From a virus (Duplodnaviria > Caudoviricetes): a DNA stretch of 64,000 nucleotides. Below the pieces are notes generated by a model. The model did no database searches. It was not told the origin of the DNA and worked only from the letters and a program-made list of their open reading frames with translations. Every line of letters begins with the position of its first letter. The stretch's first letter is position 1. Both the position numbers and the translations under genes were made by a program. Positions 1 through 64,000 of the stretch are shown here, piece after piece. The DNA is taken from positions 1 to 64,000 of the IMG/VR virus record IMGVR_UViG_2585427591_000001, one strand, 5' to 3'.

Positions 1-292
1 TGTTTCTCATCCCGCCGCCACATATTTCGTTCGCGCAACAGGAATGAGCATGATGGATGCCGGGATCTATGAGGGTTCGCTGTTAGTCGTTGATCGGAGT
101 CTGCGGGCAAAGCATGGGGATATCATCATTGCGTCGATTGCGGGTGAATACACTGTTAAACGCTTATGTCTGGAACCCGTCGTAAAGCTTGTGCCGATGA
201 ACCCCGATTTCCCGCCGATAATCTTGCATGACGGCGGCGACGATCTTGAGGTGTTCGGCGTCGTGACGTTCAGTATTAACGGGTTTCAGTAA
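1..292 (+). CDS. umuD: UmuD, DNA polymerase V accessory subunit (S24 peptidase), 5'-truncated by the window
   Basis: Open frame from base 2 ([21 protein letters not shown]...GEYTVKRL) with catalytic Ser and Lys motifs; its stop overlaps the umuC start. Confidence 0.93.
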
Positions 293-1557
293 TGTTCGCA
301 CTGGCTGACGTGAATAGCTTCTATGCCAGTTGCGAGACCGTTTTCCGGCCAGACTTGCGCGGGCGGCCGGTCGTCGTTCTCAGTAACAATGATGGCTGCG
401 TAATTGCTCGCAGTGCAGAAGCCAAAAAATTGGGGATCAAGATGGGTGATGCGTTTTTCAAAATGCGTCACGAATTTGAACGTCACAATGTCGTTGTTTT
501 CAGTAGTAATTATGCGCTGTACGCTGATATGTCACACCGTGTTATGACCGTTTTAGAAGAAATGAGCCCGCAAGTCGAAGTTTACTCAATTGATGAAAGT
601 TTCATGAACCTGACCGGTGTCAGTAACTGTAAGAACCTGGAGGAATTCGGCCGCGAAGTCAGGGCAAAGGTTTTGCAGTGGACGGGGCTGACCGTCGGTG
701 TGGGCATCGGGCAGACTAAAACGCTGGCAAAGCTGGCTAATTACGCTGCGAAGAAATGGACAAAGACGGGCGGTGTTGTTGATCTCTCGATGCTGGCGCG
801 GCAACGTAAATTAATGGCGCTGGTTGAGGTGGGAGAGGTCTGGGGCGTTGGCCGTCGCATATCGAAAAAGCTGAATGATATGGGAATTAAAACCGCGCTA
901 CAGCTTGCAGATGCCCCGACAGCGCTTATACGGAAGCACTTTAATGTAGTGTTGGAACGTACAGTGCGTGAACTGCGCGGTGAGCCGTGTTTAGAGATCG
1001 AGGAGTTTGCGCCAACAAAACAGCAGATCGTGTGTTCACGGTCATTCGGTGATCGAGTAACGGAATACGACTTGATGCGCGAAGCGATCTGCAGTCACGC
1101 GGTCCGGGCAGCTGAAAAACTCCGGGGCGAGCGTCAATACTGCCGGCACATCTCGGCATTCATCAAAACCAGCCCTTTTGCCGTAAATGAAGTCTATTTC
1201 GGCAAGACGGCCGGAACAAAATTACAGACGCCAACGCAAGACAGCCGCGACATAGTTGCCGCTGCAACGCAATGTCTGGACGCGATCTGGAAAGATGGGC
1301 ATAGATTTCAAAAGTGTGGCGTGATGCTCGGTGACTTTTACAGCCAGGGCGTCGCGCAGCTGGGGTTATTCGACGAATACCGGCCGCGCGCGAACAGTGA
1401 ACAGCTGATGGCCGCACTGGATGGCATCAACCACAGTGGCAAAGGCCGGGTATGGTTTGCCGGGCAAGGAATACAAAGAAGCTGGGAGATGAAGCGAGAG
1501 ATGCTTTCCCCGGCTTACACCACGCGTTTCAGTGATCTGATGCGCGTGAGGATTTAA
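292..1557 (+). CDS. umuC: UmuC, Y-family DNA polymerase V catalytic subunit
   Basis: [32 protein letters not shown] and C-terminal LSPAYTT motifs. Confidence 0.97.
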
Positions 1558-1799
1558 ATGTGAAATGTTGATTGAAGTACAAACATCAACCACAAAACTA
1601 ACAACAAAATATTCCTAAAACTATTCCTGTTGTTTTAATTGATTGATTTAAATGAACATAAAAAAACCGCCCCTGGGGGCGACTCTCAAATGTTACTAGA
1701 TTAACTAACTCTAACCATAGCGTTAGAAAGGTTTATGCCTTAAAGTCATAAAGTAGGTCGCCTATCTGGTGTTAGACCGCTAATCGAAGCACCGCATTG

Positions 1800-1829
1800 A
1801 ACCCGCCTGATGGCGGGTTTTTTGTTTTT
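1800..1829 (+). terminator. Intrinsic terminator
   Basis: AACCCGCC-TGAT-GGCGGGTT hairpin followed by a T-tract. Confidence 0.7.
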
Positions 1830-2023
1830 GTGGGTGAAGGGCTGCCTGCGCATTTCTGCTTTTGGGGCATTTATGGGGCAATCGTAGGAATAATGCAGCG
1901 CAATAATGGAATATCGCAGATTTTGAATACGCCCGTTCAGCATTTTAAAAATGCACAACAGGCGGAAGGCTTTTAGTGAGATTCGTGGTTTTCCTGATAC
2001 ACACATAGATGCGTATACGCCGC

Positions 2024-2731
2024 CTACACCAGCGGATCATTTATCGGCTCGATCAGTGCCGGCGTATTATTCCGAACGCTTCCCACCTGCTTACCTACCG
2101 GGTGCCACTTAAATTTACCGGGTGGTACCGCTTCCTTCTGAGCGATTTCAAGCGCGCGTGCTGGCGCGGTATCGCTGTTCAGCCATTCCAGCGCCTGCGC
2201 GCGATCCAGAACGAGTGGCCGGCGGTCATGGATATCGAGTAACCCCTCATCGCTTGCGGCCGTGACGATAACAAAGCCGTCATCTGCTGGCGGCTCGGCG
2301 GCATCCGGGTGGAACCGGCTAATCGCTGCGAAGAACAACGGCGTATGCGATTTGTGGTAGATGAAATACGGCTGTTTAATTTTCGGATCCGCGGGGTCCT
2401 TCTTCCATTCATACCAACCGTCGGCCATCACCAGCGCGCGGCCGTTCTCAAATAGCGGTTTAAACATGCGGCTCGTTGCCACCGTTTCGACGCGCGCATT
2501 GATCATCGGCGGCCGCTTTGATTCCTTCGCCCAGGCGGGCTGGTATCCCCAGTGAACGGGGTCCAGGTAGATCTGATCATCCCGTTGGTTCAGTAGAAGA
2601 ACGCGTGAGCTCGGTGCCACGTTGTAGCGGTCGATGGGTATATCATCTATTGCGCTGGCGAACTCCTTATCAGGGGCCAGGACTTCGATGTAATGCGAGC
2701 GGGGCTCGTACTGGGTGAAGCGTCCACACAT
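2024..2731 (-). CDS. yedK: SOS response-associated peptidase (SRAP/YedK/HMCES family abasic-site protecting protein)
   Basis: N-terminal MCGRF, RYNVAP, INARVET, GWYEW and IHDRRP motifs. Confidence 0.95.
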   Translation of the reverse strand: MCGRFTQYEPRSHYIEVLAPDKEFASAIDDIPIDRYNVAPSSRVLLLNQRDDQIYLDPVHWGYQPAWAKESKRPPMINARVETVATSRMFKPLFENGRALVMADGWYEWKKDPADPKIKQPYFIYHKSHTPLFFAAISRFHPDAAEPPADDGFVIVTAASDEGLLDIHDRRPLVLDRAQALEWLNSDTAPARALEIAQKEAVPPGKFKWHPVGKQVGSVRNNTPALIEPINDPLV

Positions 2732-2859
2732 ATAAAATCCCTCCGTTGCAAGGTTTTAAGTATAGACATGGCGTTTACGTGATGAGGCGCAATGCTGATA
2801 TCCAGCGGGGATGAAAAATTGCTGGGGAACGTCTTCACCTTTGTTAATTTCACCTTTAC

Positions 2860-2910
2860 TTGAAACTATAGCTAATAGGCTATAGTATTGAATATAGCTA
2901 ATAGGCTATA
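2860..2910 (+). promoter_or_regulatory. Toxin-antitoxin promoter with two palindromic operators
   Basis: TTGAAA (2860)-17 bp-TAGTAT (2883), overlapped by two copies of TATAGCTAATAGGCTATA (2867-2884, 2893-2910). Confidence 0.8.
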
Positions 2911-2923
2911 GGGACATAACCAT

Positions 2924-3274
2924 ATGTGGGAAGTGATAACAACTGATTGCTTTGATGAGTGGTTTCTCAAACAAGATGTAGAGTTGAGAACTGCTATATA
3001 TGCCTCAATGGGTATTCTTGAAGAGATTGGCCCGCAGTTAGGCAGGCCACACGTTGATACCCTGAATGGCTCCGCGTTCCCGAACATGAAAGAACTGCGG
3101 GTTCAATATGCTGGCAATCCAATCCGAGCCTTTTTTGCTTTCGATCCTGACCGCCAAGCCATCGTTTTGTGCGCCGGTGATAAGACAGGGTTAAAGGAAA
3201 AGCAGTTCTATAAAGACATGATCCAACTGGCTGATAATGAATACAGGAAACACCTGGCCGAACGGGAGAAATAA
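2924..3274 (+). CDS. higB: RelE/HigB-family (Gp49-like) toxin
   Basis: GPQLGRPHVDTL, NMKELR, AFDPDRQAIVLCAGDK motifs; toxin precedes an HTH antitoxin. Confidence 0.88.
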   Translation: MWEVITTDCFDEWFLKQDVELRTAIYASMGILEEIGPQLGRPHVDTLNGSAFPNMKELRVQYAGNPIRAFFAFDPDRQAIVLCAGDKTGLKEKQFYKDMIQLADNEYRKHLAEREK

Positions 3275-3275
3275 A

Positions 3276-3575
3276 ATGAGTAGCTTCAGAGAATTACTTG
3301 CGAAAGAAACCACAGAAGTTCAAGCGCAGGTCGCCGCACAGGTTGAAGATATGCGCCGTGAGGTGGGATTGTCTCAGCTGCGTGAAGAACTGAGCCTTTC
3401 ACAAACGCAGGTTGCAGCCGCGATGGGTATCAAACAGCCATCAGTGGCGAAGATGGAACAGCCGGATAATGATCCGCGCCTCTCAACCTTAAAACGCTAC
3501 GTTGCAGCCCTGGGTGGCGAACTCAGCCTTGATGTGACTTTGCCGAGTGGCAAGCGTGTAGCGTTCCATATCTGA
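3276..3575 (+). CDS. higA: XRE-family HTH antitoxin (HigA-like)
   Basis: LSQLREELSLSQTQVAAAMGIKQPSVAKME HTH and RLSTLKRYVAALGG; ATG at 3276 directly after the toxin stop. Confidence 0.87.
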   Translation: MSSFRELLAKETTEVQAQVAAQVEDMRREVGLSQLREELSLSQTQVAAAMGIKQPSVAKMEQPDNDPRLSTLKRYVAALGGELSLDVTLPSGKRVAFHI

Positions 3576-3843
3576 TATTAAATGAGCAAGGCGTATTCAG
3601 ATACCGCCTTGCTCACCCTCCTGATTTTTATTCATTACCCGTCTTTGTATTTTGTAATGCGAGCTGGTCTCGTTCTGCGTGAAACGTCCAACTATAAAAT
3701 ACCCCTCGTTACCAGATTTTAAGTAAAAGTAATGTGATAAACGTAACCCATGAACCAATGGTGCTAATCATGGGAGGGTACATATTGCTTGCTTATGAAT
3801 GCGGCAGTATTCTAAATCCACTAAAACTATATGGATATTACGA

Positions 3844-4293
3844 ATGGATACGGTAGAAGAACTTAATGGAACGTATTTTTATAAAGGTGTCTGCAATATC
3901 TCAGCCGGTGAGCTTTTCTTTTGGATCTTTCTTGATGAAATTGGAGAGCAATTCGGAGGGATTATGGATTTGGGCGCTATGGCGCTGATCATACTTGGGC
4001 AACCAATTATCGGCACCCGTGGAAAAATAGCATTAACAACAAAGGGGACGTCGATAGCATCACTGGCCTCAAGACGTTATCTTGACCATACATTGCCTTT
4101 CCAATTGCCAACATTCACAAACGCATCTATCAGAACGCTAAAACCAATGTATGTTAATAATTTGGGTGCTTTCGTAGGAAGGGCTGTTCCGGTTGTAGGC
4201 TGGGTCCTGCTTGCAAGTGATGTTGCATTAATCGCTTTTAAGACAACATCTCACTATAACAAAATAGCACGCGGAAATGATAAAATATGGTAA
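3844..4293 (+). CDS. STM2901-family putative membrane protein
   Basis: MDTVEELNGTYFY start, GTSIAS and LGAFVGRAVPVVGW motifs as recalled for this family. Confidence 0.8.
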   Translation: MDTVEELNGTYFYKGVCNISAGELFFWIFLDEIGEQFGGIMDLGAMALIILGQPIIGTRGKIALTTKGTSIASLASRRYLDHTLPFQLPTFTNASIRTLKPMYVNNLGAFVGRAVPVVGWVLLASDVALIAFKTTSHYNKIARGNDKIW

Positions 4294-4616
4294 CAGACGA
4301 AGAAGTATTGTTATTTTTTCGCAAAGAGTTATCCACCCTTGGAACGTGGTATTTTAAAAAAATACCGCTCCAAATTGATACTGTTCTTCAGGATTATGCG
4401 TTAGACACGACTGAGTTTATTGAGGCGATTGAAAAATACGACGAAGTGTTTGGGGTAGATGTTTCGAAAATGCACTGGAATAGTTATTACCCTTGGGAAG
4501 TGGAGTGGTTTTACCGGAAATGGTTTACGAAAAGTCCTATAAACCAGGCTAAAAAGCCACTCACAATCAAGATGTTTGCCGAATCTGCACGGGCCGGAAA
4601 GTGGCTTTATGATTAA
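4287..4616 (+). CDS. DUF1493-family protein (possible immunity partner)
   Basis: C-terminal PLTIKMFAESARAGKWLYD signature; overlaps the upstream gene. Confidence 0.8.
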   Translation: MVTDEEVLLFFRKELSTLGTWYFKKIPLQIDTVLQDYALDTTEFIEAIEKYDEVFGVDVSKMHWNSYYPWEVEWFYRKWFTKSPINQAKKPLTIKMFAESARAGKWLYD

Positions 4617-4644
4617 GGGGCTTACGCCCCTTCTAAATTGCTTT

Positions 4645-5124
4645 CTATGCTTTATCGTTCCATGCATCTGAAAATTGTATGTTTCCGTCACAATATTTCC
4701 ACGTGATTTTTTCATACCGGAATTGAACGGACTCAATGTGGCCAGTACCGATGACGGTAGATATATCGTGCATTACGGGGGTTATCGAAACGACTTTCAC
4801 ACCTTCAAGGTGCATGATGAAATACTCAACTTCCTGGCCAGCATCGTTGATACGATACCATTTCAGCACGGCTGATTGGAAAGTTTGTCCAGATGAGACG
4901 GCCTTATAGAGATAAGGACTTGAAGAATCAAATTCCTTTTCTATAAGCATTGCGGAATGCAAGCGTGTGCCGGTCAATTTCCCCGTATTATTATCTGTTG
5001 GGATGTTCAGGTTATGGGTAAACCCTCGCACCTCAATACTGCCTTCGCGATTATTTACATCTACTGAACCCTTGATGTCCGTTCCGCCGTCGTCTTTAAG
5101 CCATAAGTAAGCTGGGATTGCCAT
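4645..5124 (-). CDS. hcp: Orphan Hcp (type VI secretion tube protein family)
   Basis: MAIPAYLWLKDDGG...TGKLTGTRLH...KEFDSSSPYLYKAV...WYRINDAGQEVEYF...YEKITW. Confidence 0.95.
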   Translation of the reverse strand: MAIPAYLWLKDDGGTDIKGSVDVNNREGSIEVRGFTHNLNIPTDNNTGKLTGTRLHSAMLIEKEFDSSSPYLYKAVSSGQTFQSAVLKWYRINDAGQEVEYFIMHLEGVKVVSITPVMHDISTVIGTGHIESVQFRYEKITWKYCDGNIQFSDAWNDKA

Positions 5125-5776
5125 CTTGATAAATTCCATTTTTAAAAGTGAGGCATAACGTTATGCCTCAATGTCTTGGCATACAATAAATTGGTCTGTA
5201 AAAATGTAATTTTCAGAAGTTTATTATTGAGGATCGAGCGTCATTGCTGGCGCTCAATAGGGAAGGGGGTAAATATTTTAAAAAGTGGATGCGCATCCTT
5301 ACAAAAGGGTCGTCCTAGCGGTGCTATGTACGCCGCAGGGGGATAATAGGTGAACCGGTGCATTAATAAAGTAAGCCGTTCAAATGTTGGAATGCGCCTC
5401 GCAAAATATCCACCTTCTTAATTAATAATCATGTTGCTCATGTTTAAACTAACCCTGGCGGATACATTCCGTATGATTTGGAATGGCCGGAATTTGATTT
5501 AAGTCACAAATATTTAAAGTAATTAGGGTGAGTGTGGGGCGATAAAGCGCGTTTTAACTTGAAAATAGCGGTTTATTATTGGCGTGGGATATATATATCG
5601 ATGCTAATATAGGGTGGTTGTATTTTATTTCAGGCTATATATTCGTATTAATTATGGTTCAAGAGTAATGGTGGCGCGATTGTGGCCGTATTCTGGGCGT
5701 TTGCGGGCTGGCATCTTATAGGCCGGTTGTCACAACCTCAGTCGCGCCGCCACCCGCTGAGCGCTATCACGCAGGT

Positions 5777-5977
5777 TTAACCTTTGGCAAAAAGCTCTCT
5801 GTGGTGAGCTATCTGCTCATGGAAGTATGCCTGCAGGTGCTCTGGTTGCTTCTGCTCGATCGCGTGTATATCCGGTTCATTGCCGTTCATTTCATTGATG
5901 ACGAAGTGCCCGGCAGCTTTGGACGTTTTGATTTTTTCCTGGATATCTTTTGGTAAACCGTTTGTTTTATATGACAT
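5777..5977 (-). CDS. hot: DNA polymerase III theta subunit homolog (HolE / P1 Hot)
   Basis: AIEQKQPEHLQAYFHEQIAHHR aligns with recalled HolE [22 protein letters not shown]; 66 aa; RBS present. Confidence 0.8.
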   Translation of the reverse strand: MSYKTNGLPKDIQEKIKTSKAAGHFVINEMNGNEPDIHAIEQKQPEHLQAYFHEQIAHHRELFAKG

Positions 5978-6118
5978 ATAGCCCCCTTCCTTTTATTGGG
6001 TGATTTTAGCACTGACGGTGCTTTTCCCTATGAGATTTAAATCTCTTTATCCACTGACGTTCTGCGCCCTGGCTTTGAATGAGCCAAGCCCCCATTAGCC
6101 GCCATTTGTTTGACGGTG

Positions 6119-6228
6119 ATGCGCATACCGAACACATTACGGATATCTGTTAAGCGCACAACATGCGCCTTTTGTGTGTACGTTGTGCATCTTACGGATA
6201 TCTGTTGTGCATCTCAAGTGCATCTGAA
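6119..6228. repeat. Array of ten degenerate octamers at an exact 11-bp period
   Basis: Octamers start at 6119, 6130, 6141, 6152, 6163, 6174, 6185, 6196, 6207, 6218 (ATGCGCAT, GAACACAT, GGATATCT, AAGCGCAC, ATGCGCCT, GTGTGTAC, GTGCATCT, GGATATCT, GTGCATCT, GTGCATCT). Confidence 0.8.
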
Positions 6229-6252
6229 AATTATCTAAACAGCAATTTTAAC

Positions 6253-6280
6253 TTGTAGCCAAATTCTAATAAGCTATCAT
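6253..6280 (+). promoter_or_regulatory. immI promoter overlapped by a putative C1 operator
   Basis: TTGTAG...TATCAT promoter with TAGCCAAATTCTAAT at 6256-6270. Confidence 0.65.
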
Positions 6281-6344
6281 CTGTGAATGTGTTGTCGTCT
6301 TGAAAATGAACCGTTGACGCGGTTCAGGTGTTGCGGGTAGCGTG

Positions 6345-6427
6345 ATCGGGCTGTAGCAAAATCTACAGTCGGGATTGACCTCCTGAAACTGCACAAGGCG
6401 ACACCAGACGCGCCAGCGTCTTTTTTA
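6345..6427 (+). promoter_or_regulatory. C4 target leader (a1/b1 sites) and terminator
   Basis: Hairpins plus TTGACCT (6375-6381) and GCACAAGG (6391-6398), which are complementary to C4 segments; GACGC-GCCA-GCGTC-T6 terminator. Confidence 0.75.
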
Positions 6428-6454
6428 TCGTCTGTATTCTTCGCACCCAAATTA

Positions 6455-6532
6455 TGGTGGGCTGAATGGGGGAGCTGCAAAGCTCGCCGGTTACCTTGTG
6501 CGCCGGTAAGGTCAACTCTGTTCAGCCCACCA
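6455..6532 (+). ncRNA. c4: C4 antisense RNA (P1/P7 immI type)
   Basis: TGGTGGGCTGAATGGGG...CTCTGTTCAGCCCACCA closing stem and GAGCT-GCAA-AGCTC hairpin. CCTTGTGC (6494-6501) and AGGTCAA (6509-6515) are complementary to the upstream targets and to downstream TTGACCT (6542) / GCACTCGG (6572, partial). Confidence 0.9.
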
Positions 6533-6588
6533 CCAGTTAGATTGACCTCTTCGGTAGTGGGATTGTTTTTCGCACTCGGAGGCTGCCA

Positions 6589-7059
6589 ATGATGGCTACT
6601 ATCCCTACCTATGCTCAATCCAACACGGACGAGCTGCTTCACCTCACCGTTACAACCCTTCGTAAAATGATGTCTCTTAGTCTTGCTGATCCAGATTGTG
6701 CCGCCGCTATGGCTGCGCGGATTATGGCGCTACAGGATGACGGACCGGCCACAATTTCAGACGCGCATTTACGCCTGGACAGTATTAAGCGGGCGATCTG
6801 GCAAGTCTGGGATAGTCAGCTGGTAGAATACCGGCGTTCAATCGAACTCGATGACGATCTCGACATCTCTCCTGAAAATTCTCTCTCATTTATTTTTTCC
6901 CGGTTTACCCAGCTGCGAGCCCTGATCAATGCCAGCCGGGGTATTCTTGAACCCCTGGGCAGTAACTGCTATCTCGATGACGTTAGCCAACTGCTCATAA
7001 CAGCAAGTGACATCACCAATACCTGTATTCGCCTTCCTGTTTTCGCGGAGGCCATGTGA
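6589..7059 (+). CDS. Protein at the icd position (Icd-like MATIPT N-terminus, otherwise unrecognised helical protein)
   Basis: First ORF after C4; its GGAGG RBS overlaps a C4 target; coupled to ant. Confidence 0.7.
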   Translation: MMATIPTYAQSNTDELLHLTVTTLRKMMSLSLADPDCAAAMAARIMALQDDGPATISDAHLRLDSIKRAIWQVWDSQLVEYRRSIELDDDLDISPENSLSFIFSRFTQLRALINASRGILEPLGSNCYLDDVSQLLITASDITNTCIRLPVFAEAM

Positions 7060-8228
7060 TGAAAAAGCTGACTACCACAACTGAAACTTTCATCGATACC
7101 CAAACCCTGTTGGCGCTGGTTAATCAGTCCCGCAAAGAGTCGGGTGAGCCAGGCGTGCGAAATAACAATTTCATCCAAAAGGTGTTGGATGAACTCCATG
7201 GGGAATTTTACCAGACGAAAGCAAAGCCTTCAGGGGGGCGTTCTGGCCGGCCTTGCGAAGTTATTACAATGAGCTACAAGCGGGCCTTACGCGTGGCCGC
7301 GCGCGAGTCGAAAGCGGTCCGGCGCACGTTGGTTGATAAGCTGGAAGCGCTGCAAACCCCTGGCGGCGTTCTGCCAGCAGGCCAGCCTGCTTTTGCTTTG
7401 GATAAAGTAGAGGAGTTGCTTTCTGCGGTTGGCGCTAATCAACAGTGCGGAGCGGTAACAATGACCAGTAGCGAGATTGCAGAACTGACCGGTAAACGGC
7501 ATGGGAATGTTGTTCGCGATGTTTGGGTGATGCTGGCTGATTTGCACAAGATAACAAAAGATGAATCACTTATGAGGCATCGGTCGTTAATCCTTGCACC
7601 AGGTGTATCAATTTCATTTGATGCCCGCGGCTATGTGGGCTGCTTCACCCTGGATCGCAATCACGTCGAATGCCTGCTAATGGGGTATAGCGCGACTCTC
7701 CGCATGAAGGTCCTAGCACGCCTGCGCGAACTGGAAGAAAACGCCGCAACTCCGCCAGCTGTGCCAGCACCTATGGCGCCATCCTTGCCAGCGGAAACAA
7801 TCAGCGCGGGGATCGCGCTGCTCGATGGCAGTAAAAAGCTTCTCCACCTTTCTGACAGTTCGATCCTGGCTGGCCTGCGTCGCCTTCAGACGGCAACCGG
7901 CTTGCCTGATCTGCTGCCAGGTTACGCCATCGATGCGCCACCGGACGCGACCGGGGGTAGCAGTGAGCCAACGGCCGCATTGCGCCAGCTGCTGAGCCAG
8001 CACGGTATAAAGCTTTCACCGCAAAAGGCATACGCCATTCTGGCTGGCGCTGGCATTGTTGAACAGAAGACGCGGACCAGCACCCGCGGCGAGAAGCATT
8101 TCTGGTGTGTGACTGAAAAGGGGATGTTATACGGCAAAAACCTGACGTCTCCGGGCAATCCGCGACAGACCCAACCCCACTTCTATGAGGCGAAGTTCTC
8201 AACGCTTTCTGCGTTGCTGACCCGCTGA
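7056..8228 (+). CDS. ant: Antirepressor (P1 Ant2-like N-domain, Rha-like domain, C-terminal DNA-binding domain)
   Basis: IDTQTLLALVNQSR...ALRVAARESKAVRR (Ant2-like), MTSSEIAELTGKRHGNVVRD (Rha-like), YGKNLTSPGNPRQTQPHFY. Confidence 0.85.
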   Translation: MMKKLTTTTETFIDTQTLLALVNQSRKESGEPGVRNNNFIQKVLDELHGEFYQTKAKPSGGRSGRPCEVITMSYKRALRVAARESKAVRRTLVDKLEALQTPGGVLPAGQPAFALDKVEELLSAVGANQQCGAVTMTSSEIAELTGKRHGNVVRDVWVMLADLHKITKDESLMRHRSLILAPGVSISFDARGYVGCFTLDRNHVECLLMGYSATLRMKVLARLRELEENAATPPAVPAPMAPSLPAETISAGIALLDGSKKLLHLSDSSILAGLRRLQTATGLPDLLPGYAIDAPPDATGGSSEPTAALRQLLSQHGIKLSPQKAYAILAGAGIVEQKTRTSTRGEKHFWCVTEKGMLYGKNLTSPGNPRQTQPHFYEAKFSTLSALLTR

Positions 8229-8277
8229 TCCCCTGATAGATCCTTCCCGCACAAGGCGGGGAGGATGCTTTTCACTA

Positions 8278-8350
8278 TGTACGGACGCAGTACGGACATT
8301 TGACGGCACAGAAAATAAGCGCTATAGTGGTTTCCGTACATTGTACGGAC
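8278..8350 (+). promoter_or_regulatory. Promoter and RHH-antitoxin operator of the GNAT toxin-antitoxin operon
   Basis: TTGACG (8300)-17-TATAGT (8323), flanked by GTACGGAC direct repeats and the palindrome TCCGTACA-T-TGTACGGA (8333-8349). Confidence 0.75.
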
Positions 8351-8639
8351 TTAAAATATTAACTTTATGTTCATTATAAAAATGTGAAAAAATTCAAAGA
8401 GATACATTAAATTCTATCAATCCAGTACTCAATTAAATACTCAAATTAGCACTCAATTAAACTCACAAGTAAGGATTCATAAAATGGCACTTTCTAACAG
8501 CTGCAGCACTCGAGGAAATTTAGTTCGGTCCCAAAATAGGAGCATTAGACACATAAATGGAATTACTACCCGTCATCGAAGACAAATTTAACCAGTAAGG
8601 AGGTGCATTGATTTTATTGACAAATATAAGGGTTATTGT

Positions 8640-8993
8640 ATGCGAAACAACCACTTGCGTGGTGGTTCATCAAGCACGGCTTCGGCCACCGCGATTAGGG
8701 AAGTAGAAGTATCACCTGAAGTGAAAAGCACTCGTCTGGAGTTGCGGACCACGACAGACTTTAAAGAAAAAGTACGCTCTGCATCCGCTCTACTTGGGCT
8801 TGATATGAGTTCGTTTATTGTTTTAGCAGCCACGGATTTAGCTCAGAAAACGATGGATAACCAACGCATTCGTTTACTGACAGAAGAGGCTTGGGACAAA
8901 TTGAACGCACTGATTGATGCGCCTGTTGTTGAACGAGATGATGAACTGGAGCGGTTAATGCTGAGGAAGCGCCGTTATGTCGTCCGACAATGA
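8640..8993 (+). CDS. DUF1778 RHH antitoxin (TacA/AtaR/KacA family)
   Basis: KSTRLELRTT...ASALLGLDMSSFIVLAA...LTEEAWDKLNALIDAP...ELERLM. Confidence 0.85.
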   Translation: MRNNHLRGGSSSTASATAIREVEVSPEVKSTRLELRTTTDFKEKVRSASALLGLDMSSFIVLAATDLAQKTMDNQRIRLLTEEAWDKLNALIDAPVVERDDELERLMLRKRRYVVRQ

Positions 8994-9582
8994 ATGCAGT
9001 ACAGATGTGAACCCCGTGCAGGATTTTGTTATCGAAATCTTCAAAGAAGACAAGACTTACAAAGGACTGAAGCAATTCGATTGTGGTGACGCGGTAATTA
9101 ATCGTTACGCAAAAGACAATCTGAAGCGCGATGGTGTACGTGAAAATAAAAAGATCTTCGTATTGCTCGATCCCAACCGTGATGAGCAATTCGTCGGCTT
9201 TGTTAGCTTACTCCTGCACTTTACGGGAAAGAATGAGCTACCTGAGGACGCGTTTCCCCATCCGCTTCCAAAGATTGTTCCGGTAGTGAAAATATCGATG
9301 ATCGCCGTCGCGAAAGAGTACCAAAGAACGAAAGACGGCTGGGGTAGTGAGTTGCTTAGCATGGCTCTGGACCATGCAATTAAAGTGGCTAAATTGTCCA
9401 GTGAGCTCAAGGCGGTAGTCCTTGATGCTAAAGAAGATGTCGTAGGTTTTTATGAGCGGCATCGTTTTTCACTGGTCGGGCCTAAATCGGAGAACGGCAC
9501 GTATTTAATGTGCTTGTCTATCCGTGACCTGCTGGCGATTGACGCCAAGCGCAAACAGCTGGAAGAGTCAGCTGCGTCGTAA
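8977..9582 (+). CDS. GNAT acetyltransferase toxin (TacT/AtaT/KacT family)
   Basis: FDCGDAVINRY, PVVKISMIAVAKEYQ...GWGSELL, VVLDAK, GFYERHRF. Confidence 0.88.
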   Translation: MSSDNECSTDVNPVQDFVIEIFKEDKTYKGLKQFDCGDAVINRYAKDNLKRDGVRENKKIFVLLDPNRDEQFVGFVSLLLHFTGKNELPEDAFPHPLPKIVPVVKISMIAVAKEYQRTKDGWGSELLSMALDHAIKVAKLSSELKAVVLDAKEDVVGFYERHRFSLVGPKSENGTYLMCLSIRDLLAIDAKRKQLEESAAS

Positions 9583-9623
9583 TTAGTAACCGCGAGCTAC
9601 CAGGTCTTGCGTGTGTAATGAAG

Positions 9624-9654
9624 AAGGCTCAGCAATCTCTGCTGAGCCTTTTTT
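9624..9654 (+). terminator. Intrinsic terminator, possibly bidirectional
   Basis: AAGGCTCAGCA-atctc-TGCTGAGCCTT followed by TTTT. Confidence 0.8.
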
Positions 9655-9758
9655 CTTTTCTGCTTGAGGGTGAAGTTCTTATCTTTATTCAGTCGTAAAA
9701 ACACTCTTCAACTTCTCCGCGTTCTGCTGCCTTTTTCTCGCTTGTGTCAGTGAACCGG

Positions 9759-9854
9759 TTATAAACATAGCCCAACAATAACCAGGCTAATAAAAACAAT
9801 ACCAATGCTACACACCACTCCATAAAGTAATTTCCATATAGTCATAGTAGACAT
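9759..9854 (-). CDS. Putative 31-aa single-TM peptide
   Basis: MSTMTIWKLLYGVVCSIGIVFISLVIVGLCL, read manually; AGGGAA upstream. Confidence 0.4.
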   Translation of the reverse strand: MSTMTIWKLLYGVVCSIGIVFISLVIVGLCL

Positions 9855-10247
9855 TTCCCTGGTGAAGGTGTGGGAATAATTAACCCAATAGCCACACTTA
9901 TCAAATGGGTAATAACGATCAGTTTACGGTTATCGATCGGTTTCAACGATCGATTGAGTTTAAGTAGGTGAGATGCCCGCCCGGCGGGGCTTCGCGAGGA
10001 TTAGACATTTTCAGAAACGAGGATTATACGGCGTGGCGCATCCATTCTTTTCCTGTATTAGCTGTTTATGTATTTAACTCAATTTAATCAATGTTAGAAA
10101 CCCGCAATACATAACGAATAAATATGAATTTTATTTTATTTAAAAATATAACAAATGATTCAGTGTATTGCAGTTACATCACAAATTGATATTAATCACA
10201 AAACATCCCCAATTCGTCCTGAAAAGAAAAATAACCACTTTTTTTAC

Positions 10248-10311
10248 TTGCTATGAAACAAAACTGGCGCTTATCATTCAGTCAAAATAAAACCCGCTTA
10301 GAACTAGGCTA
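10248..10311 (+). promoter_or_regulatory. Early-operon promoter with putative C1 operator
   Basis: TTGCTA (10248)-18-TATCAT (10272); CTTAGAACTAGGCTA at 10297-10311. Confidence 0.7.
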
Positions 10312-10330
10312 GATTAATTCAGGGAGCAAC

Positions 10331-10492
10331 ATGAACAAAGTGTCTTTCATCGTCAAAAGGGCGTCAGTACCGGTCGTTAAGAAGTCATCACTTCTGGCCG
10401 CGCTGGCAAAGGTGGTCTTCGTGATGCCTGTCGTTTTCCTGGTTGTCATGGTGCTGGTCACTGTTTACGAAAATGCGCTCGGAATTAACTAA
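10331..10492 (+). CDS. Small membrane protein (53 aa), first gene of the early operon
   Basis: AGGGAG RBS; MNKVSFIVKRASVPVVKKSSLLAALAKVVFVMPVVFLVVMVLVTVYENALGIN. Confidence 0.7.
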   Translation: MNKVSFIVKRASVPVVKKSSLLAALAKVVFVMPVVFLVVMVLVTVYENALGIN

Positions 10493-10510
10493 CCCCGTTT
10501 TAACTCCACC

Positions 10511-10537
10511 ACTCCTTCGGGAGTTGCTCTTTAAAAA
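10511..10537 (+). promoter_or_regulatory. boxB-like hairpin followed by boxA antitermination signal
   Basis: ACTCC-TTCG-GGAGT immediately followed by TGCTCTTTAAAAA (rrn boxA is TGCTCTTTAACA). Confidence 0.7.
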
Positions 10538-10637
10538 TTTGAAAAAAGCTACGGTAAATTAATGGATTTATTTAACTCAATCCTTACCGCGCACGAAGGG
10601 ATTTTTTCAAATGCCCTGATTTTCTTTATAGCGTTTT

Positions 10638-11201
10638 ATGCAGGAAAAGAAAGGCAGCGAAGAAATACCCGACGGCGCGGTAAGACTCGAACTCGGAGGA
10701 ATTATGGTCGCCGATAATTTTGAACGTCTATTAACAAGTATTCGCGTGAATGCCTTTTTACAAGAAGGCGGGAGCGTTGGGGCACGTAAAGCGGACGATA
10801 TGGGGCTTTATATTGAAAGCGTGGTGGGGCAGTACGCCGAAATCATGGCGCTTGAACCGTTTACCATCCTGTCACTCATGGAACAGCATCGGGTGAAAGC
10901 TGGCGTAGACACCATGGCTTACTACAAGCGGTCCCGGTTCCCTGATGTTGCGGACCTCACGTATTTTGAGAGTGTCGCCGCCATGCGGCGCGCGTTCTCA
11001 ACTACAGGCTATCTGTGCCCGGCCTGCAAAAGTACATCTTCACATGCCACGGTCTGTACTAAATGTGATTTTGATATAGGGGTCGTTAAGTCCTTCGGTA
11101 TGAAGCTTCTCGTTAAAGAAGCATTTCTGACTACCGGGAACGTCGTAAACATCTTCCCGCCTGTAAATGCTGTGCGGCCGGGAAAGCGTAATGCCGCCTG
11201 A
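10638..11201 (+). CDS. Hypothetical phage protein with Zn-ribbon
   Basis: CPAC...CTKC motif; in operon. Confidence 0.7.
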   Translation: MQEKKGSEEIPDGAVRLELGGIMVADNFERLLTSIRVNAFLQEGGSVGARKADDMGLYIESVVGQYAEIMALEPFTILSLMEQHRVKAGVDTMAYYKRSRFPDVADLTYFESVAAMRRAFSTTGYLCPACKSTSSHATVCTKCDFDIGVVKSFGMKLLVKEAFLTTGNVVNIFPPVNAVRPGKRNAA

Positions 11202-11520
11202 CAAGGGATCAAGCTGTCAGGCTTCATTACCCTGCGAACAACACATTGAACGCAGAGTAATGAGGTTTGCAAAAGGAACATGTATGCGGCTTATCAACAA
11301 ATGTGAGAAGGACACGGCGGAGTACGTCGCGGCTGACGCAGCACTGCAAGAGCATTATGAAAAATTCGGGAAATTCGCGCGCCGGCAACGTGATGTGATT
11401 TATCGCGTGAAGGTCACTACCGGCATTGTCACTATCCAGATCCATAGCACGCTGACTTCCTATACCGCTTTTTCCTGTAACCGCGTCCGAGAATTGCAGC
11501 GAGTCTGGGGCGCTAACTGA
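11191..11520 (+). CDS. DUF4060-family protein (conserved part begins MRLINK at 11284)
   Basis: MRLINK...AALQEHYEKFG...YRVKV...SYTA motif as recalled for the family. Confidence 0.65.
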   Translation: MPPDKGSSCQASLPCEQHIERRVMRFAKGTCMRLINKCEKDTAEYVAADAALQEHYEKFGKFARRQRDVIYRVKVTTGIVTIQIHSTLTSYTAFSCNRVRELQRVWGAN

Positions 11521-11534
11521 CTTCAAAACAAATA

Positions 11535-11860
11535 TTGCTGTGTGGTCTTGGCGGCATTCATGCCTTTGCAGACGTGAATGCCGTCCTTTTTCAGGGACAA
11601 AATGTCCGGGCGTTATTTCGCGTCACGATTACGGGGCGTTATCTGCGCAATTTAGCGCCCGGACATTTTATTCCTGTCGACATAGGCAACCGGGACCTAC
11701 AGGCCAGTGGCCTGTTATCTGCGAAGGCGTAAAAACTGGATCGGCGCGGTACCAGCACCGCGTTATCAAGACGGCGAGCGCCGGACGTAAACCGGCACAA
11801 AACGCTAAGGGCTTTACTGAGTGCCGCACGCGGCAGCTGGCAGAGCCTTTATCGTTTTGA
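11535..11860 (+). other. Highly structured intergenic RNA region (terminator plus long stems)
   Basis: 13-bp stem with T-tract (11550-11591), 24-bp stem (11592-11615 / 11653-11676), 18-bp stem (11798-11815 / 11842-11859) and short hairpins between them. Confidence 0.6.
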
Positions 11861-11870
11861 TGGAGGAAAT

Positions 11871-12044
11871 ATGGAATACATCCGGGCGCATATCAGCGCC
11901 TTTTTTGTTGTCTTTTTTATGCTGTGCGTCATCTCGCTTTCTCTTCACTTCGCACCCGCTGAAAGCCGGTTTAATTCGATCTCTGCTTCTAATTCATATC
12001 AGACATTAATAATCGCAGGAGGAAAGTATGGCAACAAAGGCTGA
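11871..12044 (+). CDS. Small membrane protein (57 aa)
   Basis: GGAGG RBS; MEYIRAHISAFFVVFFMLCVISLSLHFAPAES...; read manually. Confidence 0.6.
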   Translation: MEYIRAHISAFFVVFFMLCVISLSLHFAPAESRFNSISASNSYQTLIIAGGKYGNKG

Positions 12045-12330
12045 TTTGGAACGCGACCTTGAACGAGCGCTTCAACGTAACGCAGAGCTCGAAAACCTCT
12101 TATTTGGAGAAGTGCCCGTTATTACCTGCTGGCCGAAAGAAGTGGACGTGATTTTCGACCAGATACCCCGCGTTGGCAGTTTTCCGCCAGCGCATCAACA
12201 CCGCCTGAAACATCACATCAACCGGTTGTGGCTTGAGCGTAAAGCCGTTCCCACAATCGTAACAGTGGTGACTGAGCTTGCTGCCGTCATGGTTAAGGGA
12301 ATAGACAAGAATGAAAGAACTGATCGTTGA
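12028..12330 (+). CDS. Hypothetical phage protein
   Basis: AGGAGG RBS; overlaps neighbours. Confidence 0.75.
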   Translation: MATKADLERDLERALQRNAELENLLFGEVPVITCWPKEVDVIFDQIPRVGSFPPAHQHRLKHHINRLWLERKAVPTIVTVVTELAAVMVKGIDKNERTDR

Positions 12331-14035
12331 TAATTTTGCTGGTGGCGGCGGAGCCTCAACCGGTATTGAAATGGCCATAGGCAGAAGTGTAGATATCGCC
12401 ATCAACCATGACGCGCACGCTATCGCGATGCACACCACCAACCATCCAGACACCCTGCATTACTGTGAATCCGTCTTTGACGTCAATCCCGTGGCCGCTA
12501 CGGGCGGAATGCCGGTAGGGCTGGCGTGGTTTTCCCCTGATTGCCGCCATTTCAGCAAAGCGAAGGGCAGCAAGCCGGTTAAGAAAGAGATCCGCGGGTT
12601 GGCCTGGATTGTAATACGGTGGGCACTGGCTAAGCGCCCACGCGTGATGATGCTTGAGAACGTCGAAGAATTTAAAACGTGGGGGCCGCTGCTCGCCGCT
12701 GCTGATGGTACGGAGCACCCGGATCCTGCCCGTGCAGGCGAAACATTTGCTGCATTCATCGGAATGCTGACTATCGGCGTTGCAGCTGATCATCCGGCAA
12801 TTGCTGAGTGCTGCGAAGTGCTGAACATCGATGTAAACAGCGACGATGTACGCCGCCTGGTGGCCGGTCTGGGATACGTTGTTGATCACCGGGAAATGCG
12901 CGCTTGTGATTACGGCGCGCCGACTATCAGAAAGCGCTTTTTCATGGTTATGCGCTGTGATGGCCAGCCCATTGAATGGCCTGCGGCGAGTCACGCCGAT
13001 CCAAAGTCGCTGGGCGTCCAAAGCGGCAAGTTAGACCCGTGGCGCACCGCTGCGGAATGCATCGACTGGTCAATTCCATGTCCGAGCATTTTCGAACGTA
13101 AAAAACCCCTGGCTGAAAACACGCTCAAGCGCATTGCACGGGGCATACAGCGGTTCGTTATCGATAATCCTACGCCGTTTATTGTTGGTTCGGGCGGTTC
13201 TGAATATCAGGGGAAACCTCGCTCTACTCGATCACCATTCCACACCGTGATGAAGCAGTCCCACTCCGCATTGATCACTCCGATTATTGCGCGCATAGGC
13301 CAGACCGGCTTTAACGGCGACCGTAACGCTTACCCCCTAACTAAAGGCATAACGACGATAACCAGCAAGGCCGAGCACCTGCTAATTGCCCCCGTTATTG
13401 CCCGGCAGTTCGGGAACAGCGTAGGTCATGCAGTTACAGAGCCAAATGGCACGGTGATGGGCGCAGGAGGCGGTAAGAGCCAATTGTGTGCTGCCTTTTT
13501 AGCAAAGCACTACGGCGGAAATTATACCGGGCCAGGCGTTGATATGACTGAACCAACCCACGGCGTCACGACGGTTGATCATCATGCTTTAGTCACGTCA
13601 AACCTGGTGCTGCTGCGAGGGACCTGTAAAGACGGGCGGGTTGTAACCGAACCGGTACCCGCCATTACCGCTTTAGGGCTGCATATCGGCGAGGTTCGTG
13701 CATTTCTCCTCAAATATTATGGAAATGAAAAAGAGGGCGTCAGCCTTCGGGAGGCGCTCCACACGGTCACAACCAATGATCGCTTTGGTCTGGTGACGGT
13801 TGAAGGCGTCGATTATCAGATCGTTGACATCGGTATGCGCATGCTCCAGCCCCACGAGTTGTATCGCGCGCAGGGGTTCCCTGAATGGTACGTCATTGAC
13901 CAGGATTACGCGGGAAATCGCTATGCGAAAGATAAGCAAGTCGCCCGGTGCGGCAACGCCGTGCCGCCGCAATTTGCAGAGGCCCTTGTGCGGGTAAACA
14001 TGCAAGAAATGTGCAGTGAAAGAGAGGTAGCGTGA
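12311..14035 (+). CDS. Orphan DNA (cytosine-5)-methyltransferase
   Basis: Motif I FAGGGG, IV SPDC, VI ENVEEF, VIII TIRKR, IX-X ELYRAQGFP...GNAVPP; long variable region. Confidence 0.95.
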   Translation: MKELIVDNFAGGGGASTGIEMAIGRSVDIAINHDAHAIAMHTTNHPDTLHYCESVFDVNPVAATGGMPVGLAWFSPDCRHFSKAKGSKPVKKEIRGLAWIVIRWALAKRPRVMMLENVEEFKTWGPLLAAADGTEHPDPARAGETFAAFIGMLTIGVAADHPAIAECCEVLNIDVNSDDVRRLVAGLGYVVDHREMRACDYGAPTIRKRFFMVMRCDGQPIEWPAASHADPKSLGVQSGKLDPWRTAAECIDWSIPCPSIFERKKPLAENTLKRIARGIQRFVIDNPTPFIVGSGGSEYQGKPRSTRSPFHTVMKQSHSALITPIIARIGQTGFNGDRNAYPLTKGITTITSKAEHLLIAPVIARQFGNSVGHAVTEPNGTVMGAGGGKSQLCAAFLAKHYGGNYTGPGVDMTEPTHGVTTVDHHALVTSNLVLLRGTCKDGRVVTEPVPAITALGLHIGEVRAFLLKYYGNEKEGVSLREALHTVTTNDRFGLVTVEGVDYQIVDIGMRMLQPHELYRAQGFPEWYVIDQDYAGNRYAKDKQVARCGNAVPPQFAEALVRVNMQEMCSEREVA

Positions 14036-14346
14036 AACAAAGAACACCTTATTGCGATTTAAAAATTCATGACCTGCGCATTTTTGACCATGTTGCAAAA
14101 GGCAATACACATACTGAAACAGGGGGTGAATTCGGTATGACGCAGGCCGGCGTTACGCTGGCAATTGCTCGCATAGAGCGCCAGTTTAAAGTCCGGCTTT
14201 TCATGAAAAACGGGCGGAGCAAGGCTCTCACGACGAAGGGGCTGGAAGTTCAGAAGACTGTCGTAAGCATTCTTAAGAGTATCGACACAGTTTCAATAAA
14301 TCGCAGGACCAGACAAGGGGATCACCATGACAAAAACGAAAAGTAA
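14032..14346 (+). CDS. LysR-type HTH-only protein
   Basis: DLRIF...MTQAGVTLAIARIERQFKVRLF...LTTKG; no effector domain. Confidence 0.75.
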   Translation: MKQRTPYCDLKIHDLRIFDHVAKGNTHTETGGEFGMTQAGVTLAIARIERQFKVRLFMKNGRSKALTTKGLEVQKTVVSILKSIDTVSINRRTRQGDHHDKNEK

Positions 14347-15004
14347 CAACAGTACGGGCCTTTTAGCGTTCAGTGTTCAGGCACCTGACGCGGGTACCAT
14401 CAGCTTTGCAAAAGACAATTACACCGCCAAAAAAGACGGCGCTAACTATCTGGGGCTGGAGTTAAGCGAGATCGTGTCCTGCCGGCGTATGCCGTCGCTG
14501 GATGTCTACGCGGATCAAGGTTCCGTGCCGTGGAAGGTCCTTATCGAAGAGCATGGCTGGAGCCAGGAGTGTGGCTGGTGCCAGCGCCTGGTCAGTAAAG
14601 AAAGTACCGTCCGCGTTTATAACGAAGACGGAGAGCATGTTTATTGCGACGCCGAATGCCTGGCGCGTCGCAATAATCATGATCTGGATAACGACGCTGA
14701 AGACAAATTGTCTGCAGCGCTTGAGCAGTCCCTGATTGATGCCACGCTGGCGCGCTTTGAGGGCGTGATGAATGTGGTGGTTGATGATGCAGCCAAGGGA
14801 ATGGTGCACTTTTCCTTCCCCGGAAGTGACGGCGCGGCCTGGTGGAAGGTGGGCGCAGATACCGTCTCACTAAACAAAGTGGATGCCGCCGCGTGGAATA
14901 CATATCGCGAATGTTACCGGAAGGTCCCTGTGGACCCCGAGCACACCCCGCCGGAAGGTGGCGGCGACACCCAGCAGCCCGGCGAAGACGAAAGCCAGCA
15001 CTAA
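14327..15004 (+). CDS. Hypothetical phage protein (Cys-rich)
   Basis: GWSQECGWC...YCDAEC; RBS; coupled to neighbours. Confidence 0.75.
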   Translation: MTKTKSNNSTGLLAFSVQAPDAGTISFAKDNYTAKKDGANYLGLELSEIVSCRRMPSLDVYADQGSVPWKVLIEEHGWSQECGWCQRLVSKESTVRVYNEDGEHVYCDAECLARRNNHDLDNDAEDKLSAALEQSLIDATLARFEGVMNVVVDDAAKGMVHFSFPGSDGAAWWKVGADTVSLNKVDAAAWNTYRECYRKVPVDPEHTPPEGGGDTQQPGEDESQH

Positions 15005-15049
15005 CAGCACGGCGCGGCCGCCAGCGCCCGCATTCTGAAAGGGACATTC

Positions 15050-15421
15050 ATGCAAGATACGAATCACAACCCGGACGCCCCGGACATTGAAGCAATGAGC
15101 AACCTTGAAGCAAACAGGCAGGTTGCTTTGCTGGTGGGCGTTGTTCTTCCAACCCACTGCTTTATCGGTCAGGAAGGCGATGTCCTGACCGATGAATCCG
15201 AAGATAACGCGCCCCTTTTTCCTGATTACTGCAACAACGGCGCATCTATCCGCACGTTTAAGAGCCTCTACCAGATTGAAGTGATACCCGAAAGGGGCAA
15301 TCGGTGGCGTGCGGTACACATTCCCAATAAGGGTATTTTCAGCCGTTCTGAATGCGCCGGCCGTGCGGTATTGAACACGATGCTGATGATCGAACGGCGT
15401 AATAAGAAGGATGGCTTATGA
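15050..15421 (+). CDS. NinX/DUF2591-like phage protein
   Basis: MSNLEANRQVA...PDYCNN...RAVLNTML pattern. Confidence 0.55.
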   Translation: MQDTNHNPDAPDIEAMSNLEANRQVALLVGVVLPTHCFIGQEGDVLTDESEDNAPLFPDYCNNGASIRTFKSLYQIEVIPERGNRWRAVHIPNKGIFSRSECAGRAVLNTMLMIERRNKKDGL

Positions 15422-16068
15422 CCACTGCAAATATCAACGTTGAACGGATAACCAATTATCTGGCCAAGGTAGAAAAAGCCAGCGCCAATGTTATTTCCAA
15501 AGCCTTGGGGCTGGACAAGGTCTTGGTAAGTGCAATTCTCAGTGCTCAGGTAAGAAGACACCTGGTTACGCGGGCGAAAGGAAGTTCGTATTACAGGCTT
15601 GCCGAAGTGCGTGAACCGTTGCCAGAAGTCGATATGTCTACCCTCGACTTTGTTGAATTAATCATCGGGAAGACACTGACCTACATTGAGCTCAGGAAGC
15701 TGGTCGAAGACACACACCCCGGCTTCACAATGAAGATGGACGCGGTGCGCAAGCGTATCCGTGTCCTACGTCAATCGCCTTACGTCAATATTGAACGAAT
15801 CAATGAAGGCGTTGTTGCCCATCACCTGATCAGTTACAGCCCGGAGTATGTGAAATACGTCGAGCGGGCAAAAGCTGCCAGTAAAGCAGAAATGGCCGCC
15901 CGTGCCGCACGGGCGGCCGCGGCGAAAGAAGACGATCCCCGCCAGGTTCTTCGTTCCAGCGAATTCCACCCGCGAGAACGAGCTTGCTGCACCATGTCAT
16001 CGATGTTTAACGATTTGCTGAAGTCTGCCCGCAAGCCAGTTGAGAGCGAAACGGGAGAGAAAGCATGA
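15418..16068 (+). CDS. Winged-helix protein with an Lpa-like C-terminal domain
   Basis: N-terminal wHTH-like segment; HP...KR...SP...L...P.Y pattern shared with Lpa (28975). Confidence 0.55.
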   Translation: MTTANINVERITNYLAKVEKASANVISKALGLDKVLVSAILSAQVRRHLVTRAKGSSYYRLAEVREPLPEVDMSTLDFVELIIGKTLTYIELRKLVEDTHPGFTMKMDAVRKRIRVLRQSPYVNIERINEGVVAHHLISYSPEYVKYVERAKAASKAEMAARAARAAAAKEDDPRQVLRSSEFHPRERACCTMSSMFNDLLKSARKPVESETGEKA

Positions 16069-16661
16069 AAAAGTTAGAGGTATTTGGGTACCTGAACAAA
16101 ATAACCGGCCGGCTCAGTACACCGGCCGAGCAACCCGCGGCGGCTGAGATGCCAGAGGTGTATGAGGCGTTGTACCGCCATACCGACTTGCTGGCGCTGA
16201 CGGCCGAGAAAGTCACGCTGGAGAAGCTGGTAGACAAAATGGCCGATATCGGGGACCTGATCAACACGCAGAGCAACCGCTGTACCGATCAGCCTTTCTT
16301 TGCCGTCATGACCAAAAAGGAAGAGCCCGCATCCGAAGACCACGGCTTTGACCGGATAGCCTGGGTACACCCTGACAGGGATTATGCGGAGGCGGACGAG
16401 CGCACCTCCGGCAGGCTTGATGCCTTGTATGACGATGGCCGGGAGATCAAAGGCTGGGAGCGTATCCCGGTGAAGAAAGTGGATGAATTCAGGATCGGTT
16501 GTTTCACCGAGCAGGGCTGTAAAGACTACATCGGGCGTAATGGCCATAACCTGAGAGAGCCTTTCATTTTCGCCTTCGGTACCTATCGTAATTGCGAGTA
16601 TCAGGAGGTGCGTAACTTCCTGATCACCGTCGCCAACCAGCGCGCCCGGAGGACTGTATGA
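16065..16661 (+). CDS. Hypothetical phage protein (Ead/Ea22-associated domain)
   Basis: TQSNRCTDQPFF...FTEQGCKDYIGRNGHNL motif common in enterobacterial prophages. Confidence 0.75.
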   Translation: MKKLEVFGYLNKITGRLSTPAEQPAAAEMPEVYEALYRHTDLLALTAEKVTLEKLVDKMADIGDLINTQSNRCTDQPFFAVMTKKEEPASEDHGFDRIAWVHPDRDYAEADERTSGRLDALYDDGREIKGWERIPVKKVDEFRIGCFTEQGCKDYIGRNGHNLREPFIFAFGTYRNCEYQEVRNFLITVANQRARRTV

Positions 16662-17428
16662 AAGAACGTCCGATCATCTTTAATAGCGATATGGTGAAAG
16701 CCATTCTCGCTGGCAGTAAAACGCAGACGCGTCGGGTTATGAAGAATCAACCAAAGCCGAGCAAGACGCGTGAAGGGGATTACTGGTTCTCATGCGACAA
16801 GATGCAAACCATGGTCCATGTTTCTGATTTCTCACGCGACAATCCCTACATGCCCGATGCTCATGAATTTTTTAGCGCATGTTGCCCGATTGGTGCAGTA
16901 GGCGATCAGCTTTGGGTGCGTGAAACGTTTGCAACCCTTGGTAACGAAGATGGTTGTGCAATCGACTGGCAAGAAAATTTGATTAAGGCTGGTGGCCCAG
17001 ATGCAGCACGAGTGTATCGCGCAAGCTGCGAGCAACGACCCGGCAATTATGGCCTTTGGACAATTCCTGATGATGCATTCTGGAAGCCTCATACCGAGAA
17101 CATGCAATACGAAGGTTCTTGGGTGCCATCCATCCACATGCCGCGCTGGGCAAGCCGTATTCAGCTGCAAATAACAAATGTTGGAGTTCAGCGGCTTCAA
17201 GACATCAGTTCAGGTGATGCTGTCCGCGAGGGTATTTGCCAACTTACGGCATCAGGCCGCTACTGCATCACTCAAGGTGATCAGTATTTCGGTGGTGCGA
17301 GCCACAACGCCAAAGAAGTTTATTCTTGGTTGTGGGAATCGATTTACGGCGAAGGCAGTTGGCAGGCTAACCCGTGGGTATGGGTGATTGAATTCGAGAG
17401 AGTTGAAAAACAAGGAAGCCAGTTATGA
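16658..17428 (+). CDS. ASCH/PUA-like phage protein
   Basis: MKERPIIFNSDMVKAILAGSKTQTRR, GDQLWVRET, PSIHMPRWASRI, NPWVWVIEF. Confidence 0.8.
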   Translation: MKERPIIFNSDMVKAILAGSKTQTRRVMKNQPKPSKTREGDYWFSCDKMQTMVHVSDFSRDNPYMPDAHEFFSACCPIGAVGDQLWVRETFATLGNEDGCAIDWQENLIKAGGPDAARVYRASCEQRPGNYGLWTIPDDAFWKPHTENMQYEGSWVPSIHMPRWASRIQLQITNVGVQRLQDISSGDAVREGICQLTASGRYCITQGDQYFGGASHNAKEVYSWLWESIYGEGSWQANPWVWVIEFERVEKQGSQL

Positions 17429-17518
17429 CGGTTTTCCTAAGCCAAAACAACCACTGGAGGAAGCACGTAAGGAACCGCAAGTTGACGGCTTAACCTGAAA
17501 ATTAAAAAAACGGAGGGG

Positions 17519-18280
17519 ATGATGATTCATTTTCATGGCGGGCCAATAACCCCCGATACGGCAGCTTTAAAGGCCTGGAAAGGGCGTCACGCTTTTATTT
17601 CTTTTGAAAACCCTGAGCAGTTGGCGTTGGCTAGCGAGGTCACTCAAAGTTTTGCTTTGGACAACGGTGCTTATTCAGCTTTTAAGAGGACCAAAGTTGG
17701 CAAAAAACATTGGCAACCATTTTACGACTTTGTGAAAAAGTGGATGAATCACCCGCGTTTCTCTTTTGCTGTAATTCCAGATGTTATAGGTGGAACAGCA
17801 GAGGAAAACGATGATTTGATCGCTGAGTGGCCCCACGGAAGTTTTGTTGGTGCGCCAGTCTGGCATATGAATGAACCAGATGAGCGTTTTATTCGTCTTT
17901 GTCATGAATGGCCCCGCGTCTGTATAGGCTCTATGGGTGAATACGACGCAAAGAAGCCGCGCATGTGTAGGGCCAAATTACGAGATTTAATCAGCAATAT
18001 AGTTGATGAGAGCGGATATCCAATTTGCAAGTTGCATGGCCTGCGCATGCTGAACAAGGATATTTTTATGCACGTTCCATTGTCTTCCGCTGACAGTACA
18101 AACGTTGCAAGGAACATCGGAATTGACAGTGCGTGGAATAAATCGACCTATGCACCAGCGTCTAAAGAAACGCGGGCAGCAGTATTGGTGGAGCGCATAG
18201 AGGCCTACAACAGCGCCTGCGCGCTGAATTATGACGCAGTGAAAGACAGAATAACTACTCAATTGGCTTTTGAAATATGA
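17519..18280 (+). CDS. Putative TGT-fold (queuine tRNA-ribosyltransferase / DpdA-like) protein
   Basis: ALDNGAYS, IPDVIGG, PVWH, LHGLRM and SADSTN follow the order of TGT-barrel motifs; the fold call is inferred. Confidence 0.6.
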   Translation: MMIHFHGGPITPDTAALKAWKGRHAFISFENPEQLALASEVTQSFALDNGAYSAFKRTKVGKKHWQPFYDFVKKWMNHPRFSFAVIPDVIGGTAEENDDLIAEWPHGSFVGAPVWHMNEPDERFIRLCHEWPRVCIGSMGEYDAKKPRMCRAKLRDLISNIVDESGYPICKLHGLRMLNKDIFMHVPLSSADSTNVARNIGIDSAWNKSTYAPASKETRAAVLVERIEAYNSACALNYDAVKDRITTQLAFEI

Positions 18281-18474
18281 AAGAGATCATTGAGTTAAGC
18301 AAAAGGGCAAAGGGGATGCCACCAGATACAATCCTTACGATTAAGGCGGGTGATGCGGTGGCCATCTGCGCGGAATACCAAAAATTGAAAGCTGTACACG
18401 ACCAAAAATTAAAGGAATACAGTACAAATCGACAAAACAGCCCAGCATCTGGAGGCGCTGGAGGCAATGTGTGA
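18277..18474 (+). CDS. Hypothetical protein
   Basis: ATGA-coupled in operon. Confidence 0.55.
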   Translation: MKEIIELSKRAKGMPPDTILTIKAGDAVAICAEYQKLKAVHDQKLKEYSTNRQNSPASGGAGGNV

Positions 18475-18917
18475 TGACCATAAGGCGTTGATCAAGGATT
18501 TGTATCAGCGGCCTCGAAGTTGAGCCCCGCCATTTTAATGCAGTCATAGCCGCTGCAAACAGTATCTGCGCAGCGTTCCTCATCCCAGTGGTTAAGGCTT
18601 CCGAAGGAATGGGAATTATTGCCTGGCTGGAGAGCGATGACACCGGTTCAAGTAGCTTGTATATGGCCTCCGTGCTTAGCGGCAAACCCGGCAGCTACTC
18701 TAATCATTACCCGCGCGACCCGGCAGACTTTGGCCGTTGCATGCGCCTGATTAAGGCGGTCCCGTCGTTAAAAGCCGATATCGGCAAAATGGCGGATCAT
18801 GGCAAGCAGTGAAAGGCAGTTGCAGAAAACTGGGACACCTGGTGCCAGCTGTACGAAGGAGGCGACGGCAGCACGCTTTATGACGCCATGCAGGCAGCTT
18901 ATGAGGAGCCTCAATAA
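18467..18917 (+). pseudogene. Disrupted phage gene (DDTGxSS...YPRDPADFGRC family)
   Basis: Coding-like sequence continues through an in-frame TGA at 18810-18812 (HGKQ*KAVAENWDTW) to TAA at 18915-18917; the 5' end is out of frame with the RBS-led ATG at 18467. Confidence 0.7.
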
Positions 18918-19162
18918 TGGCGATTTGGATTGAATTGCGATGTGAAAAACGTGGTGAAGGCCGAGAAAAATGGAATGAGCCTTGTTGGTCCGACGAAAAC
19001 AACGGGCCGGGCGAAATGGCCGATGACACAAAAACGTCTGTAGAAAAAACACTGACCTTTCTGGCGACTGAGGCAAAAAAGGCTGGCTGGAAAAAGTTGA
19101 AAGAAGGTTGGGTATGCCCGTGTTGCCTGGCTCAAACCACCAAAGAAGCACAAAAACAATAA
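18917..19162 (+). CDS. Hypothetical Zn-binding phage protein
   Basis: Cys residues including WVCPCC; GAGGAG RBS. Confidence 0.7.
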   Translation: MAIWIELRCEKRGEGREKWNEPCWSDENNGPGEMADDTKTSVEKTLTFLATEAKKAGWKKLKEGWVCPCCLAQTTKEAQKQ

Positions 19163-19488
19163 TGACTTTCAATAACGAAATGGAAATCAAAATGGATCTG
19201 AATACCCGTATCGAAAAAATCCGTGTCGCCCATCTGGCACTTACCAAAGCGGCGCAGCATTTAGAAGCGACATTGCATGAGTGTCTGCCGGTTGGTACTC
19301 AACTCCGCATGCCGCTGGGCAACAGCCAGGCGCTGGATCTCGAAGTGGTGGTGATTCACTTCGGCGGCGATGGTATGCGTGCAATCAACCTGGGAACCAA
19401 CAAAAACCGCGGCGTAAGTGTTCACGCCTTACTCAATGCCCATAAGTTAGGGCGCGTATCGCTGCTGAAGGTGGCTCAGGAGGAATAG
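19162..19488 (+). CDS. Hypothetical protein
   Basis: TAATG coupling in operon. Confidence 0.65.
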   Translation: MTFNNEMEIKMDLNTRIEKIRVAHLALTKAAQHLEATLHECLPVGTQLRMPLGNSQALDLEVVVIHFGGDGMRAINLGTNKNRGVSVHALLNAHKLGRVSLLKVAQEE

Positions 19489-19593
19489 CGGCCATGGGCA
19501 GATTTAAAATGGTGTATTGCCACAAAGTCAGTAAACAACCGACTTTGTGGTTCAATCCGGTTCGCTTTAACGCTGGCCCGGACAAAAGGATCC

Positions 19594-19617
19594 GCCGCTG
19601 CGTAAGCGGCTTTTTTT
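19594..19617 (+). terminator. Intra-operon intrinsic terminator
   Basis: GCCGC-TGCGTAA-GCGGC-T7. Confidence 0.7.
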
Positions 19618-19647
19618 ATGGACGCATAAACGCATAGGAGCCTCAGC

Positions 19648-20148
19648 GTGACTGATAGAACTGATATTGCAGATATTGCTGCTGAAATGCGCGTAAATGC
19701 AGTGACGCGCATTCACAACGGCGGTTATCCAGAGATCTCCGTAAATGCCGCCAATCTTGTGCGGCTTATTGACCAACTTTATGCAGAACGGCAACGGGCT
19801 GATTATGGTCAGAAAGTTATCGACCAGCGCAACGGTGAGTGTGACCGTTTAATTAAAGAGCTCGCTCTGAAAGGTAAGCAATTACCTTATGGTTATTACG
19901 GTGCGGAAACCGAGGTGATTTTAAAACAGCAAGGCCACGCGAATATTACCAATGAGCCGGGAGGTAATTGGCAGTTCCCGTTATTCACCGGCCAGCAAAA
20001 GCCGATCATGATTTCGGAAGGATTCCATCCCGACGGGGATACGGATTGCGGGCGTGTAGTGGACCTGGCGGAAATCATCGCTGCAATCGAGTCCGCATGT
20101 TGCATTTACCAAATTGGTGATCCCACCGAAAAGGCGGGTGATTCATGA
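19648..20148 (+). CDS. Hypothetical phage protein (Ead/Ea22-like modular)
   Basis: AGGAG RBS; GTG start. Confidence 0.7.
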   Translation: MTDRTDIADIAAEMRVNAVTRIHNGGYPEISVNAANLVRLIDQLYAERQRADYGQKVIDQRNGECDRLIKELALKGKQLPYGYYGAETEVILKQQGHANITNEPGGNWQFPLFTGQQKPIMISEGFHPDGDTDCGRVVDLAEIIAAIESACCIYQIGDPTEKAGDS

Positions 20149-20543
20149 CCCCCACTCAAAGAAATAAGTCTGATAAGGCCCTGAAGGCCGCCGCCCTGAA
20201 AGCCACGCAGGACGAGTGGCAGGCCTTTACCAACATCCGCAGCGGTACCTGTGCCGTACACACCCCGCGCGACAAAGGATGCTGCGATATCATTGACTGG
20301 CCGGGTTTTGATGGCGCGGCCGGCAGTAAAAGGCAAAAGGTGGCCAATGCGAAATACATTGCCCTGGCTAACCCGCAGACGGTCCTGAAACTGCTGGAGC
20401 GTGTAGAGGTGGCCGAAGCGAAAGTGGTGGCGCTTGAAGCAAGCCCGTCCCCCGCCGCGGGGGCGAAAATCGAGCTCTTGTTAGAGGAAATTAAAACGGT
20501 TCTGCGTGACGCCATCGCCGGTACCGAAAAAAGCGCACACTGA
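20145..20543 (+). CDS. Ead/Ea22-like family protein
   Basis: ALKAAALKATQDEW...ANAKYIALANPQTVLKLLERVE. Confidence 0.8.
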   Translation: MTPTQRNKSDKALKAAALKATQDEWQAFTNIRSGTCAVHTPRDKGCCDIIDWPGFDGAAGSKRQKVANAKYIALANPQTVLKLLERVEVAEAKVVALEASPSPAAGAKIELLLEEIKTVLRDAIAGTEKSAH

Positions 20544-20593
20544 AATAAAGGCCCAGTCCTCCGCTCATAATTATTCAGAAAGGAATCGACACT

Positions 20594-20887
20594 ATGCCCA
20601 CAAGGATTGCAGCACCACATCTCGATATATCGACACTCCGCGCCGCTGCAAAGACATTTTCCAGCACTTACGACGCGCACCTTCTGAGCCCAGACGACGT
20701 GGGGAAATTAGCCGCTTGGGATAAAGCTTCGCTGAATTTCAACCAGCTGATTGAAAACCACGAACTGGACATCATTCTGCTCATCCTTTTACGGCTTGAG
20801 ACTCTGGAGGAAGCCACGGGGCTTAAAAGGGGCTTAATCACGCAGCCTGACGACCTGGCTGGAATTGCTAAGGAACCCGCGTTATGA
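20594..20887 (+). CDS. Hypothetical protein
   Basis: AAGGAA RBS; coupled to next gene. Confidence 0.7.
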   Translation: MPTRIAAPHLDISTLRAAAKTFSSTYDAHLLSPDDVGKLAAWDKASLNFNQLIENHELDIILLILLRLETLEEATGLKRGLITQPDDLAGIAKEPAL

Positions 20888-21315
20888 CAACAAAACCGAA
20901 AAGCAGTGATTGGAAACTGGACCATTCAACACCCGTCCCCATTCTGGTTTATAAATCCTGCAGCGTCATTGAGTCAGAAGTAGCGGAGTACGTCTTACGG
21001 TTGATCCGCGAAGACGATGCCAGAACCAACGGCAAGGCCGCGTTAATCTCTCTTTCTGATTGCGAAGCCTCGTTTTGCCGGCTGGCGCAGGCAAGGGACC
21101 TTAAAACCGACGGCACACCCATGACAATGGTCCGGCGGGAAGATATTCACGCGGTACTGACGGCATTGGAAGAAAAGGATCGCGAACTGGCAGCGCTTAA
21201 ACGCCAGGCGTATTGGGCTGCGGTATCTGCAAACAACCCTGAGTGGGAAGCGCGGGAACTGATCGAAGAATATGACCGCAACATTACTAAAGGAAGAGCC
21301 GCATGCCAGATATAA
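20884..21315 (+). CDS. Hypothetical protein
   Basis: Coupled in operon. Confidence 0.7.
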   Translation: MTTKPKSSDWKLDHSTPVPILVYKSCSVIESEVAEYVLRLIREDDARTNGKAALISLSDCEASFCRLAQARDLKTDGTPMTMVRREDIHAVLTALEEKDRELAALKRQAYWAAVSANNPEWEARELIEEYDRNITKGRAACQI

Positions 21316-21818
21316 CCGAGCATCAAATTGGGCTTATGCAACACGCGCTGGGGATCAACGAAAACCACCGCGAGCCATACCGAAATCACTTTCTGGCCAG
21401 TGGTGGTAATAGCGCTAACGCGGACCTGGAAGCGCTGGTTGCGGCAGGCCTTATGACCTCATGCGCCGCGCCGTCTTTTTGTGCGGCTGGTGATGTGTCG
21501 TATAGCGTCACGGCAGCTGGCCGGCATAGGGCAATCGCAGCCCTGCCAGCGCCCAAAAAACGCACCCGTTACGACGATTATCTAAGGTCAGAGGTCTGCG
21601 AGTCCTTTGGCGAATGGTTAGGAATCAATCTGCCTAAGTATGAGTTCCGCTCAAATTACGGAAAAGATTACGGATACAGGATGTATCGCCAGTCTGACTA
21701 CTTCGGAAACGGCGGTATCGAGGGGGAGTGGTGCCCCACCAAAAAAGAGGCCAAGGCCAGTTATAAAAAAGCACTTGAGGCGATGAAAGGAAACCGAACC
21801 CTGCAGGAGTTTGCATGA
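21303..21818 (+). CDS. Hypothetical phage protein
   Basis: LMQHALG...PYRNHF...TKKEAKASYK. Confidence 0.75.
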   Translation: MPDITEHQIGLMQHALGINENHREPYRNHFLASGGNSANADLEALVAAGLMTSCAAPSFCAAGDVSYSVTAAGRHRAIAALPAPKKRTRYDDYLRSEVCESFGEWLGINLPKYEFRSNYGKDYGYRMYRQSDYFGNGGIEGEWCPTKKEAKASYKKALEAMKGNRTLQEFA

Positions 21819-22171
21819 CTGATAAAACCGATAAATTAATGTTGAAAGACCACGAAATCAGACAGTTGGTAAACGAATTACGCGACGCGGCGATTGCTTA
21901 TGCTGGCGCTGATTCGCTGCGTGGCGCGTTGTCCCGCATCGTTAAAAGGTATGTCACCCACGCAGGGGAAGTGCGCCAGCGTACCGAGGATGGGGGGCAG
22001 GGATTGTCTCCTGAACCGGTGGCAGTCATCGATAAGCGGAGCACATCAGGGTTCATGATAACGAAGTACGGGCGGGATCTGGATCTGCCACACGGTACCG
22101 AGTTATTCGCCAAAATTTCAAAGGCTATCCCTCGCAGTAGTAATGGGGAGGATAGTAAAGACATCAGATAG
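21815..22171 (+). CDS. Hypothetical phage protein
   Basis: LKDHEIRQLVNELRD module; AGGAG RBS. Confidence 0.7.
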   Translation: MTDKTDKLMLKDHEIRQLVNELRDAAIAYAGADSLRGALSRIVKRYVTHAGEVRQRTEDGGQGLSPEPVAVIDKRSTSGFMITKYGRDLDLPHGTELFAKISKAIPRSSNGEDSKDIR

Positions 22172-22275
22172 TTAACCCATGTCGATGACGCTAATGTTGC
22201 CGACATCATCAGCGCAACAAACCCGTAGCCAGCAAATTGCTGGTTTTTTTACGTCTGAATAAAAGGATCCACCGT

Positions 22276-23196
22276 ATGACTAAGGCAAACAATGAGACGT
22301 TAACTGACAGTAACGTACCTGTAATAAGTGATTTTGTGCTTCGCATGATCGGCGAGTTTAAAGAGCTTGATGATCGGACCACTAAATTAGGCATCTTCAT
22401 TGCTGATAACCCTGTTTACCAATCCCTGGTTGCTGAAGAGCAGGATTTAATGAAGGTCCAGCAAGAAGGGATGCTCGTCTACAGCAACGCCCTTAAGGCA
22501 CGCCTTGAGCGTATAGGCGTTACAAGCATTCCAGATATGCCGTTACCAGTTGACCAGCTGAAAACTGAGTTATCTGAATTATCCGCCCTGGTGGAACGCC
22601 AGAAAGCGGAAATTCTGGATCTCACTCATCAACTCGCAGCGAAAACCATTACCGACCAAAACATTCTTGAAGCGCTCAGTCTGATACCGACAGAGACAAA
22701 CAGCCGCGTAGTGATTGATTACGTGCTGGCGCTGGTGGCTGAGGGCGTTGCCATGCGGTCTGGGGCAACTTATTTCAGCTACGGCACGGATGCGGGTTAT
22801 GAAGAGCATCCGACCGCTGAGCAGGCCAGGGAAGCCGCCAAAGACGATATTGATGGCTACCGTGACGAAGCGATTGACGGCTGGAGTGATGAGGTCTCGC
22901 GAGTCGTCTGGGGTGTGGTGCTGGAGCGCTCAACGATGACCGGCCTTAGCAAGCGTACTGATGAAGACTCCGCTGATAAGTCCATTGAGGAAATCTGCGA
23001 TTACGAATTACAGCCAGAGGTAGAAACCCCCGCAACGGTCAAAACGATCGCCGACATTGGCGCGAAGGCGATCACTGAGGCCGCATTCAGCTATCACGAA
23101 AAAGCGTACGTGGCATTTGAGGGAAGCGCCGAACCCGGCCCTTACATCCGTGCTGACCTGCAACAGTTCGCGGCCAGCTGGCGCATAGGGAAATAA
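22276..23196 (+). CDS. Multi-module hypothetical protein (crAss001_48-like N-terminal helical hairpin)
   Basis: RMIGEFKELDDRTTKL...EQDLMKVQ...YSNALKARL; AAGGA RBS. Confidence 0.7.
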   Translation: MTKANNETLTDSNVPVISDFVLRMIGEFKELDDRTTKLGIFIADNPVYQSLVAEEQDLMKVQQEGMLVYSNALKARLERIGVTSIPDMPLPVDQLKTELSELSALVERQKAEILDLTHQLAAKTITDQNILEALSLIPTETNSRVVIDYVLALVAEGVAMRSGATYFSYGTDAGYEEHPTAEQAREAAKDDIDGYRDEAIDGWSDEVSRVVWGVVLERSTMTGLSKRTDEDSADKSIEEICDYELQPEVETPATVKTIADIGAKAITEAAFSYHEKAYVAFEGSAEPGPYIRADLQQFAASWRIGK

Positions 23197-23253
23197 CCAT
23201 TAGGCATATTCAGCCGGTCTGATGGCCGGCCTTACTTTTGCGAAGAGAAATGG

Positions 23254-23673
23254 ATGAAACTGACCAAATCCCAGCGCACTGATCTGAGGGAGCTCTTTGG
23301 CGGCCGCTGCGCGTATTGCGGCGAACCATTACCTGAGAAAGGGTGGCATGCGGATCACGTTAAAGCAGCGCTGCGAAAGTGGCATTACGGCGAACGGCGA
23401 CCCGACGGTACCCGGAAAATCATTTTCACCGGGGAATGCTGGAATCCTGAACATGACACGCTCGATAACATGGTCCCCGCCTGCGCGCCCTGCAATCGGT
23501 TCAAAGCAACTTTCGGGTTAGAAGCCTTCAGAGAAGAGCTATCTCATCAACTCGAACGTGCGAGAAAAACCAGCGTCAATTTCCGTATGGCAGAACGATA
23601 CGGCCAATTGCAGGTTACCCAGTCCCCGATCGTCTTCTGGTTTGAAAAATACAGCCAAGGAACAGCGCTATGA
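23254..23673 (+). CDS. HNH endonuclease
   Basis: GGRCAYCG...WHADH...NMVPACAPCNRFK. Confidence 0.9.
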   Translation: MKLTKSQRTDLRELFGGRCAYCGEPLPEKGWHADHVKAALRKWHYGERRPDGTRKIIFTGECWNPEHDTLDNMVPACAPCNRFKATFGLEAFREELSHQLERARKTSVNFRMAERYGQLQVTQSPIVFWFEKYSQGTAL

Positions 23674-24317
23674 CATACCGTTTCTATCTCCTGTGCGTGC
23701 GGGATACCGTGGGCACTAACGCATCATTCCACTGTAAAAATGGTGCCGGATACAGCACAAACATCGATAAAGCCCACGTCTACACGCTCAGTGAAGCACA
23801 ACACGCCTGGGACAATGGCCGGAGTATCGAGCTGCCACTTTCTGCCGATGCCGTTGATGCCCTTTCCGTGCTTCACGTTGATCACCAGGTCATCCCATGC
23901 AAAACAACGCAGGAAGAGGGATGCACCGAGTATGTGGCCTTTGTGAAAGGGCGCTGGGACGGGAATGACCTTTACTGGCTTAGCGACGGTTCCCTGCCGA
24001 CCACCGATTTCAGCAAAGCCACCATTTACCCCGCGGTGCGCCCGGCAGACATGGACATCGTATGGCTTCCGTATCACCTGGCTGGCGCTGTAAAACGCCG
24101 CACGTTCAATATCAACCTACTCGACAGCCGGAAGATGATCCAGGGTGCAGGCCTGCGCATGCCTGAGCATGTTAAGCGCCAGCGCCGGCGCGAACGAAGA
24201 CCCGCCACCGGCAAGGTACGCTGGAATTGTCCTGTGTGCGGGAAAATCAGCTGGCAGTTCAGCCCCTACGACTTTGACGGGTGCCTGAACTGGTCATGCG
24301 AGGGACATAAATCATGA
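23670..24317 (+). CDS. Hypothetical phage protein with C-terminal Zn-ribbon
   Basis: GYSTNIDKAHVYT, WDGNDLYW, CPVCG...CLNWSC. Confidence 0.75.
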   Translation: MTYRFYLLCVRDTVGTNASFHCKNGAGYSTNIDKAHVYTLSEAQHAWDNGRSIELPLSADAVDALSVLHVDHQVIPCKTTQEEGCTEYVAFVKGRWDGNDLYWLSDGSLPTTDFSKATIYPAVRPADMDIVWLPYHLAGAVKRRTFNINLLDSRKMIQGAGLRMPEHVKRQRRRERRPATGKVRWNCPVCGKISWQFSPYDFDGCLNWSCEGHKS

Positions 24318-24694
24318 AAAACAGCATGAGCCGTGCCCGGAAAAAACTGACGACCGAGGCAAAGAAATTGCTTATAGCCCTTACGCCTCAGTTTCACGAA
24401 GAAGAGTTTGCGCTCGAGTATTGCGACTATGCACAAACAGACGTGTGGGAGCACTGGTCCTCATCAACAAATGAAAACGGCACTGAATGGGACTCTAAGG
24501 ATGCCATGATCTGCCTTATGGAGCGTTTCGAAGATGAGACGCGTGACTGGAAAGGGTTTTTTAAAGCATCGGAAGAAAACGGATACGAAAATTTTGACGT
24601 CGAACCCTTCAGATCGCCTTACCGAAACTTGACGGCCGCGGAGGTTATTTCTCATTGTCGCAAGCTGGCAAAGGCCGGGGTGAGGTGGAAATGA
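24314..24694 (+). CDS. Hypothetical protein
   Basis: Coupled in operon. Confidence 0.7.
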   Translation: MKNSMSRARKKLTTEAKKLLIALTPQFHEEEFALEYCDYAQTDVWEHWSSSTNENGTEWDSKDAMICLMERFEDETRDWKGFFKASEENGYENFDVEPFRSPYRNLTAAEVISHCRKLAKAGVRWK

Positions 24695-25110
24695 CAAAGC
24701 TAACGACAACGAAGGGACAGCGTTTAGAGCATGCAAACCAGCTGATCCAAATCATCTCCTCGCACGGCCGGCGATTCTTCTACTCAGACAAGACGAAGAG
24801 AACAGCCTTCTTTTTCCTCAACCATAACAGCCGTGTCTACTTTGTGGATGAATACACCGGCAAGGCCATTTATACCCACAAAACAACGTTCACGAATAAG
24901 TGGAGCGGATTTTCACACGGTGGAACGCTGCGTGCCCTGGTAGAGGCCATGCGGGATTACATCGTGAAAGGTACCCACCTGGATCCTTATGACCTGGGCC
25001 CGGAGCGGCGTAACACAGATGACGGAAATATCTGGGGCTATCCCACCGCCGTGCGGCGTGAGGCAGCACTACTGCCGATTATCATGAAAGATAAGGAATC
25101 ATCGTTATGA
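24691..25110 (+). CDS. Hypothetical phage protein
   Basis: ISSHGRRFFY...WSGFSHGGTLRALVE...NIWGY. Confidence 0.75.
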   Translation: MTKLTTTKGQRLEHANQLIQIISSHGRRFFYSDKTKRTAFFFLNHNSRVYFVDEYTGKAIYTHKTTFTNKWSGFSHGGTLRALVEAMRDYIVKGTHLDPYDLGPERRNTDDGNIWGYPTAVRREAALLPIIMKDKESSL

Positions 25111-25391
25111 TTGAGACAACAGATATCAAGGCGCTGCGTGAGGCGCACAACGTAGTTACCGTGACTATTTCCGGCCCTGTAGGGTGTGGGAAATCTGCCA
25201 TCTATGGCGAGCTGGAAATAGCCCTTCGTGCAATGGGCATTCCAGTTGTCCATGCCGACCCAAAGGCTGCTGATTACGAGAAGTGGGCCACTCATGCAGA
25301 CTGGGCTAGCGAGTTGGAAATCTATAACCCTACGGTTGTTTTGGTTGAGAAAATCGAAATTAACTCGAGTGCAAAAGGCGGCGCTCAATGA
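25107..25391 (+). CDS. Small protein with Walker A motif
   Basis: VTISGPVGCGKSAI. Confidence 0.7.
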   Translation: MIETTDIKALREAHNVVTVTISGPVGCGKSAIYGELEIALRAMGIPVVHADPKAADYEKWATHADWASELEIYNPTVVLVEKIEINSSAKGGAQ

Positions 25392-25473
25392 CAACTACAA
25401 CAGTAATGCGGAAGCATTGCCCTCACTGCGGGATGTGTGCAATGTGTTGCGTGTGCATTTGGGGGAGGCGTAA

Positions 25474-26772
25474 ATGACAACTACAACCACCCACACTATC
25501 AAGCAGGCCCGACCTTCAGAAGCAGAGATGCAGTTGTTATGGAAGCTGTACCGTGCATCACAACGTGTCGATAACCGTTGGGGAGGTATCAGCGTCAGTG
25601 AAATGAACGAGGAGTTCCAACGGATTGTGCCTGACCGGTTTAACCAAGGCGTCGATCGGGAGCACCGCATGTTTTTCCTGCGCGCTTGGCAAGTCCTGGT
25701 CTGTAGTGGCGGCTTCGGGCGCATCATAGGCGCGCTCGATACTTACATTGAAAATATGCAGGATCCAGACGCAGATCATCTGAAATGGAAACCTGAACTC
25801 ATTAAGCAGTTCAATGATGCAGAAATACTGCCTGTTATTCATGAGGCTTATGACGAAGCACGACAGCATAACGACGAGCTACAGGCGGCCAAGAGCACCC
25901 TTGAACAACTTGGCTATACGTACACGGCTGGCGCTGAGAAATGGCAGCCACCGCTGGGAAATAAACCAAACCTTGAGCATTTAAGTTTCCCTGCAGACCT
26001 CCTCCCAAATACTAAAGACCTGGTTATAAACTTCGCTAACGCAATGGGCGCAAAGCTTTATGCATCGGAGCAAAAATACGATTGGTCAGAAGGTTGGATG
26101 GAAGGCAGCTGGAAGGATATATGCCAGGCGGAATTGCATAAGCATCTCAGTAAAGGGGACCCGGTAGACGTCGCTAACTACTGCGCGTTTATGCATTACC
26201 ACGGGTGGCCAACAACTGCGGCCCCTTTAACGAATGAGGAACCGGTAGGAGAGATCGTGGCGTGGGCCGGTACTCAACTGGATAAAGGGATCACGCGCAA
26301 TATTGATTTCAGGTTCCATCGTTTTGATGTCGCGCCGGGAACTCTCCTGTATGAAGCCCCGTTGAATATTGCGATAGACGAAGACCATGCATTCAATAAG
26401 TGGCTTGCCAGCGATTATTCACCGGATGGTAGCGGCCATACGAGCCAGGCAGACGAGCAGAGCTTTATTGCTGTTTTAAGACACGTCTGGATGGCGCGTG
26501 CTGGAATATCAACCAAGCCTAATGCCACACCGCCAGAAAAACTGCCTTGCTGCGTTTTAATGCCCGGATTAAGGCTTGGCAAAGGCCTGCCAACCAGAAT
26601 GTTATTAGAAGCCCTTGTTCGTCGCACTGCTTTCCTTGCTGAACAGGAATCAATGACACCTGAACAACGTTTGGAACAGCAGGTACATCGAGAGAAATTC
26701 GAATCGTTAACCGGCTTAAAGCGCGTTGCCCATTGTGACGCCTGCGGCAGTATTCTGAAAGATATCGAGTAA
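25474..26772 (+). CDS. Multi-module hypothetical phage protein
   Basis: KGDPVDVANYCAFMHYHGW module resembles the dATP/dGTP pyrophosphohydrolase-like helical domains of phage Eaa/Ead proteins. Confidence 0.7.
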   Translation: MTTTTTHTIKQARPSEAEMQLLWKLYRASQRVDNRWGGISVSEMNEEFQRIVPDRFNQGVDREHRMFFLRAWQVLVCSGGFGRIIGALDTYIENMQDPDADHLKWKPELIKQFNDAEILPVIHEAYDEARQHNDELQAAKSTLEQLGYTYTAGAEKWQPPLGNKPNLEHLSFPADLLPNTKDLVINFANAMGAKLYASEQKYDWSEGWMEGSWKDICQAELHKHLSKGDPVDVANYCAFMHYHGWPTTAAPLTNEEPVGEIVAWAGTQLDKGITRNIDFRFHRFDVAPGTLLYEAPLNIAIDEDHAFNKWLASDYSPDGSGHTSQADEQSFIAVLRHVWMARAGISTKPNATPPEKLPCCVLMPGLRLGKGLPTRMLLEALVRRTAFLAEQESMTPEQRLEQQVHREKFESLTGLKRVAHCDACGSILKDIE

Positions 26773-26784
26773 AGGGGCTGGCGC

Positions 26785-27135
26785 ATGACAACTGAAACAG
26801 AAGACGAGCTGGCAAACGTCGTCTTGTTCCCCGTTAAACATGCTGACCCCATGCAGGACGTGGGCCACATCTACGAACGGGCGCAATACTGCCGGCATCC
26901 GGGCATGTATGTAAACGAGCAGGAACGCCAATGCCGGTGCCAGAAATGCGGGGCCGTATTGGACCCGTTCGACTACCTGTTATCTGTGGCAAAGCGTGAA
27001 ACAACGATGGCCGGCAATATTAATGCGCTGCGAGAGGAAGAGAGGAGCCGGCGCGAAAATATTGAAAAGCTGATCGTCATTGAACGGAACGCAAAGGCCC
27101 GCATACGGCGCGCGCAACGCGCTAAAAAGGACTGA
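26785..27135 (+). CDS. Hypothetical Zn-binding phage protein
   Basis: CRH...CQKCGAVLDPFD. Confidence 0.75.
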   Translation: MTTETEDELANVVLFPVKHADPMQDVGHIYERAQYCRHPGMYVNEQERQCRCQKCGAVLDPFDYLLSVAKRETTMAGNINALREEERSRRENIEKLIVIERNAKARIRRAQRAKKD

Positions 27136-27137
27136 AA

Positions 27138-27344
27138 ATGGAAGAAGTCTCAGAACAGTTATTCAATGCCATTGTCATCAACTCCAATGCTGATCTCTGC
27201 TGGCTAAAAACGGGGGAGGCGGCATGGCAGCTAAACGGGATGTTCATTGCTAAAAAGGTACCGCGACGCAGCAAGTATAAGTTTGCTCAATATTGGGTTA
27301 CCACAGAAGCAATAGCACTGTATTCAACGAAGGAAGGGGAATAA
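27138..27344 (+). CDS. Hypothetical protein
   Basis: AAGGA RBS. Confidence 0.6.
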   Translation: MEEVSEQLFNAIVINSNADLCWLKTGEAAWQLNGMFIAKKVPRRSKYKFAQYWVTTEAIALYSTKEGE

Positions 27345-27586
27345 TGGATATGGCCACTGTTACCACCATAGCGCTATGTATCGTCTATGTAGCCATCACG
27401 CTGGCGTTGTTCTTAGAGGGATGTCTCGAAGAGAGATGTCTTCCACCGCTGAAACGTAAAGGCCCCCGCGCTGTTTTGAAGTCTGCGGTAATCCGACCTG
27501 CAGCTGTCGTCTATAGCGTGGCGCTATGTGCCTGCATGTCGTTTGAATGGCTGTATAAGTTAATCGTACGCGAGAGCCGTTTTTAG
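27344..27586 (+). CDS. Hypothetical membrane protein
   Basis: Two hydrophobic segments; coupled. Confidence 0.6.
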   Translation: MDMATVTTIALCIVYVAITLALFLEGCLEERCLPPLKRKGPRAVLKSAVIRPAAVVYSVALCACMSFEWLYKLIVRESRF

Positions 27587-27684
27587 CGAGTCTGGCAGCA
27601 CACCCTAACCGGCATTACTCCTACACATCCTCCAACTGAGCTCGCATATTGCGGGCTTTTGTCATTTTAGAAACAACTTAATTC

Positions 27685-28074
27685 ATGAGGTCCCCTATGT
27701 TTTGCGTACCGGAGCAGTACCGCGTCACATCAGGCCCACTGGCTACAACGGCCGCGGACGGAAACAACGGTCTGTTTGTGATCCCCCGTGCCAACGGTTC
27801 GAAACAGCGACTTAGCATTATCGCCAGCGACGGCGAAGGCTGGGAGCACGTATCCGTTTCAATGAAAGACCGCATGCCTGGCTGGGATGATATGTGTTAC
27901 GTCCAGCGGCTGTTCTGGAGCCCTGAAGCATTGGTTGTTCAATACCACGCCCCGGTGGCCAGCCATATCAATAATCATAAGTACTGTTTGCATATGTGGC
28001 GGCCGGTTGCAGAAACCGTCCCTGTACCACCGGGTTGGATGATCGGTATTAAAGGGATAGAACTGCATGGCTAA
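27685..28074 (+). CDS. Conserved phage protein (WEHVSVS...CLHMW family)
   Basis: GWEHVSVS, PGWDDMC, VQYH and CLHMWRP motifs. Confidence 0.8.
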   Translation: MRSPMFCVPEQYRVTSGPLATTAADGNNGLFVIPRANGSKQRLSIIASDGEGWEHVSVSMKDRMPGWDDMCYVQRLFWSPEALVVQYHAPVASHINNHKYCLHMWRPVAETVPVPPGWMIGIKGIELHG

Positions 28075-28669
28075 GAATCTGTTCACTGTAGAATGGCTTG
28101 AAGGCCATAAAACGCGTATGGCTGGCGCTGGAAGGAAGGAAAAGAGCATTTCCGATAGCCCCACCATAAAAAGCATGACCAGGGCTCACTACTCATCAAT
28201 CAAACGTTCCCCGCATCTTGTCGCGTTAAACATGCTTGAGCGTAATCCGTCGCTATTCGAAGGGAATCAGGAACACTGGGAGCAGGTCCGTATCTTCTGG
28301 CATTTTGAACAACACAACCCCGAGCTTTACCAGCTGCTGCATGCGACGCCCAATGGCGGGGCCAGGCAGAAGGCTGTTGCCGGAAAAATGAAGGCGGAAG
28401 GGCAAAAGAAAGGTTACCCGGATACCACACTGGATGCACCGCGAGGGGTATATCACGGTATGCGGTTAGAGCTGAAGTACGGTAAAAACCGTGTTTCGGA
28501 AGAGCAAACAGACTGGCTTACGAAGCTAACAGAGCAGGGATACTACTGCATTGTTGCCTATGGTCACGAAGAAGCCATCACCCAATTCCAGCAATATTGG
28601 CTCTTAAATTCTGGCGAATTCATGCCGGAATTAGACCTCAACAGCTTCATAACCTTGCAAATAAACTAA
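28067..28669 (+). CDS. VRR-NUC domain nuclease
   Basis: HATPNGG...KAEG...GYPD...LELK...SEEQ..W...L...GY. Confidence 0.88.
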   Translation: MAKNLFTVEWLEGHKTRMAGAGRKEKSISDSPTIKSMTRAHYSSIKRSPHLVALNMLERNPSLFEGNQEHWEQVRIFWHFEQHNPELYQLLHATPNGGARQKAVAGKMKAEGQKKGYPDTTLDAPRGVYHGMRLELKYGKNRVSEEQTDWLTKLTEQGYYCIVAYGHEEAITQFQQYWLLNSGEFMPELDLNSFITLQIN

Positions 28670-28672
28670 CAG

Positions 28673-28711
28673 TGCTATACTGCTTTATAAAACCACCTTA
28701 GAATATGGCTA
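28673..28711 (+). promoter_or_regulatory. Promoter of the lpa operon with putative C1 operator
   Basis: Extended -10 TGcTATACT (28673-28681); CTTAGAATATGGCTA at 28697-28711. Confidence 0.7.
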
Positions 28712-28772
28712 ATTAGGGGGGCGATGCATCGGCAATTGATGCCTCGCCCGTCAGCCAGCGGTCGGAGGCAGT

Positions 28773-28991
28773 ATGTTTTTCAGTAAAAAACTGCACTATT
28801 ACGTTTGCTCATTTGCAGGAACTGAGCGCGGCACTATTACATCAGTCGTCCTTCGGTACCCTACCGAAGGCTTCACGCAACCGCGTCAGATCCAGGCGCG
28901 TCGCAACGCTGGCCTACCGGACGATGCGTCCATTTTTTGTGTTTCATATCTCGGCAAAATGAGCCGGAAATATTATGAAACTACAATGTGA
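28773..28991 (+). CDS. Hypothetical protein
   Basis: GGAGG RBS. Confidence 0.7.
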   Translation: MFFSKKLHYYVCSFAGTERGTITSVVLRYPTEGFTQPRQIQARRNAGLPDDASIFCVSYLGKMSRKYYETTM

Positions 28992-29439
28992 ACCCTGCGC
29001 AATGATCACAAGTAAAAACGAAACAGATAACAGTCCGTTTCGTATTAAGGTCACGTCAAAAGAGATTGCTGATCTGCTACTGAGCACCAAGGATTTTCTG
29101 ACCACGCGCGAAGTAGCCAACGAGCTGCGAAAGCGTCACCCCCACCGAATTATCGTTGTTAACGATATCTATAAGCGCCTGGTTGAATTTGTCAATTCAC
29201 CCAACGCACATTGTGTAGTCGACACCTCGACAAGACCGAGGCGTTTCCGTCTATACAATATATATCCCGTGTATTTCGTCGAATTAAGAAGACAATTAAT
29301 GAGAAAAGGTGCGCCCATTGAGGAATTACAATGCATTCCTTCAGTCGCACCTGATGAAGAAAAGAGCAGAAGTGTTAAAGAAATTCTTGCATTATGGGAT
29401 ATGTTAGTAAGTAACCGAAATAGTATTAAGCGTATGTAG
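28975..29439 (+). CDS. lpa: Late promoter activator Lpa
   Basis: VTSKEIAD...DIYKRL...DTSTRPRRF matches recalled P1 Lpa (ITSYEIAD...DVYLRL...DDSTRPRRF); lies upstream of pacA. Confidence 0.85.
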   Translation: MKLQCEPCAMITSKNETDNSPFRIKVTSKEIADLLLSTKDFLTTREVANELRKRHPHRIIVVNDIYKRLVEFVNSPNAHCVVDTSTRPRRFRLYNIYPVYFVELRRQLMRKGAPIEELQCIPSVAPDEEKSRSVKEILALWDMLVSNRNSIKRM

Positions 29440-30358
29440 ATATAGGTTTATTCTTAAATTGATGCAATAAATCTTCATATATCGATAGTTTATGACTGCC
29501 CAGGTGATAACTTAAATATATGGAATATCGTTCAAATGACAATTCATCGGGTAACCAGAGTAACGCTATTTGATTATTACAAAATTGTTTCAACTGAACA
29601 GCAATATTGTATGGGACAATTGAGATAAGGAGACTTTTCCCGATGATATGCACGATATTGTGCAGTGATTCCGAATAATAAACGTCTCTCTGCTTTAACT
29701 TCCCCATGAACTCCGTGTTCAGATCAGTGCTCAGAATGGTGTATCGTGAAGGAATGTTATGCGTAACGCGGCCAGCGGAGTGGAAAGCATAAAGTGAAAG
29801 TTTACCCATCTCTGCGAGAGGGTTTTCCAGACTGCATAGCGCAACATAGTGTTGAAAAGTATCAACGGTATGACATGCGATATCTTTCGCGGTGACGGGA
29901 TGATGGCTAAGCACTATTTCATTTGTAGAGTTATATAGACGTTGTGAAAGTTCAATAGTATTAGTCTTGTTAATCATTTCGACTGAAATACGGAATTTGT
30001 CATGCATTGACAATAACCCTGAAATGTAATGCACCTCACAATAATCGTGAGTGAGGATTCGTAGAAGTGGAGGACAATCCATCTGTTTATTTTCTAGCGT
30101 CTTATTTATTAATGATTCCGCAGCATGAAACGCGGCATCAATTTCAATCGCACGCGCTGTCGGCTTTAAACCAAACTGTGTTCTCGTAAATAATTCCTCA
30201 TTATAAATCCTCTCAAGTTTCTGAAGAGATAGCGTCACGGCCGAAGGCGTTACATTAAGATATTTTGATGCATTCGTGACGTTTCCTGATGTTATTACGA
30301 CGCGCAAAATCTTGAAAAGATTAAAGTCAAAATCACCTGGCTTGTAGCAATAGCGCAT
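29426..30358 (-). CDS. LysR-family transcriptional regulator (AT-rich insertion)
   Basis: DFNLFKIL...NVTNASKYLNVTPSAVTLSLQKLE...LFTR...PTARA. Confidence 0.88.
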   Translation of the reverse strand: MRYCYKPGDFDFNLFKILRVVITSGNVTNASKYLNVTPSAVTLSLQKLERIYNEELFTRTQFGLKPTARAIEIDAAFHAAESLINKTLENKQMDCPPLLRILTHDYCEVHYISGLLSMHDKFRISVEMINKTNTIELSQRLYNSTNEIVLSHHPVTAKDIACHTVDTFQHYVALCSLENPLAEMGKLSLYAFHSAGRVTHNIPSRYTILSTDLNTEFMGKLKQRDVYYSESLHNIVHIIGKSLLISIVPYNIAVQLKQFCNNQIALLWLPDELSFERYSIYLSYHLGSHKLSIYEDLLHQFKNKPISTYA

Positions 30359-30446
30359 AAAATAACCTTCAAAGGAAAATTATAGGAGAGCTATGCTTTA
30401 TGCACGATCTTTATTAAGAGAGTCAACACCCTAACCTCACCAAACC

Positions 30447-30781
30447 TGATCAGCTTAAGTGATCACAAGAAAGATCAAAACAACTGATCATTGATCGGGT
30501 GGAGTTTCTATAAGCTAACCTTCTTAGAATGTGACTAAAGAAGGTTTGGGTGTCATGAATGAGTAGGGATGTCTGGGTTTTTCACATTGAAAACTATGGA
30601 AAAATGGCGCGTGAGACTGGCGTCACTATTGCTGCGTATGCTGAAATCCATGGACTCAATCCGAACACCTGCCGCCGCTACTTCAGGAAGCCAAAAGAAG
30701 GCGATAAGCCCTTAAAAACAATAGCAAAGCCTCAGAAAAAGAAAAAACTGATCACTGATCGCTCTGATGATCTGCTGATCA
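30447..30781. other. Putative pac site: two clusters of GATC hexamers
   Basis: Five GATC in 30447-30497 and four in 30749-30781, mostly TGATCA/G as in P1 pac. Confidence 0.7.
30523..30537 (+). promoter_or_regulatory. Putative C1 operator upstream of pacA
   Basis: CTTAGAATGTGACTA preceded by AACC, as in the copies at 10297 and 28697. Confidence 0.6.
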
Positions 30782-31770
30782 CTAAGGACGAACAAAAAAA
30801 TCAAAAAAAAATAGACCGTAAAATCAAAGCGATAAAGGAGGTGGAAGCGCGCGAGGCCCCACTTTGCGGCGGAAGAGCGTTTTACGATAAAGACGATAAA
30901 TTGATCAGGTACGTTAGCCCCCCGCGTGGCACCACCCGAACCCAGTTTCAGCCCGGCAATAAAGCCAGTGTCGTTTACGGCCGTTACTCCACCCCGACAG
31001 AAGAAGACATCACCAAAGCCCAGGAGTTGATCGAAAACGGAATACTCGATTCACTTGATGAGTTTCTAATTTCCCAGAACCTTGCACACCTCATGTTAAT
31101 TAGTCGGTCACGCGATCGGTCAATCGCCATCTTTGACGAGATGGAAGCAGAGCGGCAGAAACTATTGAACGTGCAGAGCAGCAAGAAGAAGAAAGCTGCC
31201 GATGTTGAAGCGGCCCCGCAGCAAGACGTACCTAACGAGTTCAAAAAGTTGGGCATGCTCGTTAATGCGTCGGAAGCCATTTACGGGATCACTAAAACTC
31301 TCTCCGGGATGCGCAATAGCATTGAAAAACGTAGGCAGGATGATGACCGCCGGGATGTGGAAGAGATGGAACGTGTGATCATTCAGCGCGCATTTGAATA
31401 CCAGGTTAGCGAGTCATGGACCGCATTTCAGACCGCGGCTTATATAGAAAAGCAGGGTATCAAAATACCGGCGACGCTCTTAATGCAGGTGCAGGCCGAA
31501 CTGAAAACCCCACCCCCTGTTGAATCTGGACGTATCGATGAGGACGAGCTCGAACGGCAGGCGCGGGAGTATAAAGACAGGCAGTTGGCCGCCGCGTCTA
31601 ACATCGAGGACCGGCGTAACGCTGTTTCGAACCTGGTTGATAGTGGTGGCTATGGCGACATTGACCAGACTGGTGAAGTGCGCGCGGATATGAACTTCGT
31701 GGAAGAAGAAGACGATGACGACTGGGATGAAGACGCGACAAGCGAGTATTACGACGGGGATGATGATTAA
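30559..31770 (+). CDS. pacA: Terminase small subunit PacA
   Basis: [33 protein letters not shown] and acidic YDGDDD C-terminus as in P1 PacA. Confidence 0.92.
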
Positions 31771-33266
31771 TGCCAAGTGGCCGCCGAAAATTACGCTCGA
31801 TTACAAGCGATCCTCGTTACCGGGAGCTGGTCATCAAATACCGGTACAACTGGGGGCTGGCCGCAGTCCACCTGTTTAGTAAAACCCCCACATGGCAACA
31901 AGATGAAATCTTAAATTCAGTGCAGGAGATGGCAAGCCGAACCACTGTTTCGTCCGGGCACGGTACGGGTAAATCAGACATTGCCAGTATTATGGTCATG
32001 CTCTTCCTCATCCTTTTCCCTAATTCACGCGTAGTCCTCGTCGCAACCAAAATCGGCCAGGTTAAAACCGGTATTTTTAAATACATCAGACAAAACTGGG
32101 CTGTTTGTACGCAGCGTTTCCCATGGCTATCTGAATACTTTGTGCTGACAGATACGGCCTTCTATGAAAAAACGCAAAAAGGGTCTTGGGAAGTTATTGC
32201 TAAAGGCTTCCGCCAGGGCAATGAGGAAGCGCTGGCCGGTGAGCATGCAAAGTACCTGCTGTACATAGTCGATGAAGCGTCAGGGGTGAATGATAAAGCG
32301 CTGGGCGTTATCCGCGGCGCACTCACACAAGAAGATAACCGCCTGCTGTTGACGTCTCAGCCTACACGTCCATCCGGTCACTTCTACGACTCGCACCACA
32401 CCCTCAAGAAGTACAAGGGCAATAAGAATGGTATTTACAACGCTATCACGCTTAACAGCGAGGATTCACCGCTTGTTACGCTAAACTGGATACGCGAAAA
32501 GCTGGCTGAATACGGTGGCCGTGACAGCCCCGAATACATGATCAAAGTCATGGGCATGTTCCCATCGAATATGTCTGATTACCTTCTTGGCCACGACGAG
32601 TGTGATCGCGCTGTACGGCGCAAAGTAAAACTCAAGAAGGGCTGGGGCTGGATGGCGTGCTGCGACGTTGGGAACGGTCGGGATAAGTCAGTTATCGGTA
32701 TCTTCAAAGTGTCCGGGTCGCGTGAGAAGCGCCGTGTAGTTCCACACCGCGTCTTGGAGATGCCCGCTGGTGTGGACCCGGTAAAATTCGCAGAAATTAT
32801 CGTGGCTGAATGCCGACATTCAGTGTATCCGAACATCAGTATTGTCATAGATGGAGATGGTGTTGGGGCGGATACTGCCACTCTTGTAGAGCGCGCCGGC
32901 ATGCCCGTTCAGCGCATCAGATGGGGTAAGCGCATGCACTCAAAGAATGACAAATCACGTTTCATTAATCAGCGTGCGTGGGCAAATATCATGGCCCGTG
33001 ACGCGCTGCGTAGCGGCCGCCTGCGACTGGATAACAATCCACTTACTGTTGAACAGGCATCAAAAATACCGGCAATGCTGAACGAACTCGGCCAGTGGCT
33101 CATCATGAAAAAAGAGTACATGCGCACTAAGCTGAATCTCAAATCTCCAGACCGATGGGATGTGTACTGTTTCTCGTTTATCGCGAACTATGTCCCCGCA
33201 AACCAGGACAACTTCTACGATAGTGACGAAGACAGAGAGGCGCGCGAGTATCTCAATGCCGGCTAA
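31770..33266 (+). CDS. pacB: Terminase large subunit PacB
   Basis: SGHGTGKS Walker A, IVDEASG Walker B, CDVGNG and KSPDRWD nuclease motifs. Confidence 0.95.
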
Positions 33267-34072
33267 GCCTGATCATTGTCATTTTTGGCGCGGGTGAGCC
33301 GGGCTTTATATGACTTATGTTTCTTTTCGGCGCGGCGAACGTCGCGGATATTCTCTTGATAATCGCGCGTTGCAGCTTCAAGCGTTTCAAGGTCATAGAT
33401 TTTCTTGTTGATAAACGCGGCGCAAGGAATTGGATTTATTTCAGAATAAATGGAGAATCCTGGGTTTTCATCACCGTTCGTCACGCCTGAACGATCCAGG
33501 TCTTTCTCGCGTATGAATACACCATGGGAGGGGACGTGAATCTTCTGTGGTTCGCTATTTTCGTGAAAGTAAATATTCATCATCATGTCGCTAAAACCTT
33601 CATGACGAATACGAAATTTCGCTTCCGGGTCGTACTTGCCGAATCGTTCTAAATCAGCAGCAATTGCCGCATGCAATGTTGTGTCGCCAGTCTTAATAGC
33701 ACGGCTCAACGCGTAATTAAGCATGCTGAATAATTTTTCACGCGTAACTGTTTTGGAGTCCACTGCTTTATAGGTATACACCCGCGCAGCCCTGACATTT
33801 GTGAAAAGCAGGGGGAGTGGGTAAATGTCTTTTGAAGTCGTTGGGTATCGCTTCGGATCAGCTTCGAGCAGGGTACTTGCGTATGTTTCCCATTCCTTGA
33901 TTTTACCGGCCCAATACTGAAACTTTTCTTCGGAAACGACTACAACGGGCCTGAATTCAATACCAAAAGAGTCCGCGTCGGTAAAACTTGCAGATTCCAG
34001 TGCTTCAGCTTCAAAGTCGCTTTTGAAAACGATAAACGATTTGTATGTAGTTTCAGTTTTGGTTCTTAACAT
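33263..34072 (-). CDS. c1: Primary repressor C1
   Basis: [30 protein letters not shown] and KIY motifs match recalled P1 C1; convergent with pacB as in P1. Confidence 0.9.
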
Positions 34073-34209
34073 TCAGCGCACCAATAATAAAAACAAAGAA
34101 AAATGTAACGTTTTTCAATTACCACTTTGTGTAAGATTATAAGTGATCTGCGCGTAATGAAAGAACAAAAGCACTAACTTAGGTAACAAACAGCATCATA
34201 GGCTATTTG

Positions 34210-34416
34210 TTATCGTAAAGTCGTATCATATATTTCATGAATCTGTGCGAGTAATTGTGCGTAACAATCACAATCCCCTTGGCACTCACAATAATAGTCA
34301 GTAGCGTACAGTCTTCCCGAAATCGCCTCTATAAAAGTAGGATCCATCACCGATAAACGCATTTGCATGCGGACGTTCTCAAGCTGAGTCAATGTCAATG
34401 GCTGCTTAGTTTCCAT
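34210..34416 (-). CDS. Small acidic protein at the coi (C1 inactivator) position
   Basis: 68 aa, AAGGAA RBS, upstream of c1; positional assignment only. Confidence 0.55.
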   Translation of the reverse strand: METKQPLTLTQLENVRMQMRLSVMDPTFIEAISGRLYATDYYCECQGDCDCYAQLLAQIHEIYDTTLR

Positions 34417-34618
34417 TGTTGAATTTCCTTATTGATAGGTGATTAGTAGAGACCCAGTAGATCATTATCTTACGCATTCAAGGTAAGGTAATTCCAATCC
34501 ACACAAGGATTAACATTCCGTTAACTCTAATAATTTTCCAGCCGAACAACACATAAAAGCCATGAATAAGTGATATCAAATTGACACACATAGCATCACC
34601 TGATATCACGATTTCTCA

Positions 34619-34652
34619 CAAACATCATATAATAGTAGTTATATTACCTTAA
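34619..34652. other. Candidate lox-type recombination site
   Basis: CAAACATCATATA-ATAGTAGT-TATATTACCTTAA in 13-8-13 layout; arms match loxP arms at 9/13 and 8/13. Confidence 0.5.
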
Positions 34653-34663
34653 CAGTGACAATA

Positions 34664-34678
34664 TAGCCAAGTTCTAAG
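34664..34678 (+). promoter_or_regulatory. Putative C1 operator between the coi-position ORF and cre
   Basis: TAGCCAAGTTCTAAG. Confidence 0.7.
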
Positions 34679-34746
34679 CAGATGACCCTACGTGAATTCT
34701 ATCCGATAGCGGAAGGGTTTACCCTGTAAATTTCAAGGAGCGGAAC

Positions 34747-35754
34747 ATGCAGCTAATCCACCTTCCCACTCAGATCGGCAACACATTAGATGCCGAAATA
34801 ACGCGCAGCCTAAAGAATTTCATAGAAGACAAAGAAGCCTACGCTGATAACACCTGGCGGCAGCTGATGCATGTATTTAGAACGTGGGCGCGCTGGTGCT
34901 GGGACCACGGCTATCCATATCTGCCTATCGAGCCGTCGCATTTGCGGGAATATGTGCTCTTTATGGGTACGCGTTACAGCGTGAACAGCATCACGCAGCA
35001 TATGGCATTGCTCGGCATGCTGCAGCGGCAGGGAAACTTGATCCCCGCAAATCAGCACCCGGACGTGATCCGCGCACTGAAAAAAGTGCGCCGTCTGGCC
35101 GCTGAATCAGGTGAATATACGGACCAGGCAATCCCTTTTTCTATCCACGATTTACGCACCGTGGCCGCAGTCTGGAAAGGTTCAGACAAGCTGGCAGACG
35201 TCCGAAATCTGGCGTTTTTGACCATCGCTTATCACACTCTTTTACGACTGAGCGAAGTGTCTCGCCTGACTGTTCGCGACTTCACTCCCGGTAAAAATGG
35301 CATGGCGACACTGTTTGTCGGCCGCACGAAAACCAACTTATCAGGCGACGGCACGCTCAAAGCGTTAGGCCGTTGGGCAACTGAAATCGTACTGGAATGG
35401 ATTGATAAATCAGGGCTTTCAAACCACCCGAACGCCCTGCTTTTCTGCCCCATTCACCGCACGGGTAAGCCACTAATCACTGAAAAACCGTTGTCGACTA
35501 AAAACATCGAGCGCATATTTTCTTCAGCGTGGGACGCAGTGAACGATGACCGGGAAACCACTGAAACCGGCCGTTACCAGACGTGGACCGGCCATAGTCC
35601 CCGCGTCGGCGCGGCAGTTGACATGGCAGAACGCGGCGTAAGCCTTCCCCAAATTATGCGCGAGGGAGGCTGGAAGAAACCGGAAACAGTTTTACGGTAT
35701 ATCCGGCGCAAGGAGGCCTTCACTTCCGCTATGCTGGACATTGTTGATGAATAA
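34747..35754 (+). CDS. cre: Cre-like tyrosine recombinase
   Basis: AYADNTW, RNLAFLTIAYHTLLRLSE, RTKT, WTGHSPRVGAAVDMA, GGW, RYIR: all catalytic R-K-H-R-W-Y residues present. Confidence 0.93.
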   Translation: MQLIHLPTQIGNTLDAEITRSLKNFIEDKEAYADNTWRQLMHVFRTWARWCWDHGYPYLPIEPSHLREYVLFMGTRYSVNSITQHMALLGMLQRQGNLIPANQHPDVIRALKKVRRLAAESGEYTDQAIPFSIHDLRTVAAVWKGSDKLADVRNLAFLTIAYHTLLRLSEVSRLTVRDFTPGKNGMATLFVGRTKTNLSGDGTLKALGRWATEIVLEWIDKSGLSNHPNALLFCPIHRTGKPLITEKPLSTKNIERIFSSAWDAVNDDRETTETGRYQTWTGHSPRVGAAVDMAERGVSLPQIMREGGWKKPETVLRYIRRKEAFTSAMLDIVDE

Positions 35755-35778
35755 GCCTGAGTGAGCGCAAAATATATT

Positions 35779-35927
35779 TAGCCAAACTCTAAGAGGGAAT
35801 TATTTTGCAATAAGCCGATATTTGCACGATACTGACCAAACCATTTGTTGTTCTCTCCGTAATACTTGATAGGGCCGCCGTTGGCTCAATATGTCGCCGG
35901 GCCGCTGCTTACAGTGGCCCTTTTTTT
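35779..35927 (+). promoter_or_regulatory. Putative C1 operator, promoter and leader terminator upstream of mat
   Basis: TAGCCAAACTCTAAG (35779), TTGCAA-17-GATACT (35805-35833), GGGCCGCTG-ctta-CAGTGGCCC-T7 (35899-35927). Confidence 0.7.
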
Positions 35928-35941
35928 ATACAGGTGACGTT

Positions 35942-36583
35942 ATGGCCGATCGCAAAATACTCGCAGTATGTCTTTCTACCCCAAACCCTGGTTATGCACA
36001 CGCTGCATGGCTCAGGGAACAGCTCCACATCGTCGATTACGTCTCTCTTCCACCCAACAGAAGGGACCTTGACGCAGCTCTGATCCCCGTTCTTGAAAAA
36101 CATCAACGGGATCATCAGATAATGATTGATGACGCCAGCCAGCGCCTGAGCAGTCGTTACGGAATTCCTTTCAGAATGAACGCTATGGATAACAACGGGA
36201 AACCGATGATTATCAGCTCGCTTGAGTTGTACAAGGAGCTCGTTTATCAGTCTGCAATCAGGTACCCGCGCGCCAATGCATCCGCATTTCAGGTGCCGGA
36301 TTCGATTATCGATGAGGAGACAGACCCGCGCGGCAATACTGTATTTCGTGTTGAGTGGCTGTCAGTCACGACTTTTCACATACTCACCCTGCTATGCGTC
36401 CAGGGATCTGTTTACAACGCCGTCGGCACTGCGGCATACATCAATGCAATGACTGCGGCAACGCCAGAAGGCGCTGCTGCGTCCCCGTTGGACCCATTGC
36501 GACGCGTAGTCGAATACCAAGACGAGGTGTCGCAGGTTAAGGGTTCCGAAGCGACGAGCATGAAAGGATGGCGCATATTATGA
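35942..36583 (+). CDS. mat: Particle maturation protein Mat
   Basis: AAW, RRD, NGKP, YKEL, TTFHILTLLC and YINAM match recalled P1 Mat; follows cre. Confidence 0.82.
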   Translation: MADRKILAVCLSTPNPGYAHAAWLREQLHIVDYVSLPPNRRDLDAALIPVLEKHQRDHQIMIDDASQRLSSRYGIPFRMNAMDNNGKPMIISSLELYKELVYQSAIRYPRANASAFQVPDSIIDEETDPRGNTVFRVEWLSVTTFHILTLLCVQGSVYNAVGTAAYINAMTAATPEGAAASPLDPLRRVVEYQDEVSQVKGSEATSMKGWRIL

Positions 36584-36909
36584 GCGTCTTCTCTCGCCTC
36601 GATGACCGCAATGTCGAAGACCCGATCATCCGGGCCTATCTCGATAACGACATAATCAAGCGCAGCGCAAGCTATGACCTCAGCCTCATCACTAAAACCA
36701 TTCTCGAAGATGAAGAGTTCCGGCCGGATCTGGCAGCATTTCGAGTTTATGGAGAAAGCGGCCACCAGCTGAGATGGGTTATCACACTGGTGGCCGGGAA
36801 CATTTCAGAAGACCAGGCGCTGCCAGTCGGCGAAGATTTATACCTGCCTACGGCTACATGGATAAGAGACCGGATCCGCCACTGGTCAACGCGCGCGGAG
36901 CATGAATAA
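36580..36909 (+). CDS. Baseplate protein gp26-like
   Basis: EEFRPDLAAFRVYG...LRWVI...LPVG..LYLP..WIRDRI. Confidence 0.8.
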   Translation: MSVFSRLDDRNVEDPIIRAYLDNDIIKRSASYDLSLITKTILEDEEFRPDLAAFRVYGESGHQLRWVITLVAGNISEDQALPVGEDLYLPTATWIRDRIRHWSTRAEHE

Positions 36910-38121
36910 ATGGTCGATACGGTAGAGCGCGACAGGAACGGGCGATGGCAAACGGCTGGCTTGCCGCCGCGGCTGTTTAACAAAGTCTTCGACAAAATCA
37001 AGCAGGCTCAGCGCAAAAACAGGCGCGGCGGTAAACACACGCTTACCCCGGCAATGATGAAAAACCGGGATCTGGAGAAATTCCTCAAGCTGGGCAAGAA
37101 ACAGGGTGATGAATATTTCACCATTGAGGACATGAAGAAGTTTATTGAGCAGCGTAAAGCGCACCGCAAAAACTTCTCAAGTGACGTACCGGGCATCACA
37201 TGGTCTGAGATGGGGGCAAAGTCGAAGAAAATCGATGTTGACCGCGCCAGCAACCGAGTTGACGACGGTACCGGCATTAAAAAAGCCATGTTTATAGGTC
37301 TCAAACACAACATGGCGTTGGTAAAAGTTGTCGCGTCCGATGCATCAGTTCACCAAAACCATCAGGTACGGATCCGATTTGAAGCGTGGGATACGGCCGT
37401 AGACGATGCTGGCGATGAGAAAGCCGATGTTAAGCGGCTTGCGCGCATGCTGTGTGCTGATCGGGTATCAATAGACTGCGATTGCGGCCGCCATCAATAC
37501 TGGTACCGATACATGGCCACAGCCGGTAATTACTGCGTTTCCCCTCCTAAAGAATATGCCTATCCGAAGATCCGCAACCCCGATTTGTCCGGCGTGGCAT
37601 GTAAGCACGTTCTCCACGCGCTCAACCGCTTTCAGTCAGCTGCATGGCAGTTGCAGATAGCGCAGCAGTTGAAGAATGATGCAAAACGGGTGGGTTATGG
37701 CGATGACGCCAGGCGCACAACAAAATGGTTTGACCCGTCCGAACAAACAACAATGAACCGCAACCGGCGCGGCCAGATTGACCACAAAAAAATCAAAGAA
37801 GAGTACCGAAAATACAAACGGGATCAGGAAGGCTTTGCTAAGTCACTGAAGAAAAACCAGCCAGACGTCGAAAGCCTGCGGGCACAACTCACAAAGTCCC
37901 GCAAACAGTCCAATGCGCAGAAACGCGCCCTGAAGGAATCCAAGGACCGTGAGACGACTCTCCAGCGCGAACGTGACGAAGCGCGCCAGCTGGTTGGCGA
38001 TCAGTTGAAAATGAAAAAGGCGGCATTCGTAGATGCTGTTCGGATGTCTGGCAAATCCAAGGAAGAGGCTGAAACGATGTTCAAAAGATGGCTTGAAAAA
38101 CAGATTAATGGGGGTGGTTGA
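36910..38121 (+). CDS. Tail stability protein gp25-like (SWIM-type Zn motif)
   Basis: DCDCGRHQYWYRY...PKIRNP...ACKHV; synteny. Confidence 0.8.
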   Translation: MVDTVERDRNGRWQTAGLPPRLFNKVFDKIKQAQRKNRRGGKHTLTPAMMKNRDLEKFLKLGKKQGDEYFTIEDMKKFIEQRKAHRKNFSSDVPGITWSEMGAKSKKIDVDRASNRVDDGTGIKKAMFIGLKHNMALVKVVASDASVHQNHQVRIRFEAWDTAVDDAGDEKADVKRLARMLCADRVSIDCDCGRHQYWYRYMATAGNYCVSPPKEYAYPKIRNPDLSGVACKHVLHALNRFQSAAWQLQIAQQLKNDAKRVGYGDDARRTTKWFDPSEQTTMNRNRRGQIDHKKIKEEYRKYKRDQEGFAKSLKKNQPDVESLRAQLTKSRKQSNAQKRALKESKDRETTLQRERDEARQLVGDQLKMKKAAFVDAVRMSGKSKEEAETMFKRWLEKQINGGG

Positions 38122-38903
38122 TGGAACCGTTTGACCCATTCAAAGAATTCATAGCAGCACCACGGGTACCTACACCGCCGGAGGAAACACCGGCTGGCGC
38201 GAGTGAAAATGCCGGTATCGAACCGGAGCCGGAGCCCGTTCCCATTGAAGATCACACTGAAGGCCAACCGGAGACGGCCGGAGAACCCGAAAGCCCGAAA
38301 GATGCAGCGGCCGAAGATGAAGACGATCCTGCGGATGAACTGCCGGAAGAGCCCCCCGCGCCCGCGCCGCCAACTGATAGCGGCACCTACGATTTCAGCA
38401 AACTTCGCCGCCGTTACGACGGGCATTCACCGCTAAACGAGCTGGTACGTGACGATTGGATACGCGCCATTGAGCTTAGCCCGGACCGCTTTGACGCCCT
38501 TCTCTATCGTCCGCTTCGTATTGTTGAGCCAGCGCCAGCCGAAGCGGGTTATGAAACTCCCCTTGCCGGCAGCATGAACGTACATCAGGAAGAGCTCTCT
38601 TATGATGCGCCGGTGCTGGTCCCGATCCTGGATTGTCCGGATGAGATGGCCGAGTTTGAAACGATGGACTCAGACGACGACAGCACCGGCATACCGGACA
38701 CCACACTAATACTGCGTATCGGCGCGCACCGCATACCAAAAGGCTCAATTGTCGAATTCGAGGAAGAGATTAACGGCGGGACCCGGCGGGTGTGGTGGTA
38801 CGTGCTCAACATTCACAATTACGGGACAGTGAGCGCCGGCAGCCTGTATTACTGCGTGCCATGCAGGACGTTTGAAGGAGTACTCAACAATGCTACTGAA
38901 TGA
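38118..38903 (+). CDS. P1 gp7-like tail/neck protein
   Basis: Acidic N-terminus, VRDDW, FDALLY, WWYV; synteny. Confidence 0.7.
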   Translation: MMEPFDPFKEFIAAPRVPTPPEETPAGASENAGIEPEPEPVPIEDHTEGQPETAGEPESPKDAAAEDEDDPADELPEEPPAPAPPTDSGTYDFSKLRRRYDGHSPLNELVRDDWIRAIELSPDRFDALLYRPLRIVEPAPAEAGYETPLAGSMNVHQEELSYDAPVLVPILDCPDEMAEFETMDSDDDSTGIPDTTLILRIGAHRIPKGSIVEFEEEINGGTRRVWWYVLNIHNYGTVSAGSLYYCVPCRTFEGVLNNATE

Positions 38904-39669
38904 GACATTAGTCGCACGATTGCATGAAGAGAACCTGGTATTAACCGGCGGCGTTGAAGTTACGGATCTTCAGGATATCGATACCGCGTTTTGCAACAAG
39001 CTGTTAAGCGCGTTCGAAGGCGTCATTGTTACTGACCCGCGGCGGGAGACCTTGCCTTTTGCTGAATTCCTTAAGCGGGCACCATCTGATCAGATAAAGT
39101 TTGGGGAATTTGAGGACGTCGGAACCTTTCTCACTGCGTATCAAAGCGCCAAAGCAGGCCGCGCGCAGGAACCTCAGCCCGGCGTTAATCCCCTCGCCCT
39201 GCCTATCATCAGCGTTTTCCGACCGATAGATTTCTTGCTCTACCAAGGCGACATCACGCGCGATATGCCCTGGTGTGGCACGCTTGAAACAAAAGAAAAT
39301 GGCACCTTTGCACTATTGAGCAAAACACATGCCCAAGTGAGTTACACCGTCACTTTAATCAGTGATGAAAAGCACACGCTTAACCGGATGTGTACAACGC
39401 TGGGTGTGTGGATCAGCATGATAGCCAGTCTTGGCGGCACCAATTTTACTGCGTCCAGCAAGCTGGCCGGGACAGATATAAAACTGGGCGCGGAGTTTAT
39501 AGACCCGAAGACGGTCATGTTCGGAAACGTCTCACTCCCGGCATCAGATAACCGCATTTATGCCAGCCAGTTCACTGTAGACGTGGTGGCAGACATTCTG
39601 ATCGCTTACTCCGTCGATTCAACGCCGCGCACAGTCGAGGTGTATACGGGGGTGGTTCCCAATGGTTGA
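38890..39669 (+). CDS. P1 gp24-like tail completion protein
   Basis: Size and synteny; ALPIIS..R motif. Confidence 0.7.
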   Translation: MLLNETLVARLHEENLVLTGGVEVTDLQDIDTAFCNKLLSAFEGVIVTDPRRETLPFAEFLKRAPSDQIKFGEFEDVGTFLTAYQSAKAGRAQEPQPGVNPLALPIISVFRPIDFLLYQGDITRDMPWCGTLETKENGTFALLSKTHAQVSYTVTLISDEKHTLNRMCTTLGVWISMIASLGGTNFTASSKLAGTDIKLGAEFIDPKTVMFGNVSLPASDNRIYASQFTVDVVADILIAYSVDSTPRTVEVYTGVVPNG

Positions 39670-40627
39670 TCAGTTCTTTCTACAGCAGTTGACGATAAAC
39701 GGCCATGAGGTCCCGCCGGCGCTAGCTATATCGATGACGTATATCGAGACGGCCGATATGTCAGGTCCTCAGCTTCTGCTTGTGCTGCGTGACGGTACCG
39801 GCACGCTGATTGATAACGTGGGCATTAAAAAGGGTTCGGTCATTACTGCAAGCCTGGGGGATCCCAGCGGCCTTGGCGGCGTGCTGTTCAATGAAACGTT
39901 TACCGTTATCAAAGCGCCAGCAGCCTCCGATCAGATAACTATAATGGCGTTTTCTCAAAGCGTGTTTAACATGAAAACCCCCGCCGTTACGCCGCGATAC
40001 TTCAAAGACAAGCCACCAATCATCGTTCTAAATACCCTTGCGCCTGGGCTTAAAATCAGCGCGGACTGCTTCCGCCGCCAGGGAACGTATCACTTAAATA
40101 CCGGTCAGAAACCGTCGCAACTATTCCGGGAGATAGCACGGGATCACGGCGCATTACTTTTCTCTTGCCGCGGCGCGCTTACCGCCAAAAGCCTGACGAC
40201 ACTGGCTGGTGCTAAACCGGCGATCACATATGAAGTGAATAACCCCGCCGCGGAGTTCTCATTCTCGCGCTTTAGCAGCATCAACAGCGACGATGACGAC
40301 CACAATGCCCGGTATGTCGGCTATTCAATGACGGATGGCTACAAAGGCGCGCAGGGAGAGCAAAGCGGACCCATTTCAATGCATTCCATCCCTTCGCAGG
40401 GAGCGCTCAATAATCAAAATAAATACCTTCAGCCGAAGTTTGACGCGGAATGCATCGGAAACGGCCAGTTGACGCCTGGCCTGGTTGTGGGCGTCAAAAT
40501 ATTTCGCTATGACGATGAGAACCGTATTGATGAGTCAGTGCCGGCCATCATGATTGTTTCACGCGTAGCGCACCACGTTGACCGGTTCAGTTACATGTGC
40601 CGCGCAGTATTAGGAGTAGTGCAATGA
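39662..40627 (+). CDS. P1 gp6-like baseplate hub protein
   Basis: TYIE...GPQL...D..G, TYHLN.G.KPS, DES.P; synteny. Confidence 0.75.
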   Translation: MVDQFFLQQLTINGHEVPPALAISMTYIETADMSGPQLLLVLRDGTGTLIDNVGIKKGSVITASLGDPSGLGGVLFNETFTVIKAPAASDQITIMAFSQSVFNMKTPAVTPRYFKDKPPIIVLNTLAPGLKISADCFRRQGTYHLNTGQKPSQLFREIARDHGALLFSCRGALTAKSLTTLAGAKPAITYEVNNPAAEFSFSRFSSINSDDDDHNARYVGYSMTDGYKGAQGEQSGPISMHSIPSQGALNNQNKYLQPKFDAECIGNGQLTPGLVVGVKIFRYDDENRIDESVPAIMIVSRVAHHVDRFSYMCRAVLGVVQ

Positions 40628-41457
40628 GCAAGGAATATTCATTTAACGGACAGTACCGGGCACGCGTTATCAACACTGTTCACCCGGAAGGCTTAATGAT
40701 GGCCAGCGTGCGCGTTGAGGCGCTTACAAAGGGCGTCCCGGACAACGATTGTCCCTGGGCAGAGTATCAGCTCGATATCGGCGGGGCTTTTGCGCCCACT
40801 ATTGCCGGCGACTTGGTTTGGGTAGATTTCCCCTACGGCGGTGACACACGACGACCGCGTATTATCGGCGCGGCACAGGATGCCAACAGCGGGCAACCGA
40901 ATGTACCGCCGGAAAGCTGGGGCGGCGGTGACGCCTATCAGCCGCCAGAGGTAGAAGGCGCGCCCCCGCTGCGGGAGTTAAACACGACCAAGGATTATGT
41001 GTCTAAGCGCAATGGCTTGCTCGAAGTGCGTACCAGTGGTGGCGGGTGGAGCGTAACGCACATCGACTCTGATACCACACTTGGCATGAACGAGTCAGGC
41101 CAGGTCTATATCATCACGACGCAGGACGTATTTGTTAATGCTGCAAAGGGCGTAACAGTGAAATCCGGTATCGATATCGACGTTGAGGCCGTTTCCAACA
41201 TCACGATCAAGGCTGGCGCTAATATCACGCTCGAAGCCATGGGGGACATCACGATGAAGGCCGGTGGTAACGTCTCAATTGATGCAAAAGAAGGTACTGA
41301 TATTACGTCTAAAAAGGCTACTACCATCGATTCAGGGACAACCACAGAGGTAACATCCGGGGTAACAACGGAGATTACTTCGGAAATGAATACTGACATC
41401 AAATCCGGCGCGCTTTTCAGTTCCACAAGTAAGTTGGTGACGTTTAACAGAATTTAG
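40624..41457 (+). CDS. Baseplate spike gp5 (OB-fold plus beta-helix)
   Basis: GQYRARV, PWAEY, GDLVWVDFPYGGDTRRPRIIG; C-terminal 8-aa repeats. Confidence 0.88.
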   Translation: MSKEYSFNGQYRARVINTVHPEGLMMASVRVEALTKGVPDNDCPWAEYQLDIGGAFAPTIAGDLVWVDFPYGGDTRRPRIIGAAQDANSGQPNVPPESWGGGDAYQPPEVEGAPPLRELNTTKDYVSKRNGLLEVRTSGGGWSVTHIDSDTTLGMNESGQVYIITTQDVFVNAAKGVTVKSGIDIDVEAVSNITIKAGANITLEAMGDITMKAGGNVSIDAKEGTDITSKKATTIDSGTTTEVTSGVTTEITSEMNTDIKSGALFSSTSKLVTFNRI

Positions 41458-41491
41458 CCCCCTTCCCCCTGAGTGCGCGGTGCTACCAGAA

Positions 41492-41622
41492 CCGTGCACA
41501 TCACAAGCATCCCGCGACCATAAAATGAATATACAAAGTGCATTCAACGCACACACCTTGTGTGCATTTTAATCACACAAGATGCATTCATTATGCGCAT
41601 AAAATGCACATAAAAGATGCAT
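41492..41622. repeat. Array of about 12 degenerate octamers at an 11-bp period
   Basis: Starts at 41492, 41503, 41514, 41525, 41536, 41547, then 41560, 41571, 41582, 41593, 41604, 41615 (e.g. AAGTGCAT, ACGCACAC, GTGTGCAT, ATGCGCAT, ATGCACAT, AGATGCAT). Confidence 0.75.
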
Positions 41623-41713
41623 GCCAGCACGCGCGTTAATTATCATTCTTAGCCACAGAATTATTGCCAAATGAGACGCTTACGGATGCCAAACCCGCCC
41701 TTATTGTTTACGA

Positions 41714-41737
41714 TATACTAAATAGCCATATTCTAAG
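41714..41737 (+). promoter_or_regulatory. -10 box and putative C1 operator
   Basis: TATACT (41714) followed by TAGCCATATTCTAAG (41723-41737). Confidence 0.7.
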
Positions 41738-41759
41738 ATGATAGGTTTAGTAACCAGTA

Positions 41760-42050
41760 ATGACTAAATTCACTGAAAAAACATTAAGCAGAAAGGCGCT
41801 GGTCATACTCGTCCGCACTAACAGCGTGGCTAAAGCGTTGCTTGTTGGCGCTGAAGAGGAAAACGAGCGCATGGCATATGAAATCAAAATTCAACTGAAG
41901 CACAGCGCACACCCGCACTATGTCATATCAAAAGAGGGTCAGCGCCGCTGCTGGCACAGTTCTGATCAGGCTATTTCATTCCTGAGAGGTGTTGGGATTC
42001 ATTGCATTAATATTCAGCTGCCAGTTACAGAAGGAACTGACGATGAGTAG
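41760..42050 (+). CDS. Hypothetical protein, possibly DNA-binding
   Basis: RRCWHSSDQAISFLRGVGI motif; overlaps the methyltransferase gene. Confidence 0.7.
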   Translation: MTKFTEKTLSRKALVILVRTNSVAKALLVGAEEENERMAYEIKIQLKHSAHPHYVISKEGQRRCWHSSDQAISFLRGVGIHCINIQLPVTEGTDDE

Positions 42051-43281
42051 GCCTTCATATCAACTGCATGTCGGAGATTGTGAAGACGTTCTGGAAGGAT
42101 TCGCAGAGAACTCGATAGACGCGCTTGTGACTGATCCCCCCTATGGGTTGACCGAACATTTAGATAAAAAGGTCATGCGTGACGTGCTGGCGCATTGGCT
42201 AAGTGGTGACGACTACCTGCATACCGGCGGTGGTTTCATGAATAAATCCTGGGACAGCTTTGTCCCCGCGCCAGCTGCATGGGAAGCGGCATACCGCGTC
42301 TTAAAACCGGGTGCCTGGTGCGCAATATTTGCGGGTAGCAGGACACAGGATCTGATGGGCATTTCCCTGCGCCTGGCCGGATTCGAAATCATGGACACAG
42401 GTATGTGGCTATACGGTTCTGGCTTTCCGAAGGCGCTCAATATATCAAAAGCTATTCGCAAGGCCTGCGGAACAGAAGCCCCTGAGTGGGAAGGCTTTGC
42501 AACGGCATTAAAGCCTGCCTATGAGCCGTTTATCCTTTGCAGAAAGCCACTGGAGGGAACCTACGTTAACAACATCCTCAAACACGGCGTAGGCGCAATG
42601 AACATCGGAGCGTGTCGCGTCCCTACGGGAGAACGGCTCAACGGCGGTGCCGGTGGCCAGCTATCAAATATTCGCGATGGTGACATACCGCAAGGCATCG
42701 AGTGGATGCAGGCGCAAGGTGGCCGCTGGCCGGCGAATATACTTCACGACGGCAGTGATGAAGTTCTCAGCGTGTTCCCGGCTAAAGCTGGCGCCGCTGC
42801 CCCCGTGCGCGGTACCGAACCGTCAACTGCCGGGGATGGAATGATCATGGGGCAGAGGAAAAGAGTAGCCACGTATTTTCACGGTGACTCTGGCAGTGCC
42901 GCCAGGTTCTTCTATTGCGCGAAGGTTACAAAATTCGAACGTGATGAAGGGATGGAGAGGTTTATCCCGGTAGTCGCAGGCGAAATGGTTGGCGGCCGCA
43001 AAGAAGGCAGTGTAGGCATAAACACGCCCAGTGCTGGCGCTGGCCGCACTGGTGGTGCCCGTAACACGCACCCGACAGTTAAGCCTAAAGCCCTAATGCG
43101 TTTCATCTGCCGGCTGGTCACGCCACCGGGAGGTAAGATTCTGGATATGTACACAGGATCTGGAAGCACGGGTTGCGGGGCGCTGGAAGAAGGGTTTAGC
43201 TTCGTGGGTATCGAGCGAGACCCGGATGATGTTGTGACGGCCAGCGCGCGCATAGCATACGCGTATAAGAATCTCGCTTAA
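42043..43281 (+). CDS. Orphan N6-adenine/N4-cytosine DNA methyltransferase (beta class)
   Basis: VTDPPY near the N-terminus; HPTVKP and LDMYTGSGSTG near the C-terminus. Confidence 0.93.
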   Translation: MSRPSYQLHVGDCEDVLEGFAENSIDALVTDPPYGLTEHLDKKVMRDVLAHWLSGDDYLHTGGGFMNKSWDSFVPAPAAWEAAYRVLKPGAWCAIFAGSRTQDLMGISLRLAGFEIMDTGMWLYGSGFPKALNISKAIRKACGTEAPEWEGFATALKPAYEPFILCRKPLEGTYVNNILKHGVGAMNIGACRVPTGERLNGGAGGQLSNIRDGDIPQGIEWMQAQGGRWPANILHDGSDEVLSVFPAKAGAAAPVRGTEPSTAGDGMIMGQRKRVATYFHGDSGSAARFFYCAKVTKFERDEGMERFIPVVAGEMVGGRKEGSVGINTPSAGAGRTGGARNTHPTVKPKALMRFICRLVTPPGGKILDMYTGSGSTGCGALEEGFSFVGIERDPDDVVTASARIAYAYKNLA

Positions 43282-43568
43282 TTGCGCATCTCTTCTAAAC
43301 GCTGCTCATATATTGCGGCCCCCGCGGTTCGCCCAGTTTCTGACAAACAAAATGCGAGCTGAAGTGAGTTGCTTCTAAATTTTATCAGCAAACCGTTTTT
43401 AACGAGTGTGTGGCAAGAGGTCCGAAAATTAGTCGCAAAAACCGGCTGGCTTCGGACCGAGTTTATGATAGCCAGCAACTTAACGCCCGGTATCGGTCCC
43501 TCCCTCCCTTTACCTTCCAGATCGTTCAGAACAAACAGCAAATCCTTTTGTAGTGCAGAAAGTCTCAT
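43278..43568 (-). CDS. Small winged-helix DNA-binding protein
   Basis: MRLSALQKDLLFVL...NFRTSCHTLVKNGLL...LSETGR. Confidence 0.75.
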   Translation of the reverse strand: MRLSALQKDLLFVLNDLEGKGREGPIPGVKLLAIINSVRSQPVFATNFRTSCHTLVKNGLLIKFRSNSLQLAFCLSETGRTAGAAIYEQRLEEMRN

Positions 43569-43681
43569 CGGAGCACCTATCCATATCTCACATGATTAGC
43601 GTGGGATTGTGCCGCTCATTTCTTAAACATGTCAAGAATGATTAAGCGATGAAAATAAATGCAGAACTGTAAAAGCATACA

Positions 43682-43702
43682 GCGGTTCACAGTTGTTAGG
43701 CT
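43682..43702 (+). promoter_or_regulatory. Putative Lpa-dependent late promoter
   Basis: GCGGTTCAC-6 bp-TAGGCT. Confidence 0.75.
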
Positions 43703-43733
43703 CGGATAAATTCATCAATGCGAGCCACTGATT

Positions 43734-44018
43734 ATGTCCCTAATTGCGCAACAAACTTCGATTTGCTCAGGTCACGACGGATACCCGCCGCGGCCGCCGG
43801 TTGCAGGCGTGCCCTTCTTTCTCGTTAACGGCATTCCGGTGCTCGTTAACGGCATTCCGTACGACAGACACACTGACGGCGACAGTATGCACGATGGCGT
43901 GGCCATCTCTACGCGCCCTTGGTTTCTTATCGATAGAATCCCGGTTGTTTGTGCCGGCGACCCCGTGTCGTGCGGTTCAGTTGTAGCCGCTGGTGACCCA
44001 TTGGTCCTGATTTTTTAG
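43734..44018 (+). CDS. upfC: PAAR-domain spike tip protein (UpfC-like)
   Basis: CSGH..YPPRP...NGIPV...H...HDG...GDPVSCGS.VAAG. Confidence 0.85.
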   Translation: MSLIAQQTSICSGHDGYPPRPPVAGVPFFLVNGIPVLVNGIPYDRHTDGDSMHDGVAISTRPWFLIDRIPVVCAGDPVSCGSVVAAGDPLVLIF

Positions 44019-44026
44019 GAGATTAC

Positions 44027-44782
44027 ATGCTTGAGCAAGCGTACCAGGAAGAAGCATTTTTCGCGTTGCGAGCCGCGGGCGGGTTAACGCCTCCTTCTTC
44101 TGCCCAGCTTTATCAGCAATCCATAATGCTGATTCAAAAGCTGGCAGATGAATTGATCAGCCTTACTCCAGAGTCAGTCATCTATCCCGCGTCGCTAGCA
44201 GACGAGCTAAGCCGCATTGATGCCGTGGTTGAGGTTTTGACAGATTCGATTCCAACAATAGAGAAAATGGTAAAGCTGATTAACGAACAATCGTCATTAT
44301 CTGCGCTTGTTCGTCTGCAAATCGGCTGGGATCTGTATTGCCGCTTATATGACGTGGCGGACGGCTTACCACCGGCAATGACGGAAGCAATAGCCGATGT
44401 AACTACCCCGGCCGCTTTGGTAGAACTACTTCGCTCCATTTCGACTGAAGATATAAAGCAGGCTTTTGCACTGCTCAATAACTATCTGATTGCATCAGCG
44501 CCAGCCACCCCGCTGCCGGGATCAGTAGTGACTGAGATTACGCAGGTCATAGACACGTTTATCAGCGACGTAGCGCCGCTCGATGGGTTGATTGCGACAG
44601 TTCAGCGCGATTATTTCGCCGCGGTAAATAGCCTCGGCCTGGCATCGTCTACGTTCAACGATGCCGTGACCGTCAGTCTTCTGGATACGCTGACCAATCC
44701 CCCTGCAAACAGCGTCTCTGAGGCAGTCAAAAGTGTCACGCCACCAGCAGTTATCAGCATTCTGGAAAATAGCAAATTCTGA
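44027..44782 (+). CDS. upfB: UpfB-like virion protein
   Basis: YQ..AF..L.AAGG, YP and LQIGWDLYCR match recalled P1 UpfB. Confidence 0.78.
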   Translation: MLEQAYQEEAFFALRAAGGLTPPSSAQLYQQSIMLIQKLADELISLTPESVIYPASLADELSRIDAVVEVLTDSIPTIEKMVKLINEQSSLSALVRLQIGWDLYCRLYDVADGLPPAMTEAIADVTTPAALVELLRSISTEDIKQAFALLNNYLIASAPATPLPGSVVTEITQVIDTFISDVAPLDGLIATVQRDYFAAVNSLGLASSTFNDAVTVSLLDTLTNPPANSVSEAVKSVTPPAVISILENSKF

Positions 44783-44790
44783 CGCGGTGC

Positions 44791-44811
44791 GCGGTTCACT
44801 TTCATTATTCT
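44791..44811 (+). promoter_or_regulatory. Putative Lpa-dependent late promoter of the capsid operon
   Basis: GCGGTTCAC-6 bp-TATTCT. Confidence 0.78.
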
Positions 44812-44876
44812 CATCGCACTAAGTGCAATTAAGCAGCAACGTAGCACTGATCGTTCGCAACATTTAAGGGGTATTT

Positions 44877-46646
44877 ATGAACAAAGACTTAACGGAAAGT
44901 AATAATCGAATTGCGGAAATCGGCGAACGATCAAGCCGCATGCTTGCGATTGTTTCTACCGCACAGTGTGATGAGAACGGGCAATATATTAAGGACAAAG
45001 CAACACGCTGCCAGAGCATTGCTAATGCAGCGAAAATGGACCCGCTGTTCGAATCGCATAACCCCCGTGTAGCTGAGTTAGTTAGCACGGCATGGGCCTC
45101 TGCATATGCTGATTATTGCAACACTCATGATGCACCGCCCCGCACTGAATTGCTTGCGGCGTGCCACAAGGCAGCTGAAAATCTATTGTTGCTTGAATCA
45201 TCAAGAACTGAAAAAAACCAGGTGCTATTTTCAGCCGGTATGCTTCTGGAAAGCGCCGGTGATGGCAACGTTGGAAGTGGTGGGAACGATTTAACTACCT
45301 CTGCCGGCGTTATTAAACTCGCTACCTACGTTGCTATGATCCTGCCAGTCGCACTTGGCGCGCAGACAAGCGATGCGTGTACGTTTATCCCTTGCGAAAA
45401 AGAACGCAGTAAAATATTCGAAATCATCAACATTGCTGGTAATACGTTCGGCGATTTAGTTGCTAACCAGCAAATTGATATGACAACCGTTGGCTCTTAT
45501 TCGCAGATGCGTCGTATAGATACATTTCCTGTCCAGCCAAGTGGCATCAAAGAAACATATACTTACAATGTGAAGGATAAGGAAAAGAAAGACGCGCCGA
45601 TCCGACCAAAACGCACTGTTTTGTATATTAACCGCATACCAACTGCGCCCGACAACGGCTCGGGAAATCTCTATCACACGATTGAAAGCGATTCAGCTCC
45701 AATCACAATCAATGCAACCCTGGATTACAGCATTGGTAAGGTGGAAGTAGCAACTTCTGGTGCTTTACCAGATGGAATGGCATTAGATATCGGTTACGAA
45801 CTTGATGTGGAAACCGATCCAAGCCTCATCCCGACCATAACGCATGCCATGCTCGATTATGAGCTGTTCCCTTCATATTACTATCTGGCTGCCGAACATA
45901 GCGTGCAGGCATATCATGATTTGATGCGTGAATTCGGTCTGGATCTGAATAGCCTCTCTTACCGCACGCTCCGTGATTACCTTTCTCACGAAGTAGACAT
46001 GATGCGCCTGCGTATCATGGCCTGGCGCTGTATTCATAAAACTGCGTACGACATTTCTTTGCCGGATACTCAGTCTTTTGACAGTTACGCCGCGTTACTC
46101 CGCGGAAAATTTAATGACATTTCAACCGGGATCATTAATCGAACCCGCATTACCGGTATGACAGGCGCGTTTGCTGGTGCCAATGCATCGAGCATCATTA
46201 AACAACTGCCATCATCAATGTTCACGCCTGCGCCAAACTACCGCCAGACGCCTCATGTGCATTACATCGGCATGCTATTTGGTGTGTACCGCATCTTTGA
46301 AGTGCCTGAACTGGTCTGCGAGTCGCTTACTACGCTGGGGTCTGAATTTAAGGTCAATCAGATGCTCTGTTATGGCCGCGGGGAAGGCATTGCGCAAGCG
46401 GGCTTCGTGACGGGTGATGCTATTCCGGCTATTCCGTTTGTTCACCCAACCAATCCGCAGCTTCGTGATCGCACAACCATTATGGGCAGCGCGATCAACG
46501 AAATTCACCCGCGCCGCGGTGAAGACTTTTTTGTGATGCTTGAACTCAAACAAGAGAAAGAAGGTGCGCTGAATCTGAGTAGCGGTGAATACATCAAAGC
46601 GCCAGCGCAGCCCGCTGAAGACGAAACCGTAGTAGTACCAGCCTAA
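44877..46646 (+). CDS. Major capsid protein (P1 gp23-like)
   Basis: 589 aa, LLES-type processing motifs, AGFVTGDAIPAIPF.HPT; synteny. Confidence 0.85.
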   Translation: MNKDLTESNNRIAEIGERSSRMLAIVSTAQCDENGQYIKDKATRCQSIANAAKMDPLFESHNPRVAELVSTAWASAYADYCNTHDAPPRTELLAACHKAAENLLLLESSRTEKNQVLFSAGMLLESAGDGNVGSGGNDLTTSAGVIKLATYVAMILPVALGAQTSDACTFIPCEKERSKIFEIINIAGNTFGDLVANQQIDMTTVGSYSQMRRIDTFPVQPSGIKETYTYNVKDKEKKDAPIRPKRTVLYINRIPTAPDNGSGNLYHTIESDSAPITINATLDYSIGKVEVATSGALPDGMALDIGYELDVETDPSLIPTITHAMLDYELFPSYYYLAAEHSVQAYHDLMREFGLDLNSLSYRTLRDYLSHEVDMMRLRIMAWRCIHKTAYDISLPDTQSFDSYAALLRGKFNDISTGIINRTRITGMTGAFAGANASSIIKQLPSSMFTPAPNYRQTPHVHYIGMLFGVYRIFEVPELVCESLTTLGSEFKVNQMLCYGRGEGIAQAGFVTGDAIPAIPFVHPTNPQLRDRTTIMGSAINEIHPRRGEDFFVMLELKQEKEGALNLSSGEYIKAPAQPAEDETVVVPA

Positions 46647-46697
46647 CCACTCGTCACCCGCACACAGCATCTGGTGTGCGGGTGAATAGGAGCAATC

Positions 46698-48410
46698 ATG
46701 GATATACCTTTCGCTACATCTAACGTCGCCGGCGTCTCAATCGCGCGCGTGAATGCAGAGAATACGCTTTCGCTGAGTGCAGGTAACGGTAACTCGGTAT
46801 TCGTTGGCCTTGTCGTTTCTGCCCGCGGCAAGCCATTCACGCGGCTGGCAATAACAAAAGACAATCTCTATAAAGTCCTTGGCGCGCCGATCCATCCCTC
46901 AGTTGGTCGCTGTTATGAGCCAATGCGCCACATTGAAGAAGCCGTACAAGGTGGTGGTGGTTATGTCGTTCGCGTCCCTTCAGACGATGCTCGATACCCT
47001 GTTTTGACATGGGCCAATCCAGCGCCAGCACTACTAAAAGCAACGACCAAAACGGCAGGTGTAAAAGGCAAAACGTTGTTGAAAGCTGATGGTGACGGTG
47101 AAGGAGAAGAGGTCCCGCCGGTTGTAGAGCCGGTTGTTCCTAATGAGACGGCGACCGTTTCATATGTCACTAAGACGGGCATGCAATACGGGAACGAGCC
47201 AGAGTTAAAAGACGGCCAGTTGCTGATTATTTACATCGTTGACGGGGACCCATCTACAACTCGTTCAATTGAATTTAAGCGGGATACGATTAATAGCGAA
47301 CGCATGTTTTTGACGTTATCAGAAACAAGTTCCCTGGGTATCGTATCGCAGCTGGAAACCCTCACCGTTTCGCTATCCACGTCTGTTAAAGACGATTATG
47401 GCGATCCGGCGTGGATTGAAACAGCGCTGGAAAGTAAATCTAAATATCTGCGCGCCATTTCCCTGCCCGACCCAAACCCCGAACTCTTCAAAGACGCTAT
47501 TGAGAGTCTTACCGCTGGCCCCGTTACCTTTGAAAAGGGCACGAACGGCGATATGAACAACATTGGCGTCGAAAATTATCACCGGGCACTGACCGTTCTA
47601 CGCGCCGAAGAAATTTACTTCACTGCCGTACTGAGCCTCGGCTGTTATGACATAACCGTACTCGGCGCGCTAAGCGACCTAGCGAAAAACCGAAGAGTTG
47701 ATGCCTTCTTTGATATCGATCCTCGGCTCAGCTACTCGGATGCTCTCACGACATCTGACGAATGGTCATTTAACGACCATGAATGGTTGTCGCTTTATCA
47801 TTATCCGTATACCTACCGCGATAAGAGCTCAAGAGCCAACATCGTTTGCGGCATTTCGGGTACCGCTTTCCTCACCAAGTCGAAAGGGGTTCAAAAGGTC
47901 CCGGACATCGGCGGCTGGCATTATTCGGCAGCTGGTGAAGAGCGTGGCGTGATCGGGCGAAGCAATCAGAAAATTGCATCCTGGGCTGGCGAGCCAGATT
48001 ACGAAGCGATGTATCTGAAGCGCCTAAATAAGACGTCGATTACACGCAATGGCGTATCAATTATAGATGATGGCCTGGCTGCATACCGACGCGATAACGA
48101 CCTCCGCTTTGCGCACGTCAATTCCACAATGAACGCGATTGCACGTGACGTTAACCAATACTGCCAAACCGTGAAGCACAACCCGGATGGAATCACGCGC
48201 GATAGTTTGGAGCGCAACATTCCGAAAATTCTTGATGGCTACGTGACGTCTGGTGCCCTTGTGCCCCCATCTGATCCCGATTCAAACGGCACTGATCCTT
48301 ATATCGTCATTATCTCTAAAGATGAGTCTGATTTGTGGCGTATTGACTATGCATGCTGCGTAACCGGTTCGTCTCGTCGTATCGCTGCAGTGCCATCACT
48401 CATCAAGTAA
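46698..48410 (+). CDS. Tail sheath protein (P1 gp22-like)
   Basis: TAVLSLGCYD, GGWHYSAAGEERG, IIDD, LRFAHV, TGSSRRI. Confidence 0.88.
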   Translation: MDIPFATSNVAGVSIARVNAENTLSLSAGNGNSVFVGLVVSARGKPFTRLAITKDNLYKVLGAPIHPSVGRCYEPMRHIEEAVQGGGGYVVRVPSDDARYPVLTWANPAPALLKATTKTAGVKGKTLLKADGDGEGEEVPPVVEPVVPNETATVSYVTKTGMQYGNEPELKDGQLLIIYIVDGDPSTTRSIEFKRDTINSERMFLTLSETSSLGIVSQLETLTVSLSTSVKDDYGDPAWIETALESKSKYLRAISLPDPNPELFKDAIESLTAGPVTFEKGTNGDMNNIGVENYHRALTVLRAEEIYFTAVLSLGCYDITVLGALSDLAKNRRVDAFFDIDPRLSYSDALTTSDEWSFNDHEWLSLYHYPYTYRDKSSRANIVCGISGTAFLTKSKGVQKVPDIGGWHYSAAGEERGVIGRSNQKIASWAGEPDYEAMYLKRLNKTSITRNGVSIIDDGLAAYRRDNDLRFAHVNSTMNAIARDVNQYCQTVKHNPDGITRDSLERNIPKILDGYVTSGALVPPSDPDSNGTDPYIVIISKDESDLWRIDYACCVTGSSRRIAAVPSLIK

Positions 48411-48423
48411 GAAGGAATTCACG

Positions 48424-49149
48424 ATGACTGGAAAATTTGAATCCGGCGCTTTTTTCGCAGATGCGATGTTGCTCGAAAGCGCTTTCCGTAAAAAACCCGC
48501 GGAGGAAGTAGAAAAGCCGCCGGTTGTTGTGCCACCAGCCGAAATGACGGAAGAACAAGCCTGGGGATTATTGCTCGAAGCCGCTAGCGCGCGTGCTGAT
48601 CAAAGTGACCGCGCCGCGGCCGCGGCCGCCGTGATCGAATGGGCTGAAGGTGGTGATGCGTCATGGGATGCCTTCGACGCGCTTGCGTATGGGCTGGCGC
48701 TGGAAAGCGAAGGCCTTGATCCCGAGGATGACGCGGAAATTGAAAGCACAGACGACCTGAATGGCACGTATAACTCAATCCTGGTCCTGATGGCGGAAGC
48801 CGCGGCGATGTTTGGTGCTGATGACGCGGACATTGCGACTTTCATTGACGAAGAAGACGAAGAGGCTGGCGAAAAAGTCATGAATGCCGTGTCTGGCATT
48901 GATGAAGAAGAAGCCGATGACCTGATCGCGACATTCGTGGCCGGTGGCGATGAAGAGTTGTTTGAAGCCGTTAAAAAAGTTGTCCGTAACGGCAAAGTGA
49001 AGCTCATCAAAAAGAAAATCCGCCCCCGCCGTATGAATGGTGCCCAGCGTGCTGCGCTGAAAAAAGCCCGGCGCAAGTCGAACACCAGCTCAGCGAAAAT
49101 GAAGCGTAAAAAATCGATGAAGATCCGCAAAAAACGCTTCGGTAAGTAA
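48424..49149 (+). CDS. P1 gp21-like protein (acidic body, basic tail resembling prohead core proteins)
   Basis: LLESA/LLEAA motifs; EAVKKVVRNG...AQRAALKKARRK...RKKSMK. Confidence 0.8.
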   Translation: MTGKFESGAFFADAMLLESAFRKKPAEEVEKPPVVVPPAEMTEEQAWGLLLEAASARADQSDRAAAAAAVIEWAEGGDASWDAFDALAYGLALESEGLDPEDDAEIESTDDLNGTYNSILVLMAEAAAMFGADDADIATFIDEEDEEAGEKVMNAVSGIDEEEADDLIATFVAGGDEELFEAVKKVVRNGKVKLIKKKIRPRRMNGAQRAALKKARRKSNTSSAKMKRKKSMKIRKKRFGK

Positions 49150-49217
49150 GCGTACAGGCCACCTGGCTTATCTGGGTGGCCGTTAAGTATCTTTAAGGCG
49201 CAGTGGCGGGGTTCAGC

Positions 49218-49790
49218 ATGCAGTACGGCGCAGTGTTTCCAGATGGGGTAAGCAAGTATCTGAAGGTGTACATCACATCCGGGGAAGACTCGGTAACCGG
49301 GTACCTCACAGACGGCGGCAGTGCAGAACTTACTGCTAACTGGATGTCAGCATTTGAGGGTGATTCCCTGGGCTCAGTAGCAGGTGAGTCACTTTCTAAC
49401 GCCACCCAGGCAGTGACGAATACGACGAGTATTTCTCGTTTTAACTCGCTGCTGGTGTGGAACGGTTCAACGCCAATGACGTTTAACTTGCCCGTGTACT
49501 TCCAGGCCACTGCTGATGCGAATCTTGAGGTAAATGCCGCGATCATGGCGCTAAGCGCGATGGCCTCACCGGAGTTGGGTGACTTCACGCCAATGGGCCG
49601 CCGGCCTTTGCCTGCAATTTTAGATATCGGCCGGCGTATAAAGATTTTTGACGTCGTTATTCAAAACGTAACTTATGAACTCGACGCGCCAAAAACTTCG
49701 GATGGCTTTTTCACGCACAACACAGTGAATTTGCAGATCACAGCGATGGCCGTAACAAACCGTTCAGAAATGGCAACGCTATTTATTTAA
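49218..49790 (+). CDS. pmgG: Morphogenesis protein PmgG (tube-fold)
   Basis: DGVS.YLKV, VTGY, NSLLVW, SPEL, IGRRI, LDAP. Confidence 0.82.
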   Translation: MQYGAVFPDGVSKYLKVYITSGEDSVTGYLTDGGSAELTANWMSAFEGDSLGSVAGESLSNATQAVTNTTSISRFNSLLVWNGSTPMTFNLPVYFQATADANLEVNAAIMALSAMASPELGDFTPMGRRPLPAILDIGRRIKIFDVVIQNVTYELDAPKTSDGFFTHNTVNLQITAMAVTNRSEMATLFI

Positions 49791-49803
49791 GTGAGGAATA
49801 ACC

Positions 49804-50304
49804 ATGAGTACAGGACATTTTAACTCCCGCGGCAACGTGGGTTATCTCAAAGAGAAATACAATCGCAACCGCGCCGCGGGTGAAAAGCTGATTGCCAGTG
49901 AGTTTGAAATGGTAATTCACGGCTTCGAGCATATGTCAGTACTTGTACGCTCGACTCAATTCCCTGAAATGAGCCGACAGGATGTTGAGGACTTCGGCCC
50001 AATGGGGTTGATTTTCAATCAGCACGGGGCACTGAAGAACGGCGGAGAAATACAGGTGCAGTGCGTTGAAACCATCATTGGTGATGTCGCCGGGATGGTT
50101 AAAAAAATCGTCAAAGAAAAGAGCTATCACGACATTACCTTGCGTGCTACCCCTGAATCATTACTCGGGATCGGGTCAAAGGCCATCACAAGCGAGATGT
50201 CAGACTGTAAAATTTACAGCGATCAAATTGATGTAAGCACTGAAGACGGTGCCGCACTTGTCCGCCCTTCTCTGCGCATTGTGTACAACTGGGTTGATTA
50301 TTAA
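49804..50304 (+). CDS. bplB: BplB (tail tube-like protein)
   Basis: SVLVR..Q.PEM.R.DVED.GP, FNQHG, GEIQVQCVETI, VRPSLRIVYNW. Confidence 0.88.
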   Translation: MSTGHFNSRGNVGYLKEKYNRNRAAGEKLIASEFEMVIHGFEHMSVLVRSTQFPEMSRQDVEDFGPMGLIFNQHGALKNGGEIQVQCVETIIGDVAGMVKKIVKEKSYHDITLRATPESLLGIGSKAITSEMSDCKIYSDQIDVSTEDGAALVRPSLRIVYNWVDY

Positions 50305-50858
50305 TGACTCCGCACGCGTTGCTTACAACCGTCAAATTGCGCTTCCCGGTGTTGCTTCACGATGACGAGGCAGCACTGGACAATTTGCTTGTGCAGGCAC
50401 TTGGCACTTATCAAGACAAAGCTGGATGCATTAACTCAACCACCATTGCTAAATCTGGTGACAATTCACTCACGCGCGCCCTTCCTGCTGATTACCTGGC
50501 GATGGTTGGCGTTGTCGATAGTGAAGGCAGTTATGTCTGTTCCAGCATTGTTGACAGTCAGTTAATCCTTGAGCCCGATTGCTATACCAGCTGGCCGCTT
50601 AAATTTATGTATCTCGTCAATCTGCGTGAAATGGACCTCGATAAAGGCACCGTGCCACCAAACATCATTGGCAAAGTGCAAAATTATCTCGAAGCACTTA
50701 TTGCGATCCCTAACATCGAACGTCTTCGCCGCGTTTCCATAGCGGGCAAATACGACGTTATGAACCTTCCCGACGAGTCAACATTGTACGAACGTGCGCG
50801 CCAGCTCGAAGAAGATATGGCAAACCACCGCGCCATTCTTCCAATGTTCACCAGCTGA
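50304..50858 (+). CDS. pmgC: PmgC (head-tail adaptor-like)
   Basis: MTP..LL..VK.RF, ALGTYQD.AG, LIAIPN..RLRR.SIAGK. Confidence 0.85.
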   Translation: MTPHALLTTVKLRFPVLLHDDEAALDNLLVQALGTYQDKAGCINSTTIAKSGDNSLTRALPADYLAMVGVVDSEGSYVCSSIVDSQLILEPDCYTSWPLKFMYLVNLREMDLDKGTVPPNIIGKVQNYLEALIAIPNIERLRRVSIAGKYDVMNLPDESTLYERARQLEEDMANHRAILPMFTS

Positions 50859-50868
50859 CGGTATCAAT

Positions 50869-51489
50869 ATGGGCCTACTTCTCGATCCTTACGCCATTGT
50901 TGCTCCTATCAAAGACTCCGGCCGCGTATTAGGCGCGATTGACCGAATCGGCAGCCTTTCAACGATTTTCAGTTCATCTATCCCAACCGCTGAAATCCTC
51001 TACTGTAAAGGGCTGGCGCGCCAGTTGGTGCGTATGCGCTTTGCACAGGGCTGGGAATGGGCAATCGATGTGGAAGGTTTTCCCGGACTCGATATGTTCG
51101 TTAAAGACGTGACATATGGCGTGGGTTCAATAGAGACAGAAGAGAAACGGATCGGCGGTGGCGTTATCAATAAACCAACGCACAGGAATGCGGGGACCGT
51201 CACGATGGTTGCGCGTGACACAAAAGAAGGCCTTGTTGGCACCTGGTTCGACGCATGCAGCTCAAAAGTCGTTAACCGCGACGGGACCGTCAATTTGCCA
51301 GCTGCATACCTTCTTACGCTTCGCATTTATAAGCTACTCGATGGCGCGTTGTTGCCAGAAGGCGTATGGCGCGTCATTCCAACTGAGCGCGGCGAGATAT
51401 CCCGTGCGCGTGATCAGATCGGTGAGTTTCATTCATTCCCGATGACCTTTAATAAACACAGCACATTCGACGTGCTGGGGGTTATGTGA
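50869..51489 (+). CDS. tub: Tub (tail tube initiator-like)
   Basis: FAQGW, KDVTY, IGGG.I..PT.R..G, N.DGT.N.P..YL, ARDQ..EF.SFPMTF. Confidence 0.85.
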   Translation: MGLLLDPYAIVAPIKDSGRVLGAIDRIGSLSTIFSSSIPTAEILYCKGLARQLVRMRFAQGWEWAIDVEGFPGLDMFVKDVTYGVGSIETEEKRIGGGVINKPTHRNAGTVTMVARDTKEGLVGTWFDACSSKVVNRDGTVNLPAAYLLTLRIYKLLDGALLPEGVWRVIPTERGEISRARDQIGEFHSFPMTFNKHSTFDVLGVM

Positions 51490-52355
51490 TGTCGATACCT
51501 GAGTTCCCCCTACCCTCCCGCCCTACCCATAAAATCAACTTCCGCGAACCGGACGTTCAAACAGGCATGCGCTTCTGCGACATAAACGAGGCATTTGAAG
51601 AGAACGCGACGACTGAATATCTCAATCTGCTTCAGATAGGCACACTCTCGGATAGCAGATTCTGGACGGCGCAGGACCGGCGCACGGCGCTATGGTGGAT
51701 ATACCTGTTCTCGCAGACGGACCCGACGATCACAGTCAAGTACGATTGCTCACACTGCGGCGAGGCACACTACTATGACTGCGATATGAGGCTGCTCGAC
51801 GAAGAAGCCACTTATCTTGAGCGCGAGCCCTCAATTCAGGTAACGATGAATGCCGCAGGTGAATCCTATGAATGGCTGCTTGTGCCACTCAACGGCGTAG
51901 CCATGGAGAACCTTGAAAAAATGCGCAGCCGTCTGCCGGAAGATATCGACTCTGCAGAATATAAACGGGGGCTGGCAGACTTAAGGATCTGGGAGTTGGT
52001 TTATCAGGCCAGACTTTTTTACGACCTCGACCCGGCTTTTGATGCGGCTGCTAACAGGCGATATGACTTAGTGCAAACAATGTCACTCGATATTGAATTC
52101 ATACACTTTGTTGCGCGCATTTCCCAGGCGCAGCAAGTACTGAAACATGGGCTGAACATGCAGTTTGACGACGGCCGGGCGATGCTCATTTTACCAAAGC
52201 ACTATTGCGACGCAGATAAGGCCAAGGAGGCAGGAAGACCCTATACGCGTCTCCTGCTTGGCTTTCGGAATATCTTCTTCCTGCCAAATTCTGGATACGA
52301 TTGGCTGGCAGATTTTAGTGAACAACCTGACCCTATACGCTGGCCAGTCGATTGA
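51486..52355 (+). CDS. pmgB: PmgB (baseplate/tail assembly chaperone-like)
   Basis: FPLPSRPT, WTAQDR.TALWWI, CSHCG..HYYDCDM. Confidence 0.88.
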   Translation: MMSIPEFPLPSRPTHKINFREPDVQTGMRFCDINEAFEENATTEYLNLLQIGTLSDSRFWTAQDRRTALWWIYLFSQTDPTITVKYDCSHCGEAHYYDCDMRLLDEEATYLEREPSIQVTMNAAGESYEWLLVPLNGVAMENLEKMRSRLPEDIDSAEYKRGLADLRIWELVYQARLFYDLDPAFDAAANRRYDLVQTMSLDIEFIHFVARISQAQQVLKHGLNMQFDDGRAMLILPKHYCDADKAKEAGRPYTRLLLGFRNIFFLPNSGYDWLADFSEQPDPIRWPVD

Positions 52356-52469
52356 TGGAGTGTTGTCTTCGAGCATAAGAACGGCATTTCAACTCAATAG
52401 CTCGCTGGAAGAGAAGTACAAGAAAAAAACGTAATCAGACGTTCTTAGTAAATTTTACTGATATTTAAA

Positions 52470-52554
52470 TTGCGCATTCAATACACATCACATGCACATT
52501 CAAGGTGCATTAAACATGCATTAAGCGTGTATTTTTTACACTTAAAAGATGCAT
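52470..52554. repeat. Array of eight octamers at an 11-bp period
   Basis: Starts at 52470, 52481, 52492, 52503, 52514, 52525, 52536, 52547 (TTGCGCAT, ATACACAT, ATGCACAT, AGGTGCAT, ACATGCAT, GCGTGTAT, TTACACTT, AGATGCAT). Confidence 0.8.
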
Positions 52555-52623
52555 ATAACGTGAAGATTGTATGTGTTCAGTTTCTTTACGAAAGCCCATC
52601 ATTCATCATTAAAGGATAATCAG

Positions 52624-52695
52624 ATGACATCAAAACCAAGAAAAGTGTTTACGCTCATGAAGGCAATATGCCGGTTTTTAAGGTTGATCAAATAA
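52624..52695 (+). CDS. Putative 23-aa cationic amphipathic peptide
   Basis: AAGGA RBS; MTSKPRKVFTLMKAICRFLRLIK. Confidence 0.4.
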   Translation: MTSKPRKVFTLMKAICRFLRLIK

Positions 52696-52758
52696 TATCC
52701 CCCTATTGATTCACAGCACTTAGAGCCTCACATCACAAGTGAAAGGGATGAGTAGCGC

Positions 52759-52931
52759 ATACGCATTACATGCATACGAAAAATGCACGTAATGCGCCTT
52801 TAAGGTGCACGAAATGGGCGTTAAGTGCACCAAAAATACATCAATAAAATGCATTAAATGCACATTATAAACGCACTTATAATGCATGTAAGGCTCATAA
52901 CACACACACTTTGAATGCATAACATGCACAT
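52759..52931. repeat. Array of sixteen octamers at an exact 11-bp period
   Basis: Starts every 11 bp from 52759 to 52924 (ATACGCAT, ATGCATAC, AAATGCAC, ATGCGCCT, AGGTGCAC, ATGGGCGT, GTGCACCA, ATACATCA, AAATGCAT, ATGCACAT, AAACGCAC, TAATGCAT, AGGCTCAT, ACACACAC, GAATGCAT, ATGCACAT). Confidence 0.85.
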
Positions 52932-53180
52932 ATTAGCCATCAAAGGGCTGTATCCGGCTTAAATCTACATTCCTTAAATGGCAGCGCAGGGCGCTTTTCA
53001 ACACCAGTTTGTGCCAAAAACATTCCTCCAACACAATAAAACCTAGACAAACCCTACTTATACCAGTTAAGCATTGTGGCAGTTGTTTGCCCTATACACG
53101 CAGAAGGTGTAAGATTGGGGAGCGGATAACCCGCGCTTATGAATACTCACGAATACTGCGACTGAAGAGGGCTTAGGTCC

Positions 53181-53816
53181 ATGCCACAAAAACTGCTGAA
53201 TGCTAGTAAAGTTATCGAACTTTTCGCTCATCTGAACGAAACGCCGGATAACCGCGCTCTGTTTTCTGAGTTAGTGAACGGCGTTGATGTGACCGATGAA
53301 ATTCCCGCTTTGGCGCTGGCGCCAGGTTATCGTGTCGTGCGTGTTGATAACGGCAAGAAAGATAAGATTTCACAAGACCATTTCGAACTGGCCCTTGTAA
53401 ATGATCTGTCTGAAGAGGTTGTGTATTACAACCGCGTTATCTTCCAGCCGGATGCATTCCTGAATTGTCGTCCAGTTACACAGATTCTTGTGTGGCGTAC
53501 TCAGAAGCGTCAGCACCGTGCCGTGTTGCATGATCTCGCAGGAATTATCTTCTTCGATTACCTGTTAGAAAAATACGACGTGCTCGTATCTGACAGAAAC
53601 CAGACAACTGACGGGACCAGCTTCTGGCAAGCGCGCTTATATGACGCACTGGAATTCAAACATCATCTCTACAGATATGACATGATCACATGTGAACTGC
53701 ATGAAATGAGGAATGAGGAAGAACTGGAAAAAGGAAGCACATGGTTGTGGGGTGAACCTGAGCACTATCAGGACCGGCTAGCCATCATTTCTAAGTTCCC
53801 GTTACCGAAACAGTAA
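53181..53816 (+). CDS. Stand-alone accessory (moron) protein, possible GNAT-like fold
   Basis: Own promoter TTGCCC-17-TAAGAT (53087-53115) and terminator; TQILVWR and VSDRNQTTDGTSFW motifs. Confidence 0.75.
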   Translation: MPQKLLNASKVIELFAHLNETPDNRALFSELVNGVDVTDEIPALALAPGYRVVRVDNGKKDKISQDHFELALVNDLSEEVVYYNRVIFQPDAFLNCRPVTQILVWRTQKRQHRAVLHDLAGIIFFDYLLEKYDVLVSDRNQTTDGTSFWQARLYDALEFKHHLYRYDMITCELHEMRNEEELEKGSTWLWGEPEHYQDRLAIISKFPLPKQ

Positions 53817-53826
53817 CGCACCCTTA

Positions 53827-53851
53827 AAGCCTCGCTAAGCGGGGCTTTTTT
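53827..53851 (+). terminator. Intrinsic terminator
   Basis: AAGCCTCGC-TAA-GCGGGGCTT followed by Ts. Confidence 0.75.
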
Positions 53852-53881
53852 GTATCTGCAATTCAGTGATTATCCCTCCGC

Positions 53882-53902
53882 GCGGTTCACAAAACTTACA
53901 CT
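53882..53902 (+). promoter_or_regulatory. Putative Lpa-dependent late promoter of sit
   Basis: GCGGTTCAC-6 bp-TACACT. Confidence 0.8.
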
Positions 53903-53930
53903 GCCTCATTACTTTTGAAGCGGTGACATC

Positions 53931-56900
53931 ATGGCAGAATCAGACGGCAAACCATCAGGAAAGAACGTCAAAGACGATCTGCTTGATGCTTCACGAATTA
54001 TCAAAACGATAGAGCGCACAAGTAAGAAAGAACTTGATGTACTTCTGAGCATTGATAAAAAACTGGAAGAAGGGGAGGGTGGTAGGTCAGACACGCAAGG
54101 AACCGCTGATAAGCGCCAGCCACGGCAACGTGAAGAGCGCGAGCCACCAGCCCCTCGCCGCCCACGCAAAGAACGCAATCAGCCCCCGGAGATTAAAGAC
54201 GACACCATCAGCGTGCGTAAAAAATCCCGCCGGACTGCATCAGCTACTACTGAGCCAGCCACACAAGAGCCAGGTCCGCCAGTTTTACGCCAGCGCCAGA
54301 AGCGTGAATCAAGACAAACACCGGAATCGAAAAGCCCTGAGCAACTGACCGTTCGTGCCGCACCTGCAAAACGACCATTACCGCCATCCCCCCAAACCCG
54401 GCCACGCCGTGATAGTGGCGGCAAATTCACAAGTTCTGCAGATAAGTCGAAAGAAAATCGTGATGATGCCCGGCACAAAGAGGCAATGAACGAAGAGGAA
54501 AAGAGCCGTTCTGTATTCCAGCGCATCGGGGACATGGTTAAAAAAGCAGATACGAAAGAGATAGAAGGCACCGCGCTGGACGCAGCCGGCGTGGCCGCTG
54601 GCGGCACATTCTGGAAAGCAGGCAAGGAAGCCATTGAACTGGTAAAAAACACTGCGAGCATGCTGAAACTCGGTAATGAAGATGATGAAGACGAGAAGAA
54701 AAATGGAAAATTCTTCGGGAAAATTAAAAAACTATTCAGCAAAAAACCTCCGACCGTTACCCCCGTTGATGATAATCCCACACAAGAGCGGCCAGCTGGT
54801 GCTGGTATAGGGAAGGGGCGCAATCCTGCCGCAATCATCAGTGCCGGTACAGCACCAGCCAGCCCGGCTGGTATCGGGCTTAAAGGTGCAAAAGGCGCGC
54901 GAGCCAGCGCCACGTCTCTCGATGTCACTAACAGAAACATTCAAAAGCTCAATGTTGAAAAAACAGAAGAACAAACGGCCGCGATTAACGAAGGCAATCA
55001 GCTGATCGTTGAAAAACTCGATGATTTACTTAAAGCCCAGGGAGGGAATGGGGGAGGGGGCGGCGGTCTTTCCGGGCTTATCGGTAACGCGTTGACGCTT
55101 GGCGCAACAATGTGGGTATCAAAGTTCGGCAAGAAACTCTTGGCGGGGATCCTGAGCGGCCTAGGACTCGGAGCATTAAAAAAACTCCTGCCAGGGGGTG
55201 GCGACGGTGGCAGCGACATCGACGGTCCCGACAAAGACAAGAAGAAAGGAAAAGGCAAAGGGAAGGGAACGCCACGCAAGAAGAGCGGGAAAGGACTATT
55301 CAAGACTATCCTGAAAACCGGCAAAAACGTCGCTAACCCCGCCGCCGCCGTTGCGGGTACTGCAGCCGTTGCGACTGCCGGAGTCGTGTATGCAAACAGG
55401 GCGAATGTGGACCCTGTAGGGGATACGTCGGACGCGGACGCAAAAGAGAAAACCAAATCACAGGCCAAAGCCTCAAAGAACAGTGCTCAAAGTGCAAAAC
55501 CAGCGAAAGCAGGCGAAACAGTGAAAGTTGGCCGCGTCGCAACGCCGGAAGAGATCGCAGCACGGAAGGCGGGTAAACCTATTACGGCAGCAACAGGGGA
55601 AGTTGCAGAAATAGGCGCGGCGAGGGTAGCTGAAAAGGGGGGGGTAAAAGCCGGTGAAAAGGCTGCGGCAAAAGTGGCGGCTAAGGGCGCGTTAAAACTG
55701 GGCGTAAAAGCAATACCGCTCGTAGGGACCATTGCCGGTGTGGGCATTGATGCAGTGGAGGGAATCACTGACACGGAAGGCCAAAAAACTGCATTTGGGC
55801 TTGGTGAAAAGGACGACGTATCTAATCGCCAGGTTGCTGAATACACGGCCGCAAATGTGTTGAATATGGGCGGGCTTGTGTCCGGGGGTGCTGGCTACCT
55901 TTCAAAAGGTGCTGACTGGCTGGGGATGGATAAAACAGCCGACTTCCTGGATTTTGATACCGCCGGCATGGCGCGGGGCATTCACGGCCTTACAGAGACA
56001 ACTAAAGATACGATATCAAGCATTAATAACGGAATTTATGGCGCGGCCACCAGCGCGGCCGGGTGGCTGGGCTTTGGCAAAGACAAAAAAATGAGTGACT
56101 CAGATAAGAAACAGGCTGAATCGCGCGAAGACGAACGTACTAAAACACTCACGGATACGATTAAAACAGGCGCTACAGGCACTATAGGCGCTATCGAAGA
56201 TATGAGTAAGAGCATGCTCGACGTGCTCATTCCAAGCGCTGCTGCATCCGTTGATGCGCCTGTTACGCCAGTTCAGGGCATGGGTATGTCCAGCCCCCTG
56301 CGGTTCACTCCTTCCCAGCCAGACTCAAACACAGTATCTCCTGCGTTGAACATCGGCGGCAGGAACGCGAATGTTCGTTCGTTCCGTAACAACAACTTCG
56401 GTAATGTGAATTTTGCGGGCCAGGAAGGCGCACAGCTAGAAAAAGCAAACGCAAATGGTGAACAACGTTTCGCGAAATGGAATACCCCAGAAGAGGGTAT
56501 GCGCGGCCTGGCTAATCAATTGATGCTTTACTCAACGGGCAAATCTAAGCACGGCCAGGCCAAGTCGATAGACAAGATCCTCGACATTTTTGCTCCAAAT
56601 AGCGAAAACAATACTTCGAAATATAAAGCTGATCTGGCTGGCGCATTGAACGTATCTCAGACAGACGATCTGAAACTTGATGATCCGAAAGTCATGACAA
56701 AGGTCATCCGGGCAATTGCCACGCTTGAAGGCGGCAACCCGCAGGTAAAAGACGAGTTCATTCAGAAAGCCATTGGCGGGTACGACTATTCGAAAGGGAA
56801 ATGGGAAGGGAAGTTCAACGCAGAAACGCTGGCGATCGTTAACGAACAGCGTAAAGCGAAAGGACTTGAGCCTATCACCGAAAGCGATCAGAACAGCTTC

Positions 56901-57704
56901 TCCGGGTTGGCTGGTACGTCGTCTTCTACCACCGCGGCAAGTAAAGCCGCTCCATCTCCTGTTACAACTTCACCAGCGCCTAAGCCGTCACCTGAGCCTG
57001 TACAGCATGCGCAGGCGGCGAAGAGGAAACAGGATGTAACACCCCCCCCTGTAATACCACTCCCAGCAAATGCGGAAGGCATGCGCCCGGCGGCAGGGGC
57101 TAAGCAAGCGCGCGATGAACCGAAACCGGCTTCAACCAATGCCCATTTATTCAGAAACGCCCAACTGCCTGAATCCGGCTTCGGAATCTTTGACGGCGCA
57201 ATTGAATCAATGGCCAGCAAGGCCGCGAGCGCCGAAGGCATGCGCAGGCCAATAACCGGCGGTGAAAATGCCGGCTTGCGCGCCGCGAAGAGCCAGGGCA
57301 GCATCAGTGAGGCATGGAAGCGTGACGAAGAAGAGAAAAAAGCCGCTAAAGCCCATGCATCACAGGTACCGGCCGCCGCAAAACAGGTGGCGTCTTACTC
57401 ACATCCGCAAAACATCATGTCCGTTACTGACCTGAGAACCGTTCCTGCTGCAAATGTGCCGGCACAATCCAACACGCAGCAAAACCAGAACCAAAATCAG
57501 GCCCAGACGCAGATAGACGCAAAAATGCTGGCGGCGCTGAACAAAATTGCCGGCTTGCTGGAAGACCTGAAAGACGGTCAGAAAAAAGAGGGTAACAGCG
57601 GGCGGGGCACTTTTGTTAAAAACACAGCACAACCCGCGCCGCGTACAACCATCCCGTTAACTATTGCTGATCCGGCAATGGACCGGCTCGCGGCGGACAG
57701 ATAA
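53931..57704 (+). CDS. sit: Tape measure / injection protein Sit with a lysozyme-like domain
   Basis: 1257 aa, Ala/Gly/Lys-rich; RNNNFGN...RFA...EG...FAP..ENNT..Y domain; lies between pmgB and pmgA. Confidence 0.85.
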   Translation: MAESDGKPSGKNVKDDLLDASRIIKTIERTSKKELDVLLSIDKKLEEGEGGRSDTQGTADKRQPRQREEREPPAPRRPRKERNQPPEIKDDTISVRKKSRRTASATTEPATQEPGPPVLRQRQKRESRQTPESKSPEQLTVRAAPAKRPLPPSPQTRPRRDSGGKFTSSADKSKENRDDARHKEAMNEEEKSRSVFQRIGDMVKKADTKEIEGTALDAAGVAAGGTFWKAGKEAIELVKNTASMLKLGNEDDEDEKKNGKFFGKIKKLFSKKPPTVTPVDDNPTQERPAGAGIGKGRNPAAIISAGTAPASPAGIGLKGAKGARASATSLDVTNRNIQKLNVEKTEEQTAAINEGNQLIVEKLDDLLKAQGGNGGGGGGLSGLIGNALTLGATMWVSKFGKKLLAGILSGLGLGALKKLLPGGGDGGSDIDGPDKDKKKGKGKGKGTPRKKSGKGLFKTILKTGKNVANPAAAVAGTAAVATAGVVYANRANVDPVGDTSDADAKEKTKSQAKASKNSAQSAKPAKAGETVKVGRVATPEEIAARKAGKPITAATGEVAEIGAARVAEKGGVKAGEKAAAKVAAKGALKLGVKAIPLVGTIAGVGIDAVEGITDTEGQKTAFGLGEKDDVSNRQVAEYTAANVLNMGGLVSGGAGYLSKGADWLGMDKTADFLDFDTAGMARGIHGLTETTKDTISSINNGIYGAATSAAGWLGFGKDKKMSDSDKKQAESREDERTKTLTDTIKTGATGTIGAIEDMSKSMLDVLIPSAAASVDAPVTPVQGMGMSSPLRFTPSQPDSNTVSPALNIGGRNANVRSFRNNNFGNVNFAGQEGAQLEKANANGEQRFAKWNTPEEGMRGLANQLMLYSTGKSKHGQAKSIDKILDIFAPNSENNTSKYKADLAGALNVSQTDDLKLDDPKVMTKVIRAIATLEGGNPQVKDEFIQKAIGGYDYSKGKWEGKFNAETLAIVNEQRKAKGLEPITESDQNSFSGLAGTSSSTTAASKAAPSPVTTSPAPKPSPEPVQHAQAAKRKQDVTPPPVIPLPANAEGMRPAAGAKQARDEPKPASTNAHLFRNAQLPESGFGIFDGAIESMASKAASAEGMRRPITGGENAGLRAAKSQGSISEAWKRDEEEKKAAKAHASQVPAAAKQVASYSHPQNIMSVTDLRTVPAANVPAQSNTQQNQNQNQAQTQIDAKMLAALNKIAGLLEDLKDGQKKEGNSGRGTFVKNTAQPAPRTTIPLTIADPAMDRLAADR

Positions 57705-57713
57705 GGGCCTCAT

Positions 57714-58067
57714 ATGCTGTATGAAATAGACGCGCTGCTCGATGTAGATGCTGGCGGCATCATTGTTCACGAAGGTGATCGCGAAGCACTGCTTGAGCGC
57801 CTTGACGACTGGCTATGTACCCCGCGGAGTTCGGTCTATGGGTTCCCGGACTGGGGCAACCGGCTGGCGCGGTTCAAGCACGCGCCGCAGAACGAAACGA
57901 CAGCCGTGGAGATTGAGCACGACATCATCGACACGCTACGCAAAGACATTCCGTCGCTCAAAATTGCGGGCATTGTTTGTACCCTCGTGCCCGGAGTATC
58001 TGACCGCTGGGTTATCACTATCACGCTCGGGAATGGCGCGGAATTTAGCAAGGAATTACCGGTATGA
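57714..58067 (+). CDS. pmgA: PmgA (T4 gp25-like baseplate wedge subunit)
   Basis: RL.DWL.TP..SVYG.P.WGN.L..FKH.P. Confidence 0.85.
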   Translation: MLYEIDALLDVDAGGIIVHEGDREALLERLDDWLCTPRSSVYGFPDWGNRLARFKHAPQNETTAVEIEHDIIDTLRKDIPSLKIAGIVCTLVPGVSDRWVITITLGNGAEFSKELPV

Positions 58068-59488
58068 ATCAAAAAGACGTTAACGACAGGTTTACTGCAC
58101 TGCTTGAGAAAGACAGCTGGTGGTCAAAGTTTGTCGGCTCGCAGTTCGTCTCTATGTTGTCCCTGTTCGTTGGTCAAATGGTTTACAGGTGTGAGCAATT
58201 TGCCGCGCGCGCGCTTCAAGAGGGTTTTATCAGTATTGCAACTCGGCGTGCCTCGATACTGGCCGCAGCTGAGGACCGCGGATACGTTGGCCGCCGCATA
58301 TCGCCCTCCACTGGCCTGGCATCGGTGACGAATAACACCACGGCGCGCCTGCAATTACCAATTTACTCAACGTTCCAGTCAGAAGAGCTTGAGCAGTACA
58401 TGCTCATGGATGCCGTTGATCTGGAAGCCGGAGAAACGAAAGAACTGGCTGCAAGCCAACTGGAAATATTCGTCGTTGAGAAGACAGTTGAGGCTGAAGA
58501 GCCTTTTCTAACCGTCATTCTCTCGCGCGACATGACTGCCGTCTGCCACTCTATTGATGTGTACGTGATCGTCGATACCCTGCGTGTTAAATGGGAAAAG
58601 TCATTCCAGTTCCGCTCCGCAAATAATACCAGCCTGGTTTACACCGAGTTTTATAAACCGTCTGAGCAAATGGGGATCCGCTTCGGTGACGGCTCAACCG
58701 GCGTTATGCCGCCCGCTGGCAGTGTAATTAGCCTCGACGTCTGGTGTACGAACGGACAGACAACACTGGTACAGGGACAAAAGCTGATCCCCACAGATGA
58801 TTTTGCTGAGCTTGAAAATGACATCACTGTAATCACCACCAGCCCGATATCCGGGGGCACGCCGGCGGAATCGACTGAAGAGACGCGCGCTCGGGCACAA
58901 TACTTTGTGTCGTATGACGAACAGGTTGTTTGGGGTGATGACTACACGTTTTATCTCAAAAACCACATAGGAGGGATCAGTTGGTTGCGCTGCTGGGGGG
59001 AAATGGATCAGGAAAAATTCACGGGTTATGACCTGGCGAACATTAACAGCATCTTTTTGTGCGGCCACAAACCCGGCCTCACGCAAGAAGAACTGCACGC
59101 GGCGTTTACTGAAAAGCTGGAATCCATACCGAACAAAATGAATAAGCGGTTTCGTCTGATAGATGCAAATTTCCGGCCATTCACAATAACCCTGACAGGC
59201 AATGTCCCTTCAACATCAGTGCCAAATGAAGTGGAAATAACACTAAAAAACGAGCTTGGGACACGTTTCGGGCGAGATTCTCAGCTATTTGAGACAGGCG
59301 GGGGCTTTAAAGCCATTACCGAAGACCAGATTTGGGCATTCATAGACGCTCTGGGTTACTTCACTAATTACGTCGTTGATATTGTGCTCGTTGATAATGT
59401 GGACCCGCTGATAGCAGTAAATCTTGAAGACTTTATCTATCTCGATCCGCAGCTATCAACCTTCAACATAACGTTCCAGAAAAGCTAA
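58064..59488 (+). CDS. bplA: Baseplate protein BplA
   Basis: WSKFVGSQFVSM, A.RRASILAAAE, IRFGDG..G..PP, YDEQVVWG.DY. Confidence 0.88.
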   Translation: MNQKDVNDRFTALLEKDSWWSKFVGSQFVSMLSLFVGQMVYRCEQFAARALQEGFISIATRRASILAAAEDRGYVGRRISPSTGLASVTNNTTARLQLPIYSTFQSEELEQYMLMDAVDLEAGETKELAASQLEIFVVEKTVEAEEPFLTVILSRDMTAVCHSIDVYVIVDTLRVKWEKSFQFRSANNTSLVYTEFYKPSEQMGIRFGDGSTGVMPPAGSVISLDVWCTNGQTTLVQGQKLIPTDDFAELENDITVITTSPISGGTPAESTEETRARAQYFVSYDEQVVWGDDYTFYLKNHIGGISWLRCWGEMDQEKFTGYDLANINSIFLCGHKPGLTQEELHAAFTEKLESIPNKMNKRFRLIDANFRPFTITLTGNVPSTSVPNEVEITLKNELGTRFGRDSQLFETGGGFKAITEDQIWAFIDALGYFTNYVVDIVLVDNVDPLIAVNLEDFIYLDPQLSTFNITFQKS

Positions 59489-59497
59489 GGGCCAATC

Positions 59498-60832
59498 ATG
59501 GAAAAAGGATGGCTCCGCGCAAGGTTGACCCCGGAGAAGCGTAAATCGCCGCTTTGGTGCGGGCTTGCTGACGCGATTGAAAGCCTGGTATCTGAAGTCG
59601 TAGAGCCCATTCTCAAGCGTATCGATGATCGGAAATCATTCTATACAATGGATGAGCGTGACCTGGACCGCCGCATTGCTGAGCTCGGGCAGTTCTTCGC
59701 ATTGCGTACGGCATCATCAACAAGTAAACCCCTGTTGCTGACGCAGCGACTCGATGAAATTCACCTCAAAGACACTGACCAACCGTTGATCAACACCTTC
59801 TGGCGGGAATTCTACGGCCTTAAAGTCGCATGGTCCCCTTACTGGGCTCCGATAGACCAGGAGAATTATCCGTACGGACGGCTTTTCACAGTGGAAACAG
59901 GGAAAGACGAGGCTGAATTACTTTACGGCGAGATGTTTCTGACGTCGCGCGGGGTTATCGCGCTAAACCTGGCTGATGTATATGAAATATACGGTGATGC
60001 AGGCACGTCGATGGCAATAATGGAATTGCTGAATGACTTTGAGTTGTACATCACCCCATTATTACCCCGGCACATCGTATTTGACGGGGTTGTGATCACC
60101 TTGGAGGTGACGCTTGTCGAGCGACCTGAGTATATCTGGCTTGAGGAAATCGAAGGCTATTTGCATGAGCCGGTGACGCTGAAAGAGCGTGAGGAAGTCA
60201 TTTCAGTTGAAATTGATACGGAAATCGGACCTATAGGCTTCCTGCCAGTTGCCCCCACGCACCGCAGTGATGTTTTTCGTTATGACGACATCCCGGCTGA
60301 CGCCTGGATAACAGACGTCTGGCGCGCGCCGGATCTCTTCGAACCCGGTGTTTACATCATCAAAGATGATCCGGGTGAAGTCGAGATTGGTTTCACGCCG
60401 GAGAATGAAGGAAATGAACTCCAGTATGTTGCTACTGAAGAGCGGCAAGACATCATCGAAACAAATGCGATGGTGGAATTAGACATATCGTTTGAGCCCA
60501 TCCCGACTACGTTTAGTACTGGCGAGATCGCTTATTTTGACAAAATCCCGGCTGACGCTTGGATAACTGACCTATGCTTAGTACCTGATATTCACGAACC
60601 TGCCGTAAATCTTCTTTATACGAATTCTTTGTCACTAATAATTAAGCCGTCGCCACGTATAACGTCGAATGTTCTATTTGAAGTGATTAAGCCGTTGCCG
60701 CGCCTGAATGCTAATTCCTTATCTGAAATAATTAAGCCGTTACCACGTATCAATTCAAATGAATTATCTGTAATGAAAAAAGGATCTCCGCAAATTCATA
60801 ACAGTGTACTTTCAATTATGAGGCAAATATGA
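59498..60832 (+). CDS. Baseplate protein gp16-like with an extended, repetitive C-terminus
   Basis: WL..RLT..K.KSPLW, ELGQFF, QRLDEIH.K, FLTSRG, LP.HIVFDG; duplicated DDIPADAWITD; 15-aa repeats. Confidence 0.85.
   Translation: MEKGWLRARLTPEKRKSPLWCGLADAIESLVSEVVEPILKRIDDRKSFYTMDERDLDRRIAELGQFFALRTASSTSKPLLLTQRLDEIHLKDTDQPLINTFWREFYGLKVAWSPYWAPIDQENYPYGRLFTVETGKDEAELLYGEMFLTSRGVIALNLADVYEIYGDAGTSMAIMELLNDFELYITPLLPRHIVFDGVVITLEVTLVERPEYIWLEEIEGYLHEPVTLKEREEVISVEIDTEIGPIGFLPVAPTHRSDVFRYDDIPADAWITDVWRAPDLFEPGVYIIKDDPGEVEIGFTPENEGNELQYVATEERQDIIETNAMVELDISFEPIPTTFSTGEIAYFDKIPADAWITDLCLVPDIHEPAVNLLYTNSLSLIIKPSPRITSNVLFEVIKPLPRLNANSLSEIIKPLPRINSNELSVMKKGSPQIHNSVLSIMRQI
60623..60805 (+). repeat. 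Four 45-nt (15-aa) tandem repeats in the gp16 C-terminus
   Basis: ATTAAGCCGT at 60641, 60686 and 60731; SLSLIIKPSPRITSN / VLFEVIKPLPRLNAN / SLSEIIKPLPRINSN / ELSVMKKGSPQIHNS. Confidence 0.85.
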
Positions 60833-61854
60833 AAAAAATTATATGGATGCAGGGTTTTAACCATTTCCCAGAATTTTCTGGCGTTACGCCTGCTGAAAAA
60901 TTTAAGGGTTTTTTGAACCGATTCGCCATTCTCCCAGGCTATGAGTGTAATATTGCGTCTGCTGCAAAAATAGGAACGATGACTTTTAATGGTGTGTCAC
61001 ATAAAGGCCTTCTAATTTGTACGCAGGGAACTCAGTCAGTGTTTTCAGTGAGTATACCTTGGGCGGGCTCAAACACAGGCAAGCGCGTCTACTATGGCGC
61101 ACGTGTGTCTGCATCCGACACAGTTCAAGGTGCGGATCTCGCAGTAATAAAAAATGATGCGTCTACTATGCTGGCTACGATAAAAGCATACGGCAAAAAT
61201 GATGATTACTTTATTGAATGCGTAGTCGATACAGAAAAAAAGGTGGCGAGTTTATACGCAAACAGAACCCTAATTGGGACAGTATCAAAGTATTCGACAT
61301 CGAATTATTTGAATTTTTTCCTCGGTTCTGATGCCACATATTCACGGGCATCCAAGTCAGGAATTGGCATTTGCTGGTCTGATTTTTATTACGCAGAAGA
61401 AGAAATCGATGGCACACAAGGTGAACCTGACGTCTACGGAAATATTTTTATCGATTCTCAAGTTGTTTCAACATTCGAAGGTAATAACGACTATTACAAT
61501 ACAATGGGTATTGATATTGTCGAAGGCCTGAATGCTGTAATCGACATAAATTATGCGGAATCGAGCGGCTATTTGCATGTACCAGAAAGCGTGGGAACGC
61601 TCACATACACACCCGCAGATTTTGAAGCTTCGACGGCTGTAGCTGCACAGATTTCGAGTTACGTTCTCCCGTCGTTTGAAGATTTTGAAATAAAATCAGA
61701 CGTTTTCATTAACGGCATTCCAGAAGAGACAACCAAAAGTAAGGTGTCCTCGGAAAGCGGTGCTTATTACACGCAATATGATGTTATAAACCGCGAAGTG
61801 AGCGTTGAAGAAATCAATTCATTATCTGTAAAAATAGAATCAATAACGAGATAA
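60829..61854 (+). CDS. AT-rich beta-rich putative virion accessory / lectin-like protein
   Basis: ATGA-coupled to gp16; IIWMQGFNHF N-terminus; YFIECVVD...LYAN...SDFYY pattern suggests a ConA-like fold. Confidence 0.65.
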   Translation: MKKIIWMQGFNHFPEFSGVTPAEKFKGFLNRFAILPGYECNIASAAKIGTMTFNGVSHKGLLICTQGTQSVFSVSIPWAGSNTGKRVYYGARVSASDTVQGADLAVIKNDASTMLATIKAYGKNDDYFIECVVDTEKKVASLYANRTLIGTVSKYSTSNYLNFFLGSDATYSRASKSGIGICWSDFYYAEEEIDGTQGEPDVYGNIFIDSQVVSTFEGNNDYYNTMGIDIVEGLNAVIDINYAESSGYLHVPESVGTLTYTPADFEASTAVAAQISSYVLPSFEDFEIKSDVFINGIPEETTKSKVSSESGAYYTQYDVINREVSVEEINSLSVKIESITR

Positions 61855-61900
61855 TATATTAAGTGGCTGGTTATTAAGTTTTTGTTCTTCGAACACTCCT

Positions 61901-61921
61901 GCGGTTCACTTTGAATACACT
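61901..61921 (+). promoter_or_regulatory. Putative Lpa-dependent late promoter of the R-S operon
   Basis: GCGGTTCAC-6 bp-TACACT. Confidence 0.8.
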
Positions 61922-61948
61922 CCGAGATCAGACTGGAAGGAGGTAATC

Positions 61949-62419
61949 ATGGGAAATGATGCGATAACGCTCACTGGCGGGCTGATGGCGAGTGAGAACG
62001 GGGTGTTGTATAAAGCCCAGCTGCTTGACTACTACTACGAGCGCCGCGCGTACTCGTCAATTGGTGTGGGTGAGCGCTTTGAGATGCTGAAAGGGTGGTT
62101 CGGGACCAGTGACCTGGTAACCCAAAACCCGGAAGGGGGCTGGATAATTGCAGACATTCCCCCGGAGTTTTCTAACGCGGATTTCAAAAACAAGTTCGCT
62201 GAATGCGCTCTTCTGCGCAGCTATGCTGACGGGCGCATAACGCTGCGCGCAGAACTGCAAGATAAAGAGCTGCCGGAAAACACACCCTACGATTTCAACA
62301 CGCTGGCCATCGCTGACGCTGAGGCTAATGTGGTTGCGATTCTTTGCATTCAGCAAGACACATTGTACCGCGGTAAGCGCTTTATTGCCGTCCTCACTAT
62401 AGAGACGAGGATTGCGTAA
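61949..62419 (+). CDS. Tail fibre attachment protein R
   Basis: LYKAQLLDYYYERRA.SSI..G.RF, YDFNTL, C.Q.D.LY.GK; precedes S. Confidence 0.8.
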   Translation: MGNDAITLTGGLMASENGVLYKAQLLDYYYERRAYSSIGVGERFEMLKGWFGTSDLVTQNPEGGWIIADIPPEFSNADFKNKFAECALLRSYADGRITLRAELQDKELPENTPYDFNTLAIADAEANVVAILCIQQDTLYRGKRFIAVLTIETRIA

Positions 62420-63726
62420 TGAGTGATCCGAACGAAATGGTTCCCTTCCAGGCAAATGCGTTAATCACCGTTCCCGATTTAGACACTTTTGCGCTTGTTG
62501 CCGATGTTCAGTATCACGAACCCTATGTATCAGGCTCATTGAACCGCAAATTCAGGGGGATCGTTAGTCCAGGAATTTACAACGGCTATCTGCCTGCGCC
62601 GGGCGAAGGGCTTCAATTACTCATCGGGATGGCTGAAGACGGCTTTAGCACAGCATCGGTGAACTTCGGTGAGTACCAGATTACCGTGCAACAGCGCAAA
62701 CCTGTTGCATTGGATCTCATGCCTGGACTGACGCATTTCATCGTGCTTCAGGTCTCATATGCGCTGGGGCAGGAAACTAACCAGGTCAACACTAAATCGA
62801 CGATCGCCGCCGCCGAAATTAAAGCCGTGGCAAGTGTTGGCCAGAATCAGATTGACCTAGCGACGGTAACTATCCCGGCTGGCGCGACGCAAATAACTGA
62901 AGACATGATCGACTGGTCAAGACGGAAAGTTGTCAGGCTGGGAATCGAGATAAGTTCTGCTATTGATAGCACGCGTGAAGACGTGGCGGCCTCAAGTCTT
63001 GCGATTAAATTGGTGATGGACCAACTCGTTATCGCAGAAGAAGGAAGTTATCCGATCGGCTCTCCAATTCCCTGGCCTCTGGATGTAGCGCCAACTGGCT
63101 ATGCAATTATGGCAGGTCAGTCCTTCAATGTGGTCAAATACACCAAATTAGCCATGGTGTACGTCCACGGCGTCCTACCTGATATGCGTGAAAAGACGAT
63201 CAAAGGCGCTTCAGCTAGCCGGTTGCCGCTCACAAACGAAATGCCGGGCATTGGCAAGCACACGCACTCAGGGGCGATAGCACAAACAGACTTGGGAACC
63301 AAAATTACTGAGATATATAACTACGGCACCATAACTTCTGAACGCACTGATCCTGGCAGTGGGATGACCACGTCTTTTGACTACGGCACAAAAACAACAT
63401 CAACAACTGGTGAGCATGCACACATGGTCCCAATAGCGCGTGGAGGGGACGGGGGGGACGGTAAAGACGGTAGCACACCGTACACAACCATCGGCCAAGG
63501 GGACACTGTAACAACAACAAGCGGTGCTCATTCACACGCCGTTGGCATTGGCTCTCATGCGCATACAATGCCATTCCCAGTGCATAGTCACGCAATAAAT
63601 CTTCCATCGCATTCGCACAGTTTGGCGCTGGGCTCGCATAGTCATGCAATCTCTATTTCGTCGACAGGAAACCCTACAACAACTGTACTGAACACTGCAT
63701 TCCACTGGATCGTGAGGCTAGTATGA
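62419..63726 (+). CDS. Tail fibre protein S (short; collar domain plus HxH needle)
   Basis: ALVADVQYHEPY.S..LNRKFRGI..PG.Y.G (P1 S N-terminus), YPIGSPIPWP collar, multiple HxH motifs, NTAFHWIVRL. Confidence 0.9.
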   Translation: MSDPNEMVPFQANALITVPDLDTFALVADVQYHEPYVSGSLNRKFRGIVSPGIYNGYLPAPGEGLQLLIGMAEDGFSTASVNFGEYQITVQQRKPVALDLMPGLTHFIVLQVSYALGQETNQVNTKSTIAAAEIKAVASVGQNQIDLATVTIPAGATQITEDMIDWSRRKVVRLGIEISSAIDSTREDVAASSLAIKLVMDQLVIAEEGSYPIGSPIPWPLDVAPTGYAIMAGQSFNVVKYTKLAMVYVHGVLPDMREKTIKGASASRLPLTNEMPGIGKHTHSGAIAQTDLGTKITEIYNYGTITSERTDPGSGMTTSFDYGTKTTSTTGEHAHMVPIARGGDGGDGKDGSTPYTTIGQGDTVTTTSGAHSHAVGIGSHAHTMPFPVHSHAINLPSHSHSLALGSHSHAISISSTGNPTTTVLNTAFHWIVRLV

Positions 63727-64000
63727 CAGCAACGTTTGAATTCTCTGACCAACCCCAAATTCTCAAAGTTTATAACTTCACTTCTGACACGCATGAGTTT
63801 ATCGGCCAAAGCGATGCTTATATTCCAGAAGACACCGGCTTACCCGCTGATTGCACATTAAACGCACCACCTGAAGAAGTTAAAAGCGGTCACGTTCTGG
63901 TGTGGGATGGCGAAAAATGGAATGAGGTTGAAGACAACCGCAATTCCATCGCATATGACATTCACACGGGCGCGGCGGTTCCTGTAAACACGTTGGGACC
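63723..64000 (+). CDS. Tail fibre assembly protein (Tfa/U family), 3'-truncated by the window
   Basis: MTATFEFSDQPQILKVYNF...EFIGQSDAYIPEDTGLPADCT..APP...W...ED.R. Confidence 0.88.
   Translation, partial: MTATFEFSDQPQILKVYNFTSDTHEFIGQSDAYIPEDTGLPADCTLNAPPEEVKSGHVLVWDGEKWNEVEDNRNSIAYDIHTGAAVPVNTLG

Follow-up and report, generated by a model that had tools for sequence, protein, structure and literature searches.

The locus considered here raises the following question: a gene for a Cre-like recombinase is preceded by a 34-bp segment that has the arm-spacer-arm geometry of a lox site, while its two arms are clearly unequal. The segment could be the native target of the adjacent enzyme, a formerly symmetric site in decay, a hybrid of two sites, or AT-rich regulatory DNA. 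Cre-type recombinases are standard genome-engineering tools, so that every new orthogonal pair of an enzyme and a site is useful, and the site in question is unlike loxP or rox. The window, that is, the whole stretch of DNA analysed (64,000 nucleotides), is the initial 64-kb part of a virus record of 86,652 bp (IMGVR_UViG_2585427591_000001) with 95-bp direct terminal repeats, which is estimated to be complete. The features of the region, in window positions, are listed below.

28975-29439: Lpa-like activator
30559-31770, plus strand: pacA-like terminase gene (phrog_1711)
31770-33266, plus strand: pacB-like terminase gene (phrog_2/5902; 76-77% identity to the related loci L001 and L003)
33263-34072, minus strand: homolog of the C1 repressor, 269 aa (tblastn to the P1-group c1, ~29% identity, E = 3e-23)
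34210-34416, minus strand: small ORF of 68 aa between c1 and the site (37-38% identity in L001 and L003)
34619-34631, plus strand: left, gene-distal arm CAAACATCATATA, with T at position 7 and TATA beside the spacer
34632-34639, plus strand: asymmetric 8-bp spacer ATAGTAGT, the presumed crossover region, following the family pattern (starts with AT, ends with T)
34640-34652, plus strand: right, gene-proximal arm TATATTACCTTAA (reverse complement TTAAGGTAATATA), an arm of the clade type
34632-34661, minus strand: weak leftward sigma-70-like match (TTGTCA, 18 nt, TACTAT; 9/12 matches), overlapping the spacer and the right arm
34689-34701, plus strand: motif CTACGTGAATTCT between the site and the start codon, invariant in the alignment with L001 and with one change in L003
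34747-35754, plus strand: Cre-family tyrosine recombinase P0001, 335 aa (PF00589, E = 2.7e-19)

The recombinase ORF is an open frame, and its ATG start is preceded by AGGAG. Residues 12-334 of the product align with residues 17-340 of Cre in the PDB Cre chains (E = 4.3e-70), which, together with the PF00589 match, amounts to full-length two-domain homology to Cre. The catalytic residues R-K-H-R-W-Y (Cre R173, K201, H289, R292, W315, Y324) are all present, and the set is complete in 138 of the 139 aligned sequences. The protein is 36.2% identical to P1 Cre and 45.0% identical to D6 Dre. All 28 phage records that match it show less than 60% identity; among plasmids, two from Enterobacter kobei match best (65.6%), ahead of those from Xenorhabdus and Pantoea (~44-48%); and the nearest cluster in a large protein collection is 68% identical, the window protein itself being a singleton. 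No closer relatives were found by protein in metagenome contigs, or in E. coli genomes, and none above approximately 66% DNA identity was found in the plasmid search; one sequencing run (X2) holds a ~92%-identical relative across the site region, on a contig of roughly 1 kb that covers 34510-35038. To judge from its sequence, the gene at 34747-35754 is an intact Cre homolog and a new member of the family, in agreement with the original prediction, which had described a divergent, intact Cre-like recombinase.

The order of genes in the neighbourhood (lpa-like, pacA, pacB, c1, small ORF, site, recombinase) is that of P1 immC, and it is identical on both flanks of the site in the E. kobei plasmid and in an IMG/VR relative. 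The C1 homolog also matches D6 C1 (BLASTP, E = 1e-19) and phrog_1678. The small 68-aa ORF, for which Pfam and PHROG searches yielded no family match, occupies the position of coi in P1. A Rep3-type initiator (Rep3_N, 26.5 bits) and a ParA-type ATPase are encoded elsewhere in the genome, so that the immC layout is combined with replication and partition genes, as in the plasmid prophages of the P1/D6 type; the rest of the genome contains P1-type tail genes (sheath, tube, baseplate), as well as DarA-like and ddrB-ParB genes. Given these tail, DarA-like, ddrB-ParB, initiator and ATPase genes, the genome is, by its gene content, that of a P1-like phage-plasmid.

Several further elements were seen in this genome. 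A LysR-type HTH protein (PF00126) is encoded at 29426-30358 (minus strand), in the interval from the lpa-like gene to pacA; a DciA-family gene occupies this position in the E. kobei plasmid, hence this is variable cargo in a conserved late-gene region. The phage also carries a UmuC-like Y-family polymerase (IMS domains; 292-1557, plus strand) and an SRAP (SOS-response-associated peptidase) gene (2024-2731, minus strand). An inverted repeat, GGTAACAAACAGC-ATCATAG-GCTATTTGTTATC (11/13), is located at 34182-34214, upstream of the c1 homolog and overlapping the stop codon of the small ORF. The genome contains no other copy of it, so this is not an operator of the dispersed C1 type, but it could be a local operator or terminator.

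The 34-mer CAAACATCATATA-ATAGTAGT-TATATTACCTTAA at 34619-34652 lies in intergenic DNA beside the gene, with 94 bp between its end and the recombinase ATG; the original prediction had placed a 13-8-13 site approximately 95 bp upstream. The left arm agrees with the lox arm of the P1 record NC_005856 at 9/13 positions, the right arm at 8/13, and the two arms agree with each other at 8/13; all three counts, recomputed against this record, are identical to those given initially. Both arms have TATA at the spacer end and T at position 7, the combination of a TATA-like motif at the spacer and T7 which is described by Jelicic et al. (PMC10250229) as shared by active Cre-type sites. Positions 3-13 of the right arm are identical to those of the left arm of L001 (an E. 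kobei plasmid) and of the right arm of L066/L067, and this 11-mer has a single occurrence in the genome at up to one mismatch. Neither a second copy nor a half-site of either arm was found in the genome, except for one 11-mer with one mismatch at 61775. The site is known from a single genome.

Inverted repeats of at least 8/13 with an 8-bp spacer are present at 571 of the ~86,600 genome positions, and as a bare inverted repeat the segment is at the chance level. It is absent from the output of a repeat search with default-like settings, because it is too asymmetric. For a comparison within the family, we gathered 73 viral and 68 genomic loci encoding relatives of the recombinase, plus the E. 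kobei plasmid. When the 800 bp upstream of the gene are examined, the best inverted repeat in nearly all relatives is a lox/rox-like one, with 13-8-13 geometry and 11-13 of 13 positions complementary, approximately 150-400 bp from the gene. A weight matrix was constructed from 76 unique sites at 122 loci, the window being excluded and 17 loci without a repeat of at least 11/13 being dropped. With this matrix the segment scores 28.5 bits, compared to 4.2 bits for the runner-up in the 86.6-kb genome, and the maximum over five whole-genome shuffles is 9.7 bits. Against the local AT-rich background the score is 22.5 bits, which is reached by none of 1000 dinucleotide shuffles of the intergenic region 34417-34746 (maximum 13.1). 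When four relatives with similar arms are left out, the site still has 19.4 bits, again with 0 of 1000 shuffles reaching it. The value of 28.5 bits is below the median of the sites from which the matrix was built (41.2).

An alignment of the region in relatives, proposed as a check in the original prediction, gives a consistent picture. When the region is aligned pairwise with the E. kobei plasmid, the site stands out as a conserved island in poorly conserved intergenic surroundings. At the aligned position the nearest two relatives have near-perfect lox-like repeats, AAAAGGTAATATA-ATGGCACT-TATATTACTTTAG and AAAAAGTAATATA-ATGGCACT-TATATTACTTTAG, the combined form for the E. kobei plasmid and the IMG/VR relative being AAA(G/A)GTAATATA-ATGGCACT-TATATTACTTT. 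The core TATA-AT...T-TATA is common to all sites of the recombinase family. As for a better inverted repeat elsewhere that could serve as the target, there are 35 matches of at least 11/13 in the genome (spacers 4-10), and none of them has a lox-like core. Thus, by the uniqueness of the match to the family matrix, the alignment with the repeat of the relatives, and the immC context, the 34-mer proposed initially as a candidate is classified as a lox-type site.

The degree of asymmetry was assessed using the best upstream matrix match for each gene, with the loci ordered by the recombinase tree. A credible site, defined by a score of at least 10 bits, is present at 131 of the 138 loci; at the other seven there is no recognizable full site. 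The arms of the credible sites have no mismatches between them at 25 loci, one mismatch at 57, two at 30, three at 16, and four at one locus (of 13 positions in each case). Five mismatches are observed at two loci, the window and L122 (an Erwiniaceae genome), although this rarity is approximate, as the sites used to train the matrix were nearly symmetric and asymmetric ones in relatives may have been under-detected. Considering positions 3-13 only, the window site has three mismatches, and among the credible loci the same is observed only for L122 and L129. The asymmetry of the window site, which the original prediction had pointed out, is genuine and extreme.

The site at L122 is CCTTCTTGATATA-ATAAGCAT-TATATAAAGTTAT, and there, too, the gene-distal arm is the deviant one. 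At L102 ([Erwinia] mediterraneensis), 139 bp upstream of the gene, one good arm is followed by a partial spacer (ATGACTTTATATA-ATGGGCGA) and the other arm is missing; this looks like a truncated or recombined lox-type site.

The published pipelines for the discovery of Cre-type systems accept at most two symmetry-breaking mismatches (PMC10250229; PMC4957104). The window site does not have near-perfect arms in this sense (at most two asymmetries), and would be missed by both pipelines because of its five mismatches. Searches for near-perfect palindromes miss real members of the Cre family. One of the half-sites may be too weak.

In the recombinase tree, the window sequence groups with two E. 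kobei-type sequences (support 1.0); this group, L005/L083, and L077 form a clade of six (support 0.999; support of the internal branching 0.5). The arms are AA(A/G)GTAATATA in the sister clade, ATAACTCCATATA at L005/L083, and ATTACTTTATATA and ATAGCTTTATATA at L077. In the window, positions 3-13 of the right arm are AAGGTAATATA, while the left arm, AACATCATATA, differs from it at positions 5, 6 and 8 and has one mismatch to the common Pantoea-type arm AACTTCATATA. With the family matrix, 16.4 bits come from the left half of the site and 5.4 bits from the right half. The site, compared with its relatives, reads as a chimera, in which the distal arm resembles both the outgroups and the consensus of the family, whereas the proximal arm belongs to the derived, sister-clade type. 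As the recombinase is the sole PF00589 match in the phage genome, a second tyrosine recombinase of the phage as a partner for the odd arm is ruled out.

Across the 131 loci with credible sites, the amino acids at Cre positions 259-260 vary together with the nucleotides at arm positions 5-9. The pair P-A is accompanied by CTTTA (on one or both arms at 70 of 71 loci, and on both at 65), R-A by CTTC(G/A) (on one or both arms at 34 of 36 loci, and on both at 29), K-P by CTCCA (2 loci), and K-N by (A/G)GTAA (4 K-N loci other than the window, and the right arm of the window site). The window protein has K-N at these positions, and we infer that the proximal arm is the better-matched half-site. According to PMC4957104, K43, R259 and G263 of Cre are experimentally supported specificity residues. 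The residues at 43/259/263 are R/K/R in the window protein and T/K/(A or P) in the sister clade, and the specificity of the enzyme is probably different from that of its sisters. The fit of the proximal arm is therefore not assured, as positions 43 and 263 differ between the window and the sister clade.

Two observations concern arms of the same kind at other loci. L066 and L067 (IMG/VR; 41% identity to the window protein) have arms CAAAAGTAATATA and TATATTACCTTTG and K-N at 259-260, as in the window clade, and their spacer, ACACCCAT, is that of L005/L083; this suggests convergence, or an exchange of the specificity region along with the site. The sister genomes have an extra arm-like motif, GATATTACTT, where the small leftward ORF starts, ~190 bp to the left of the lox-like site (L001, about 5630-5650; L003, about 2640-2655); no counterpart was seen in the window.

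One close parallel is P1 Cre/loxP, with which the window system shares full-length homology of the recombinase, the six catalytic residues, the 13-8-13 geometry, the plasmid-prophage genome, and a site flanked by the c1 side and the recombinase gene, pacA/pacB lying upstream. The differences are as follows: the loxP arms match each other at 13/13, whereas the window arms match the loxP arm only at the 9/13 and 8/13 positions given above; the window site is 94 bp from the gene, as opposed to ~420 bp in P1, and there is no cra-like ORF between them; and residues 43/259/263, R/K/R in the window, are K/R/G in Cre. In P1, the leftward promoter P2coi is situated directly to the right of lox. In most relatives, the spacer starts with AT when read in the direction of the recombinase gene, while P1 (NC_005856; L145, L147) reads GCATACAT toward cre, with AT on the gene side; relative to its gene, the P1 lox site thus seems to have the opposite orientation to that in most of the family.

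Among named recombinases the closest is D6 Dre (45.0%), and in the Dre/rox system, too, the site is upstream of the gene and beside c1. The rox arms are ATAACTTTAAATA and CTAACTTTAAATA, and each window arm matches the left rox arm at 8/13 positions; unlike the window protein, which has K at position 259, Dre has P. Much closer is the system of the E. kobei plasmids NZ_CP156932 and NZ_CP104726 and of IMG/VR 2600254917, which represent the sister clade (66-68% identity), are syntenic, and have a site at the aligned position. The type of the right arm and K-N at 259-260 are shared with the window. However, the E. kobei-type sites have 0-1 mismatches at positions 3-13, compared to three in the window, their spacer is ATGGCACT rather than ATAGTAGT, and residues 43 and 263 differ. 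No characterization of an E. kobei-type recombinase or site was found in the literature searched, and the arms of this type are absent from one supplementary file of PMC10250229. Finally, Panto/pox and the YR series (Karimova 2016; Jelicic 2023) are, similarly to the window system, Cre-type systems of Enterobacterales plasmids with lox-like sites beside the gene, and the Pantoea plasmid homologs are ~44-48% identical to the window protein. In contrast to the window site with its five mismatches, these were selected with at most two symmetry-breaking mismatches.

Taken together, these comparisons identify a Cre/lox-type module in a P1-like plasmid prophage; both its recombinase and its native site are new, and the site is unusually asymmetric. 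We consider it probable that the window contains the immC region of a P1/D6-like plasmid-prophage myovirus, and that the 34-mer is the native lox-type target of the adjacent recombinase. In P1, Cre/lox is responsible for the cyclization of terminally redundant infecting DNA and for the resolution of plasmid dimers. By analogy with Cre/loxP, each 13-bp arm would bind one recombinase monomer, two sites would synapse as a tetramer, and strand exchange would take place within the 8-bp spacer and require no accessory factors; the recombination would cyclize the terminally redundant infecting DNA and also resolve plasmid dimers before partition. The enzyme would either have unequal affinity to the arms, compensated by co-operative loading, or possess a somewhat relaxed half-site specificity. 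The asymmetry would be stable, since a crossover between two identical copies regenerates the same site. Both recombination at the 34-mer and orthogonality to loxP and rox are at this stage predictions from sequence.

A bolder version of this reading, which we put forward tentatively and regard as doubtful, is that one Cre-type enzyme whose half-site recognition is dual or relaxed productively recombines a site with arms of two types, and that the locus is a snapshot of a specificity change proceeding one half-site at a time. The distal arm would then retain the form of the outgroup or family consensus (AAC.TC), the proximal arm would be the derived one (AAGGTAA), and the enzyme would be a natural homotetramer acting on an asymmetric target. 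At present, according to PMC8789052, recombinases for asymmetric genomic targets need engineered heterotetramers. If two half-site types are indeed recombined, the system bears on the co-evolution of recombinases and their targets, and could inform the design of recombinases for asymmetric genomic targets. Should the distal arm, on the other hand, simply be a weak half-site, the system would add just another ordinary case to a family in which hundreds of members have been predicted.

It is unlikely, in our opinion, that the site is decaying, that is, that it once was a symmetric lox-like one, the distal arm has drifted, the recombinase barely acts on it, and cyclization and dimer resolution rely on homologous recombination or host systems. 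Such a history would be in line with the asymmetry of 5/13 being the extreme of the 131 loci, with the drift of arms even between the close relatives L001 and L004, and with the existence of relatives that lack a recognizable full site (7/138 below 10 bits; the half-site at L102). On the other hand, the three deviating positions do not represent random drift toward the local composition, and the left half, supposedly the drifted one, outscores the right half (16.4 vs 5.4 bits) and retains T7 and the TATA core. The intact recombinase with all catalytic residues is a further, weak, counter-argument. Besides, Cre still recombines lox sites with one mutated arm (lox66/lox71), which also counts against decay.

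Less likely still is the origin of the site as a hybrid, by a crossover of two lox-type sites that joined the left arm and flank of one lineage to the right arm and recombinase of another. The type of each arm is indeed attested in symmetric natural sites, and identity to the sister clade is much lower for the genes on the left side of the site (c1, 39%; small ORF, 37-38%) than for the recombinase on its right (66-68%). However, the synteny with the relatives is unbroken on both sides, and between the sister genomes c1 and the small ORF are 70-73% identical, compared to 87% for the recombinase, that is, they diverge approximately twice as fast. The difference between the left and right sides therefore fits fast-evolving immunity genes. 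The hybrid origin is also at odds with the fact that no natural site with two left-type arms was found beside a Cre-like gene.

The scans for arm patterns gave the following results. The candidates for a symmetric donor of the left type (11 pattern matches in viral contigs and 21 in genome contigs) all are AT-rich chance matches, with no Cre-like gene nearby. One record, L157, contains a perfect palindrome of the left-arm type, but there is no Cre-like gene in its 67 kb (26% complete). The right-arm pattern matched at least 116 times in metagenomes, at least 29 times in viruses, and at least 120 times in genomes, and none of the 265 matches listed is situated beside a Cre homolog.

It is very improbable that the segment is solely a promoter or operator, AT-rich regulatory DNA for the divergent c1-side and recombinase transcripts with no recombination: the region does have a G+C content of 36% vs 50% in the genome, the segment contains TATAAT, a leftward promoter-like match overlaps the site, and P1 lox has promoters on both flanks, but the sigma-70-like scan of the region yields four sites, which is not significant compared to 3.4 expected from shuffles, the segment, with its exact 13-8-13 register, the core of the family and an arm of the clade type, has the 22.5 bits that 0 of 1000 shuffles reach, and a regulatory role would be compatible with recombination. 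Of the caveat in the original prediction, that the segment might simply be a promoter, the notion of a mere -10 box does not hold, as the core is conserved throughout the family, while the site may have an additional promoter role.

Between the site and the start codon, the motif CTACGTGAATTCT has counterparts at 5884-5896 in L001 and about 2881-2893 in L003. In the nearest relatives it is accompanied by an inverted partner, TTTACGTAGCG, located nearer the start codon, and in D6 GTAGCGTCA is located directly upstream of dre. Motifs of this type may be a shared regulatory element of the Cre-type genes.

What the first reader, a model, noticed from the sequence alone, without database searches (positions are those of the whole stretch)
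52470..52931. Dispersed family of 11-bp-phased ATGCRCAT arrays; largest, bipartite copy (8 + 16 units)
Seen: a degenerate near-palindromic octamer (consensus about ATGCRCAT plus a 3-bp mostly A/T spacer) recurs every 11 bp, 8 times at 52470-52554 and 16 times at 52759-52931, with a ~205-bp gap. The same kind of array occurs at 6119-6228 and 41492-41622. The units are degenerate but the phase is kept, which points to selection on spacing rather than recent slippage. Established: one-turn-phased iteron arrays bound cooperatively by small RHH/wHTH proteins form type II and III plasmid centromeres (R1 parC is two blocks of five 11-bp repeats), whereas P1 uses a single parS. Inference: this phage-plasmid may use a multi-site centromere or DNA-coating system that I do not know from P1.
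Basis: partly seen in the sequence, partly recalled or inferred. Interest (0 to 1): 0.85.

Follow-up and report, generated by a model that had tools for sequence, protein, structure and literature searches.

The report
Scattered centromere arrays of a phage-plasmid
The one-turn-spaced repeat arrays are real and match the repeats in front of this P1-like phage-plasmid's own small ParA partition operon, so they are most likely extra docking sites for its partition protein scattered around the genome.

Summary
All four window arrays have a significant 11-bp period (z 4.4-4.7 against 2000 shuffles). An unbiased scan of the whole 86,652-bp genome finds only these, the oriR GATC array and one more array outside the window.

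That fifth array (genome 73725-73812) lies 55 bp upstream of a small Walker ParA gene (216 aa). The ParA gene overlaps a gene for a 101-aa protein with a disordered N-terminus and a strand-helix-helix C-terminus, which is a type Ib partition cassette. A matrix trained only on that array recovers exactly the four window arrays and nothing else.

P1-type ParA/ParB, ParM and ParB_N are absent from this genome.

All 4 P1-like elements examined that carry this cassette have arrays away from it, three of them partly at syntenic positions. Both type Ia controls, P1 and JK004, have none. In 10 of 10 cassettes of this family, 11 bp is the best period upstream of parA.

Best reading: these are dispersed centromere/operator arrays of an uncharacterised type Ib system. 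Binding has not been shown. The scan has noted the same theme on other phage-plasmids.

The parts
52470..52557 (.). Array A of the finding: 8 clear 11-bp units. The phased-matrix peak spans 52435-52589, and 11 of 11 register positions are positive.
52558..52758 (.). About 200-bp spacer between arrays A and B. It has no significant RNA fold on either strand and no remnant of parA or the small partner gene. It holds a 23-codon ORF (52624-52695, +) behind an AAAGGA motif.
52759..52934 (.). Array B of the finding: 16 units, the largest array of the genome. 16 of 18 register positions are positive with the matrix trained on the parA-proximal array.
6119..6239 (.). Array 1 (10 of 13 register positions positive). 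It lies about 110 bp upstream of isrK and the C4 antisense RNA of the immI-type (c4/ant) operon. E. kobei plasmid NZ_CP156932.1 has an array at the same position.
41494..41625 (.). Array 2 (11 of 14 register positions positive). It lies between the baseplate-hub gene (40597-41457) and a 96-aa gene (41760-42050) that heads a methyltransferase operon. The E. kobei plasmid has an array about 100 bp upstream of the homologous gene, and G001 has one next to its hub gene.
51486..52355 (+). PmgB-like gene, the left neighbour of the finding.
53181..53816 (+). 211-aa gene (phrog_1349, function unknown), the right neighbour of the finding. It is followed by the Sit-like tail transglycosylase at 53931-57704.
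6350..6537 (+). isrK (6350-6426) and C4 antisense RNA (6450-6537), the start of the immI-type operon downstream of array 1.
33263..34072 (-). C1-type immunity repressor homologue (28.6% identity to P1 c1, E 2e-25). It shows that the phage has its own primary repressor, separate from the arrays.

Best explanation
The arrays are the cognate DNA sites of the phage-plasmid's type Ib partition system.

The system lies outside the window, at genome 72715-73670 on the minus strand. It has a 216-aa Walker ParA and an overlapping 101-aa centromere-binding protein (CBP) with a disordered N-terminal tail and a probable ribbon-helix-helix C-terminus. The proposed mechanism is as follows.

- CBP dimers bind one unit per helical turn (an 8-bp alternating purine-pyrimidine core plus a 3-bp A/T spacer) and coat each array cooperatively on one face of the DNA.
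- The array in front of parA acts as operator and centromere, as in other type Ib loci.
- The four arrays in the window (about 48 units, against 8 at parA) are additional sites of the same kind, scattered 11-35 kb apart. They enlarge or multiply the partition complex that stimulates nucleoid-bound ParA.
- Because they lie upstream of the immI (c4/ant) operon, a methyltransferase operon and the sit tail genes, they may also let the CBP influence those operons.

Shown: the periodicity; the shared motif; the gene context; the absence of any other partition system; and co-occurrence with the cassette in relatives. Inferred: that the CBP binds the arrays, that it has an RHH fold, and that the arrays have centromere activity or any transcriptional effect.
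For: 1. A fifth array lies 55 bp upstream of parA. The parA stop and the CBP start overlap (TAATG).
2. A matrix trained only on those 8 units, summed over 6 units in 11-bp phase, scores 27-44 at the four window arrays. The maximum over 30 Markov-simulated genomes is 19.0, and nothing else in the 86,652 bp exceeds it. 48 of 56 register positions in the window arrays are positive, against 5.2% of all 11-mers.
3. This is the only partition module found. tblastn with P1 ParA and ParB gives 0 hits, while RepA matches at 48.8%. There are 0 hits for StbA_N/ParM and ParB_N, and one ParA-type ATPase.
4. The family behaves as a unit. tblastn of the CBP hits 1300 plasmid records, and all 6 that I opened have a ParA gene directly upstream. 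In 10 of 10 loci the best period between 5 and 15 bp in the 160 bp upstream of parA is 11.
5. Dispersal recurs in relatives.
 - E. kobei plasmid: 11 further arrays above its own null.
 - IMG/VR record G001: 6 further arrays, 3 of them far from the cassette.
 - C. freundii plasmid: 1 distant array.
 - P1 and JK004, both with type Ia ParAB and no CBP: 0 arrays.
6. Positions are syntenic with the E. kobei plasmid although the DNA is not alignable by megablast: upstream of parA, upstream of immI, upstream of a homologous 96-aa gene (39% identity), and in the pmgB-sit gap.
7. The motif follows the protein. The five CBPs whose DNA unit contains GGAT/ATCC have the strand segment hKA[IV] (LKA[VI] in three, IKAI in G001; L011 was not aligned). 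The three with ATGCAT/ATGTACAT-type units lack that lysine.
8. The AF2 model is disordered over residues 1-50, extended over 51-57, and helical over 58-69 and 77-91. This is the layout described for type Ib CBPs (passages of PMC3074162).
9. The arrays share no flanking sequence, so they are not copies of a mobile cassette.
Against: - No binding or stability data exist for this family in what I could search.
- The RHH fold is not confirmed. Foldseek against PDB gave 0 matches. The sequence and profile searches of PDB gave only chance-level rows. Pfam gave nothing for the CBP, and the ParG model has no match in the genome. Mean pLDDT is only 69.5.
- The ParA score against NCBIfam ParA_partition (82.3 bits) is below the curated cut-off of 180, and ParA has no PDB relative at E <= 0.001.
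- Arrays 1 and 2 lie upstream of the likely core promoters of their neighbours rather than on them. Promoter-like sites around the arrays are no more frequent than in shuffles, so an operator role is not supported by position.
- The lysine/motif covariation rests on 8 systems that are not phylogenetically independent.
- The own and G001 matrices partly cross-recognise each other, so the specificity differences are modest.
- Only 4 cassette-bearing and 2 control P1-like elements were examined.
Confidence: 0.7

Rival explanations
1. The CBP binds the arrays, but the window arrays are operators only. The partition protein would act as a global repressor of phage operons (immI c4/ant, the methyltransferase operon, sit and accessory genes), like Omega of pSM19035, and only the parA-proximal array would serve as centromere.
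For: Arrays lie upstream of the same operons in two diverged phage-plasmids. In the E. kobei plasmid they precede each gene of the accessory island in the sit-pmgB gap. RHH partition proteins are known repressors whose sites overlap promoters (passages of PMC9499535, and of PMC5016525).
Against: Arrays 1 and 2 end about 75-135 bp before the conserved TTGACG hexamer or the downstream start codon, so they do not cover the likely core promoters. The largest array (16 units) is far larger than a repressor needs. In pSM19035 the same arrays serve both purposes, so 'operators only' is not the default. Promoter scans were uninformative.
Confidence: 0.15
2. The arrays are bound by some other factor (a host nucleoid protein or another phage regulator), or act through DNA shape alone (curvature or Z-DNA-prone alternating purine-pyrimidine tracts). 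The parA-proximal array would then just be one more member.
For: Alternating purine-pyrimidine octamers are 17-fold denser in the arrays (57.9 against 3.39 per kb). The arrays are A/T-rich (32-41% G+C against 49.8%). The CBP's fold is unconfirmed.
Against: The arrays occur only in the P1-like elements that carry this cassette (4 of 4 examined) and not in P1 or JK004 (0 of 2). All 10 cassettes of the family have an 11-bp array upstream of parA, with motifs that differ between cassettes. The phage has its own C1 repressor.
Confidence: 0.08
3. The bipartite array at 52470-52934 is a relic. The partition cassette once sat in the pmgB-sit gap between an upstream and a downstream array, was lost or moved, and the flanking arrays now decay without function.
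For: In G001 and the C. freundii plasmid the ParA-CBP cassette lies exactly in the pmgB-sit gap, with arrays upstream, between the two genes and downstream. Here two arrays flank a 200-bp spacer at that position.
Against: The spacer holds no trace of parA or the CBP gene (tblastn at E <= 10 gave only chance rows). Arrays A and B score as well as the parA-proximal array (28.9-42.1 by strand against null 19.0; 27 of 29 register positions positive), which does not look like decay. The E. kobei plasmid keeps four or more arrays in the same gap. This reading also does not explain arrays 1 and 2.
Confidence: 0.07

Closest known systems
pSM19035 (inc18) Delta/Omega with six parS sites
   Same: Type Ib system with a small Walker ParA and a small partner with a flexible N-terminus. 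It has several separate arrays of 7-10 short repeats on one replicon, which serve as centromere and overlap promoters (passages of PMC9499535; PMC5016525).
   Different: pSM19035 uses 7-bp contiguous heptads; here the units are 11 bp, one helical turn. I found no sequence relation to any solved RHH partner. Here the host is a P1-like myovirus prophage, the arrays are 11-35 kb apart, and the largest array is far from the par genes. An operator role is not shown here.
TP228 ParF/ParG with parH and OF
   Same: Small ParA-family ATPase plus a small partner with an unstructured tail. The roughly 100-bp centromere upstream of the operon is made of degenerate short boxes separated by A/T-rich spacers (abstract of PMC3130281 in the listing; passages of PMC5016525).
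   Different: The Pfam ParG model does not match this genome or any of the 25 family members scanned. parH is a single continuous site of tetramer boxes; here there are five sites of octamer units in 11-bp phase.
pESBL (IncI) type Ib ParAB-parS
   Same: An experimentally shown type Ib system whose 100-aa ParB had no recognisable motif and binds octamer repeats arrayed upstream and downstream of parAB (passages of PMC7602700).
   Different: Its ParB is not homologous to the CBP here (BLASTP E 0.53; hhalign probability about 1%). Its repeats are contiguous with an 8-bp period and flank the operon only, as far as I read the locus.
   Same: Short iterons bound by a small RHH protein; the R1 site is split into two blocks around a promoter (passages of PMC5016525).
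   Different: The motor here is a Walker ParA. There is no ParM in the genome. There are five loci rather than one.
N15 prophage-plasmid SopAB with centromere sites IR1-4
   Same: A phage-plasmid whose partition protein uses four separate natural centromere sites (passages of PMC7205306). That these sites are scattered over the N15 genome is recalled, not read.
   Different: N15 has a type Ia system with a large HTH SopB and single inverted repeats, not arrays of phased units.
P1 ParA/ParB/parS
   Same: Same phage backbone: PmgB 44.5%, RepA 48.8% and C1 28.6% identity. The oriR-type GATC array and DnaA box are also present.
   Different: P1 has a type Ia system with one parS next to parB and none of these arrays. 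This genome has no P1-type ParA/ParB.

Membership tests
Type Ib plasmid partition system | Small deviant-Walker-A ParA without an N-terminal DNA-binding domain | tested here: met
   216 aa with KGGIGKT at residues 10-16. Pfam AAA_31, VirC1 and CbiA match. NCBIfam ParA_partition aligns over 1-203 of 203 positions at E 3.4e-23, but 82.3 bits is below the 180-bit cut-off.
Type Ib plasmid partition system | Small centromere-binding protein gene directly downstream of parA, in one operon | tested here: met
   101-aa ORF whose start overlaps the parA stop. The same pairing is seen in all 6 related plasmid loci opened and in 3 IMG/VR loci.
Type Ib plasmid partition system | Array of short repeats upstream of parA (centromere/operator) | tested here: met
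   8 units at genome 73725-73812, 55 bp from the parA start codon. In 10 of 10 family loci, 11 bp is the best period upstream of parA.
Type Ib plasmid partition system | [quoted passage not shown] | tested here: inconclusive
   The AF2 model is disordered over 1-50, extended over 51-57, and has two helices at 58-69 and 77-91, with mean pLDDT 69.5. Atlas leads point to Antitox_RHH (0.91) and a ParG-type cluster (TM 0.59), both below that tool's bar. Foldseek against PDB gave 0 matches and the PDB profile search nothing credible.
Type Ib plasmid partition system | Partner binds the repeats, stimulates ParA, and the locus stabilises a replicon | not testable with these tools
   Needs EMSA or footprinting, ATPase assays and plasmid-loss assays.
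ParG (Pfam PF09274) | Match to the family profile | tested here: not met
   No match in the genome at E <= 10. None of the 25 family members matched it at E <= 1.
Type II (ParM/ParR/parC, R1-like) | Actin-like ParM/StbA ATPase encoded on the replicon | tested here: not met
   PF06406 gave 0 matches at E <= 1 in the complete genome.
Type Ia (P1 ParA/ParB/parS) | Large HTH ParB with a ParB_N domain and a large ParA | tested here: not met
   tblastn with P1 ParA and ParB gave 0 hits at E <= 0.01. PF02195 gave 0 matches at E <= 1.
pESBL-type ParB family | Homology to the experimentally characterised 100-aa ParB of pESBL | tested here: not met
   BLASTP E 0.53; hhalign probability about 1%.
pB171 par2 (ParA/ParB, parC1 and parC2) | Homology of the CBP to pB171 ParB | not tested
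   The pB171 record was not in the collections under the two accession numbers I tried. The dual upstream/downstream arrays of pB171 are known to me only from a passage of PMC7602700.

The most novel reading that the evidence does not exclude
The small partition protein would be a second, plasmid-state regulator of a P1-type prophage. By coating one-turn-phased arrays kept at the same places in diverged relatives (upstream of the c4/ant immunity operon, of an early methyltransferase operon, and inside the late tail operon), it would couple partition-complex assembly to silencing of lytic functions. It would also gather sites 11-35 kb apart into one folded partition complex. This is a layer of control that P1 itself does not have.
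Probability: 0.25. Interest if true: 0.75.

Novelty: new variant of a known kind. Interest (0 to 1): 0.55.

Why it matters
P1 is the textbook phage-plasmid, and its single parS with a large ParB is the model for type Ia partition. This relative, and at least three others, have replaced that module with a small ParA and a protein family that has no Pfam model and is often labelled 'molecular chaperone GroEL' in RefSeq. tblastn finds that family in 1300 plasmid records.

The family's sites are phased at one helical turn. That spacing is described for type II ParR centromeres, not for the type Ib systems studied so far, which have 7-, 8- and 9-bp periods.

The scatter of long arrays at conserved places in a phage genome gives a concrete system for two questions: why some replicons multiply their centromeres, and whether partition proteins also regulate prophage genes. 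Practically, the arrays predict incompatibility determinants for this group of phage-plasmids and correct a widespread misannotation.

Tried and rejected
- Near-identity DNA searches of 51000-55000 in phages and plasmids found nothing.
- The k-mer protein search for the CBP found only itself.
- PDB sequence and profile searches, Pfam, NCBIfam and Foldseek gave no family for the CBP. ParA had no PDB relative at E <= 0.001.
- Promoter and terminator scans around all arrays were no better than shuffles.
- The 200-bp spacer between arrays A and B has no significant RNA fold (z -0.16 and +1.48) and no remnant of parA or the CBP gene.
- The arrays share no flanking sequence, so a mobile-cassette origin was rejected.
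- Primary-immunity operator sites were rejected because a C1 homologue is present and the arrays track the par cassette, not the phage backbone.
- A replication-iteron reading was set aside because oriR and RepA are identified elsewhere.
- The period-11 signals at G001 7648-7939 and C. freundii 25071-25325 are GGTTG-rich repeats on the sit side of the par cassette (in the C. freundii plasmid, inside its annotated sit gene). They were dropped from the array counts.
- The pESBL ParB was tested as a possible characterised relative and is not one.
- pB171 could not be fetched.
- Supplementary files of the papers were not opened.
- Not-in-print claim: searches returned no paper describing this CBP family or dispersed type Ib arrays in P1-like phage-plasmids. 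The library lacks most subscription journals.

Full report
**What the window is.** The window is the first 64 kb of a complete 86,652-bp virus record with direct terminal repeats. It is a P1-like phage-plasmid.
- It encodes PmgB (44.5% identical to P1's), a Sit-like tail transglycosylase, PacA/PacB-like terminase subunits, a Cre-type integrase and a C1 repressor homologue.
- It also encodes a RepA 48.8% identical to P1 RepA, next to a P1-oriR-type array of five GATC units and a DnaA box.
- No near-identical DNA exists in the phage or plasmid collections.
- The closest PmgB (61.8%) is on Enterobacter kobei plasmids.

**The observation.** The arrays are real.
- In 11-bp rows, 52470-52557 shows 8 units and 52759-52934 shows 16. 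Each unit has an alternating purine-pyrimidine octamer (ATGCACAT, ATGCGCAT, ATACACAT and shorter palindromic cores such as ATGCAT and GTGCAC) followed by a mostly A/T spacer. 6119-6239 and 41494-41625 are alike.
- Lag-11 identity is 0.44-0.52, against 0.25-0.28 in 2000 dinucleotide-preserving shuffles (z 4.4-4.7). 0 of 2000 shuffles reach it at lag 11, and at most 2 of 2000 reach it at any lag from 4 to 30.
- A sliding scan of the whole genome that knows nothing of the motif returns six stretches. One is the oriR GATC array. One is a further array at 73689-73872, outside the window.
- Periods 7-10 and 13 give no window above 0.42.
- Blocks A and B are not in register with each other (289 bp apart).

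**What sits next to the fifth array.** Its eight units (genome 73725-73812) end 55 bp before the start codon of a leftward gene for a 216-aa deviant-Walker-A ATPase of the ParA family. The stop codon of that gene overlaps the start of a 101-aa ORF, P0001. This is the gene order of a type Ib partition cassette, with the repeat array where type Ib centromere/operators lie (passages of PMC5016525).
- The genome has no P1-type ParA or ParB, no ParM, no ParB_N domain and only this one ParA-type ATPase.
- P0001 has no Pfam or NCBIfam family and no relative among solved structures.
- An exhaustive search found 24 further representative relatives of P0001 (25 rows, the query included). tblastn found the conserved C-terminal 50 residues in 1300 plasmid records. 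Several are annotated 'molecular chaperone GroEL', and all six that I opened lie next to a ParA gene.
- The AlphaFold model built on those relatives is disordered to residue 50, extended at 51-57 and helical at 58-69 and 77-91, with mean pLDDT 69.5. That is the layout of ParG, Omega and pCXC100 ParB, whose RHH domains are also said not to be predictable from sequence (passages of PMC3074162).
- Foldseek found nothing. The Atlas gave only sub-threshold leads to RHH families. I therefore call the fold probable, not shown.

**Link between the window arrays and the cassette.**
- A weight matrix trained only on the eight parA-proximal units, summed over six units in 11-bp phase, exceeds the maximum of 30 simulated genomes (19.0) at five places only. 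These are itself and 6117-6248, 41492-41625, 52435-52589 and 52747-52944, with scores of 27-44.
- With that independent matrix, 10 of 13, 11 of 14, 11 of 11 and 16 of 18 register positions are positive, against 5.2% of all 11-mers in the genome.
- The arrays share no flanking sequence, so they are not copies of one cassette.

**Relatives.**
- E. kobei plasmid NZ_CP156932.1. It has a CBP 35.6% identical to P0001 behind a ParA gene, with an 11-bp array upstream. A matrix from that array finds 11 further arrays above its own null. They include sites upstream of its immI-type operon, which is alignable with the window at isrK/C4. Another lies about 100 bp upstream of a gene 39% identical to window ORF 41760-42050. 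Four or more lie in the sit-pmgB gap.
- IMG/VR record G001 (PmgB 50%) and C. freundii plasmid NZ_CP145667.1. These carry the cassette inside the pmgB-sit gap, the position of this finding. It is flanked by arrays of a different unit (GGATGTAC / GTACATCC). Further arrays lie elsewhere, one of them beside the baseplate-hub gene as in the window.
- Controls. P1 and Cronobacter phage JK004 both have type Ia ParAB and no CBP. They have no period-11 windows even at a lower threshold, and they score 8.5 and 6.1 with the window's matrix.
- None of the 23 PmgB-bearing phage records is among the 82 phage records (all Vibrio) that encode the CBP.
- Across ten cassettes of the family, from Vibrio, Yersinia, IncK2/Z, IncI2, IMG/VR and the P1-like elements, 11 bp is the best period between 5 and 15 in the 160 bp upstream of parA in all ten. 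In 3 of the 10 (E. kobei 82, Vibrio L007 25 and L012 11 of 500) the period-11 score was reached by more than 2% of mononucleotide shuffles at their best period.
- The units differ between cassettes. The five CBPs whose unit contains GGAT/ATCC share a lysine in the presumed recognition strand, and the three with ATGCAT/ATGTACAT-type units lack it. This is suggestive only: few systems, and not independent.

**Mechanism.** I take the arrays to be CBP-binding arrays: one dimer per helical turn, coating one face of the DNA. This is closer in geometry to the superhelical type II ParR complex (passages of PMC3074162, and PMC5016525) than to the 7-bp Omega, 9-bp pCXC100 or 8-bp pESBL arrays. The parA-proximal array would be operator and centromere. 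The window arrays, holding about six times as many units, would be extra centromere-type sites.

Whether they also regulate neighbours is open. Their conserved placement upstream of the immI and methyltransferase operons argues for it. Their distance from the likely core promoters and the uninformative promoter scans argue against it.

The idea that the bipartite array is the leftover of a cassette that once sat there fits the position seen in G001 and C. freundii. It does not fit the absence of any gene remnant or the high quality of the units.

**Comparison and novelty.**
- Multi-site type Ib centromeres are known from pSM19035, which has six parS sites of 7-10 heptads overlapping promoters. 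Multiple natural centromere sites in a phage-plasmid are known from N15 (IR1-4). The kind is therefore known.
- New here are the protein family (no model, no characterised member that I could find, and not related to pESBL ParB), the one-turn phasing as a property of the whole family, and the scatter of long arrays at conserved positions of a P1-type genome that has lost P1's own partition module.
- My literature searches returned nothing on this. The library misses most subscription journals, and I opened no supplements.
- Earlier notes of this scan describe the same theme on other phage-plasmids. They are unchecked and did not shape the analysis, which was already in place.

Noticed in passing
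window 5664-5757, 6350-6426, 6450-6537: Rfam finds two C4 antisense RNA copies and an isrK RNA ahead of the antirepressor genes (6589-8228), an immI-type region like P1's. Array 1 lies between the two C4 copies.
   Followed up: partly
window 4645-5139 (-): A type VI secretion Hcp-family gene is carried by the phage-plasmid. The E. kobei relative has one too.
   Followed up: no
L001 2051-2365; L008 1848-2156; many rows: The partner protein of this ParA family is annotated 'molecular chaperone GroEL' in many RefSeq plasmid records. This looks like a propagated misannotation of a partition protein.
   Followed up: partly
window 52356-53180; L001 25205-30808; G001 about 6500-9666; L022 25538-27050: The gap between pmgB and sit, only 81 bp wide (44411-44491) in P1, is a variable insertion spot in these relatives. 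Here it holds arrays only. In E. kobei it holds a 5.6-kb accessory island with a lipase-family gene. In G001 and C. freundii it holds the par cassette itself.
   Followed up: partly
window 52624-52695 (+): A 23-codon ORF with an AAAGGA motif 7 nt upstream lies in the spacer between arrays A and B. No homologue was sought because it is too short.
   Followed up: no
all five arrays: The units are alternating purine-pyrimidine octamers, 57.9 per kb in the arrays against 3.39 per kb elsewhere. This composition favours unusual DNA geometry.
   Followed up: partly
window 60637-60774: Tandem repeat of a 45-bp unit, 3.1 copies at 68% match, inside or next to ORF 59498-60832.
   Followed up: no
window 12311-14035 and 41989-43281: Two separate DNA methyltransferase genes. 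The second lies in the operon downstream of array 2.
   Followed up: no
genome 69447-72344 (L005 5447-8344, +): A 965-aa protein with a ddrB-like ParB-superfamily domain lies between repA and the par cassette. It is not a partition ParB (no ParB_N match).
   Followed up: partly
L008 2150-2570; L009 1160-1230; L028: IncK2/Z and IncI2 cassettes of the same family carry arrays downstream of the operon as well as upstream. The IncK2/Z plasmid has a ParM/ParR pair right after them.
   Followed up: no
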